A DNA stretch of 64,000 nucleotides from Raja brachyura (Eukaryota), in contig OY740807.1 of assembly GCA_963514005.1 (NCBI GenBank), positions 14,570,001 through 14,634,000 of the forward strand, given 5' to 3'. The notes under the pieces are model-generated. The model was not told where the DNA came from. It was given only the letters and a program-made list of their open reading frames with translations, and did not search any database. The position numbers and the translations under genes are program-made. Shown in pieces: positions 1 through 64,000 of the stretch. Each line of letters opens with the position of its first letter. The first letter of the stretch is position 1.

Positions 1-300
1 TCCTTCTTTACCATCTATTAACTTGTTTTGGCACTGTGGAAGCTCTGGATATACACCCCAAAATCCTTCTGTACACCAGTGCTCTTAAGGGTCCTGTCAT
101 ATATGCCCATTTTTACTTGTCCAGATTAAACTCGTTCTGCCATTTCTCTGTCCAAATTTCCCAACGATCCACATCCTGTTATATCCTACGCCAACCTTCC
201 TCACCATCGACAACAGTAATTTTTCTGCTGCCTGCAAACTTATTAATTTCATCCAAATCATTTATATATATTACAATGATGACAGAGGCGGAAATCCTCT
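1..300 (-). mobile_element. Old CR1-type LINE RT fragment
   Basis: The minus ORF 179..448 contains IYINDLDEINKFAGSRKI, a decayed CR1 'IYINDLDE...KFADDTK' RT motif. Confidence 0.7.
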
Positions 301-589
301 TCTCATTAATAGAGTGCTGTGTATATTTGAAGGGCAGTGACCCGCAGAGCAACAGACCTGGTGCTGTAAGGTGGATTCTAGCCAGGTAATCTTTTTTTGA
401 CCAGAATGGCACCTTGGGATAAATGGCCTCTTCTGCGATGTAAATCAATGATGATCATGATTCTAAAGCGTTTTTTAAGATATTCTGAAAGAGCTTTGAC
501 ATGTCCAAGTTAATAAGTATTGTTTATTTTTTCATTCATTCAGATTGTGGACGATCTGTGACACTGAGCACCCAGTCATTCATCATCTT

Positions 590-690
590 AGTTTTCAATC
601 CTACTCATTCTCACTGTGTCTTCACCTTCCTGCACTGGCCCAATGATGCCCAACATAAGCATCTGCAGGACTTTCAGGTAACCGCTCTTA
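590..690 (+). mobile_element. Degenerate Penelope-like GIY-YIG C-terminal fragment
   Basis: FNPTHSHCVFTFLHWPNDAQHKHLQD resembles HFTSPSHSESDLSVLGLLHCQSVSHRKLEEQ of the Penelope copy at ~9.0 kb. Confidence 0.45.
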
Positions 691-775
691 TTTTGTTCTC
701 TCTCCACAGGTGTGGCTGTACCTCGGAATCAATGGTTTCTTATTTTGTTTCGGTCTCCAACTGCCAGTTTTTAAA

Positions 776-862
776 GGGCGGCACGGTGGCGTTGCGGTAG
801 AGCCTTACAGTGTCAGAGACCTGGGTTCAATCCTGATTACGGGTGCTGTCTGTACGGGGTTT
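776..862 (+). mobile_element. HE1-like tRNA-derived SINE, 5' head only
   Basis: GGGCGGCACGGTGGCG...GGGTTCAATCC (A/B-box-like), followed by the GGGTGCTGTCTGTACGG core shared with the other SINE copies in the window. Confidence 0.75.
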
Positions 863-2069
863 CTTCAAGCATTGACTCCATTCATCAAATGATATTGTTG
901 CGTAGAGAAAACACTCACATGTAGTGAGGAGTGCCAGGCTAACAGAATTATCAGCCAAAATAGCTCTGAGATCTTTAAAATCAGCATCACTCAGTGCAGC
1001 AATCAAATAGCCTATGGTGGAAAAACACTTGTGTTTTTCGTTAGATGAGTGCAGGATTATTGATACATTCTGACTATAGATCAGTGGTCTAGGTTTATTC
1101 CAGCAAAATTCTGTGAAGAAACGACTGAAGAGACAACTGGAAATGTAAAGAAGCTGGACAACGCAAAGATTTATGGGTGTGGGGATAAGGAGAAAAAAAG
1201 ATTTGGTTTGCTAAAATGGAAAGCTAACCTTTTCTTGGGGTCAGAAAAGAGGTCTGTCATATGGAGTATTGAAGTAGAGATGGCCACCCCTCCCCTCCCA
1301 AACCCTGCTCCACTCTGCGGCTCTATTTGTATTTGTTTTCAATCAATATGGTTTTCATCGACTTATTTCAGTGCTGCCATATGTGATCTGTATCCTGATA
1401 TAATGAGGCAGAGTGGAGTAAAAGTAATTTGAACTTTTGAGCTAGCATATCTGTCGCCCGTTTACAAACTGTTTAGGAACTCTAAAGGCTCACTTCTTGC
1501 ATTATTGATGAAGAGTTTAGAAGCGCAGATGTCACAAATGCTTCATTTAACATTCTGCAGGTTTGCAAGCACCACTGAATTACTGGCTTTTCGAAAAAAA
1601 AAGCACGGCAAAACAAACAAAATGTTGAGCCACGTAAACCAAAGTGGGGTCTCTGCTCTGAGCAAGAGCCCTCTTGATTGGAGAGGAAGGCATTCTTCAT
1701 TACATTATGCAGTACATGCTCCTACCAAGCCAGGTCCCCTGCAAAGTTAGCTTGGTAAAAGGCTGGAGTGTGTTTACAGAAAACGCCATAATTAAAGGTG
1801 GCTCATGACTTCCTGAACTGTGGCAGTGAAGCTTGAACCATTTATGAAATTCAGTAAATTGAAATTATTTCATAATTCAAAATTCACCCAATTTATGGAA
1901 AAACAGAAATGAATGGAGTCACATTTCACTTCCTGTTGTTTTGAACAAGTTTGTAGCTGGAGAAAAGCAGGGTTGAGCAACAAAGGATGCACAGTGAGTG
2001 TTGTAGATCCTAAGATCTAGCTTGTTTTTTTATGATGCTATCCCTCGAAGTTCAAGAACAATGTTTTCA

Positions 2070-2903
2070 AGGCAGGTATTGCAGTTAATATGTCAAACCA
2101 GGGTAGGAATTACATGGCAAATGATAGAGGCCTGGAGAGCACTGCTGAACACACAGTACAAGCGAACAGTTCCCTGAAAGTGGCGCGTTAGGTGGACAGT
2201 GCGGCGAATAAGGCTTTAGGCACACTTGCCTTCATTGGGAAGGGTATTGGGCTCAAGGGTAGGACATCATCATGAAGCTGTACAAGTCATTGGTGAGACC
2301 ACACTTGGAGCAGTGTGTGCACTTCTGGTCGCTCAGCCAGAGAAAGGATATCATTAAGTTGGAAAGTATACAGAAGAGATGCATCTGTTACCTGGGCTTG
2401 AGCTATCGGAAATAGTTGGATATGTTGGGGTGTTTTTCTTTGGATTATAGGAGGCTGAAGGGTGATTTTATTGAGATGTTCAAGATCATGGGGGGCATGG
2501 ATAAAATAAACGCTCAAGCCTTTTTCCAAGGTTAGACGATTTTAATACTAGAGGGCAGAGGCTTAAGGTGAGAGGTGAGAGATTTAAGAGCGTCCTCAGG
2601 GGCAACGTTTTCACTCACAGGGTATTCAGTATCTGAAATAAGCTGCCAGACGAAGCTACAAAAGTGGATAAAATTACGACTTTTAAAAGACATTTGGACA
2701 GATATATGGATAGAAAGGAATTATAACATAGAGGGGGATTAGAACATAGTCCATGTGCCTATTCAAAAGGGTTTAGCAGGCTACGGGGCCAATGGCAGGC
2801 ATATGGGATTAGGCCTGTATGCCAACTTGGTCAGCATGGACAAGTGGGCCGAAGGGCCTATTTCGATGCTGTATAGCTCTTATGATTCTATAACTCTATG
2901 ACT
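2070..2903 (+). mobile_element. CR1/HER1-like LINE, 5'-truncated 3' portion
   Basis: Decayed C-terminal ORF2 (LYKSLVRPHLE..V.FWS), a 3' UTR ending GGGCCGAAGGGCCTATTTC and an ATGATTCT/ATGACTC-type tail; colinear with 19337-20155. Confidence 0.85.
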
Positions 2904-3099
2904 CACTCACGCCTAACTTGAAAGGCAGGACACAATTGGTTATAAAGACTCTTGGTTTGATTTTGTCGCAACATAATAACATTTATTATCACTTCAGACA
3001 ATATTTTACCTTTATAACTGCTCAACTACTATTAATTTATGAATACTCAGGAATTTAATTGTCATAACCACTGCGATTTTTGATGCACTGCAGTCTCTT

Positions 3100-3420
3100 C
3101 ATCACCACATCGCCACCGTAGACAGGTGCCCTTGGCATTCCCTTCCTGAAGTTAACAATCTTGATCTTGCTAAGTTGAGAGCAAGATTGATGTTCTGGCA
3201 TTATCTATTACTTTTCTCCAGAGATGCTGCCTGACCTGCTGAGTTACTCCAGATTTTTGTGTCTATCTTTATCAATCGTCCTCCTGTATTCCGACTCTTC
3301 GTTATTTGCTATCCCTTCAATGACAGTGGTATCATCAACAAATTCAAAGATAACTTTACGGCTGTAGGTGGTTACACAGTCATGGGTACAGAGCGGGGGA
3401 CTGAGCACGCAGCTTTGAGC
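3100..3420 (-). mobile_element. Rex1/Babar-like non-LTR RT fragment, interrupted by a Penelope-derived short insert (~3205-3270)
   Basis: The reverse complement reads GCVLSP.L...FVDDTTV, matching the Rex1-like copy at 50360 (GCVLSPLL...KFADDTTV). Confidence 0.6.
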
Positions 3421-4299
3421 GTCGATGAGAAATTCATCTGTATTGCCATTACTAAATGCTCACATGAGTATCAGCTGGTGGTTGGAGTTGCCCTGACACA
3501 TTCATTCCACTGAAGTCAATGGGAGAGAACATGCAGAGAGGAGTGCAACTGGTGGTCAATGCTCATGCATATGTTTTGCATCAGCAACCAAAGACAATTC
3601 CCTCCCCTTGGGATCCCTGCTGGAATAAAAGTTGATTTCACTGAAGCATATAGGATAGCGTTTCTCTGTGCATTTTGCTAAGAAGAAAATTACTCCGTGA
3701 TATATTGAAAGAAGGGCATGAGAAAATGGTTGGTAATGGTAAAAGATAATTTTAACTCTAATTACTAGGAATTTATTTTTTGATTCAAATCTACAAGTGA
3801 GGTAATTAAGTATGTCAGAGAGAGTGCAGGATTATTTCGATACAAGGTAAACAAAATGGCCTTTATAATATATTAAAAGTATTCTATATTTAGCATTGTG
3901 AAACTGAATGAGATACAGTTGTATAACCTTATTTAACATGTTCTTTACAATGTTTGTCTCTGAAAAACATTGATTTTTCAATTGCAAATGCTGAACAATA
4001 ATGAAACAGAATCCAGTTTCTAGTTAATTGTAGAGGGTTGATTTGATTTAGGAGATTCAAAGAAATTGACCGGGTATTCAAGACAGATGTTGGTAGGTTT
4101 TTATATATTAGGGGAATGAATGGGCATGGGGTTAGTGCAGAAAGGTGGCATTAAGGTAAAAGATTGGCCATGATCTTACTCAATGGCATTGAAGGCAAAT
4201 GTGGATGAATGGTCTTCTCCTGTTTCTATTATTTATGTTAATTCAGAAGAAACGGCAGATCATTGAAATGTGGAACTTTCTCCAACAGAAAGCAAAAGA

Positions 4300-4428
4300 G
4301 AATCAGAGCACCCAGAGGAAACTACTCAGTCTCAGGGAGAACATGCAAACTCCACACATAAAGCACCAGAGGTCAGGATTAAAAACTAGGTTGTTGCACA
4401 ATTCTACATGCTGTGCAATAGCACTGCC
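4300..4428 (-). mobile_element. Partial HE1-like SINE
   Basis: GAGCACCCAGAGGAAAC...GGGAGAACATGCAAACTCCACAC...GAGGTCAGGAT is the reverse-strand SINE core. Confidence 0.65.
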
Positions 4429-6149
4429 CAATTCAATAGTCCTGAGTATGAAAAGATTGGGGTCAAACACTGAACCTGCTGTCACACCACTAGTCCTAGC
4501 CTCCTAAAACTAAAAAAATGACCTGTTTATTTCATTCAACATCTTCTGAGTGCTAATTAATTTCCAATCCAATTTCCAAAAACACTTGTGTGGCACCCAA
4601 TTAAAGGCCTAACAATGGAAGTACATCAAATTCCCCTAATTTGCTGGTTATAATTTCAAAACATTTTAACAGATTTTCGAAACAAATGTTTAATAAATTT
4701 ATACTGAATCTAGCTTATTATTCGATAATTGCTCTGTTATTGTAGCAGCATAACAGCTCTATAAACACAATAGCCATTGATAATATATGATAAACAAAAA
4801 TTCCATAAATTAATAAGCTCGTTACTAGTTTAAAAAAAAATTGCATTTGTCCTATCATAAGGCAGTCCAAAGTTGAGGTTAGTTTTGTGCAGTATTCAAG
4901 AGCCTGGGAAGAAGCTATTCTTGAACCTGGTGTCATGGTTTTCAGACCAGTTTGGTTGTATGGCTTAGTATTCATGAGACTTCCCAGTATTTTCAATGTT
5001 ACCAAAGCCTGCTGCATGTGATAGGACAGATGCAATATTGTAAGATCAAAATAGCAATTATTTTGTCTCCTCTATAAAGTGACATGTTTATCTTATGCTT
5101 TCTGACCAGTTTGATTAGGAAAATTAGATTGTGAAAATCGACATCTATGCAGAATGCCAGATGTTGTGTCTTCCCACGATGGCAATCTCGTTGTTTGGAC
5201 ATTTAACTTGTAGATTCCTGACTCTTGTCTCGGGAATGCCCACATAAGACTTTCCTCTTAGCCCTCAACCTTACATTCTCACATGGTGATTTTGTGAGAT
5301 TCCTTGGTGGTGTTGGTCAGTTTGAGCTTTATTCCAAATATGGGTTGGACTTTCTCCAAACCGCAATCCAATTCAGTCTGATTATGCATCAGAATGGCTT
5401 GATTTGGTGCATTTATACAACAGACCATGAACAATTCAGGACACAACTTACTTTTCTGCAGTGAAAAGAATTTTTAAAAATAGATTCTACAATATATTTT
5501 TATAGGAACTCTGCACCACAGTATAATTGATCGATTGGGTTTATAGATGCACAACCCAATACTTATCACTCAACTGATGTTTTTATAAAGATTGTCTTGA
5601 ATTTAACACTTTGCAGTCTGTGGAAGAGTTTACTGTGTGAAAATTGGCTGAGATATTTCTAACATTTATAAAAGCAACCAGTAACTCGACTATCCTTTAT
5701 AACCTATAAGTTAATATATCTTAAGATAATATTATTTCAAGTTATTTGTATTCTTATTAGTATCAATCTCACTACTACTCACCTTCTCAGTCTCAGTTTT
5801 CTTGACAGTCTAACAATAAATTTAAAATTTACAATATGTTGTTTTATTACCACTTGCAAAAATGTGTGTGCGTTTATGAGAGGGGGAGATAGGTCAGGAG
5901 GGATGTGGAATTTAACAAAACCACTTAAAGATCAAAGATGTCAATCTAAAATAAAACCGGAGAAGATTTAGCAGCAACTGAATTGTGGAAATATTGGGAT
6001 AAGGTGTGGAACTTTCATCAGAGAGTAGGAAGGTTTTGATGAAGTCCTAATACTGCCAGTTTGCCACTTCTGATGGAATATCGTGCTGCTTTTTATTTAT
6101 ATTTCTTTTAATTGAACAAGAGAAACACAGCTAATTTATTTTAAAAAAG

Positions 6150-6250
6150 TATGGATCCATGTTCTCCAGAGATGCTGCCTCACCTGCTGAGTTACTCCAG
6201 CACTTTGTGTTTTTTTTTGGTAAACTGGCATCTGCAGTTCTTTGTGTCTC
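6150..6250 (+). mobile_element. Penelope-derived short element (terminal arm without hammerhead core)
   Basis: TCTCCAGAGATGCTGCCTCACCTGCTGAGTTACTCCAGCAC...GCATCTGCAGTTC matches the reverse complement of the Penelope terminus at 8567-8690. Confidence 0.7.
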
Positions 6251-8566
6251 CATTCCAACGTAGGAGACGAAAGACAGAGGTTAAAGTGGGAATAGGATGG
6301 TGAAGTAAAGTTCCTTGCTTCGACACAGCTAAAATTAATTTATCTGAAGAAGCTCATTAGGATAACTGGAATGAAAATGGGTTGAATAAGGAACCGGGTG
6401 TCTCTGTGAGTCAGCAGCCTTGCGTCGACTCAGGAGCAGTGGGCTGCAGGAGTAAAGTGAAGTTTTTGACGACAGTAATCACAGGCATCTGTCAGGCAGC
6501 AGACTGCAAAAATAGCAGCAGCTGCAACTGCCTTCCACCAATCCACAGGCGCTTGAACACCTCCCAGCCAATTACCAGGTGAGTGACTGCACAAACATGG
6601 AATTATTGGTTCGGGTGGATGCTAACACTCATACTGGCTTTTCCTTCTGACTGCACATACACTCTTCATCTCTTCCCCCTATTTCTCCTCCTTCCAGGAA
6701 TGGGTACAATAGCAAACACCTGATAACCATCTCAACCTGCACTTCTGCACAGGTTAAATTGCTACCACCTTTCTGCAGGCAGCCGTTGCAATTTACTGAA
6801 TAGCACCATAACTTCAAAAGAGCCCAAAGCCTCACACACACGGCTCTTAGATTTAACCCCATGGTTACAACTCATAACTTAAAGAACATTTCAAGTAAAA
6901 AATGAAAGAAACCGCAGAGTATTACGCTGTGAATATGAAGCAAGCTCTTTGGGCTAATCTCTGACCTTCAGTGCATGCTGTACACGATGCCTTTCAGTGC
7001 CACCATCCTTAATAACATTTCCATTCTGTCTTAATTTCTGCTTTCTGGACCTTTTGACAAATACATTTTGTTAAACTCAGATGGAAAACTTGAGGAATGA
7101 AATAAAAGTTCAAAATTTCAAAAATGTGCAATGCTATATTTTATGTGAAATAACATGATTTTTATCTTTTTCGGAAGTCCAAACTATTCTGATTTTTATT
7201 GTTCTAAACAGGCATAGGGATACTTGGTGAAGAGTTAAAAAAAAGTGGTACTGGTCTATTACAGCATGTGTCTTTTGAACATCTGGTTTGAGCCCGAAAT
7301 TTTGGAGTGAATTGATGATCATTGTCATTTAAACATGCTTGTGGTGCTAAAATGGACACCTGTGGTTCAGCACACATGCACAGATTAGGAGCAACTGCTC
7401 TGAAGTATTAAAGATGTAGGTGTGCTGGCTGCCACATAGGGGAAGATAGCAGACAGCATTTTAGATGTGGAACCAGAAGTCAGGGTGCAGAGGTGTCCTG
7501 CCCCTCTACTCCCTTTTGCTTTCGGCAGTGGGTGATGCTCAGTTGGCACTCGTCTCCTTTTCTTCCTCCGGTTCAAGAAGGAACACAGTAAAGTGCCCAT
7601 GGCCAAGCATTTATTTTGGCCTGGATTATGTCATGAGGTTTCAGATCAACTATGGAAGAAAGGCACTAACTCTTTCATGGTCAAATTCTCAAAGAACATC
7701 TAGGAAACATTGACACAGTGTTTCTGGGAAGTCCCATGATACCTCCATCATAATAATCCATCTCCAGTGACAAATGAACAATTCTTAATTTGTCATTTGG
7801 ATTTGAAACTGAGCAACAAGATATTGCAACAAAGTTAATTGAAAAATGTTAAACTGAAAATCTTCAATGAAGTAGCCTGGTTATGGCTCTTTCAGAAATG
7901 CAAGAGTTTTCTCACCTTCAAAATAGTATTGTGGTAATTTAGATAACTTGAAATTTAACATGGTGACCCTAAAATGATAAGATTGTTGCAACATCTCATC
8001 TGGTTCAGGGAAGAAAATATGGGCTCCCTTTGTCTATGGTTCATATGATTGACTTTAATTGCCTGTTGAAGTGAGCATTAAAACACTCAGTTTATGGAGG
8101 ATTAATAGATGGTAGTAACCGCTTGCTTTACCAACCATGCCACTGTTCTGTGAAGGAAGCAGTGGATGGGGTTGATGGCTACAAGAATTATCAAGTCAGT
8201 GCAACTTCAATAACTTGATATCAAATATAATTAAGTATAAAGTTATTCAGGGCCAAAAAAAGAACTTAGCTGGAGCATTATTTAGGCCTTCTTTTTCTGA
8301 AACTGAACATCCTGTATCCCGAACTTTCTGTTATTAATTTGGTTAAGACTGTTGTTTACTTTGTGCGAAATTGTCATCCAAATAATGACGCACGTACCAC
8401 TTCCATCTCCTGAGAAACCACCACCAGTTGCCAAAGTAAAATCTGCTAATTTCAGTTCCTCAAGAAGTTTGCATGTCAATGTTTAATCTTGTAGGCCCTC
8501 TCCCAGATTAATGATCAGAATGTCAATCAAAATGTTTGACATGGCCACCTTGCTCAATTTATTTAA

Positions 8567-10075
8567 GAAAGAACTGCAGATGCTGGAAAAATCAAAGGAA
8601 GACAAAATGCTGGAGAAACTCAGCGGGGGAGGCAGCATCTATGGAGCGAAGGAATAGGTGACGTTACAGGTCGAGACCCTTCTTCAGACTAATGTGGGTG
8701 TGGGGGAGGGGGGGGGCGGGAAGAACAAAGGAAGAGGTGGAGACAGTGGGCTGTGGGAGAGCTGCGAAGGGGAGGGGAAGGAGGGAGAAAGCAAGGACTA
8801 CCTGAAATTGGAGAAGTCAATAGACAATAGGTGAACGAGTAGGGCATTCAACTCTTCGAGCCACACCACTATTTAATCTGATCATGGCTGATCTTCCCCA
8901 ATCAGTACACAGTTCCTGCCTTCTCACCATATCCCCTGACTCCACTATGTTTAAGAGCCCTATCTAGCTCTCTCTTGAAACTACCCAAGCACAATATGAG
9001 GGGCTGCTCCTCCAATTTGCGGTGGGACACACTCTGGCAATGGAGGAGGCCCAGGACAGAAAGGTCGGATTCAGAATGGGAGGGGGAGGTGAAGTGCTGA
9101 CCCACCGGGAGATCAGGTTGGTTAATGCGAACTGTGCGGAGATGTTGGGCGAAGGGATCGCCAAGCCTGCCCTTGGTCTCACCGATGTAGAGCAGTGACA
9201 CCTAGAGCAGCGGATGCAATAGATGAGGTTGGAGGAGGTGCAGGTGAACCTCTGCCTCACCCAGAAAGAATTGGATCATTGGACGGAGTCAAGGGGGGAG
9301 GTAAAGTGGCAAGTGTAGTATTTCTTGCGGTTGCAAGGGAAAGTACCAGGGGAGGGGGTGGTTTGGGTGGGAAATGACGAGTTGACCAGGGAGTTACAGA
9401 GGGAGTCGTCTCTGAAGAAAACTGAAAGGGGAGGAGATGGGAAGATGTGGCCAATGGTGGGATCCCGTTGGAGGTGGTGAAAATGTCGGAGAATTATCTG
9501 TTGACGGCTGGTGGGGTGGAAGGTGAGGACAAGAGGGACTCTGTCCTCGGTACGAGTGGGGGGGATGGGGAGTGTGAGCGGAGCTACGGGATATAGAAGA
9601 GACCCTGGTGAGAGCCTCATCTATAGTTGAAGAGGGGAATTCCCGGTCCCTACATAATGAGGACATCTCCGATGCCCTAGTTTGGAACACCTCATCCTGG
9701 GTGCAGATGCGGCGTAGACAGAGGAATTGGGAGTAGGGGATAGAGTCCTTACGGGAAGCAGGGTGGGAAGAAGTGTAGTCCAGATAGCCATAGGAGTCAG
9801 TGGGTTTATAGCAGATGTCAGTCAGTAGTCAGTTACCTGCAATGGAGATAGTGAGGTCTAGAAACGGAAGGGAGATGTGGGAAATGGTCCAGGTGAATTT
9901 GAGTGCCGGATGGCAGTTTGTGGTGAAATGGATGAAGTCAGTGAGTTCTGCATGGGTGCAGGAGGTAGCACCAATGCAGTAGTTAATGTAGTTGAGGTAG
10001 AGTTCGAGGATAGGGCCACGGTACGTCTCGGACAAGGATTGTTCGACGTACCCCACAAAGAGGCAGGCAATAGTC
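8567..10075 (-). mobile_element. Penelope-like retroelement (RT + GIY-YIG endonuclease + 3' terminal repeat), decayed
   Basis: Minus ORFs: ACLFVGYVEQSL...YLNYINYCIG...HPALKFT...LPFLDLTI (RT, with YIDD decayed to YINY); RVPLVLTFHP; FTCTSSNLIYCIRC..LYIGETK.RLGDPFAQH (GIY-YIG). Frameshifts and stops throughout. Confidence 0.92.
8820..8980 (-). mobile_element. CR1 LINE 3' end nested in the Penelope element
   Basis: Reverse complement of TTCAAGAGAGAG...GGATATGG.GAGAAGGCAGGAAC...GATCAGCCATGATC; same tail as 42090-42250. Confidence 0.85.
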
Positions 10076-10335
10076 AGAGGTAACGGTGAGGCAGCGCGGT
10101 TCGGCGTCATCGGTGGGCAGGTGAAGGTCGGCGGCAGCGGCCACGTGGAGAACGGCGACGGCTTCGGTGGTCCGGGCCTGAGATTGCTCAGGGAGGCGGT
10201 GAGTGTTGGTGCTGGTCCTCGTGGCAAATTTATCCTCTCTTTTAATCTTGTGATCCCATCAGTTCCTTAGAGAGAGACTTTTATTGAAATAAAGTCAGGA
10301 GACTTTCATTGAAATAAAGGTTGGACTCTGAGGAA

Positions 10336-10389
10336 GGGGTGGAAGATTGCAACCTTCACATGGTCCGCCCTGTTTCGACTAATGCAATC
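10336..10389 (+). ncRNA. Predicted minimal HDV-like self-cleaving ribozyme
   Basis: P1 GGGGTGG/CCGCCCT (G1-U wobble), P2 GATTGCA/TGCAATC, P3 ACC/GGT, L3 TTCACAT, and J4/2 CTAA with putative catalytic C10379. Folded by eye. Confidence 0.72.
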
Positions 10390-10493
10390 GACTCGACGTG
10401 CACAAACGGAAGATCAAATAGAACAAGTTGTCCAACAACTTTAGGCTGTGCACGCCACACGAAAGAAGAAGAAGAAGAAGAAGAAGAAGAAGA
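10336..10493 (+). mobile_element. Short non-autonomous retroposon (SINE-like) with 5' HDV-like ribozyme and (GAA)n tail, copy 1
   Basis: TSD CTGAGGAA at 10328-10335 and 10494-10501; (GAA)n tail; near-identical to 57298-57500 and starts at the same nucleotide. Confidence 0.85.
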
Positions 10494-10615
10494 CTGAGGA
10501 ACAAGTGAAAGATTGCCACATTGGAATCCTGCCCTGAGGAGAAGTATACTGATCTCCGACCCAATAGCCCTCAGTCCCAATTTATTCATTGATATTGTTT
10601 AAACAAACATACTTT

Positions 10616-10708
10616 CTGAAGAAGGGTCTCGACCCGAAACTTCACCCATTCCTTTTCTCAGATGTTGCTTGTCCGGCAGGTTACTCCAGCTTTTTGTGTC
10701 TATCTTCA
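10616..10708 (+). mobile_element. Penelope-derived short insert with hammerhead-like core
   Basis: CTGAAGA-A-GGGT-CTCG-ACCC-GAAA-CTTC followed by the Penelope terminal arm. Confidence 0.75.
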
Positions 10709-10889
10709 CACTTTTAAAACCTTTTTAATTTCTTGCCAAATCCCCCGCCCATCCATCAGTCATCTCTGAACTGCAGGATGATGGTTACATGCCTCAGACA
10801 GTACAAATAAAATGCAGCAGATGCCCAGGGGAGAAAGAATGATCATTTCAACAATGTTGATCATGATTTCATTATGTCCTAGATTGTTT

Positions 10890-11200
10890 TACATTTCATG
10901 TGGTGCTTTTGTAGTCATTGGTGTAAAATAAAAAAATAGCAGCCAATTTGCATGTAACAAGCAATGATGAAATAAGTGATCAAAGATCTGGTTTGAGTTG
11001 CTGATTCTGGGTTAAATATTGAACAAGTGCACCAAGGGAACAACATGGCTTTTGGGTTAATGACATCTCGGGATCATTTACAACTACCTGAAAAGATTGA
11101 TAGGCCCTTGATTTAACTTCTCAATATGAAAGGTAGCATGTTGGATCCTGCAATGCTACATTGTGTTCAAGACTCTGAAGTGAGAGAGATTTGAACTACA
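10890..11200 (-). mobile_element. Ancient Deu-type SINE (SacSINE1/AmnSINE-like), degenerate
   Basis: GCAGCCAATTTGCA...GGGTTAAATATTG...GGGATCATTTAC...GATTTAACTTCTCA resembles the reverse complement of the Deu core; related to 31190-31555. Confidence 0.55.
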
Positions 11201-11329
11201 GCCTTTACTCACCATGTAACAGTCAGTCGACCTCTTAGTGTTTGATATCATCATAGTATGTTCATTTTCATTGATACTAACCAGAGAAAATTTACTTTTG
11301 TACAGTACACATTCATTTATAATTTATAT

Positions 11330-12005
11330 TTGCTAGAAGGCCGGATTGCAAATAGGAACTGGTAAGAATGAAACTTGACATCACTTGTGGACAGAGTGGA
11401 GAGGAAGACATTCACCAGTAAGGGTATTGAAAATAGAACTTGGGATTTTATGTTGCAAGATGTTAGCGAGGCCACACTTGGAATATTGTGTTCAGTTTTA
11501 GTCATCCTGCTATAGGAAAAGTACCATTAAGTTGGAAAGAGATCAACAATAATTTACAACGATTTTTGCCAAGTCTCGAGGGACAGAGTTATAGGGAGAG
11601 ATTGGGCAAGGTTGGACTTTATTCCTCAGATTGTAGGGATGATATCATAGAGGTGTACAAAATCACGAGGAGCAGAGATAGGGTGAATACACAGTTTTTT
11701 CTCTGGTTGGAGAATCAAGAACTAGAGAGCATTGGCTTGAGGTAAGAGGGGAAATATTTAATAGGAATCTAAGAGGTAACTTTTTCACCCAGGGGTTGGT
11801 ACGTGTACAAAATGAACTGCCTCAGGAAGTGATTAAGGCAGGTATAATAACAATATTTAAGAGACATTTGACAGGTACATGGATAGCAAAGGTTTTGAAC
11901 GATATGGGGTAAACACAGATCTTGCTTACATGGGTATCTTGGTTGGCATGGATGAGTTGGGCTGAGGGGTTTGTTTTCTAGCTGTATTATTCTACGATGC
12001 TATGT
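11330..12005 (+). mobile_element. CR1 LINE 3' portion, degenerate
   Basis: ORF 11488: RFLPSLEGQSYRERLGKVGLYS...DIIEVYKI; CR1 3' UTR follows. Confidence 0.8.
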
Positions 12006-12480
12006 CTACACGCAATAACATCATTACTCCCCACACCTTTTGTTGGAACTGAGTATGGAACAGAGGTGAGGTTAACAATACTGAATTGAATAATGAGCAC
12101 ATGTGTAGAATTACCAATGTACAACCATCTGTTACCCTAGTTTCTGTTATACCTTGTACTCTGTTAGGTTAAGAAACAATTTCTCTGTTAAACCATTCAG
12201 CAGACCAATGAGCTCTTTTATTAATTTAATGCCCAGTCACTACTGTGTGTCAATAATAAATGATTTAAAAGTACCGCATTAAATCAGTTTGAATTTCTGC
12301 ACTTAGTACATGTCCTTCCATTCAGAACTCTTTTAGAAAGTAGCTGTTGGTAATGTTTAACATGTAATGATTTCAAAATATTACTGAATAAAGTAATTAA
12401 ACCACAAGTACAGCTTGATCTGCCTACAAACTCTCCACTTTGGCACAGTAAATCACTGAAGTAGAAACATTATAAACAGT

Positions 12481-12700
12481 TGTAGAAACAAAGTACTGCA
12501 GATGCTGGTTAATACATAAAAGGACTCAGAGTACTGAGTAATTCAGCAGGTTAGGCAGCTTATCTGGCCAACATGGATAGATGATGTTTTGGGTCGAGAA
12601 GACCCTTCTTCGTGTCTGAAGAAGGGTCTCGACCCGAAACATCATCTATCCATGGTCTCCTGAGCTGCTGACTTTCTCCTGCACTTTGTGTCCTTTTCAG
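12481..12700. mobile_element. Palindromic Penelope-derived element with central hammerhead-like cores
   Basis: Inverted arms around ...GACCCTTCTTCGTGT-CTGAAGAAGGGTCTCGACCCGAAACATC. Confidence 0.75.
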
Positions 12701-12829
12701 TGTAAATAGTTCTTCTGCTTCCTTACCTTATCAGTTCTTATTCTGACTGGTCCCATTGACACCGATGTTGGAGATTCAAAATTTGAAACATTGCCGCACA
12801 AAGAAAAAGTCCAATGCATGATAAAATAA

Positions 12830-14250
12830 CATCATAAAATAAACTGGCTGGCCACGTGGGCTGTGAGGAAGATTGCCAATTGCTGGATAATAGAGAAGTT
12901 TGCCTGACATGTACACAAGCCAACTGAATGGGCTAATACGTGGCAGATGGATTATGAGGTCATCTATCTAATCGAAAAAAATAGGAATGGGAAATGATTG
13001 TTTGAAATGGTGAGAGATTGAAATGTGTTGGTGTTCAGAGGGGCTGGGTATTCTTATGCATGAATCACTGATAGTTATCGTAGATATCACAACCGGTTAG
13101 GAAGCCAAATGGTATTTTAGCCTTTATTTCAAATGACATTGAGGTCAACGGTAAAGATGGTTTACACAAATAAATGAGATCTTGGGGGTGGGGTGCGGTG
13201 CATTTGGAACATGATGCGAGAATCAGCTCTCCTTACAAAAGCTGTTATTATTAAATAAAACTGCGGCTGATTCTTAATCTCAGTGCCACATCCCTGTAAT
13301 AATTCCACATCCTTGAATCTGTTCTGCCATTCAATCAGACCATGGCTAATTTGACTGTAACCTCAATTATGTACTCCTATGTCCCTGTGATATTTCAGCT
13401 CACCTTGTATATTATACATTTATCTACTGCTATCTTCAAAATGTTCAAACTGTTTGCTTCCACCACTATTTAATGAAGAGATTTCCAAAGCCTTGCAATA
13501 CATTTTTTTCTCTCATATCTGTCTTAAATGGTTGACACTTTAATGTTAAACTGAGCTTCTTCTTCAATATTCTCCGATATTAAAAAATTCTCTCCACAGC
13601 CACTCTGTCAAGGTCCCACGGATCTTGTTTCTTTCAATCTAGTCCATCACCTCTCTTCTAAACACCATTGACAAGCCTAGTCAGTCCAACCTTGGCTCAT
13701 AAAGCAACTTTACCAATTCAGGTATCTGTCTGAAGAAGGGTTTCGGCCCGAAACGTTGCCCATTTCCTTCGCTCCATAGATGCTGCCTCACCCGCTGAGT
13801 TTCTCCAGCATTTTTGTCTACCATCTGTTTGATTAACCTTCTTTGAATTGAGGATGTATTAGCCTCCATCTCCGTACACTGCAGTCTATCTCCATTTAGA
13901 TAATATTTTTTTTCATTTTTTATGGCAAGGTGAATCATTTTATATTTTCTCTCAATTTATTCTGATTACTAAATCTTTGTCCACTCATTTAACCTTTGTT
14001 CCTTTGGAGCCATGTTTCTCATTCACAACTTATTTTTGTTTGTGGCATCAGAAAAGTTAGCATCCATTCCTTTTCAGTTTCATGCATTCCCAGTTGATTA
14101 AAGGTTTGAGGGCCCAGTGCCGATTCTTATGGTCTTATGGTAAAAAAAAACAGCCAGGTACGCCCACTCTTTGTTTCCTATTAATCAGCTAATTTTAAAT
14201 TGCACCAATATGTTACCTCCTACAATATGAGGTTTCATTTTCCTCAATAA
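12830..14250. mobile_element. Cluster of old CR1 fragments (+ strand ~12830-13250; - strand ~13260-14250)
   Basis: Decayed TKLAG.V.CEED..L..D motif on +; minus ORF IHLAIKNEKKYYLNGDRLQ is a CR1 C-terminal motif. Confidence 0.6.
13730..13822 (+). mobile_element. Penelope-derived insert with well-preserved minimal hammerhead core
   Basis: CTGAAGA-A-GGGT-TTCG-GCCC-GAAA-CG-TT; flanking direct repeat ATCTGT at 13724-13729 and 13823-13828. Confidence 0.8.
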
Positions 14251-14257
14251 CCTTTGA

Positions 14258-14536
14258 TTTGTTTAGTTTACAGATATAACATGGAAATAGGCCCATCAAG
14301 TCCACATCAGCCAACGATCACCCATATACTAGTTCTATTCCACATACTAGAGACAATTTACAGAAGCCAATAAACGTACAAACCTGCACGTCTTCAGAAT
14401 GTGGGAGGAAATCGGAACAGCTGGAGAAAACCTACACGTTCATAGGGAGAACGTACAAACACCATATAGACAGTACCTGTTGTCAGGATCAAATCTGGGT
14501 CTCTGGCGCTGTAAGGCATCAATTCTGTGCAGCCCC
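14258..14536 (-). mobile_element. HE1-like SINE
   Basis: TTTAG-type tail, CR1-derived 3' end, core, and B-box-like GTCAGGATCAAATCTGGGTCTCTGGCGCTGTAAGGC on the reverse strand. Confidence 0.85.
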
Positions 14537-14819
14537 CCAAGATGTTTTTAATGCGGCACCTTATCAAATGTTTTCTAGAAAACTAAGCGTAGTACATCTA
14601 CTAAGTTTCATTTACATGAGAGATACAGCATGAAACTGGTTCCCCTTTATCCACAGAAAGTACTCTTTCATCAAAGGATTCTTCAAATAAATTGGTCAAA
14701 TATGTTTTCCCTTTCACAAAATGTTGCCTGATAGTCTTGATCCAATTATAGCCAATTAAGGAAATTAACCATGATATTAAATTTAAAGGAAAAGGCATTC
14801 ATTGTTTTGAAGATTACTG

Positions 14820-15840
14820 GCAGCAGAAATGGACATGGATAGAGAATTAGAAAGCAGGGTGTCAGGATAAAAAGATCATTTTCGATGTGGCCCTCAACTA
14901 TTTACTATCCAAAGAAATGATTTGGTGGAAGGGAGAGTCCCTTATAGCTAAATTTGCTGTTGACACAAATAGAGATGGAAAAGTTATGTGGAAATAGGGA
15001 GAGTCTGCAAAGGGATATTATATATAACCATATAACAATTACAGCACGGAAACAGGCCTTCTCGGCCCTTCTAGTCCGTGCCGACCATTTATTTTCCCCA
15101 GTCCCATCTACCTGCACTCATACCATACCCCTCCATTCCCTTCCCGTCCATATACCTATCCACTTTACTTTTAAATGTTAAAATCGATCCTGCCTCCACC
15201 ACTTCTGCTGGAAGATCATTCCACACAGCCACCACTCTCTGAGTAAAGAAGTTCCCCCTCATGTTACCCCTAAACTTCTGTCCCTTAATTCTCATGTCAT
15301 GCCCTCTTGTTTGAATCTTCCCTACCCTCAATGGGAAAAGCTTATCCATGTCAACCTAGGTGAGTTGACCAAAAAAATGGGTTCATGGAATATAATGTGG
15401 AAAATGTGAGGTAATGGGAAGAATGGAATGGCAGGAAATTGGTCAAATGGGAAGAGATGACAAATCACAGTGATGCAAGGATTAGAAATTAATTAAGAAT
15501 GTAAATACCTGGAGAATGATGGCCTGCATTGCACAAGGAATGGATCTGAAAAGTAGGAAAATCTTGCAACAACTGTGAAGGGTGTTGGTGAGCAACACTG
15601 AGGATAGCACATGCATTATTGGTTTTTGTATTTTAGGGGAGAGCAGTTCAAAAAAGATTGTTAGATTTTGGGGGGAAGCACTGATTTTTCAGGGAACATC
15701 GAGCTGATTCGGCGTAAACTCTTTGGAATTTAAAAGAATGAGGAGTGATTTTATTGAAACACGCAAAATTCTGAGGGCCTTTGTATGATAGATTCTCAGA
15801 GGATGTTTCTGAAGAACTGCAGGGCATAGTTTAAGATTGT
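14820..15840 (+). mobile_element. Old CR1 LINE fragment interrupted by a younger CR1 3' end
   Basis: AKFAVDT (decayed KFADDT) near 14950; the sequence resumes after 15356 (MEYNVE.CEV). Confidence 0.65.
15020..15355 (-). mobile_element. Young CR1 LINE 3' end
   Basis: Minus ORF 15089..15349: LFPLRVGKIQTRGH..RIKGQKFRGNMRGNFFTQRVVAVWNDLP...FKSKVDRYM, a typical CR1 ORF2 C-terminus. Confidence 0.9.
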
Positions 15841-18179
15841 CACAATAATGTACCAAATTACATGTTGATTAATTTGTAAAATGTAAAGGTGTGTTATTGC
15901 TTAAATGACATGTAAAGTAAAACATATACAACATATGCTGATAGGACACAGATAATATAATTTGGCTTTGGTTATTTGGCAGCATTCAGATATGGGTTAC
16001 AGCAATCTACCTAGCATAGTATGGATAAATATTACAGAACTCCAGCGAAGCTGTAACAATATGTTGCCTCATCCCAGATTATCATGTTAGGTTCCTTGGT
16101 GCTTTATTTTCACCTAATTATAATCAGTTTTGTCTTACGATCAATTATCTCTGCAAGAGGAAGAATCGGAATTAAATCCAGTTCATTATGGTTAGACTAA
16201 TACTGAATTTTTGCAAATCAATATAATTTTGAAAAAAATGACTCCACTACCACACTGATCAATATTTCTTAACTCTACCACAGTGCATCCTAAGAGGCAG
16301 TCAATAATGTCTAGTACTATATGCCATTCTCTGCAGAATTTATTAAACTCAATCAGATGGATTCAATGAGTAAATTCAGAATTACTGGATCCTAACTGCT
16401 GCATTTCATTTCATAGCTCTCTGAGCTTTCCATATGCATTTGCCAAAACCTCCAATTAAGAAATGCAATGGGGTTCAGTCTAAAGTTATTAAATCTACCA
16501 ATTGAATCTCCCAAACATTTCCTTCAAAATATAACTGCTTTCGCCCTTTATTCTTACCATGGGATAACATTCTTCTAGTCAGGTAATTGAACCGTTTTTT
16601 GGGTTGCCCTGTTTCAGACAATTAGCTCAATCTCTGGTGTTATGGAGAGTTTGTAGCTGAATTTCTTAGATTACTTTGAGCAGATTATAAAAACCAGGGC
16701 AAGATAAAAAAGACAACTTCAGGTCTTGAAGTATCTAGGGTTAGACAACCAAAAACAATTGTAAACATCTTCAATCAACTCACCAATAAAATACCTTTTG
16801 CTACAGATTTATTCTGAGAAGCATTTTGGAGAAAAAATGTTTGATTGTCTTCCACAGTGAAATATTCACCTGGGTCTATTTTACCACAGCAAGAAAGCAA
16901 GATTTGAAGTGTTTTTGATTTAAAGTAAAGGACAAAGGTTAAGGCAACAAGGAAAACCAAAGACACACAGGTGTGTTTCAATACCGTTCTATAACCAAGA
17001 GCACAGATATTGCAGATAGATTCAATGAATACTTGATTCAACTCAAGTGATGATTATCTCATCTGAATAAAATTGTTTATTTCCTTGGGTTTATTGTAAT
17101 TTACATTTCAATGAACAACGTCTGTCTCCAGTGAGTTTCCATTTTCACAGTTTTCTTTGCTTTAAAACAAGTAATGGGAGTGGAGTGTTGAGGAAGCACA
17201 TGAAATTAAAGCACTTAATGGAAACTAATTTGAGAGCGATGAAGAATCAGCAGTAGGTCAATCAATACTCGGAGTAGAGCTATTCCCATATCTTGAGTTA
17301 AATGACAAGACAATGAGCATAATACTGGTCCAAGTTGAATCTATTCTCCACAAAATGCTTTGGAAAGCCCTGTGGATTTGTTCAGATATTGTGCAAATGC
17401 AACGTTTCCTCTGATTTTCCTTGTGCTTAATCAACTTGCGTTTGGAATGGCCAAATTAGAAAGATCTGACTGGTGTAGATCCATTTCCGTTTTCCCTAAT
17501 ATTTAAACTTCCCTAATGAGGAACCTTGAAATAAATTGGACATTCCACCAGAAGTTGTTAACAATAAAACAGGAATAGTTCATTCAGTCAATTATTTTTA
17601 ATATTGGTAGATTTTTTAAATTCTTAAATTCCTAAATTTGCTGCACCGTTTTTAAAAATATTTATTTCTTATATAGCTATATATCAACTTTCTATTGTTG
17701 CAGCAGATTTTACATCTCCAGAAACAGCATTTCCATGCATTCATACACCTCAAAGAGACCATGTTCCTGGATTTGACTAAAACAAAAGAAAAAAGTCTGA
17801 AAGGAAAATGTATGTTTGACATCTGATCCATCTTGGTGTGTAGCTCATAATGTACACATATGTAGTTTTATCCAGATGAGTGCTCCCATTATGTTTTGAA
17901 TCAAGTTTGAATCTCAAAATTTGGATGGTGTAGATTAGCTCCCATTTACTACAAAACCACTGGTATCATTTAAGAAGCATCTGGATGATCGCTTGAATTC
18001 CAAGGCATAGTTGGCTATGAACCAAATGTGGCTCAATGGGAATAGTAATAGATAGGTACTTGATAATTGGTCCAAATATGTGGGGCTGAAGGACCTGTTT
18101 CTGCACTGTATGTCTCCATGACAGCTCACCACAGAAGTAAGATTTGGTGTGTTGTCAAATACTCCATTGAACCTCTACA

Positions 18180-18440
18180 GGTTTATGGTAGAGAGCATTC
18201 TAACTGGGTTGCACCCAAGAATGAAGGAGACTGAGAGAGTGGTCAATCCCTCCAATGAAGGGATCTTTTGAGGCAGCCTTCAGAGGCACTGCCTCAAAAA
18301 GGCAGCCATTGTCATCAAAGACCCACACCATCCTGTCCATGCTCTCATCTTGCTATCATCAGGAAGAAGGTAGAGGAACCATATAAATATGACCGCCAGG
18401 TTCAAGCTTCTTCCCAACACCCACAAGGCTCTTGAACACT
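18180..18440 (+). mobile_element. Rex1/Babar-like 3' fragment (continues at 20160-20400 after the CR1 insertion)
   Basis: CLKKAAIVIKDPHHPVHALI matches CLKKAGSTIKDPHHPGHTLI at ~50970; the TTGAC-repeat tail is at ~20390. Confidence 0.75.
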
Positions 18441-18444
18441 ACAC

Positions 18445-20155
18445 ATTGAGTATTTCTCCTATGTATTTACCGAGGAGAAAGACAATAGGACGGAAGAACT
18501 TGGGGCAATCAATGGAAGTGTCTTGAAAGCAGTCAGTGTTACTGTCGAAGAAGTACTGAAGGTACTGTCGTGTATAAAGGTAGACAAATCTCCAGGGCCT
18601 GGTCAGATATATCCGAGGACATTGCGGGAAATTAGAGAGGAAATTGAGGGAGCCTGGTTGAAATTTATGAGTCGTCCTTAGATACAGGAGAGGTGCCAGA
18701 ACACTGGAGAGTGGCAAATGATGTGCCTCTTTTCAAGAAGGGCTGCAGGGAAAATGCTGGGAACTATAGGCCGGTGAGCTTAACATCTGTAGTTGGAAAG
18801 TTACTAGAGAGTATTCTGAGGGATAGATTATGCAGGCATTTGGATGGGCGAGGGCTGATTAGGTATAGTCAGCATGATTTTGTACGCGGGAGGTCGTGTC
18901 TCACAAATCTGATTGATGTTTTTGAAGAACTGACCAAAAAGGTAGATGAGGGCAGAGCTGTAGATGTTGTGTACATGGATTTCAGTATGGTGTTCGACAA
19001 GGTTCCACATGGTAGGCTGCTCTGGAAGGTTAGTTCGCATGGGATCCAAGGAGAGGTAGCTGAATGGATAGCAAATTGGCACCATAGAAGGAAGCAGAGG
19101 GTGATGGTGGAAGGTTGCGTCTCGGACTGGAGGCCTGTGACTAGTGGTGTGCCTCAGGGTTCGGTGCTGGGCCTGTTACTGTTTGTCATCTACACCAATG
19201 ATTTGGATGAGAACATACAGGGCAAGATTAGCAAGTTTGCTGATGATACAAAAGTTAGTGGTTTTACAGATAGTGAAGATGGTTGTGAACAATTGCAGCA
19301 GGATCTGGATCGATAGGCAGGTGGGCGGAGGAATGATTGATGGAATTTAATATAGAGAAGTGTGAGGTGTGGCATTTTCGGACGTCTAACAAGGGCAGGA
19401 CCTACACAGTAAATGGTAGGCCTCTGGGTAGTGTTGTAGAGCAGAGGGATCTCGGAGTACAGGTGCATGGTTCCTTGAAGGTCGAGTCGCAGGTAGATAA
19501 AGTGGTCAAAAAGGCTTTTGGCACATTGGCCTTCATCAGTCAGAGTATTGAGTATAGACGTTGGGAGGTGATGTTGCAGTTGTATAAGACGTTGGTGGGA
19601 TGGCATCTAGAATATTGTGTTCAATTCTGGCCACCATGTTATATGAAAGATATTGTCAAGTTTGAAAGGGTTCAGAAAAGATTTACGAGGATGTTGCCTG
19701 GACTAGAGGGTGTGAGCGAAAGGGAGAGATTGAGTAGGCTGGGTCTCTATTCCATGGAGCACAAGAGGATGAGGAGTGATCTTATAGAGGTGTGCAAAAT
19801 CATGAGAGGAATAGATCTGGTAGATGCAGTCTCTTGCCCAGAGTAGGGGAATCGATGACCAGAGAACATAGGTTGAAGGTGAGAGGGAAAAGATTTAACA
19901 GGAATCCGAGGGGTACCTTTTTCACACAAAGTATAGGGTATAGGGAACAAGCTGCCAGAGGAGGTAGTTGAGGTTGGGACTATTCCATCGTTTAAGAAAC
20001 AGTTAGAAAAGTACATGGATAGGATAGATTTGGAGGGATATGAACCAAGTGCAGGCAAGTGTGACTAGTGCAGCTGGGACATTGTTGGCCGGTGTGGGCA
20101 AGTTGGGCCGAAGGGCCTGTTTCCACACTGTATCACTCGTTGACTCTCTCTATGA
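18445..20155 (+). mobile_element. CR1/HER1-like LINE, 5'-truncated (RT domain + 3' UTR), pseudogenised
   Basis: WRVANDVPLFKKG..NYRPVSLTSVVGKLLE...RSCLTNL...VYMDFS..FDKVPH...GVPQGSVLG...SKFADDTK; frameshift into ORF 19337; CR1 tail. Confidence 0.95.
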
Positions 20156-21556
20156 CTTGCTAATACTAAACTCAGCAGCTACAACCTTCTATGGACTGTG
20201 CCTTTGGGTGCACCATGGATTTCTGTTTTGTACTATGAGTATGAGTACCTTGTATTATAGTTACTCATTTATTATATTATTGCTCAGAAATTCATGTATG
20301 TTATTTGTGTTTATGGGCCAGTTAAGCTGCAGCAAGTAAGAATTTCATTGCTCTGAGGTACATATGACAATTGAACAGTTTTGATTCTCTTGACTTGACT
20401 GTTCACCAGTTCCTCCACTTTCTTTGACAGTCTTGATGGTGTAAAGTGCAAAAAATTCTAGTATCTAAAAATATGTTCTCAAAAATCACCTGTGGTAAAG
20501 TTTGCATTCTGTAAACCGCAGAATTAATTCATTGCCAGTATGAGGATATCTGGAATGGGGGGTATTCATGGGGGATGGGGGTGGCAGCTGAAGATGAGAA
20601 ACAGAAGGTAGAGAAAGTCCTTCCTTGAGGATGCTAACAGAAGGTTCAGTGAGAGAAAAACATGCAGCAAAGACTTCAGGACTGACAGAAGAGATGTTCA
20701 CTTGTGAAATATATTCTTCAGCTTCTACTTAAAAAAAGTATGCCTTGATGGATACCGGCATTCAAAATGGGATAAATTATGAGAGTTTAAAGGTTAAGCT
20801 TAGTTTCCTCTTTAATATGGAAGGTCGACCTCTTTGAGGCGTTTAAAATGATGAACCAATTTCATAGAGAAACTATTTCCATTGGTGGGAGAATCAAGAA
20901 CAAGGAGGTATAATCTTAAAATGAAACCATTAAAAAGTCATATTAGGAATTCTTTGTCACACAAAGAGTAGTGAAAATCTAGAACTTTCCCTCCCACCTC
21001 CACAGCATCTACCTCACTCATTCCCATCAAAAGGCTGAGGGTTCACTGAAGACACACATTATTGCCAAAGCTGAAATCTGCTGCAAAAAGGAAACAGCAA
21101 TAAAAAAATAAATTGATGCTACTTTATCTTCTGGGTAAGATGTTACAGATTTGAATGCTTCATAATTTCACCTCAGTCTAATTCAGAGGTAAAAATATGA
21201 TTTATTCCCCTCTCGCAACTCCTGGTTTTGGTTTCCCTAAGAGGGGAACTGATGTTTCTGCATCGATTCTGCTAAATTTATTTTCAATACTTCAGTTAGA
21301 TCATTGTATTTGTGCTCTGTGCATTTAACAAATAAAACACCCTTGTTAAATCCAATGCATTTAACAAATAAACACCCTTGTGTTTGGACATCAAGGTAGC
21401 CAGTGGTGAAAGTGCTAGAGAGCCTTTGTGGCAGGTGAATTCATCGCTGCTCCTCCACGCAAGGAGGTGAGAAGATTGGCAGAAGGTTTTTTTAATCTTC
21501 TATGCAGCTGATGAAAGTATAGTGCTGTAATAATGGGATAAGTGTCAGTTCTAAAC

Positions 21557-21780
21557 CAGGGGTTCCCAACCTTTTTCGTCCCGTTTACCCCTGGCAACTT
21601 TCCGAAAGTAAATTTACCCCCACCCTGTTTTGTTCAGTAATTTGAGTTTACACTTCTACCATAATGAAGCAACCGACAAAGGGGAAATTTTAAAATACTG
21701 AATCGAGAATCAACAAATGTACCCCCTGGGTAGGCGAAATTTACCCCCTGGGTAAATTTACCCCAGGTTAGGAACCCTTG
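21557..21780. mobile_element. hAT (Charlie-type) MITE, 224 bp
   Basis: TIRs CAGGGGTTCCCAACCT / AGGTTAGGAACCCTTG; perfect 8-bp TSD TTCTAAAC (21549-21556, 21781-21788); repeated subterminal TTTACCCC. Confidence 0.9.
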
Positions 21781-24089
21781 TTCTAAACTGATTGCTCGGT
21801 TTAATTACAGGGCAATTCGGTGTTGCTCTTTACATTCCTATCAGCTGTTGTTCTGTTCAAGTAAATTTATTTAACCTCAAGCTGCCTCTCACATGAAAAA
21901 CTCAATTAATAGACACGTGACAAAAACACACAGTAAATTCTGACTTCAGGTCGAAAATAGTTGAGGCAAGGACAGCAACACCATTCTAAAAACACTGTCC
22001 TGGGCAAAAGCTACCCAGGCTTGCTGTTTCCTATCTTACATGGCTGTGTGTTCAGTAGCAAGTGAAGTCTGCCTCTGTGTTCTGTGAATTTCCCTGGAGC
22101 TCCGGCTGAGCCTGGAGCCGGGAACGTGAACTGGAGCAAATGCATTTGTGAATTAGGGGGAGGGGAGGGTCATGAGCATGAACCTGGGCAGGCTGCTCCT
22201 TCCCCCAGGCAAATCCCAACCGCTGCCCCAGGATGTGACCTGTCACTTCACATAGCTGGTGATGAGTTGCAGGACTGTTGGTAAAGGTGAAGACTGTGCA
22301 GAGAGGGAGGAAGAGAGGAAGACAGAGAGAGATAAAACAAAAAGCATCAGCCTGGTGGAAATAGTTTCACAGGGAGAAAAAAATCCAGACCATTAGGAGA
22401 AGAAACCTGGTAAAAAAACCTGGCTGCTATTTTTTAGGAAAGAGAAATCATTGCCAGTGCTTGAAGCCAAGACACATCTCACTCTGAGCCTGGGCTTGAT
22501 CTCCATTGTAACCATTTGACAGCTACATCAAATGAGTTACTTCAGGTCCAAGAGTAATGAAGTGCTCGCCGCCCAAGCTGCATGCCCAGCTTTTCGTTCG
22601 TTTGAACTTGACTGTGTTTTAAGATAACTTTGCAAAATTGCAAACACATTAGCATTTCTGGAGATTAAGGAGCTGGTGCTGGAGAGACAGGGGACTCTGC
22701 CACGCAGCTGGAATAAGAATCCACATCTTTGCAACTCCAGAGGAAATGTTCCCTTTTAAGAGTCACCACTGGAATCACGAGGTTCTGAAGTTTAACATAT
22801 TACATATGCCTGCACTAACACAAATTAAGCAGGACCAGGGGTTTCCTAGAGCAGTGCCCATGTTAGGGAAAGGAAGGGACACCTGACACAACATGTCTAG
22901 TCGTGTCAGGTGAATGGGAGATATCCAAGACTAAGCCAGTGCTGAGGTTAAGAAAGTGGATGGATGCCAGATGGATGTGCACTTTTAGCAAGGGTAAATT
23001 TGATTAAACGGATCTTGATATATGAAAACAACTAAAGATGGGTTATGGGGATGTTTGGAGTATGTTGTACTGAGAGGAATCCCATTATTGAAGTAAATAG
23101 ATGCAATATTAGAACCAGAAATGAAGCAAGAATTGGAATAAAAGGGGAAAACAGAGAACTGGCATGGGGGGTGTGTAAGCATTTTTGGGCAGGTGAAATG
23201 TTATGGGTTGGATAGATTATAGATGGAACTAGGCACCCATCAGGTTAGATTTGGGTACTTCAGGTGGGAATATGGGAAGGATTTCAGAGGATCAAGGAGG
23301 AATTATAGATGGATTTATCAGCATGTACCTGTGGGGCTAGGGACAGGCGAGGGGGAGGAGGCTGGGGAGGGGTGAAGGAGGCCTAGGAGAGGGGGATTCA
23401 AGTGGAAGGTAATTGAGCTGATACATTAACTCTGCTTGTCGCTCTTTACAGCTGCTACATAGCTTTCTAACTATTTCCAGCACTTTTTAAAAATTTCAGT
23501 AGAGGGGTTTTGAATTTTTTAAATATTTCAGTAGAGGGGTTTTGGGTCAGGCTTGGAGTTTGGTGTGAGCAGGGCTGGGAGGGGAAATTTAGTAAACCAG
23601 GGAGGATCTACGGGCTAGGGCTAAGAGGGCAGAACCATAAGCTGTGAATTTGGAAAGTCAGGAGTATAACTCGGAACTTGGAGTGGGATATAAAAGAGTG
23701 TGTAGGTGGGAGTGGAGTAGATGTGGGCAGGTATGGAAAAAAGGGTGCATTTGGATTGATAGGGGTGTGGAGGTGGACTGGTTTTTGTATATATGGTGTA
23801 ATCTCCTTAAACCAAACAACAAAGTTAGTACAAGTCATGTTCTTCTGGATCAATGAATAGAAACATGCCCAGAAACATTCACCTCAGAATTCCGCAATTA
23901 AAGTACTACTGTAATTAAAAGCTTCCTTTTTCAAGTGAGGCTGGATGGGAAGTGTCAAAATGTATGTTTTATTTGCAAAATGTTAACACAAAAAAACCTC
24001 AGATATTACACATCGTGTAACCTGAACTTAATGGGCACCTGCATGTCATTTAAAAAAAGAACGCAGAACAAATAGTACACCACAATACT

Positions 24090-24262
24090 AAGCGCTGAAA
24101 GAACCCTGGATCAGGCAGCATTTAAGGAAGGAATGGGCAGGCAACATTTTGGGTTGGGACCCTGTTCAGACTCTGCTTCCTCAGATGCTGTCACACCCCT
24201 GAGTTACTCCAGTAAGTTGTATTTTGCTCAAGATTTTAGCACCTGCATTTCCTTGTGTCTCC
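24090..24262. mobile_element. Degenerate palindromic Penelope-derived element
   Basis: CAGGCAGCAT...TTTTGGGTTGGGACCCTGTTCAGAC...GATGCTG...GAGTTACTCCAG. Confidence 0.55.
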
Positions 24263-24559
24263 ACACAATAGTACAACATGGGAACAGGCCAATGATGTCA
24301 GTGTTGAACATAATGTCAATCCCATCTGCTTTTATATGGTCCAGATCCCTCCATTGCCTACCTGTTTGTGTCCCTGGCGAAAAGCCTCTTAAGTGTTATT
24401 ATGCTACGTGGTTCTACCATTTTCCCTAACAGCACATTCTAGGCATTTCTACACGCTGTGTAATAAAACCTGCCTCACTAATTTTCTCCATCACATCTTA
24501 ATTGAATGTCCTTCTTGGCAGAAGAGGCTGCAGGTTTTGAGAATGGCATCTGAGTAAGT

Positions 24560-25500
24560 GAAGAAAGTTACTGTAATGCATTTTGCAGACTGTACATGCT
24601 GCACCAGTGCTGGTGAAAGTGAATGTTTGTGGTGGTTGGTCTCAGATGGAGTTGAGTTTCTTGAATGTTGGAGTTGTAACCAGACTCTGACCTATGGGTC
24701 CAGTCCAGCCTTGTCAATGGTAACTCTAAGGATGTTCAAGGTGAGGAGCGCAATAACGGTAATGCCATTTGATATCATGGAAAGGTGATTGGGCTCTCTC
24801 TTGGGCCTGGTACATTTATGGTGTAAACATTTCATGCCGCTTATCAGCCTCTGATGAATATTGTCTGTGTCTTGCTGCATGCACTCACTGTCTGCCCTAT
24901 CTGCAGAGAAGCTGAGAATAGAATTAAACATGGTGCAATCATCAACGGACATCCCATTTCTGACATGCCAGAAGAAGGGCTAATGATTGAACAGCTGAAG
25001 GTGCTTGGCCCAGGGCACTGTCTTTGGGAACTTCTGGTTATATTCCGGGTGCTGGTTCGAAGGGCCGAAGGACCTACTCCTGCACCTATTTTCTATGTTT
25101 TATCATGGATAATTGAAGTTCAACAACCACAACTGTCTCCCATTTGATTCAGGTTTGAAAACAGCCATGGGAGTGTTTTCCCTGATTCCCACTGTCCAGT
25201 TTAACAGAGTTCTTTGATGTCACACTCAGTCAGATGATGCCAAGAGCAGTCACTTACATCACCTTTATAATTCAGCTGGGGGTTCCACAAAAAGCTGGAG
25301 AAACTCAGCGGGTGCAGCAGCATCTAAGGAGCGAAGGAGATAGGCGACGTTTCGGGTCGAGACCCTTCTTCAGCTCTTATAATTCAGCTCTTTGGTCCAT
25401 ATCTGGACCAAGGGTGTGATGTCTAGAGGCATAGTATAGGCAAAAAACAAACTATGCATTGGTGAACAGGTTATTTGTGAGTAAGCATCTCTTGACAACA
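24560..25500 (-). mobile_element. Old CR1-group LINE (second family) RT fragment
   Basis: Minus ORF MSVDDCTMFNSI...MQQDTDNIHQ (decayed MFADDCT...MQQDLDNIQ); related pieces at ~26560-27010 and ~59300-60330. Confidence 0.65.
25278..25376 (-). mobile_element. Penelope-derived insert with intact minimal hammerhead core
   Basis: The reverse complement of 25346-25373 is CTGAAGAAGGGTCTCGACCCGAAACGTC; 13-bp TSD TTATAATTCAGCT (25265-25277, 25377-25389). Confidence 0.85.
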
Positions 25501-27599
25501 CCTTATGTCACTTTGCTGTCAACTGTGGCCTGCAGTTATCTGTGCTGGATTTCTCTTGTTTTTTTATGAACAGGGTGAACCGTGGAAATTTCCATATGGT
25601 TGTGTAAAATGCAACAACAAAAAAACTATGCAGAAAACATTCTGCCAATTATTTGAGTCTATTCTGCACAGAGCAACGGATGTTGTCAGTCTAACACATG
25701 TCAGTTCTCTTTTCCAAGCCAACAACCTTTGTGTGCAAACTAATCATATTTCAGTAAACTGCAATGTAATCTCTTCCAAACTGATAGTCTTGAATGCTTA
25801 ATTTTCCATATAAGTTAATAAACACAGAAGAAAGCACAACTGTGGTTAGAAAGATGATAATTATTTTTGACTGTCAACTGGATTCCAGATTTGTTTTCTT
25901 CTGATGTTAAGAAAAAATCCTCCATTGTTGATTCCCTTCACTTGGCTTCACCTCTTTCCACCCAGTACACATCAGTGTCAATCTGACTTTCAATGAGAGA
26001 GTAAACAAAATATTCTGCATCTGCTATTAGTTACACAGCTCTCCTCATTTCCATCTCTGTTTCTAGTTGCTGTGACTCCATGATCTGTAAAGTCCCTTGC
26101 TTTTATATATTTCTTACCATCGGGAAGCATTAAATAATCAATTCAAATTTAACACTTTTTCTTAATTTGTCTCTGTTCCAGTAATATTTCATTAGTTTGG
26201 AATCTTTATCTGCTTTGGGCAGCTTGTAGGGTCCAGTATTTATGGCCAGTTTCATCCCACTTTCTCATCAAGTATAAAGATTCCAAACACAGGTAGAGAG
26301 GTGGAGAGACCTCCTGTTCCTAAGCCACTTGGGGATGGCCGCAGTTGTTCACTGTCATTCTGTTAATTTTCAGTCTCGTTTCGTTCTTGGCTTTATTTGT
26401 GAACAGTATTTCCAGCCAGAATGAAGGTGATTGGGTGATTTTCCATTCATCAACCATGCTGTCTTCTTAAAAGTATATTCATGTTTTGAGACATGGTCAT
26501 CACGAACATAGCCTGCATTTATTGCCCATTGCATTGGCCTTGCTATCCTTTTGGTTAGGTTGCTGCCTGTGCTGTTGGCTTGTATCCAACAATGATGCAG
26601 GAATGGCCATTTGCCACCTATTCAGGATGATGTATAACATGGAGAGGAATGGGCAGATCGGGGTATTCCTGTGCACATATTACCCATGTCATCATTTTTG
26701 GTACAGATTGCAGGAGGTGCTGTTGAATAGCCTCTGTTGTTGGTTTGTTGGCGTTGCACTCATCCTGGTAAATCAGGTAAGTCACTCATCTGTACCTTTT
26801 CGATAGCGGAAAAGGTTTGGGATGTCAAGGCTCAAGCCACTCACCACAGAAAACCCAGCCTCTGGTTTATTTGTGTGGCCACAATATCTTTGTGTGGCTG
26901 ACCCAGAAGAGTTCTTGGTCAATAAATACATCAAGGATGTTGGTGGATGACCTGGCCAAAGCCAAGGGTCAGTAATTACTCTCTCTTGTTGAGTTCTGAG
27001 TCAATGTTTTTCTTTGGTCCTAGAGATTAGCTTCATTACGGTGGGAAAACTATGAAGGTGAGGTGAAATAATGTGATGAGAAAGACTGGGACAAAAAGTA
27101 TCTGGGCAATAATATAGCTTTCCTTGGCACTGAAAATTGATCTATTGTGGGCTTGAGAAGCATGAACAGAGATGAATTTTTTAAGGGCAGAGCAGCAGTC
27201 AACATCCATTGTAAGGAACACTTTGTAGACTTCCTCAACTGTGACTCTGCTTTTGACATGAATGCCAGGAAGACAAAAATGTAATAGAATAATGGAAGAC
27301 TAACATTGAATCATTACCATGAGGGAGAAGAATAGGGAAACTAAAGCTTGAAGTTCATGATAGAGAGCAAAATCGAGTCATCAAGAGCAAAATTAATTCA
27401 CATGAGTTTATTGCAACATGCACAAGTACAGGAAGATACAGGTACAATGGAAATCTTGCTTGCAGCAGCAGCAGCGGCACATTGCACCGGAGAATAGGAA
27501 GATTAAACAGCTGTTGGGCTATTAACACAAGCGAGAGCCATGCTGATTACAGAAAGTTCAGAGGGAAAGGAAAAACGAAATAAGTGTGACTCCCGTCTG

Positions 27600-27922
27600 G
27601 CAGAAAATACAGAGGTTTGATAGCATGCACCACCAGACTCCGGAAAGCTTCTTCCCTGTTATCAGGCTTCTAAGCAGTTCTTTCACAAGCTAGGATACTG
27701 TCTAATTCACCTCTACCCCGTGGTGGACATTGGACTTTGTTCATGGAACTGAGGCGTTACAATGCTGAGAACTATATTCAGTATCCTCCCCTTTGGTCTA
27801 CCTATTATATTTGACTTTGGCTAGAATGTATTTATGTATAGTATATCTGATCTGTTTGCATAACATGCAAAACAAAGCTTTTCACTGTATCTCAGTACAG
27901 TGACAATAATAAACCTAAACCT
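27600..27922 (+). mobile_element. Rex1/Babar-like LINE 3' end
   Basis: CACCACCAGACTC...AGCTTCTTCCC..TTATCAGGCT (TTRLR.SFFP.VIRL), ending AATAAACCTAAACCT. Confidence 0.6.
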
Positions 27923-27924
27923 GT

Positions 27925-28900
27925 GGGAAAGCTTGAGAAAAAATCTCCAGTAAACATTAATTGAAATCGAAAAATGTTCTCTAAACGTGTGAGCAAGAAA
28001 AGGACTGTAAGAGGAATAGTGGGCTGAACAAAAAGAGAATGGAATTGTTCTTGTGGAGGCAGAGGCCTGGTTGAGGTACAAAATGAATACATTACATCAA
28101 TCTTCGCTAAGGGAAGATGGAGAGGTTGAAACAGCAAGGAAGAATGAAATTGAATTCTAGATGATATCAAAATTGTTTAGGAGGAGGTACTAAAAAGGCT
28201 AGTTGGACTGAAAGTGGATAAATTACCTGGGTCAAAGTGGATACATCCTAGGCTATTGAGAGAAGTAAGGAGAAATTGCAGAGGCTTTAAATGAAGTCTC
28301 CCAAATGTCAATAGATTTAGGAATGGTGCCCGAGAACTGGAAAACTGTTACACACCTTTTTAAAAAATGGTGGAGTGATACATCCAGTAACAATAAACCA
28401 GACAGTTCACCAAGTGGTGGGGAAAGTTCAAGAAGCAATGACCAGCGAGAGATTCAGCAGTCACTTGGAAAAGTGTGGATTTATTTAATCGAGAAAGTCA
28501 GCATGGATTTGTAAAAGGCAAATTGTGTCAAACTACCTTGACAGAGCTTTTTTGATGATGTAGATCAATGAGGAAAGTGTGGTTACTAGATTTCCAAAAG
28601 ATATTCAATAAAGTGTCACATAGTAAGCTTGTCATCAGGACTGAATGCCATGGAATAAAATGGTCCTTGACAGTATGCACAAAAAATTGGTGAGGTAATG
28701 GAAAACAGACTGCAGGGAAATATATAGTTTGCTCCTAATGGACCATGCTAGGACCACTGCTTTTCTTAAAATGTGGAGGATAACAGATTTAGTCAGGCTA
28801 GTGGTGAGAAATGTGAAGTATTATATTTTGGTAATATGAATTAGAAGAGGACGCAATTTTAAATGGGATACAAGACACAAATGATCTGAGGATTTATATA
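27925..28900 (+). mobile_element. Old CR1 LINE fragment
   Basis: LKVDKLPG...IHPRLLRE...GMVPENWKTVTHLFKK...QHGFVKG; heavily frameshifted. Confidence 0.75.
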
Positions 28901-29020
28901 TGACGTTGCATGGAGCTTTTTTCCCCAAAACAGAAAAAAACACATCCAATTCTTGAAGTGTTATTCATGAATAAGGTGGGAAGTTTGACAATATGGAGCA
29001 AGTTGATCAATCCACTTTAC

Positions 29021-29340
29021 GTCACAGTGGCGCCGCTGTCCAGCTGCCACCTCACACCGCCAGAGACTCGTTTGATCCTGACCTTGGGTGCTGTCTGAGT
29101 GGAGTTTGCACATTATGAGAACAAGTGGGTTTTCTCAGGATGCTCCAGTTTCCTCCCACATCCCAAAGATATTCGGATTCCTAGGTTACTTGACCTCTGA
29201 AAATTGGCACTTGTGGGTAGGGAGTGGATGCAATAATATAAAACTAGTGTAAACAGGTGATCTGGGCCAATGTGGACACGGTGGGCCAAAGGGCCTGGCT
29301 GCTTGCTGTATCTCACAATCAATTTGTTCAATCAATCAAT
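29021..29340 (+). mobile_element. HE1-like SINE
   Basis: GTCACAGTGGCGC...TTTGATCCTGACCTTGGGTGCTGTCTG...core...GGGCCAAAGGGCCTG...TCAA tail. Confidence 0.8.
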
Positions 29341-30094
29341 TAAATTAAATTGTTCCAAACATGATTAGGACTAGGTTTATGAAGTGAGTGAAGCAGAAAT
29401 TCCTCGGCTTGGTCCAAGCTTAAATCCAATGGGTACATTATTGAGAACTTTGTGAGAGTTTACTGTTGCAGAGAGCATCTGTGTAGGTCTGCAGAATTCT
29501 GAGATCTGATGACTATGCAAACAATGATGGATCAATCACCCTTCATAACTGGGCGATCAGGGAAATTAATTTAGAAGATTGTACTAGCCTTCTCCTCAGC
29601 CGATTAAAGCTTTCTTACTTCTGCTCCGGCTCCATCCTTATCTTGAGGAGTGCTCCCCATGAAAAGTCAGCATGATTAATATTTTTGAATTAGGACAGGG
29701 CGCAGGACATTGCAAGCCAGAACATGATAATCCCACTCCTCTCTCAGACTGCGTCATCAGCTGCTGTAGCCATCATTCCTACGCACTGGTCATTGCTGAA
29801 AGTCAAAGCTTTGACCATTAAATATCTTGTTAAATAATTTCATTTTATGTTCAGTTTGCAGAGTGGGTGGGTTTCACATTTCACAAGCCTTCTGGTGGAG
29901 TGGAGGTAATCTGCTTAACAAATGGCAGACAATACAATGGAGATATTCATTTCCATCGACTATCTGTCATAAAATAACATGCAAGCTGTGATTTCCACCG
30001 GCAGTACCACAGGGGTACTGAATACATAATAGTGACAAGAAGGGCCACGTGAATACCCATTTCTAAGGAACCTTTCTCACCACCGCCCCGCCAC

Positions 30095-30800
30095 CCTGGA
30101 ATCAAGGTCAAGTTCAATCCAACATCAGTCATCGAGGTGCAGTATGCAGTCAATGCAGTACTATGCCTGTGGTTAGAGGCGGCGATCCAAGTCATCATTA
30201 GGTTGTTCACTGAAGCAGACAGGAAAATGAGCCTTACATTAGAGATCCGCAAATGTCTTTTACCAACTGGCTCCCACCCTAAAACACCACTCCCAGAAAA
30301 TAAAGCCACATGACAAGACCCCGGAAAATGTGGAACACTACCTACAACAGAGAACTTAGAGCACAGGAAAAGTACCAGCAACTCCACAGGGAAGACAAGC
30401 AAACCAATGCCAGCATCCGCTCTGGCACTCAGTAATTCCAGTTGGTATGCCACAGTACTTGCAAGCTCAATAATAGAAATAGACTCGATAACAAGCTTTG
30501 TCTCAGCAAGGGATTATCAATTTTTTGAACCATCCTGCTAGGTTGCAATGCAGGAGGATTCAAGTAGTTATGAGACACTTGTCTCACAACAAAAAGTTTG
30601 GTTTCAAGCCCCATTGCAGAGATTTGAGCACAAAATCCAATCCAACACTCTGCTGTGGTGAGGTGGATATTCCACACTGCTGGAATTGTCTGTCTTTCAA
30701 TTGAATTATCACAGTTAATTACAAAATAGATCACGGTAGGTTCATAAAGCAGAGCAGGAGTTCTCAGAGGTGGCGGGTACAATATTTTTTTCCATCGACC
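30095..30800 (+). mobile_element. Degenerate RTE-clade LINE (RT C-terminal part)
   Basis: My translation KVKFNPTSVIEVQYAVNAVLCLWLEAAIQVIIRLFTEADRKMSLTLEIRK matches the RTE pattern 'V.ELQYADD....E..LQ.....F.EA....GL.LN..KT'. Confidence 0.65.
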
Positions 30801-31189
30801 AAAGTATCTCTGATCATTTTTAGACTACGGTTTATGTATATTTTAGTGCAAAACTGACTGTATGATCTTTGCTTCAAAAGCATTCCATTGGCTGTAGGAT
30901 GGATTGGGAAAGCTGTTTTATTAATACAGGCACTTTTTGTCATTGTGATCCAATTTGGATAATGGATGTACACTGGTTATCTGGGGGACAGATGTCTGAT
31001 TGGTGCTGCCAGCAGCAAGCGGCACTTGCCAGGTATAAAATACATAGAAATTTAGCACTCTCTCCCCCCACCTCTCCGTTACTGTGTGTATCAAAATGAA
31101 TAGATTAGGCCAAGTTGCTAGGCTCTGTACAAAGGTCTGTGCTGGCAATGCCAAGCACAGGGAATTACACTGCCCCTCCCCACTGTCAA

Positions 31190-31555
31190 CTCCACTCTCT
31201 GGGTCTAAAGGCTGAGGGTCTATCTCACACTGGGAATCGAGCAGGCAACTGAGGCTGCCTTGTTATAGTGCCCGCTCTTCTGATGAGATGCCAGACCAAT
31301 TTTAGAAGCTGCCTCGTCAGCAGGGTGTTGGAGAAACCTCCCGGGGAAAAGCCGGGATTTTTTGCTGTCTTCCTCACAATCTTCCCCATTTAACTAACCT
31401 CACCACAACAACAGATTCATCTCGCAGGCCGTGAGATCTTGCTGGAACAGAACGACCGCTGCGATCACCCACAAAGTATCACGACAGTTGAAAAATAAAT
31501 TCACAGCATGGGCTATTTTGGAGGAAGTGCTACGGCATGATATAAATGCATGTTA
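31190..31555 (+). mobile_element. Ancient Deu-type SINE (SacSINE1/AmnSINE-like)
   Basis: CTTCTGATGAGATG...AACAGATT...GAGATCTTGCTG...GATATAAATGCA: order and 3' end follow the Deu-SINE consensus as I recall it. Confidence 0.6.
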
Positions 31556-32837
31556 ATCTCATCATACATGCAAACACAGGAAACAAGGTGAGTTATGGAA
31601 CAACTTTTATCTCCTTTGTTTTTGCAACTGATTTAGTGCAACATGAAAGTGGTGAATCTGAAAGTGCAGTTATCTGACTAGATATATTTAAATACAATAC
31701 GGTATTTTATCCTTTTTATTTTCAACGCCAGCCTGGCGTTCAGTTTTGCACTTGCTTAGGGCAAAAATAACTGTCTGGCTGAACAGTCGCAGCATAGTAA
31801 CACACCACAGCTGGGTCCAATTACCAGCTACATCCTTGTAATGCCTCTCACTAACAAGGATAATGCGAGTGCGACTGTGAGCCTATGGATGCCGTAAAAG
31901 TTAGGTCAGGCATGTGAGAATAACAAATGAAAATATGAAACTAAAGTGACAGGAAATACAGTAGCATCCATCTTAAATGAAAACATTCTTGTGAGACTGA
32001 GCCACAGTGGCGCCTTAACCCCTCTGTGCTCTGCTGTTTAAATAATTTCTATTTTCAACAGCTAAGAGGTGTGTTATTGATGAGCAAGAGTTAATGGTAG
32101 AAAACATTAATCCATCTAACAATCCACACCGGCAAAGGGAGATATGCAAACTCCACAGTCTCTACGAACCAGAGTCAGATTCAATCTGGGTCTCTAGCTG
32201 TGTGAGGCAGCAGCTCTACCAGCTGCACCACGCATGCAGTAATGGTTGGTATTCAATGTAGAAATGGCAGTTCTATTCATAAAAACAGTACCTGCTCTTC
32301 AAATTAATTTTATGTGAAGTGTTTTGACAAGTTTAAAGAATGATGATTCAATAAACATCAAGGAAGTTAGGTACTTGGGACACTTTCACCCTCCTCCCCT
32401 TTAAAATATATTGCACTGGGAGGGTTGAATTCACTTTTTTTTTTAAATGGACAAAGAATTCTCATTAACTTTTAACATCCTGATGTGTTTTCCCAGTTTA
32501 TGCTTCTTTCAATGTTGGTGTTTGAAGAGTGAGTGATAATGACTTCATCAGGTTTGCAGGATATATCCAGAATGACAGTGTCAGGCATATGAATTAATAT
32601 ACAGTCCCACTGACACAATCTCTGAAGCACTCCGGGTTAATGAGCGTATCTGAAATGTTAATTCAACCCAAGCTCATGAATGAGTTCAGTAATTCCTTCC
32701 TGCCTGGTTTCTTGTCCTTTAGCACTTGTTAAAATAAAAACTAAAATCAAATTTAATTCTAGACATTTGACCAGCACAATTAAAAAAACCGTGAGAACAT
32801 GCCTGATCCTGGACAAAGCTACATTGTATTTTATGTA

Positions 32838-32985
32838 TTCAAGAGAGAGTTAGATATAGCTAATGGAATCAAGGGATATGGGGAGAAAGCAGGAACGGGG
32901 TACTGATTTTGGATGATCAGCCATGATCATATTGAATGGCGGTGCTGGCTCGGATGATGATGGGATGGGATGGGATGGGATGGGA
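32838..32985 (+). mobile_element. CR1 3' end followed by a (GGGAT)n microsatellite
   Basis: TTCAAGAGAGAGTTAGAT...GATCAGCCATGATCATATTGAATGGCGGTGCTGGCTCG (same as 42090-42210), then GGGATGGGAT repeats. Confidence 0.85.
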
Positions 32986-33590
32986 GGGAAGGACAGGGTG
33001 GGGCTGGGTGGTGGAGGGGTTGGGACGGGGTGAGGCGTCAGGGTTCGCTGCTCTACAGGATAGAGATTTCCAAAAGGTTACAACAGAAGATATCCCTCCC
33101 TATCTCATTTTATTGCGACAAACCTTCAAGGCTACAATTTCCAGATTCCACCAACATTGCAACCACCCTCATAAAATCTACCATGTCAAGATCCTGCATG
33201 GGGTCTCTCATTTGTTTCAATTCAGTTTTTCCTCTTTAAACAATCCCCACCATTCAATCTAGTGAATCTTCTCAGTACCGATTTTGTAGCAGGAATAGGG
33301 AGACCAATGCTTTATGCGCTATTTTGAGGGATGGCTTCACCAAGAAATTGCCCAGTGCAGCAAGATTTCCTTACTCCTGCCATTCAACGCTTTGAAACAA
33401 AGCCCAACATTTCATCTGCCTTCCTGCATACTCGTACTGCATGCTAGTTTTCTGTGATGCCATTAGAGAAGGCAAAGAATTCCTTCAAAGAGAGACATGT
33501 GAAAGAAAGGATGACCCTTAATGATCCTGCACCAAAAAAAACTTCTCACTTAAATCAATTGACAGAGGCTTCCATACACGTTGCCCTTTG

Positions 33591-33902
33591 ATTGATTGAT
33601 GTCAAGATACAGCATGGAAATAGGCTACAGCTCAAGGCGACCATCGATTACCTATTTACATCCTAGTTCTGTGTTATCCCACATTTGCATCCAATCCCTA
33701 TAGACTAGGGACAATTTACAGAGGCCAACTAACTTACAAACTACTCGTCTTTGGGAGGTGGTAGGAAATTGGAGCACCCCAAGGAAATCACACAGTCATA
33801 GTGAGATTGTGCAAACCCCACACAAACAGCACCCAAGGACAGGATCAAACCCAGATCTCGAGCCCTGAGAGGCAGCAGCTCTACCTGCTGTGTCACTGTC
33901 CC
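33591..33902 (-). mobile_element. HE1-like SINE
   Basis: Reverse-strand tail, core and tRNA head (CAGGATCAAACCC...GAGGCAGCAGCTCTACC). Confidence 0.8.
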
Positions 33903-35022
33903 GTTACACACACACCAGTTACTCCGAATGGGCCTGTTGCCCCCCTAGTCAGCAGGACTCCAACTTAAGTGGGAAAACCCAAATGAATTTCGGGGTCCAA
34001 CCAATTTCTGGTCCAGCCACTTGAACAATGGCTTTTGGAAGTGGTTTCTGCACTGCTGCTGAGCTTCTGCTACTCAATAGTGTCTGAAAAGTTATTGGTT
34101 CCCTTACTTGACAGGGACAGATATTCCTACCACAATGGACCAGAGTCACTCCACTTTCACAAAATTCCCAACCAGAAAACAATTGTGATCACTGAATGTT
34201 TTTTTTCAACATGCTGCAATAGAAATGTAAGGAGCAGGAACAAGTTATGGAGTCTTTTCAGAATATCCTGCTATTCAAATAGATCATGGATGGTCAGGGG
34301 TCTGCACAAAGAATTTGGGATAAGGAAGGGCATGGGACATGCTTGTGTGTATGTTCACCAAATATTAGCAAATCCATATCCAAATCTGTTCACATGCTTC
34401 TGTTGCTGCTGACCAGCTGTTGTGGGGAGAATGCCTTTGAGATTTGATGCTCAATAGTAGTTGAAAAACTGATGACAACTGCGCCAAATTGAACATATTA
34501 TCATCGAGAGATGCATAAGTACAGTTTCAGTACACATATTATAAGCCAACCTCTTACCAGATTAAACACTTCTTCATGATAATTTCATGATGTATTTTAT
34601 AGGGGACTGAATTCAATGTCAGGGTGAAACCTAACAGCAGTTCCAGAGCACCTTAAATGGGTGAAATATAATTTTTAGTCTGATGCGTTATATTGTTGCT
34701 CTGAAGTCTGCCAGGGTATTTTATTAAATTAAAAATATATATATTATAGCCATAGAATTAGCATCACCTGTCAACTTCAATGCCAATTCACATCCAAATA
34801 ATTCTGGACTGGGTGATCCAGGGGCAGTTTCATTAAAATTCAGTATTTCCTAATAGCACAAATGTTCTTTATGAGCACATGGTTCCAAAAGGGTCAATAA
34901 GTCAGCTGACGACCTGATGAAGTCCATTGAAGACAATCACACCTAACTGAGGAGACCAAGGCAGAAACTGTAAAATGCAATCCACAATCAAAGCATTTGG
35001 ATTTGCACATTATTGATGAAGG

Positions 35023-35248
35023 AGATAGACACTAAATGCTGGAGCACCTCAGTGGGACAGGCAGCATCTCTGGATAGAAAAAATAGGTGACATTTCGGGT
35101 CGGGGCCCTTCTAGAGATTGAAGAAGGGTCTCGACCCAAAACGTCAACCATTCCTTCTATCCAGAGATGCTGCCTGTCCCACTGAATTACTCCAGCATTT
35201 TGTGTCTATCTTTGGTTTAAACCAACATCTGCAATTCCTTCCTACACG
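35023..35248. mobile_element. Palindromic Penelope-derived element with 10-bp TSD
   Basis: Inverted arms of ~90 bp around two degenerate hammerhead cores; TSD TTGATGAAGG at 35013-35022 and 35249-35258. Confidence 0.88.
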
Positions 35249-35597
35249 TTGATGAAGGTGAGTTTTTTTTAGAGTACTGGGCATCAGACAGCAATGGCTG
35301 AAGGCTTCAAGGAATCAGGATAGCAAACTAGTTGCCCAAAAAAGTGACATAATTTATTCTGTAGTGAAGATAGCAGGCCCAATGTTAGTTTAATATAATT
35401 AGTTTTCTTAATACACTGCAATGCAGCCATTTATACTTAACATACCCCTATATTGATTTATACAAGTGGATACTAGTACAGCTGTGACAGCATTACTCTA
35501 AAGTGGGCTGGTCAGCAATCTGCATATATTCGAATTTCAATGATTTCTAAAGAATATTTTTATCTCTTTGGAGAGTATTGCTGTGTGTTTCTCACAT

Positions 35598-36050
35598 ATC
35601 AAGAGTCAAGAGTGTTTCATTATCATATGTACCGAACAATAAAACTCTTACTTGCCACAGCTTTATAGGCCCACTAACACAACAACACACAAGTAAATAT
35701 ATAGTAGTCAATAATACAATAAATTAATAATGGCTAATACTATGTGGCCAGACCATAATAGGTCAAGACAGAAGTACGTAGAACAACTGGAAACACAGTC
35801 CATACATCATAGTAGCTGAGGTTAGTGTTCTATAGTGTTCAAGAACAAGACGGGTGCTGGGAAGAAACTGTTCCTAAATCTAATGGTCATTATTTTCAGA
35901 CTCCTATACATTTCCCCTGATGGGAGTAACAAAACAAGAATGTGGCTAGGGTGGTGCGGTCTTTGATAATAGATCCGTCCGTTGGTACATGCAGAGGTTA
36001 GTACCTGTGATGGACCAGGGAGTGGTTACCTCACTTTGTAGTGTCCGTCG
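35598..36050 (-). mobile_element. Rex1/Babar-like LINE 3' fragment
   Basis: TCAAGAGTCAAGAG tail; GGGAAGAAACTGTTCCT is the reverse complement of RNSFFP. Confidence 0.6.
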
Positions 36051-36657
36051 TTCCTCTAATTCCACAACAGACTATTCTAGGTATTAAAACGCCTTCTATG
36101 AAGAAGCCAGGTCAAAACCAGTTTGTCCATTTTTTCTAAGAACATTGAAAACTCTGAAATGCAATAAAAGCAGACGAATCCCCCAGTCTGCCTAAACCTC
36201 CAGTTATTGTTTGGTTCAAAGTACAGTTTGGAGCTACAGTGATGTTGGCCCTTCTGTTTTATTGCTGACTGAAATCGGACGTAAAGATTGGAAATTAAGG
36301 GAATCAAGGCATACATGGATAAGAAAACCGACTGAAGTAGATCACCCATTGCCTTGCTGGACGGTGGAATAGGCTGAAAGGGCCAGATGGCCTGCTGCAG
36401 GTCAGCCAACATCTGTGGAAAGAGAATGAGTTAATGTTTCAGATCAATGATCCTTCATTGTTCTTGTGTACTGTCGGTAATATGTGTGTGGATTTGGGCA
36501 CAACTTATACTGCTTGACTGAAATCTTATAAATCAAAACATCAAGGGGTTGTAGCTCACGTTTGGTTACTGGTGCTGGCTGGGGTGCTGCAGTAATGTGA
36601 CTTGTCGTACTCCCCCTCCTGATGTTTGTCAATTGAACCAAACGTCTGAAAGAGCAC

Positions 36658-36948
36658 TTTTGTTTTGTTTAGTTTAGAGATACAGCGCGGAAACAGGCCC
36701 TTCGGCCCACCGAGTTCGCACTGACCAGTGATTCCTGCACATTGATGCTATCCTACACACACTCGGGCCAATTTTACAATTGCAATTATACCAAGCCAAT
36801 TAACCTACAAACATGTACGTCTTTGGAGTGTGGGAGGAAACCAACGCACGTCAAGAGAAGAACATACAAACTCCGTTTAGACCAGCACCCCTAGTCAGGA
36901 TCGAACCCGAGTCTGTAAGGCAGCAACTCTATCGCTGCGCCACCGTGC
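36658..36948 (-). mobile_element. HE1-like SINE, nearly full length and young
   Basis: TTTAGTTTAGAGATACAGCGCGGAAACAGGCCCTTCGGCCC tail; CAGGATCGAACCC (B box); CGCTGCGCCACCGTGC (A box). Confidence 0.9.
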
Positions 36949-38885
36949 TTTTTAACACTAATGAGCAAAGAACAGTTTGTCATCCATCCTCAGCACCATC
37001 AATTTATTGATTATGGTGTTGTTGCTATTTCTCTCAGATTTTCTGTCTAGAATTGGAGAGTTACTTACTGCAGATGGAAAGTATCTTATGTTACACAAAT
37101 TAACAGCCAGTAATGAATGATAAATGGCGATGATGTTCAACATTGTATTTGTACCTCCCTGGGGATACAGTTCTCCAATTCATTCTCCACAATATGTTAC
37201 CACACATGGCTGGGTACTGTCAGAAAATACCACAACAATTTCTAATCTAGGGGACTTATAGAAAGCTTTCAATTTTTGGATTTTTATCCCATTGTTTATC
37301 CCACCAAAAATCCCTGGATTTTCCTATGTGAGATTGCCACCGTTTCCCATCAATACTGTCTGGAAACACAGGACTCTCACAGTAAGGTATGAATATGGAA
37401 AATCCAAACTTCCCTACTTGTTGTTCTGTCTGTACTCTGATCTTGGATTCCTCATTTAAAAAAAAACAAGAATTTTAGAATTTTGCAACCATATAATTAA
37501 GTTTTAGTCATTTTTTGGCACTCAAAAACTGATAGCTGAGGTTGTGGCTAAACTGTTTGCCAAAGCATTACTTTGTGCAACATTTTCTGTTTCCATAGAT
37601 CCACTTCAATCATGTTAAAACAGAGTTCTTGGATGAAATACCATTGGAAAATCCACTCCTGTAAGTATGGATTTCCCAGGAATGGATGGACTACACTCCG
37701 AGGAAACTTTCAGCCATTAACTTTGAATGACAATGACTGTTTACTTGCATTTTCCAAATAATTAGTTTGTCCCTATTCTTACTACTAAACTACACGAGCT
37801 CACAGTTATCTATTGAACTTTAGTTGCTAATTATCTCCCCATGTTTTAACATGCACATAACTTTATATAGACTGAAGTGACAATAAACTAAGGTAATGAT
37901 TGGAATAGGGTCCCCATGTTTCCATGCTGTTGAAGGAACAGTTGGTGCCACGTTAAAGCCACCCCTCACATGCTTCTCACTTCCAAATGAATCTACCAGC
38001 AGAACTGTTCACTCTTTTGAGATTGCTTTTCAGCCAAGTACCATCCACTGTCCGAAACATGACAAACCAATGACACAAGACATTGCTTGTAGATGTGATA
38101 ATTGGCACATCCAACATTTGAATATGATTATAATTTTGTGTACTTTCTTTCTGCATTTCTTCAATTTAATACAGCGAATGTCAGGTGATGCACACCACAT
38201 TAAAGGTTTTCATAGGTGAATATTAGGATGCCTGCAGATTCTGTTGTGCTCTGGGCTCAGCCGGTGGGGCTCGCTCTGAATGCGCCTATAGGACTGATTC
38301 AAAGCATAAGCACAGCTGTAGGCAGGCTACTGTGGTGAAGTGACATTTACCTAATACAGCTGTAAATTTACAGATAATTACTGGGCAACTGACAATGATG
38401 CACTCTGACAAATACACTACCAATGTCCTTAAAAATCATGTGATTCCTACAGAGATTTAAAATTTTTAAAAGGCCAACTCCACCCTCATTAGAATTGCTG
38501 ATAAAATAAAAAGTCACATATTATTAGACAGCAGAGCCCATTTAACAGAAAACAGACTAAAATCACAAGTTCCAGGTGGAACCTATTTCAGGTGGCAGTT
38601 GACTGGTGGGATTATGAGGCCCAGACGTTAAACGTGACCAGGTCTTCCAACACAGAACCCTGGAGAGAAACTACATTGAGAGTTTCCCAGTTGGAATGTT
38701 CTCCACTTCCACCCCTAAACGGAGTGTATGCAATTACCTGTCCTTGAATATGGCATCACCATTAATAGGCAAGTAGAACGTCAATGGACTTCAAGAAAAT
38801 ATCATTCTGTGTTGCCAAATACAAAAGTCAGAAGAACTGTAGGTGCTGTGGGTTATTCTGTGCCAGTTGCATTGGTCTTCTAAGA

Positions 38886-39310
38886 CAGTGATTCGCAAAG
38901 TTTTGATACCCGTGTACCCCTTCATAAATTTCCATAAGCATCTTGAACCCCTCGTTAAAAACAATCGTATTTCATAGTAAAAGTCGATAAAAGTTGCATG
39001 CATTTTTATTTTGGATTAAGTTATGCATGTAAACTAAAGTTTTCTATAATATAATGTATAATTACTGGAATAAAATTAATAAAGTATCCATTAAATACAT
39101 TTTTAATTACAATAATTTATCATCAATGTGAAGGATGAAATTGCTTATGTTGGGAAATATTTTGGCAACATCTGGCTCTGTAGTTGTTAATTTCAACCTC
39201 AGTTGCGGTTCGACATCTAATGTGCGTGTTGCAGTGCTAATTTTTCAGGTGCCGGAGCTGTCAAACAAGGCGTCATTTCAGGTTTTGCTGGGGGGGGGGC
39301 AAGCTAGTCT
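38886..39310. mobile_element. Possible hAT-type DNA transposon remnant
   Basis: CAGTGATTCGCAAAGT...CGTGTACCCC start resembles Charlie-type TIR and subterminal motifs; no matching right TIR found. Confidence 0.3.
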
Positions 39311-39867
39311 CCCAAGAGGGTCAAACAAGATTATAGCCTATCACTACATCCCAGTGTATAACGTACAATAAGATATATAATACTTAATTTAATATGACAA
39401 AATATTGCAAGGTATTTGTAGAATACACATCTACAATGATGTGCAGAATGCAATAAATACCTCAATATATTTTTCAATTAGGCAATACACTGATTCAGGC
39501 ATGGTGGACTATAAACAGGAGTTTAAGTATTTTGGAAGATCTCCAATATGCAGTGACATCAAATAAAAATTCTGTTAGGTCATGTTATTTTCAGATAGTA
39601 TTTAAGGTTAACTTTCTAAACCAATATTTTGCTATTGGGGTTTTAAGAATAGTGTTCGATGCCGATTTGAATTTTTCTTGTGGGACCTGTAATATGTTTT
39701 TGTCAGTAATCAAAGTAGAAATGATAAACTTTCTGGCAATATGATTCCATAACATATGATTACATAACATATGTAGCATGACAGGATGGGATCAGCCCCT
39801 CCAAGATGCTGGAAAGTGATATCCATTTTGCTATTTATAACTTGTGGAGAAGTTATCATTTGAAACC

Positions 39868-42250
39868 AATATGTGGAAGAACTGACTGGAGGACAGGCCA
39901 TCCTCGACTGGGTATTGTGTAATGATGAAGGATTAGTTAGCGATCTTGTTGTGCAAAGCCCCTTGGGCAACAGTGAGCATAACATAGTGAAATTCTGCGT
40001 CAGGATGGAAAGTAACACAGTTAATTCAGAGACTAGGGTCCTGAACTTAAAGAAGGGAGACTTTGAAGGTATGAGACGGGAATTGGCTTGGTTAGACTGG
40101 CAAATTATACTTAAAGGGTTGACAGTGGAGATGGAATGGCAAAGATTTAAAGACCGCATGGATGAACTACAAAAATTGTTCACCCCTGTCTGGCGAAAAA
40201 ATAAAATGGGGAAGGTGGCTCAACCGTGGCTGATGAGGAAAATCATGGATAGTGTTAAATCCAAGGAACCAGCATATAAATTGGCCTGAGAAAGCAGCAG
40301 ACTGGGAGAAATTTAGAACGCAACAGCGGAGGACAAAGGGGTTAATTAAGAGGGGGAAAAAGCAGCATGAAAGAAAACGCAGGGAATATAAAAACTGACT
40401 CTAAAAGCTTCTTTAGATATGTAGAAAGGAAAAGATTAGTGGAGACAAATGTAGATCCCTTACAATCAAAGACATGTGAATATATACTATGTGAATATAT
40501 AATGAGAAAAAAAGAAATGGCAGAACAGTTAAACGAGTACTTTGGTTCTGTCTTCACTAAGGAAGACACAAACAATCTCCCAGAAATAGTAGGGGACTGA
40601 GAGTCTAGTGGGAGGGAGGAACTGAAGGGAATCCACATTAGTCAAGAAATGGTGCTAGGTAAACTATTAGGACTGAAGGCAGATAAATCCCCAGGGCCTG
40701 ATGGTCTGCATCCCAGAGTACTCAAGGAGGTGCCCCTAGAAATAGAGGATGCATTGGTAATTATTTTCCAATGTTCTCTCGACTCTAGGTCAGTTCCTGT
40801 GAACTGGAGGGTAGCCAATGTAACCCGACTGTTTAAGAAAGGAGGGGGAGAGAAAACGGGGAATTATAGACCAGTAAGCCCTACAGAGGTAGTGGGGAAG
40901 ATGCTTGAGTCGATTGTTAAAGATGTTATAGCAGCGCATTTGGAAAGCAGTGACAGGAAAGGTCAAAGTCAGCAAGGATTTATGAAGGGGTAATCATGCT
41001 TAACTAATCTTCTGGAGTTTTTTGAGGACGTAACAAGTAGAATGGATAAGGGAGAGCCAACGGATGTGGTGTATCTGGACTTTCAAAAAGCCTTTGACAA
41101 GGTCGCACACAAGAGATTAGTGTGCAAAATTGGAGCATATGGTATTGGAGGGCTGGTATTGACATGGATAGAGAACTGGGTGGCAGACAGGAAGCTAAGA
41201 GTAGGAATTAATGAGTCCTTTTCAGAATGGCAAGCAGTGACTAGTGGGGTGCCGCAAGGCTCGGTGCTGGGACCCCAGTTATTTACAATATATATGTTAA
41301 CGATTTAGACGAGGGAATTAAATGTGACATCTCCAAGTTTGCAGATGCCACAAAGCTGGGTGGCAGTGTGAGCTGCGATGAGGATGCTATGAGGTTGCAG
41401 GGTGACTTGGATAGGTTGAGTAAGTTGGCAGAAGCAGTATAATGTGGATAAATGTGAGGTTATCCACGTTGGTGGCAAGAACTGGAAGGCAGATTATTAT
41501 CTGAATGGTGTCAGATTCGGAAAAGGGGAGGTGCAATGAGACCTGGGTGTGCTTGTACATCAGTCACTGAAAGTAAGCATGCAGGTACAGCAGGCAGTGA
41601 AGAAAGATAATGGCATGTTGGCCTTCATTGTGAGAGGATTTGAGTTTAGGAGCAAGGAGGTCCTACTGCAGTTGTACAGGGCCCTGATGAGACTGCACCT
41701 GAGATATTGTGTACAAATTTGGTCTCTTAATTTGAGGAATGAAATTCTTTCTATTGAGGGAGTGCAGCATGGGTTCACCAGGTTAATTCCCGGGATGGCG
41801 GGACTGACATATGATGAAAGAATGGGTTGACTGGACGGGGTTCACTGGAATTTAGAAGAACGAGAGGGGATCTTATAGAAACATATAAAATTCTTAAAGG
41901 ATTGGAAGACCAGATGCAGGAAAAATTTTCCCGATGTTGGGGGAGTCCAGAAACAAGGGTCACAGTTTAAGAAATAAGGAGTAGGCCATTTAGGACTGAA
42001 ATGAGGAAAAACTTCTTCACCCAGTGAGTTGTGAATCTGTGGAATTCTCTGCCACAGAAGGCAGTGAAGGCCAATTCACTGATTGTTTTCAAGAGAGAGT
42101 TAGATTTAGCTCTTAGGGCGAATGGAATCAAGGGATATGGGGGAAAAACACAAACTGGGTACTGATTTTAGATGATCAGCCATGATCATATTGAATGGCG
42201 GTGCTGGCTCGAGGGGCCAAATGGCCTACTCCTGCACCTATTTTATCTGT
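39868..42250 (+). mobile_element. CR1/HER1-like LINE, ~2.4 kb (end of APE endonuclease, RT, 3' UTR), pseudogenised
   Basis: ILDWVL..PLGNSEHNIV (EN SDH motif); KSPGPDGLHPRVLKE; NYRPVS; YLDFQKAFDKV; GVPQGSVLGP; SKFADATK; tail GGCCTACTCCTGCACCTATT. Multiple stops and frameshifts. Confidence 0.95.
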
Positions 42251-43478
42251 GTTCCCAAACCTGCTTTTAACAATAATCCTGAAATAACTCAACAACCCTT
42301 CAAAGTTCTGCAATAATTTCCTTTAGGAATTTGCCCCTTGCACTCCAAAACATGTCTGGAGAATATGTGACTGAGAAAGATGGAAGAGAAAGGATGAAGG
42401 ATACCAGGAAGACTGCTTTTTCCCAAAGCCTTCCTGTGAACCTTGTCACTTCCTTTTCTTGGCGGTTGCTTTGCTCTGATTTGCAACAAAAATATACACT
42501 TGTTTCACTTCCAGCAAGAAACCCATTCCTTATTTGGATAATCTGCCAGAATGTAAACGCATCTTAAGAATTGAAAGAAATCGCGGGGTGATTGTTCAGT
42601 AGCTAATGCTGGTTTCAGATACAATAAAGTCAACAAACTGGATGATTGTTAAGGTTAATTGTGACCCCGCAGGAAAGTGGTAACAAGTAAAAGTGAAGAA
42701 CACCCAAGAGGACAAATTCCTAGTGCCATGAGAAATAAACAACAGGAGGGAATTATTTCCTTTGGCAACTGCTACCTCCTGACTTAAAGCTCAAAGGAGC
42801 AGTGGGAATGCCATGGTCCAGCTTGCTCTGCATTTACCCTACAACATTTGCTTGTATTGCAATCCTATTTTTTAAAATCACAATTCAATTTGTGTCACGA
42901 TTTCTGCACAGCCCAAGGGTGAATCTCAGCTGTGATAAATCACCTTCCACTTCACAAGTTGCTAATCCGAGCGATCGAGAAGAAAAAAATTAAAACCATT
43001 TTGCAGCCTTTGAAAGAGCAATGGAATTCTCTCAGGTTTTCAAACCAGAAATTGTTAGCAGTGCACAGAAAGGATAGTGCGTAAATGACAGCTTCCAGAC
43101 GAAGCAAGATTTGTCAGATCTACTTTAATACAGGTGCAGTTTATCCATTTTTTATATGTGCAGCATTTGTATGTGGATGAAATAAAAAAAATAATTAGGT
43201 CTTATTTGTATTTCCCTGTTAGGCAACACACCATTCACAAAAATATAGTCACTGGAACAGCAAAGTCATCAGATGAAAAGGTATAAAAACACACAGAACA
43301 TCTTTGAGCATACTTTCAGCCTGGGTAGAATTCACTCAAAGAATTAGGCTTGTAGGACTGATGCAACATGTCATGTCGTATGCCAGTGCAAATGCGAATC
43401 CATTGAAGTCAGTGAATATCATGTATGTAAGGTCTGATGAAGAGTCCAGCATCTATCCCTGTGTAAATCATGCTCTAA

Positions 43479-43659
43479 GGTAGACAAAAGTGCTGGAGAA
43501 ACTCAGCGGGTGAGGCAGCATCTATGGAGCGAAGGAAATGGGCAACGATTCGGCCCAAAACATTGCCTATTTCCTTCGCTCCATAGATGCTGCCTCACCT
43601 GCTGAGTTTCTCCAGCACTTTTGTCTACCTTCGATTTTCCAGCATCCGCAGTTCCTTCT
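43479..43659. mobile_element. Palindromic Penelope-derived element with 15-bp TSD and deleted centre
   Basis: GGTAGACAAAAGTGCTGGAGAAACTCAGC.../...GCTGAGTTTCTCCAGCACTTTTGTCTACC arms; TSD TAAATCATGCTCTAA at 43464-43478 and 43660-43674. Confidence 0.9.
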
Positions 43660-44469
43660 TAAATCATGCTCTAAACAGCTTGTGTATAACAACGGGTATA
43701 AATGGGTCCAATTTCTAGACATAGATGTTAATTATAGAAAGCAGTGCAAGGAAAACTAAGCACCATCAAGCTGCTCACCAAACAGGAGATAGTCATTTAC
43801 ACAACCTACTCTTCAGTGAATATTGCTAAAGACAACTATCCTGTTGTCTATAGACTGGACTATACCGCACCTATTTCATAGACATGTAATAGATGCAATT
43901 TTGTGTCGAAGATTCTAGCTGACCTGATAATACACTGAACCACTTTTCAGGTGACAAAAAACAGGCATTAAAGCCCCCCGATCTAACTGTCCAATTTTAT
44001 TCTGATCCACCAAGGGACACTGGATTCCAATGAGTAGAGCCCGAAGCTGCTCAGGAGTCAACAAGATGCCAAATGGACTTTATTTTCTGGAATCTCAAAA
44101 TCAGCATCTATTTTTTAATCATTTCACAATTAAATCATTTCGGAGAAGAGTTGTTACTTGACACCATTCTTATTCCTTTCTATTGACTTTCTGTAGCAAG
44201 AAGTATGAGATGATTATCGGAAGAACAGTCTGGCATGTGTGCTGTCCGTGGTCAGTTACAGTATGGTCATTAGCTCAGCATGTTGCACAAATCACAATAA
44301 ATGTTGCAGTTAAATCTCTGGCACAGAATCTTTGTTCTCTTTCTTAAACATGCTGATAATATCCAGAGTAAAATTCATAGCGAGTGCACCACTGGCCCAA
44401 GCTGAGTCAATGGCTTTGTGCTACATTCTTTTACTTTCCAGGTGTCAGTTGATAGCAGTCCAGAGTGGT

Positions 44470-45070
44470 AAATGTGATGAGAGGTAGTTGCAGCTCCTCA
44501 AACGATTAAAAAAGCTTATGGAATTCTTTCCTTTACTAGCCAATGCAGAGAATGTAAGGGGAGTATGTTCAAAGTGTATATAGCATCCGTTCGACCACAC
44601 ATGGGTGCACAAAAAGATAAGATTGTATTGGAGAGGGTGCAGGAGAAATTTGTGAAGCTGGGCTGGAAAACAGCAGGTATGAGAAAAGATTGGATGATCT
44701 GGAATTTTGTTTCTAGAACTGAGGAGACTGAGGGGAGATTTAAGTTAGGGATATATATTTGCAGAGTAATGAGAAAGGATCTATTTATTTCCTTTAACAA
44801 AAAATCAGGGGGCATAAATTTAATCTATTTGATTGATAGAAGGATTAATGGAGGAAAAGTTTTTCTTCATGCAGTTGGGAAACTGGAACTCACTGACAAG
44901 GGAGTGAAAGGCAGGAAGGCTCATCACATTTAAAAAGTCTGAAGAGCCATGAACTACAGGGTGAGATATGCACTGCTGGATTTAGCATGGTAGTTCTTTT
45001 GTAACTGGCACAGGGGCGATGCAGTGCTTGACTTTTTTGATATTGTAACTTTTCTATGATTCTTTGATGA
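44470..45070 (+). mobile_element. Old CR1 LINE 3' fragment
   Basis: VYIASVRPHM..KDKIVLERVQEKF; ends in a TTCTATGATTCT tail. Confidence 0.7.
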
Positions 45071-46369
45071 CTCAGCATCAACTAGAAAATCACTTCTGGA
45101 TGTTCTCTGTGTTGTTCACTGGTTTATCAGGACATGTCTTTTCCTCAAAGGAAGAAAAATATTGATAGGCCAATAGCATTTTGCCGTGGTTCAAATATGT
45201 GATGCAATGTCCTATGAGGAGGCAAAGTTTCACCAAATATCAGAATTTGGGTTCTGGGAAACATGGTGGAGAAATTAAAAACTGAGCTTTTAAGAGTGCC
45301 AGTGATCTTGGAGGCTTATGGAGCCATAGGACATTGCAGAATTAGGGAGAAATGTCAAAACAACTCTTGAGAGTTATCAAATGAAGGTGCTGTCAGGCCT
45401 GTAACAGTCACGAAGCAACAGTTTGCTGAGCAGATATTTTTGTTCCTTAACAACATTCCATCATAGGATCTTCCACACCTTGAAACAATTAATCTACTGC
45501 ATCATAACCATGCAGATGAAACGATATCAAGTGAGACCTGAATCCTTTTTGCGTTTTACACACACACTCGCAATATGACCTGTGCGATTGGGCTCCTGGG
45601 TATGGCAATAAGCCTGACTGAAAAGGTAAAAGACTTGTTTCAAGCCTCTACACTGTGTCTACAGGTTATTGAACTGACCATTGCATAATTTTACTTCATT
45701 TTATGTTGGCAGTGGAGTGGTTGGGGGGAGTTGAGGGGGGGGGAGGGGGCTGGCTCTTTGTCTCTGGACTGAGTCTTTGTCTCCGGACTGAGGCCTCTCA
45801 ATAAAACAGTTACAAGTGGACGAGTTAGGGATTGGAAATAGCATCTGTAAACTTGTACCAAGAAATGAAGTAATGTATCACCCATATTTTAAGATATTGG
45901 AGTTAATGTAACTGAAATGTGCTCATTAAATCTCATATCAGGTTTGAATAGATGTGGGCCTCATTTTGCCCATTTTAGAAATGTATCAACTGGGTACAAT
46001 TCTTGGTAAAGCAACATAAAATTAGAAAGACTACTTCTGTATTTACCATGCTACATTCATTCTTTGACCACTTGATGTAGACTCTAGGTGCTTGAAATCT
46101 ACTGCTACTACCCTTCACAATAACAAAATAAAGCATTAGGAGACCTGGTTAAAGAAGCTAATAGACACTGGTATTACCTTCTTATATTTCAGTTCCAACG
46201 AGCTGGCAATTTCCTTTCTTATTGTAAGCCCTCGAGATGAGTGCAGCATAGCTAAGCATGCCTTTATTACATGTAAAGTTCACAACTCCTTGGCTGATCT
46301 CTTGATCCTATATCAAAACACCAGCTGTTTCCTGTCTGGGGCTGCCTTGCGTGAGTTAGTCCTCCTCTA

Positions 46370-48015
46370 TAATGCCCTCCATAATGTTTGGGACAAAGAC
46401 CCATCATTTATTTATTTGCCTCTGTACTCCACAATTTGAGATTTGTAATAGAAAAAATGCATATGTGGTTAAAATGCACAATGTCAGATTTTATTAAAGG
46501 CCATTTTTATACATTTTGGTTTCACCATATAGAAATCACAGTTGTGTTTATACCTAGCCCCCCATTTCAGGGCACCATAATGTTTGGGACATATGGCTTC
46601 ACAGGTCTTTGTAATTGCTCAGTATGTTTCATTGCCTCCTTAATGCAGGTATAAGACCTCTCAGCACCTAGTCTTTCCTCCAGTCTATCCATCACCTTTG
46701 GAAACTTTTTTTGCTGTTTATCAACATGAGGACCAAAGTTGTGCCAATGAAAGTCAAAAAAGCCATTGTGAGACTGAGAAACATGAATAAAACTGTTATG
46801 GACATCAGCCACACCTTAGGCTTACCAAAGTCAACTGTTTGGAACATCATTAAGAAGAAATAGAGCACTGGTGAGCTTACTAATCGCAAAGGGACTGGCA
46901 GGCCAAGGAAAACATGCACAGCTGATGACAGAAGAATTCTCTCTATAATTAAAAAAAAATCCCCAAACACCTGTCCGACAGATAGAAACACTCTTCGGGA
47001 GTCAGGTGTGGATTTGTCAATGATCATTGTCCGCAGAAGACTTCATGAACAGAAATACAGAGGCTACACTACAAGATGCAAACCACTGGTTAGCCGCAAA
47101 AATAGGATGACCAGCTTACAGTTTGCGAAGAAGTACTTAAAAGAGTAACGACAGTTCTGGAAAAAGGTCTTGTGGACAGATGAGACGAAGATTAACTTAT
47201 ATCAGAGTGATGGCAAGAGCAAAGTATTGAGGAGAGAAGGAACTGCCCAAGATCCAAAGCATACCGCCTCATCTGTGAAACACGGAGGGGGTGCTATGGC
47301 CTGGGCATGTATAGCTGCGGTAGGTACTGGTTCACTGATCGTCATTGATGATACAACTGCTGATGGTAGTGGCATAATGAATTCTGAAGTGTATAGACAC
47401 ATCCTATCTGCTCACGTTCAAACAAATGCCTAAAAACTCACTGGCCGGAGGTTCATTCTACAGCAAGACAATGATCCCAAACATACTGCTAAAGCAACAA
47501 AGGAGTTTTTCAAAGCTAAAAAATTGTCAATTCTTGAGTGGCCAAGACAATCACCCGATGTGAACCCTATTGAGCGTGCCTTTTATATGCTGAAGAGAAA
47601 ACTGAAGGGGACTGGTCCCCAAAACAAGCAATAAGCTAAAGATGGCTGCAATACAGGCCTGGCAGAGCATGACCAGAGAAGACACCCAGCAACTGGTGAT
47701 GTCCATGAATCGCAGACTTCAAACAGTTATTGCATGCAAAGGATATGCAACAAAATACTAAACATGACTACTTTCATTTACATGACGTTGCTGTGTCCCA
47801 AACATTATGGTGCTCTGAAATGGGGGCACTATGTATAAACGCTGCTGTAATTTCTACATGGTGAAACCAAAATGTATAAAAATGGCCTTTATTAAAATCT
47901 GACAATGTGCACTTTAACCATATGAGATTTTGTCTATTACAAATCTCAAATTATGGAGTACAGAGGCAAATAAATAAAGGCTGGGTCTTTGTCCCAAACA
48001 TTATGGAGGGCACTG
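46370..48015 (+). mobile_element. Full-length Tc1-family DNA transposon with IR/DR ends (~1.65 kb)
   Basis: Inverted repeats of ~222 bp (46370-46591, 47794-48015), each with two CCATAATGTTTGGGACA direct repeats; TA immediately left; encloses the transposase. Confidence 0.95.
46726..47761 (+). pseudogene. Tc1 DD34E transposase, disrupted
   Basis: MRTKVVPMKVK..GRPRK..WTDETK..KHGGG..QQDNDPKH-(D34E)-WPRQSPDVNPIE..GYATKY*; in-frame stops at 46861, 47146 and 47431, plus frameshifts. Confidence 0.93.
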
Positions 48016-50245
48016 TGTATCAGCTGCCAGCCTTAATCCCTGTTGTGGAAAGCTGCAAAAATATTCATTACTCTCCCATCTCTGCCTCCCCAATCCACCT
48101 CCCTCAATATATCCCAGGCTTGACAGCCGGAACTGGCTGAGGAAGTACCTTAATGGTTACCAAACTTTTGGGAACTGTTTTGGCTTTGCTGAACTAAACA
48201 TGTGTTAAAAGCAGACAACATTGGCAATCGCCACTTGACCTTGTGAGAGAGCAGGGGGGGTCACAAATTTTCAGAAAACCACAAACTTAACCAGTTAATA
48301 TAAATGAGCAAAGGCATGAGTAGACCGAGGGGAGATGTGAGCACGCTGATTTCCAGATGTTTGACAAACTGCTACAGAAACATTGCAAACCGGGGTCAAC
48401 GGTTTCCGTCACGGCTCTGTGGGGTTCCTGGCAAGAAAAAACACAAGACCTCTCACAAGCATCAGGATTCTACGCAGCTGTCAAACTATTTAGAATGAAA
48501 GGTGGGGGGGTGAAGAGAGGAAGAAAAATTAAATGAATCAGCTCAGATAGGATGCTTAAATAGGTTACCTTAAAAAATAGTTAAACTTTCATATGAGTTT
48601 ACACAAGAGCTGTTTGCTCTTCTCAGCATATGTCTCTGCCAGTGATACTGTGCACATCTCCAAGAATATCCGGTTGTTCCTTTATATATAATAAATCTTT
48701 GCATGGCTCCCTGATTCAGATCTAATAACCATAACTTACGGCTCTCAGCATTAGAGAACTGCTATAAACTGTGCTTCTTTTAAGGCTCTCTCTTTCCTCA
48801 GTGCTGGAGGTGTAGGAACAAAATATAATCTCACTAGGCTGCCCACTTTATTAATATGTTGGAATCTGACACCAGCACCAGAATTTTTTTCACTTCTGTG
48901 AATTCTGGTTATTATTACAGACACATATTTTATAATGTGTGCAGCTTATGGAATTTCTCTATAAATCTATTCCTGGTAAACCATGCAAAAATGCTGTTGA
49001 GGATTGCAGTACTGTGCACAGAATACTGGTTTTGACCTGTAACAAGTGAAAATGTTTAAAAACAAACAAGAGACTTTTATAAAATTGGTCAGCATTTAAT
49101 TTAAAATTTCTGAAACAGTTAGTGTGGTATGAAACAGATTATGATAGACAGTGTTCAATAATGTTGTCCATGCAAACTTTTATTGTTTCTCCCACTCATC
49201 ATTCTTTACTGCAGTTTTGTATTCACCCCTGTCCTGTCTGGCTGAGGAAATGCAGCTTATTTCCCCACATTACTTTATATAAGCTACTGGGGAGGTACAT
49301 TACATGCCCGTGACATTTGACAATTCTTCCAACTTTCTTTTCCTGAGATACTTGCGCTTCATACCCCTCTGAAAGCTATTAGCTGCAACGAGGGTCTATT
49401 GTGTTGGAATATTTGGAGAATAGTTGCTTCCTACCCTCCACACTACAGTCTTCCTCAGGAGGATCAGGAGCAGCTAGTATTTAGGACATGATGTGATCGC
49501 TCTCACCCTTATTTATTATTTTTCCGCAAATGAAAACCACTGCATTTAAAATATAACCTTCACAAGGAGGGTAATATTAGGTGCAGTGGACCACATTAGG
49601 CGGTAGTGACATTGGATTAAGCTGAGGATGGAAATATTTTTGTAGGCAGACTTTGCTTCTGAAATCAGCAGAGAGAAAGTCCAGCAACAAACCTTGAGAC
49701 TGGTTTGACGGAGGCCACAGGGTGTTTCAGTTCTACATGTCTTTAGGCAGGTAGGACATTTGGAAAGAAGGAGTGTCTGTTATAATTAGAGTCTCACGAA
49801 CAATGGGCAATAAATCCTAGCCTTGGTGTCGATGGCTGATATTTATAAATGAACATGGGCCAGGGGGGAGTTAGAAGAGAAGAGCATCTAGTTCTAAATC
49901 ATTATTTAAATTGGTTTTCTGGAGCATGTTTGATTGCCTTGAGTGTTCAGAAGAAACTTCAACATTTGCCTTTTTGTTATATCTGCCTAAGGATCATAGG
50001 ATTAGGAATGGCCCCTGAGTCTAATCCACCCTGGGTTCATGGCTGATCTAACTACATGAATCGGCCCTTTCACCATATATCTTCATACATGGTTACTTGT
50101 TTAAAAATATACATTAGGATTGAGAAGCATAACCTATCCTTTACAAATCCCTGCTGGTTTTATCTGATCAACTTAAAATTTTAAAGTTGTTTCATTAGCT
50201 CTAAAATAATCTGTAATCTTCTCACTCACCTCTTTTAAAATCTAA

Positions 50246-51640
50246 AGGGCCTGTCCCACTTAGGCTATTTTTAGGCGACTACCGGCGACTGTCGTAGCAG
50301 GTCACCGAAAAAACGGCGACTGGACCCCCCCTTGACATAACATTTGAAATAGAATAATTACGGGAGCACCTCAAGGCTGCGTGCTCAGCCCCCTGCTGTA
50401 CTCACTCTATAATCATTACTGCATAGCCGGTCATAGTGCGAACTCCATCATCAAGTTCGCTGACGACACCACTGTTGTGGGACGTATCACTGATGGGGAT
50501 AAGTCAGAGTATAGAAGAGAGATCGAGCAACTGTCCATATGGTGCCAGCACAACAACCTGGCCCTCAACACCAGCAAAACCAAGGAACTGATTGTAGACT
50601 TTGGAAGGAGTAGGATGGGGACCCACAGTCCTGTTTATATCAATGGGTCGATGGTTGAAAGGGTCAAGAGCTTCAAATTCCTGGGCGTGCGCATCTGTGA
50701 AGATCTTTCCGGGTCCGAGAACACAGATGCAATTATTAAGAAAGCGCCTCTACTTCCTGAGAAGATTACGGAGAGCTGGTCTGTCAAGGAGGACTCTCTC
50801 TAACTTCTACAGGTGCACAGTAGAGAGCTTGCTGACCGGTTGCATCGTGGCTTGGTTCGGCAACTTGAGCGCCCTGGAGAGGAAAAGACTACAAAAAGTA
50901 GTAAACACTGCCCAGTCCATCATCGGCTCTGACCTTCCTTCCATCGAGGGGATCTACCACAGTCGCTGCCTCAAAAAGGCTGGCAGCACCATCAAGGACC
51001 CACACCACCCTGGCCACACACTCATCTCCCTGCTACCTTCGGGTAGAAGGTACAGGAGCCTGAGGACTGCAACGACCCGGTTCAGGAATAGCTACTTCCC
51101 CACAGCCATCAGGCTATTAAACTTCTCTCGGACAAAACTCTGAACATTAATATCCCTCCATCTGTTGTTTGCACTTTATTAATTTATTAATTCATGTATG
51201 TATTTACGTGTATAATTGTAGTCAATGCCTACTATGTTCGGTTGTGCTATGCAAAGAAAGAATTTCATTGTCCTGTCAGGGACACATGTCAATAAACTCT
51301 TTTGACTTGACTTTGACTCTGATTACTTTAACAACAAAAAAAAACAAAGTCTGCACCAGCGACAACCTACGTCACCTGGCAACACCCTACGTTAACCTGG
51401 TGACAACCTACATTAACCTGGCAACAACTACGACAGCACCTACGTCAGGAGAAGTCAAGCTACGCTCATTGGTGTCAAACCCACTGTCGCCGACTGCCTC
51501 TGAAAAATTTGTTGAAAATCCAGCGGTGATCAGAAAGACGATACGACACTTTGGGCGATTGAGGAGACCTCTCACGACCATGTGGCTACAGCCTAGTCGC
51601 CTGTAGTCATCTAAAAAATCACCTAAGTGGGACAGGCCCT
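50246..51640. mobile_element. Non-autonomous DNA transposon (TIR AGGGCCTGTCCCACTTAGG) carrying a nested LINE
   Basis: TIRs at 50246 and 51640, both flanked by CTAA; internal ~21-bp tandem repeats at 51360-51430. Confidence 0.85.
50360..51318 (+). mobile_element. Rex1/Babar-like non-LTR retrotransposon, 5'-truncated
   Basis: TGAPQGCVLSPLLYSLY..KFADDTTVVG..LALNTSKTKELIVDF..RLYFLRRLR..FYRCTVES..RFRNSYFPTAIRLLN; AATAAA followed by a (TTGAC)n tail; one frameshift. Confidence 0.9.
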
Positions 51641-53036
51641 CTAATGTAGCATGGATCCGGCCTTAAGATTAATGGCTTTTTGGAACCTTTTTGTGCCTTT
51701 GTTGCTGTTATTTTGCAAATGCTACTTCTGGTGAGTTCCACCTGCAATTCAATATTAACCTTTTCTTTATGTTTGGAATCTACCCTCATCTTCTACCATA
51801 AACTGCTGATGCAAACCTATCTTCCATATTCTTAATTTAATTCACAATTTTTATGTGTTTTTAAGAGGTTTGCACTGCTACTGACCTCTCATTTTTCTTT
51901 ATAACAATAACTATGAATCTGTTGATTTTAATTTCCCATATCTCATTTCAGATTTTTTGTTCTCCTTTCTGCAACTTTGGTCACTTCTTTCTTTTCTTTT
52001 ATCTTTCCCAATTGTCAGGATATTTGATAGTTTTATTTCCTTTAAGTATGCTTTTTCTTTTAGATTTTGTTTCCTCCCGGGTCACCACAGCTCTCTTTAT
52101 TATCTCTCAAATTAATCCCAGTAGGGCACAAAATGGTTCTAAATCACGTTAAATTATGAATATTTCCTCCTGCTCCATGAAAGCTTTACCTGTTATCAGA
52201 TTTGAACAATCTCCATCTCATCACACGGAAGCCAGTTTTACCCACAATTTGGGCCTCTGCGGCAGCTTTGCATTAATCCCCCCTGTATACAAAAGGAGTG
52301 AGGATTACAAGTAACTGTGAGAGTGGTATATGGGGTTATATTGTCAAAAGGACAGGATGTTCCTACATTGCCTTTACTTGTCAGTCAGAAAATGAAGCCA
52401 GTCTTTCAGACAGAGGGATTTTTTTCCCCTCAACAAATTATATAAAAAACAATTAATTTACTTAATGAGGAGGAACTATGATCAGGATATTAGGACAATT
52501 TAAACAGATCCACAGAACATTCAATTTGTAAATACACATGTATTTGAATCACTGAAGTTGTAAATTATACTACTGACTGATGCCTCTTTCAAAGAATTGT
52601 ATCTCTAAATTCAACATGGAACACTGCACTGGAAGAGAGGGAAATGCTCTCCCCGGATATCACCAAGTCTCCGCTCACTCCGGATGCTTCACTGACACAC
52701 ACTCTCACACACACACAGGCACACACATGGTTTATAGGGATATGGGCCAAATTCGGATAAATGGGACTATTTTAGATGGGGCATCTTGATCTGCATGGAC
52801 AATTTGGGATGAAGGGCCTGTTTCCATGCTATGACACATTGTAAAAAGGGTGCAATTGCTCTGGAGCGGATTCAGGGGCGATTTATGGAGATGTTGGCAC
52901 GTCTGGAATTTTATTTTCACTTTGAAGAAAGATTTGATAACTGGGATTGTATTCTCTGCCGCAACGGAGGTGAAGAAAATACTTAGTTGAGGTGAATAAT
53001 ATTATGAGAATAAGACCTATTTTGCTTAACAAAGAG

Positions 53037-53180
53037 TGTAGGAAGGAACTGCAGATGCTGATTTAAACTGAAAATAGACACTAAAAACTGGAATAACTCG
53101 GCAGGAAAGGCAGCATCTCTGGAGAGAAAGAATGGGTGATGTTTCAGGTCGAGACCTTCAGAATGAAGAGGTTGAAAACC
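53037..53180 (-). mobile_element. Penelope-derived short element (one arm plus remnant centre)
   Basis: TGTAGGAAGGAACTGCAGATGCTG...GGCAGCATCTCTGGAGAG...GTTTCAGGTCGAGACCTTCAG. Confidence 0.75.
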
Positions 53181-53301
53181 AGCCATAAAACACAATGACT
53201 GGAGATGTGTGTTATCCAACTAAGGGCAGAAATCAAAATCATGTGTTCATATTTATTGACGTGACACCATAATAAATATATTACAGAAAAAATAATTTAA
53301 T

Positions 53302-53582
53302 GGGGTGGCATGGCGGTGCAGCAGTAGAGTTGCTGCCTTATAGCACCACAGACCCAGATTTGATCCTGACTACGGGTGCTGTATGTACAGAATTTGACAT
53401 TCTCCCTATGACTACATGGGTTTTCTCTGGATATTCCGGTTTTGCCCACATCCAAAAGAAGTGCAGGTTTGTAGGTGAATTGGCTTCTGTAAATTGTTCC
53501 TGGTGTGTAGGGTGGAACTGGTGTATGGTAGATTGCTGGTCGATGTGGACTTGGTGAGCTGAAGGGCCTGATTCCATATATA
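53302..53582 (+). mobile_element. HE1-like SINE
   Basis: GGCATGGCGGTGCAGCAGTAGAGTTGCTGCC...TTTGATCCTGACTACGGGTGCTG...GAAGGGCCTG. Confidence 0.85.
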
Positions 53583-53909
53583 TGTTTTACAAGTCTTTAT
53601 GCTTGTTAATGAGAATTGTAACCTACTCAGAAGCACAGAAAGTCATGCAGCACAGAAACAGGCCTTTTGGCCCATCAAGTCCATGTCCAAGTTTTGTGCA
53701 GAATCTAAGGCAATTAATATGCCTGTGTCATCGGCAGATAAAAAGCCGCACTGGGCACCAATGCAAAACTAATTTAGGTAACCTCCTACAAATGATAGTT
53801 ATCATTACATTTAACCTTTTAAACCACATGAAATTTCAAATTTGGTATGAATGTGGCGCAATCTCCTGGTCAGAAGGAAATGTGTGCAATGGGGTGAGAG
53901 AAGAAAAAA

Positions 53910-54160
53910 AATTGCATTTATATAACTGCTTTTCATTTTGTTCAGAAAAATCTCAAAGAGCTTTGCTGTATGCCAACTGCTATTTTACTATCTATTTTAC
54001 AGACTGGAAAGAAATGATGACTGTAATTTTGCGGTATATGCAGGAAGAGCATCAGTCAGGGCAATGGGAGATCTATCTGATTAATAGGACCTCATCTTAA
54101 CATCTTATCCAAGGGGCAGCACCTCTACAAAAGCAGTACTCCCTCAGTACTACCCTGTAA
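53910..54160 (-). mobile_element. Deu-type SINE remnant
   Basis: TTGCATTTATATA (reverse complement of the 3' end) ...TTAACATCTTATCC...GCAGTACTCCCTCAGTACT. Confidence 0.55.
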
Positions 54161-55369
54161 AAATAGTTTAAATAGCATGACAGAAGGAAGAAAACATTAT
54201 TTTAATAATGATATATGTGACAGAATTTCCAGCAACTGAGACACACAGCATAAAGCTTTCAAATCTGTGTGGTTCAGGCATTTATAAATAGCAATCCTGT
54301 TGTACTCTGTCAGTTTAACAGGCATTTAAACAGCATTCTTCCTATTTGACAGAGTGCTACATCAAGGATATATGTATTTAATTTAATAAGCTTTGGTTTA
54401 CTCAGCACTGAAGAATTGTTTTCCATGATGGATTGGAGCACATTTCTGCTTAACGTTTGGTCAACAATGTCCTTACCTCTATCCTCCACATTTCATTAAG
54501 ATTGTTTGTTTGGGAAATCAATGCTATAATTAATCAAACTCAGATCAGTAAATTAGACTTAATTAACAAAAATCAGTAGAAGGCTACCACAGCAGCGAAA
54601 CAAAGAAAGAGCTCGAGTAGCTCAGTTGTGTAAATGATATATTAATCAGCTCAAATGTTGTTTAAATTGGCAACAAGTGATAGCGTTCAACCCATAAAAT
54701 AGGGCACCAACAAGGCTGAGAAGATGAGTGCTGAGACATATCCAATGGTGGTCATTAGATGCTGCCAAACTTGGGATTCAAAAATCTGCAGGGTGATGGT
54801 GATACTGAGGGATGTAAGGCACCCCATGGATAATTTTAATGTCAATGTTAAGTTAACAGGATTTTCATACAAATAAATGAAGCAATTGTCTGATAAAGCA
54901 GTATACTGTAATTCCCATGGTTTATTTCATTTCAATCTGGGAAATCTTTGACTCTTTGGGACATCATTTCCATTCTCCTTGGAATGCCTCAATGACTTCT
55001 AAAGTTAGGCACTTTTGCGATTTATTTTCCAAAATTGCATTTTGTTTTTCCACTGGTGGTCCAGATTTTGCCTAGTTGTGCATATCAAGACTTAAGAGAA
55101 GACGGATATGGATGAAAATGAAATTCAATGGCATGAATCTAAAATCTGCAACATTGTTGTATATGTTCCATTTTTAGGATGGTTGCAATATTTCACTGTA
55201 CTAAAGTACACTTCACTGCCATTCTTGCCTGTACTCAACTCACTGTTCCACGTTAAATTAATTGCTATTTAACGTGGTTGCATGGTTCAGAAACCTTCTC
55301 GTGTCAACGTGTCGCTTATACCTTCGATTTATTCATCACAAGAACACCCATTCCCACCCACCTCCCAAT

Positions 55370-55952
55370 AGTAGGTAAAACTGTTGCACCTGGAGTATTG
55401 AGTGTTGTTTTGGTCTCCTTAGCGAAAAGGATATTCTTATCATAGAAGGATAACAAAGGTTCACCATACTCCATCCCGGGATGGTAGGATTGTTGTATGA
55501 AGAGAGCTTAAATTTACTGGTCTTATATTCACTAGATTATAGAAGAATGAGAGACAAACCCCTTTGAAATATACAAAGTTCTGACATATTGGAGATAATG
55601 GGGTTTTAAATATGTGGGTCAGAGAATCAAGATATATGTAACATTCTTAGGACTGTGATGAGGAGAAATTTCTCCACAATAAATCTGTGGAACAGTCCCT
55701 CACAGAATGGGGAGGCCAAGACACCAAATACACATTTTCCAAACACGAAAAGCACCAAGGTGTAGAAGGAGAGAGTAGCAACGGAGGATCTACCATGACC
55801 ATAATGAATGGTGGAGCAGGCTTGACAGATAAAAGAATCCATTCCTGCTCTTAGTTTCACTGCTTCTATGTACTGTTAAAGTTTCCGGAATTCTTTCTAA
55901 GTAGTAATTCGAAGAGCCGAATGGCCTACTCCTGCACCTATTTTCTATTTTC
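55370..55952 (+). mobile_element. Old CR1 3' fragment plus a short CR1 tail
   Basis: HLEY..LFWSP...GM.GL.YEE.L..L.LYSL; GGCCTACTCCTGCACCTATTTTCTA tail at ~55920. Confidence 0.7.
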
Positions 55953-56739
55953 TAGTAGCAGTGCTCTGCTACCTCGCCTCAGCCTCTGTCTCTGTCCTCC
56001 TGCCATTTGTTCTCTTGCTGTTTTAATTTTCTTCAGTGGTTTACGACCTTGCATTGTTGCAATGGAGTTCATTGCAAAGACCAATCATCGTTAAGAAGCC
56101 ATGACCAACCACCTTGAGATCTGGTGGGAAGGTACTGTGAACTTTGCTATCAGTTTTGCCTACTTCAAATATACTTTGAAGTGGTCTACTTCAAATTACA
56201 AGTCTACTTTAAATGGCTGCTTTCGAATAAGGTCCTGGTACTTCTATGGCATGGGTCTGACTCCAAATCAGATTTAGGAAACCTCTTCCCATCAATGACT
56301 ACAAGGTTTACAGGCGATATATGTTTAGACACACTAAATCCATGAGCTGAGGGCACAGTGTGCTCAGTGCAAACATAATATTCTGAGGCTAACTAACCAA
56401 ATAAAGGTATGGCAGCCAAGAAGAATGAAAATGATGTGTACAGTAATTAAAGGGACACAGTAAGGTAGTACATTGAACTCTACATTATGCCTGACGCAAT
56501 ACTTTAATAGGAAAGAAAGTAATGCAATTAGTTATTTGACAGCCCTATTCACAGATGTTGGCAGTTAATATAGTTCAGTATAGTTCTGAAATTACTTGAG
56601 ATATTATTATTCAGAGGATATCTCAGGTTAAATCCACCTTATCTATTCTGAAGGTCTGTGTGGAGAATTGAATGGTACCTCTGGAAGAGCAGCAAATTCT
56701 GCTCATTTGCTGGACATAGATCTTTTCATAAATAATTGC

Positions 56740-56932
56740 TACAAAACAAAACGGTTGGAAATATTCAGCTAGTCAGTCAGCATCTCCGGAGAGAGGAACA
56801 GACGTTTCAGATCAATGACTCTTCATCAGAAAATTGATGAAAAAGAGATTCTGAAGAAGAGTCATGGACCTGAAACGTTATTTCTGTTTCTCTCCCCACA
56901 GTTGCCACCTGAGCTGAGTTTTCCAGCACTTC
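56740..56932. mobile_element. Older palindromic Penelope-type element with hammerhead-like cores on both strands
   Basis: Minus strand CTGATGAAGAGTCATTGATCTGAAACGTC; plus strand CTGAAGAAGAGTCATGGACCTGAAACGTT; degenerate arms. Confidence 0.65.
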
Positions 56933-57297
56933 ACAAATCCTGAAAATCCGAAATCAAATAGTTTCTAATTTATAATAATCAACAGCTGGTTCATTGCATT
57001 TGTAATTGGATTTGATCTGCGTGGATCCAATGCCATTTTATGCCATTTAAATGCCATTGGTGCAACTTTGAAGATTTCCTAAGGTGCGACAGAGTGCTAG
57101 GCTTTCTCCTCTGTTAAATCCTAAAGTATACAAACATATTCAATGGGCACCACTGTACACCTGAAATGTCATGAAACACTTTGAAAACCCTAACTCACGT
57201 CAGTATTACACATTGTCCCAAGATTGCCTGCAAAACCTGGAAATTGGGTGGCAATTGTTAACGTAGGAATTGCATTCTGTAAAATCAGAACTATTGA

Positions 57298-57351
57298 GGG
57301 GTGGAAGATTGCAACCTTCACGTGGTCTGCCCTGTTTTGACTAATGCAATC
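57298..57351 (+). ncRNA. Predicted minimal HDV-like self-cleaving ribozyme
   Basis: P1 GGGGTGG/CTGCCCT, P2 GATTGCA/TGCAATC, P3 ACC/GGT, L3 TTCACGT, J4/2 CTAA (C57341). Confidence 0.72.
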
Positions 57352-57419
57352 AACTCGACGTGCACAAACGGAAGATCAAATAGAACAAGTTGTCCAACAA
57401 CTTTAGGCACGCCACACGA

Positions 57420-57453
<34 letters not shown>

Positions 57454-57500
57454 AGAAGAAGAAGAAGAAGAAGAAGAAGAAGAAGAAGAAGAAGAAGAAG
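57298..57500 (+). mobile_element. Short non-autonomous retroposon with 5' HDV-like ribozyme and long (GAA)n tail, copy 2
   Basis: TSD AACTATTGAG (57289-57298 and 57501-57510); the body matches copy 1; ~80-nt GAA tract. Confidence 0.85.
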
Positions 57501-57677
57501 AACTATTGAGCACAAACCCATCTGCTGCGTCAAGGTATCCCTAATTATTATCCGTCACCACTCCTAGTCCACATGTAGCAGAAAACAGTCTATAATGAGC
57601 AATTGCTCCATCCAATATAAGGGCGAACTAAATTTGGCACACATAATCAACTTGGCATGACAGTCAAAGAAAGTCTT

Positions 57678-57989
57678 AGAGCATGGAAACAGGCCCTTCA
57701 GCCCAACGAGGCCATGCTGACCATCAACCTGTTTACATTAATCCTGCATTATTCCCACTTTGTTTGATTTTCATCACATTTCCATCAACTTCTGTCAGAA
57801 TGAACCACTCACCTACACACACACAATTAACCTACACTTTTTTGTGATGCTCTTACACAGCACCTGTAAGAACCCCATGTGGTCACAGAGAGAATTTGAA
57901 AACTCCACACAGACAGCACCCAACATCAGGATCAAACCTGGATCTCTGGCACTGTGAGGCAGTGGGTCTACTAACTGTGTCACTGTGCT
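57678..57989 (-). mobile_element. HE1-like SINE
   Basis: GCATGGAAACAGGCCCTTCAGCCC tail ... AAACTCCACACAGACAGCACCC...CAGGATCAAACCTGG head. Confidence 0.8.
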
Positions 57990-59299
57990 TTCGCAAGGTA
58001 CTGAAAACAGCATGCTACCGAGGCTGAGTAAGGATGAAATTAGTGCAGCATGTGGGCTAACTGACACAACACAAACTCTCTTCACAGAATGCATTTGAAC
58101 TTTGTTTTCTTTTAAGTGTTTAAATTAAATAGAATTAATTTATTGGCTGGTCAAAGTCTTTGAGTGGCTGTTGCCATGTGAACCCAAAAACCCATAACCT
58201 TAACTTCCTGAAACCCTTATCTGGTACTTGTGTTGAGTGGATGTCAGAGTCTCTAAATTAGAAATCTGAAGGGTCTTTGTCATCCTTCCGTTGTGGTTAT
58301 AATTGTCATCTGCATTATTCTTCCTGTCTTCCATATAAAGTAGTCCAATCAATAGGTTTCAGCCAGTCGAGAGGTTACCTTTATTATGAGTAGTTTCCGC
58401 CTTTGTGGGTACTACCTTTGGAATAATTTAATCTAAGAATTATTAGGCAGTCAAAATGGAGCCATCGAGCCAAATTTGGCTTAAAATAAACCAAGTTTGG
58501 GTTTACTGACTTGACCTTACTCTATAAAATACAATGTTTGGAGCCAAATATTTTAATACAGAGCTAAAATTACCCAGAGGATATGTCTTTACCCATGACA
58601 CTACTCCCCTTTTCTGTTGGCTCCAAGTGGACTTAATAATAATTTGCATGACTGGAATATCAAAACTGCGCTTGTTCATCTGTGAGAGAACCATTCTCAC
58701 AAACAACCTGAAAATAGTTAAAGTGAACTGTAGAGCTCAAGCCGATATCTGCAAGGTACTATCAACTGGTTTTATAGCACTATGGGAAATATGGACTTTA
58801 AATGATCGTATAAAATGCAGTTTCTATTTCTCTAACCATTAAAAGTCTCTTCTAATCTTTTGCTTCATTTAAGTCAATGAGTTAAGTATCAATAGCTTGC
58901 CTGAGCTGCTGCCTTCCCTTTATCACCAGCATCAAAGCTCTTAACGTTCGAAACTCTAAACATGATGCGAATGTTGTGTAGGTCCAATAGTATATCTGAA
59001 TGTTGGGATTGAACTGTTGCCCATGTCCAGAAGGATTTTTGCATATCCTTAAGCAATATGCCTAAAATTAGTTTCCCCATTTCCTTTCCCCAGTTTTACC
59101 TGTTTCACGTGCTTTTTTCCTTTAATCGTATCCCTATTTTTTAGCCTTTCATTTTTAATTTCCTCTGACAAAGGGGTGTTCCCACCTTCTGGAACACCTG
59201 CAAACGTACTCTTGCAATGCTATTGAGTAATGCACAAATTGCTGGAGGAACTCAGCGGGTCAGGCAGCATCTGTGGAGGGAATGGAACTAGGTAGGATG

Positions 59300-60330
59300 T
59301 TTCATGATTTAGACACGGCAATGGTGAAAACGCAGTGATACATATAATGTTGTACCTGGGGTAAACCTGCGAGTGGTAGCATTTCCACGCTCCCATTACT
59401 TTTACCCTTGCATGTAATGCCGGTCACAGAATTGAAAGCTAGGGTAGATTCAGCACACAATCACAGTTCATTTTGTGCTGAAGATAAAGGGAGTCAATGT
59501 TCAGAGATGTACTAATCAATAGAAATTATGTGTTTAGTTAGGAGTAGAGCCTCCTGAACACTATTGGAGTTTGTGGGAAAAATTTACAAAAATGGAGAAT
59601 ATACCAAGAGAGTCCTGCCTCATGTCTTAGTAGAAGTCAAAAGGTGAGTTGCTCTCCCTGGGAAACCCAGACTCAGACTAGATCTCGTCTCTGCATAATG
59701 TTTTTCGACAATGGTGACCCCTGGGTATGTTGATGGTGGTGATTTGGTGGAGGTGATATTGATAAGTGTCATCAGTGAGTGGTTAGATGTTCTCTAAGTG
59801 CACATGGCATTTGTTGGCAATTGTGTAAAACAATTTGTAGGCCACTTCTCAGCCCATGCCTCAATGTTGCCTGGATCATACAGTTGTAGGGCAGTTTTAA
59901 TATCTGAGGACTTTTGATTGAGATTCAAAACTCTTCAATCATCCTATTTTCTGACAATGCAATGGAGGGAAGGTCATTGTTGAACTAGCTGAAGAAACCA
60001 CTTCAACAATGTTTGGGTCTAAAGCAAGTATTCCACTGAGGTCCTGCATGATGACCTGGGGTTGCAATATTGATTTCCATATATCAATCCACCTTCTTTC
60101 AAGTGACTCAAGCCAGGAGAATACTCTCCTCGTGACTCCCTCCCACCTCTTCTCCCCATTTGTCTTCAATGTTTTACCAAGATTTCTCAATATGGCATTG
60201 TCAAATTTAGCCTCGGTCAAGGTTAGCCACTCTAATTTTGTCCATGAAATTCTGCTCTTTAGTCAATTTTTGGAGCAAGGCTGTAGTGATGTCCAGAATC
60301 AGATGGTTCCTGGTAGTCCAAAATTTATCT
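59300..60330 (-). mobile_element. Old CR1-group LINE fragment (same family as 24560-25500)
   Basis: The reverse complement has decayed PQGS.LGP..FS.F.NDLP (GGAAGGTCATTGTTGAACTAGCTGAAG); colinear with the 24.9-kb copy. Confidence 0.55.
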
Positions 60331-60874
60331 GAGATGGATATCAGGGAAAGTGCGAGTGAGAGATTGACCTAAACTTGCAAAGTTTAGAATCCTGAAGCAG
60401 CAAGAGTTCCCATCAGGATCTGGAAAATGTCAGACAGTGGGTGTGAGTGTTTCTGATGAAGGGCCTCTAAATGAATCATTAACCTGCTTTATTTTCTTTT
60501 CATGTGCACCCGGACCTGCACTTTTGACAAGCACACTATGTATAATTTCATAAATGTCACATGGAATTGATAAAATTCAAACTAATTAGTTTCCTGTATT
60601 AACCAAGCCTAAATTAAGGATATTAGAAATGGGTTTGATTGGCTGAAAAAGATCAGAAACAAAAAAAAAAGGTTCCACATGAAAGGTCCTTATATGGAGC
60701 CTTTTCATGCAGGAAATGGGAGAGAGTTTGAGAAGACAAATGGTACGTTTTCGACGAGGTACATTTTGAAGGTGGGTGGAGATGGTGCAAATCAAGGATG
60801 CTGACAGAAAAAACTACAGAGAGCGGGAGCATGAGATGGAGGCAAACTCTGATGATGCCCATGCACAGAAAAGC

Positions 60875-61150
60875 AGTCATAGAGTTTTACAGCCAGAGAC
60901 AGGCCCTGCAGCCCAACTCGTCCAACCAGTATGCCTTCTTAATTTGTCTGCATGTGGTCCATATCCCACTTAACCTTACTTATGAACCTGTCCAAATGTC
61001 TTTTAAATGATATACGTAATTGTTCCTGCCTTTACCACTTCTTCTGGCAGCTCATTCCACAGTCCCACCACCCTCTGTGTGAGAAACCTGCCCTTCAGGT
61101 CCCCTTTATATCTTTTCCTCTTGCCTAAATCTGTGCCCTATAAATTCTCA
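60875..61150 (-). mobile_element. CR1 3' end
   Basis: CAGGCCCTGCAGCCCAAC...TTCTGGCAGCTCATTCCAC..CACCACCCTCTGTGTGAG is the reverse complement of FTQRVV..WNELP. Confidence 0.75.
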
Positions 61151-61235
61151 CTATGGAGGATATTGTAGTTAGAGAATTCAGGAAAGGGTTTGTTTAATAT
61201 TTCCTCTGAATAGGAGGAGGTATTAAACGTCTTAT

Positions 61236-61378
61236 GGGCCTGTCCCACTTAGGCGATTTTTCAGCGCACTGCCAGTGACTGTCAATTTGCCGGCAGTCGC
61301 CTGAAAAACCGGGAACTGGAACGGCGACTGTCAGAGTGGAACACACACAGACACATCGAGTAACGATTAAGTGGGAAG
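61236..61378. mobile_element. Truncated MITE of the GGGCCTGTCCCACT family
   Basis: TTA-TGGGCCTGTCCCACTTAGGCGATTTTT matches the left end of the 50246 element; no clear right TIR. Confidence 0.7.
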
Positions 61379-61471
61379 ACAACCACGGACCGCAAATGAC
61401 CAACTGTGAGCATCCTGTGTGTGCTGTTGACTGTATGTAACGTTGAAGTTATAGAATCAACAATTAAATAT

Positions 61472-61770
61472 GCACAGTGGCACACCTGGTTGAGCTGCTG
61501 CCTCACGGGGCTAGAGACCTGGGTTCGATCCTGACCTCGGGTGCTGTCTGTATGGAATCTGCACATTCCCTGTCACTGTGTTGCTTTCCTCACACATCCC
61601 AAAGATGTGCAGGTTTGTAAGTTAATAGGCCTCTGCAATTTGCCTCTAGTGTGCAGGGAGTGGATGCGAAAGTGGGGAAATATAGAACTAATGTGAAAGG
61701 GTGATCGATGGTTGGTGAGGACTCGGTGGGCCGAAGAGCCTGTCTCCTTGCTGTATCTTTTAATCAATTC
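61472..61770 (+). mobile_element. HE1-like SINE
   Basis: GCACAGTGGC...GGGTTCGATCC (B box)...core...GGGCCGAAGAGCCTG...TCAA tail. Confidence 0.85.
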
Positions 61771-62411
61771 AATCATGCAACATGCACTTGCAACATAATG
61801 CATTTTTGGAAGTGATTTGCAGCACAAATGTTCCCATAATGTATAAGATGGAAATATTCACATGATTGCTGTTGCATATTTCCCAGTGACTGATGACATA
61901 GTATCAACAGAAGACTGAGCTCTGTGGAGAGGGACAATCAGCGGCTGAGAAATGGAAAGGGTAAATGCATCATTCAAAAATAATTAACAACATGGAAGCT
62001 TTATAAAACATGTCACATTTTACATGTATCCATACACATTTATTACAATGGATCACTGGGAAATTTGGCGATCAACAAAAATCTTTAAACATTCCTTTGC
62101 TTGCGATACTGTGTCTCACATGCATAATCCCAGGACTGATCTATCATCGATGATCCGCTTATCGAATCCATTGGACTCAATGAACTCACACTTTAGAAAT
62201 AAATTAATTTAGCTACCCAGAAATCCCAAAGCACTCCACAATCACCAACTTCTTTCCCAAAGTGCAATCACTTTGAACACAAATTTGAAAATCAAATTGT
62301 AATCAAGAAAGATCCAACAAAAAAAATCACCAACTCCTGCTGCGGATGTTGACACGGAAGAATAACTCGGGGTACATGATGAACTCAATGCTGTTATCTG
62401 AAATATATTAA

Positions 62412-64000: not shown

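Follow-up and report, generated by a model that had tools for sequence, protein, structure and literature searches.

We report that positions 35013-35258 in a 64-kb window of the Raja brachyura genome (the window being the whole stretch of DNA analysed) are a real Penelope-like insertion scar consisting of two head-to-head pLTR copies. Palindromes of this kind recur in the window. As judged from their arms, which group by locus and with different solos, no fewer than three source lineages gave rise to them as well as to solo pLTRs. We consider it probable that such an ORF-less two-pLTR insertion is generated anew during insertion, rather than being copied from a palindromic parent.

Specifically, the earlier note on this DNA had described two inverted copies of a Penelope terminus, joined near their hammerhead cores, with one arm about 35 nt longer and a 10-bp target duplication (TSD) on either side, and at this locus all of these features were recovered (Table 1). 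Both arms are ≈80% identical to the end of a long Penelope-like element elsewhere in the window (8564-8686), they are inverted and meet head-to-head at the centre near the hammerhead cores, and the right arm overhangs the left one by 37 nt. The arms (35023-35112 and 35122-35211) are 87% complementary over 90 nt and differ at 13 out of 92 sites. The flanking 10-mer, TTGATGAAGG, is exact on both sides and occurs exactly twice in the 64-kb window; among 1000 random position pairs none had an exact repeat of ≥10 (at slack 3), the longest being 9. On the basis of this duplication the whole palindrome was inserted in one event, and the varying TSD length among the palindromes (10, 12, 15 bp, none) agrees with retrotransposition rather than cut-and-paste. 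Moreover, either strand folds into one long hairpin, as had been anticipated, with energies for the two strands of -140.7 and -154.1 kcal/mol (z-scores -20.5 and -19.0) and 0 of 200 shuffled sequences being as stable; uninterrupted pairing extends for up to 31 bp in the fold of the plus strand and up to 39 bp in that of the minus strand.

Table 1. Positions of the 35013 palindrome and of other pLTR-bearing features in the window
Feature	Position	Strand	Remarks
5'-truncated, frameshifted Penelope-like element: RT C-terminal part, cysteine linker, GIY-YIG	8566-10068	-	tblastn of P0001
Palindrome, tail on left arm (~31 nt)	12482-12702	.	nearest relative solo 6155; tree support 96/97
Solo pLTR, intact minimal hammerhead core	13728-13822	+	one of 8 solos
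Asymmetric palindrome	24083-24266	.	tail-bearing arm without first ~40 nt; 12-bp duplication with 1 mismatch
Left TSD copy	35013-35022	+	exact 10-mer; 13 nt if one mismatch is allowed, overlapping first arm bases
Short arm: inverted pLTR without tail, hammerhead core decayed	35023-35114	-	nhmmer E 9e-27
Head-to-head junction, 5' side of both hammerhead cores	35113-35118	.	~2 nt longer than 62547 junction
Long arm: sense-orientation pLTR; hammerhead remnant with C3 and G12 changed	35117-35211	+	nhmmer E 2e-30
37-nt 'tail' extension, one arm only	35212-35248	+	also in long element end and solos 6155 and 53037
Right TSD copy	35249-35258	+	exact 10-mer
Young palindrome, core missing	43479-43659	.	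15-bp duplication; arms overlap in 15-nt quasi-palindrome; 30-nt overhang; nearest relative solo 13730
More diverged variant, inverted pair	56740-56935	.	spacer ~21 nt; duplication at chance level
Palindrome, equal tail-less arms	62545-62742	.	no clear duplication (best 6 nt, 1 mismatch); nested in inverted-repeat element

A profile search identified 20 pLTR pieces in the window (the reversed-window control gave one weak match, E 0.24), and self-BLAST added the right arm at 56740. The resulting 21 pieces, which occupy ≈3.2% of the window, constitute six head-to-head pairs, eight solos (besides 13730, those at 3199, 6155, 10616, 25286, 36456, 53037 and 59233) and the end of the long element; hence short insertions number 14, the single long copy is 5'-truncated, and a full-length one is absent. 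The earlier note had listed further loci with the same architecture, and their agreement with 35013 is partial. At 12481 the layout is the same and the duplication is weak (9 bp with 1 mismatch), while 43479 has the duplication and the overhang and lacks a hammerhead core at its centre. The loci at 62547 and 56740 are both inverted pairs; the former has equal arms and no clear duplication, and the latter is more diverged, has a spacer and shows a duplication at chance level. Of the two supposed partial copies, 24090 is an asymmetric palindrome with a near-perfect 12-bp duplication, and 53037 turned out to be a solo copy with a tail. Taken over the six palindromes the duplication is clear in three, weak in two and absent in one, and tails measure 37 nt at 35013, 30 nt at 43479 and about 31 nt at 12481, with none at 62547. 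Single-arm copies also bear duplications, e.g. 13 bp at 25286. Differences between the arms range from 3/67 to 17/81 sites, as expected for insertions of different ages. We also noted that the 53037 solo is followed by approximately 9 nt (53157-53170) resembling the start of an inverted arm, which is either a tiny second arm or chance, and that a short remnant like the start of the more diverged hammerhead variant is present at 43433-43447, about 20 nt to the left of the 43479 duplication.

The pLTR with its tail corresponds to the end of the long element (8690-8566), which serves as reference for the pLTR unit, yet belongs to another subfamily than 35013; the 64-kb window lacks an autonomous partner for the 35013 subfamily. 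P0001 (named in NCBI as a Chiloscyllium punctatum protein), the only homolog found among 68 candidates, matched the long element by tblastn in three pieces with 54-56% identity (E 1e-52 and 8e-48) that span 8992-10068. The RT and GIY-YIG identity of the element was taken through P0001, whose own Pfam matches are just under the curated cut-offs, and a Pfam search with four fragments of the long element gave no match. A CX2-5CxxC linker between RT and EN marks the Neptune and Nematis clades and is absent from Penelope/Poseidon, according to the available text of PMC8557442. In P0001 this linker (C-x4-C-x2-C) is intact and the window copy carries a degenerate form. As judged from these sequences the long element is probably a member of the Neptune clade, which we prefer over Nematis because the latter is mainly a nematode clade. 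A GC-rich segment directly upstream of the truncated RT (10070-10266) has no match to P0001 or to Pfam and may have been captured or inverted when the 5' junction formed, and a different repeat lies within the 3' region of the element (8826-8980), with related pieces at approximately 32834-32952 and 42084-42253.

The pLTR copies have a sharp 5' boundary, located where hammerhead helix I begins: counting solos and arms together, 12 out of 20 short pieces start between -3 and +5 relative to the first base of the core, and in all six pieces examined at most 2 contiguous bases are in common with the native upstream sequence. Four of the six palindrome centres lie within ≈2 nt of one another and the other two differ more. 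The 62547 centre equals two arms overlapped at the native -3 boundary, those of 35013, 12481 and 24090 are about 2 nt longer, and that of 43479 coincides with a self-complementary stretch (7+1+7), no longer one being found in the 5' part of the solo nearest to it. Since solos also stop at this boundary, palindromes would have like centres even without inheriting them, and such likeness is not diagnostic of a family; moreover, the 43479 and 24090 centres could represent deletions that occurred later, so the alignment of junctions is weak evidence in either direction. With respect to what sets the boundary, the 60 nt at 8690-8750 are 82% pyrimidine on the strand of the element and end with AG just before helix I, and this tract could act as a splice acceptor, an initiator or a polymerase stop. 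A splice acceptor has been reported for D. virilis (available part of PMC4209133), and no spliced first exon was seen upstream of the solos. An initiator-like motif fits at -3, and also at -8, -14 and -122, with 13 matches per kb, and was kept only as a lead. The hammerhead cleavage site (+28) was considered as well and does not account for the common boundary.

Two solos (13730 and 25286) out of 18 pieces examined have a complete hammerhead, i.e. the core, a predicted helix II and C-G at 15.2/16.2. They resemble the minimal type I hammerheads of metazoan PLEs, as far as described in the accessible text of PMC4209133, with respect to the core, the extra base before helix II, the opening G-C of helix II and the palindromic C-G at 15.2/16.2. 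At 35013 neither arm passes the core descriptor, as C3 and G12 are changed in the long arm and the core is lost from the short arm; the suggestion that either strand carries a hammerhead motif thus stands for a remnant and fails for an intact core. Rfam gave five matches in the whole window, none of which was a hammerhead and three of which were sub-threshold miRNA matches on the 43479 hairpin. When whole palindromes are folded the probability of helix II is 0.00 (from 0.55 to 0.00 at 12481 and from 0.04 to 0.00 at 35013), and it is low also for two intact solos (0.09 and 0.00), which makes the comparison a weak one. Folds of single arms were in six out of six cases no more stable than those of shuffled sequences (z -1.3 to 0.3). 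Each palindrome strand presumably combines one sense core with its antisense, which is the opposite of the tandem layout that activates dimers, and in the predicted fold the mutated cores of 35013 would be buried in the hairpin; a working double ribozyme at this locus is unlikely. In Schistosoma, hammerhead pairs on opposite strands have been noted at distances of 100-700 bp (PMC4209133, available sections), whereas in the window palindromes the two cores abut and those at 35013 are mutated.

The earlier note favoured a single propagating, non-autonomous palindromic family and gave independent inversion at insertion as the alternative; the latter fits better, as the arms pair by locus. A strict count of private variants over 120 pairs was uninformative and shared non-majority states were used instead. 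Among the four complete palindromes the locus-wise pairing has 18 such states against a mean of 5.6 and ranks first among the 105 possible pairings; when CpG columns are included the figures are 22 and 7.6. The AU tests comprised 16 rows, solo 36456 and the arms of 24090 and 56740 being omitted as too short or decayed. They rejected the clades expected for one family, whether of long arms (p = 0.0015), the three tailed arms (p = 0.0002), short arms (p = 9e-8) or all palindrome arms (p = 6e-5). In the corresponding tree solo 6155 clusters with both arms of 12481, and solo 13730 with those of 43479 (support 95/93), the short arm of 43479 differing from solo 13730 at 1 out of 68 sites. The signal is weakest at 35013, where the arms share two non-CpG states and the long arm shares three with the left arm of 62547; a group of the 35013 and 62547 arms is not rejected by AU (support 30/0), nor is one of their two right arms (p = 0.26). 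If the two arms of a palindrome had undergone conversion once inserted, locus-wise kinship would likewise result, and the sample is six palindromes from one 64-kb window.

In the preferred scheme the GIY-YIG endonuclease would introduce staggered nicks that give rise to the target duplication, and the reverse transcriptase would start at the tail site and copy approximately 130 nt to the boundary just 5' of the core. The second arm would come from the same template lineage and end at the tail-less site; a single template is favoured because sister arms share variants. We prefer a fold-back or template switch at the 3' end of the cDNA via 1-7 nt of self-complementarity, while a second cDNA primed from the other nicked strand would fit the geometry equally well. 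Solo copies would be the same product minus the second arm, and the unit would subsequently decay as a neutral insertion. The layout, the duplication, the shared boundary and the kinship of the arms are observed; we infer the order of the steps and what sets the boundary. Several of these elements have precedents: an inverted pLTR, an optional 31-bp tail, an 8-10-bp duplication, a 15-bp overlap and a self-priming proposal are found in the available part of PMC3846280, and a tail is often present at only one end of Penelope-like elements (PMC8557442, as far as accessible). In vitro, a Poseidon enzyme cuts and extends both target strands, two internal start sites bound the tail, and hammerhead cleavage is dispensable for insertion (available text of PMC11167929).

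An alternative to generation during insertion is that several palindromic masters exist, with at least one in each subfamily, and that a Penelope-like enzyme re-mobilises their transcripts in trans. The strand that ends with the tail would then be the template, and loss of G12 in the tailed arm would shield it from self-cleavage. The pattern at the G12 site speaks for such masters: each of the four complete palindromes has CA at this CpG in one arm and CG in the other, the CA arm is the tailed one in the three with polarity, and CA was found in 5 of 9 arms and in none of the five non-palindromic copies covering the site (one-sided p = 0.063, post hoc). However, the site is a CpG, and we interpret the pattern as repeated CpG decay, given that three separate subfamilies show the change, the core-less 43479 among them, and that the short arm of 24090 also has CA; in addition, the tailed solo 53037 has kept G12. 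Small re-mobilised sub-lineages may nevertheless exist. No non-CpG state separated long from short arms among the four complete palindromes, in a test from which the G12 CpG escaped since the 43479 arms were trimmed there, and no arm-side marker outside CpG was found. The like centres at 35013, 62547, 12481 and 24090 and the unrejected group of 35013 with 62547 are also compatible with masters, although the centres differ by 0-2 nt among these four loci and by more at the other two. That pLTR sequences suffice in trans and that non-autonomous Chlamys elements exist (PMC3846280 and PMC8557442, in the parts available) adds plausibility, but re-mobilisation would require the enzyme to read across a duplex of ≈85-95 bp, and insertion in vitro did not depend on hammerhead cleavage (PMC11167929, accessible text). 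On balance we regard masters as unlikely. That some ORF-less palindromes are outright Penelope parasites, with hairpin RNAs re-mobilised in trans and a tailed arm that repeatedly lost G12 such that the template stays uncut, appears quite unlikely; if true, they would constitute a head-to-head, ribozyme-silenced non-autonomous retroelement and, with six per 64 kb, a large source of dsRNA.

Loss of the ORF after insertion offers a different route to the same end point. Here a longer insert (inverted pLTR, pLTR, ORF, pLTR with tail) would lose its interior as its direct pLTRs recombine in the manner of solo LTRs, and the product would be exactly like 35013. Published elements typically have this longer layout, and solo pLTRs have been explained by recombination or deletion (available part of PMC3846280), but the direct repeats would be only ≈95-130 bp, even the young 43479 is without an ORF, and beside the many short insertions the window holds a long copy only in 5'-truncated form, so we judge this route to be quite unlikely. 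Likewise, 35013 is short, non-coding, palindromic and flanked by a duplication, as would be a MITE whose arms are terminal inverted repeats for a DNA transposase. Such a MITE is already largely refuted, and can hardly be the answer, given duplications that vary in both length and sequence, ends that are asymmetric instead of symmetric terminal inverted repeats, arms that are homologous to a retroelement end, and duplications around single-arm copies as well.

The window contains several other repeats. The 62547 palindrome is nested inside a non-coding element (62411-63108) that has 67-nt terminal inverted repeats (85%), is flanked by TTAA on either side and repeats its terminal motif internally; this element looks like a TTAA-type MITE, and we take it to be Kolobok/T2-like. 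Two copies, 94% alike, of a ≈130-nt unit ending with (AAG)n (10335-10493 and 57297-57502, the second with a duplication of ≈12 nt) may be a young SINE-like unit or a truncated LINE end. A decayed Tc1-type DNA transposon (46373-48012) is bounded by 220-nt inverted repeats (91%), between which Pfam recognised HTH and DDE domains of a transposase, and decayed LINE reverse-transcriptase fragments are located at 18648-19846, 39864-41308 and 50348-51143. Moreover, a dispersed repeat of ≈300 nt, 66-79% alike (14291-14526, 29023-29324, 33589-33899, 36678-36955, 53319-53559, 57871-57988 and 61464-61775), is probably a SINE family. A search of 268 stop-to-stop frames of ≥62 aa, which short exons would escape, revealed no recognisable host gene; these frames gave RT and Tc1-type transposase matches, four sub-threshold matches and one ALKBH8_N match beside the RT in 50348-51143, which we presume to be part of the LINE and not a host gene. 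ARAGORN predicted no tRNA gene in the window.

The formation of tandem and inverted Penelope-like structures is stated in the literature to be undefined, and these minimal inserts are a record of the mechanism, being abundant, having intact duplications and carrying two arms that can be compared like LTRs. They also represent an annotation risk, as such units may be mistaken for MITEs or, as the sub-threshold matches at 43479 illustrate, for miRNA hairpins. The idea, raised in the earlier note, that the hairpins are a source of dsRNA has a precedent since inverted Penelope copies are reported to give rise to siRNAs in transgenic Drosophila (PMC3681739, available text). In the window no sign of transcription of the palindromes was seen, as there was no recognisable host gene among the frames searched and the classes of arm mismatches at five loci showed no consistent wobble bias; at 35013, 7 versus 2 favour the minus strand.

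Among known systems, metazoan non-LTR retrozymes (available text of PMC7229834) are likewise small, non-coding, hammerhead-bearing and possibly mobilised by PLEs. They are however head-to-tail tandems with canonical active hammerheads and circular RNAs, whereas the units in the window are head-to-head and dispersed with minimal, decayed cores. Identity with retrozymes was rejected, as there was no head-to-tail hammerhead array among seven tandem-repeat rows and no Rfam hammerhead match. For Poseidon PAc of Anolis (PMC11167929), the two start sites that bound the tail, together with extension on both strands, would yield the asymmetry of the palindromes; this element belongs to a different clade, and in the accessible main text inverted products are not reported and the 5' boundary is not addressed. 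The likeness to the Neptune clade is the C-terminal GIY-YIG of the long element and the C-x4-C-x2-C linker of P0001. ORF-less double-pLTR palindromes in cartilaginous fish are unnamed in the literature found, a search that extended neither to repeat databases nor to most subscription papers. Reviews and curation guides (PMC8557442, PMC8969392 and PMC2377424, as far as available) treat inverted pLTRs and a tail on one side as standard features, the layout has already been described for the Penelope-like class, and the palindromes do not stand up as a new mobile family. The closest likeness in layout is to EN+ Penelope-like elements such as Pen2/Pen2a of Adineta vaga, which in the available parts of PMC3846280 and PMC8557442 have head-to-head pLTRs, a one-sided tail of 30-40 nt, a short and variable duplication and palindromic or overlapping junctions. 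The examples described there keep an ORF or captured DNA between direct pLTRs, whereas the inserts reported here are two pLTRs of ≈95 and 130 nt and nothing else, with six of them in 64 kb.
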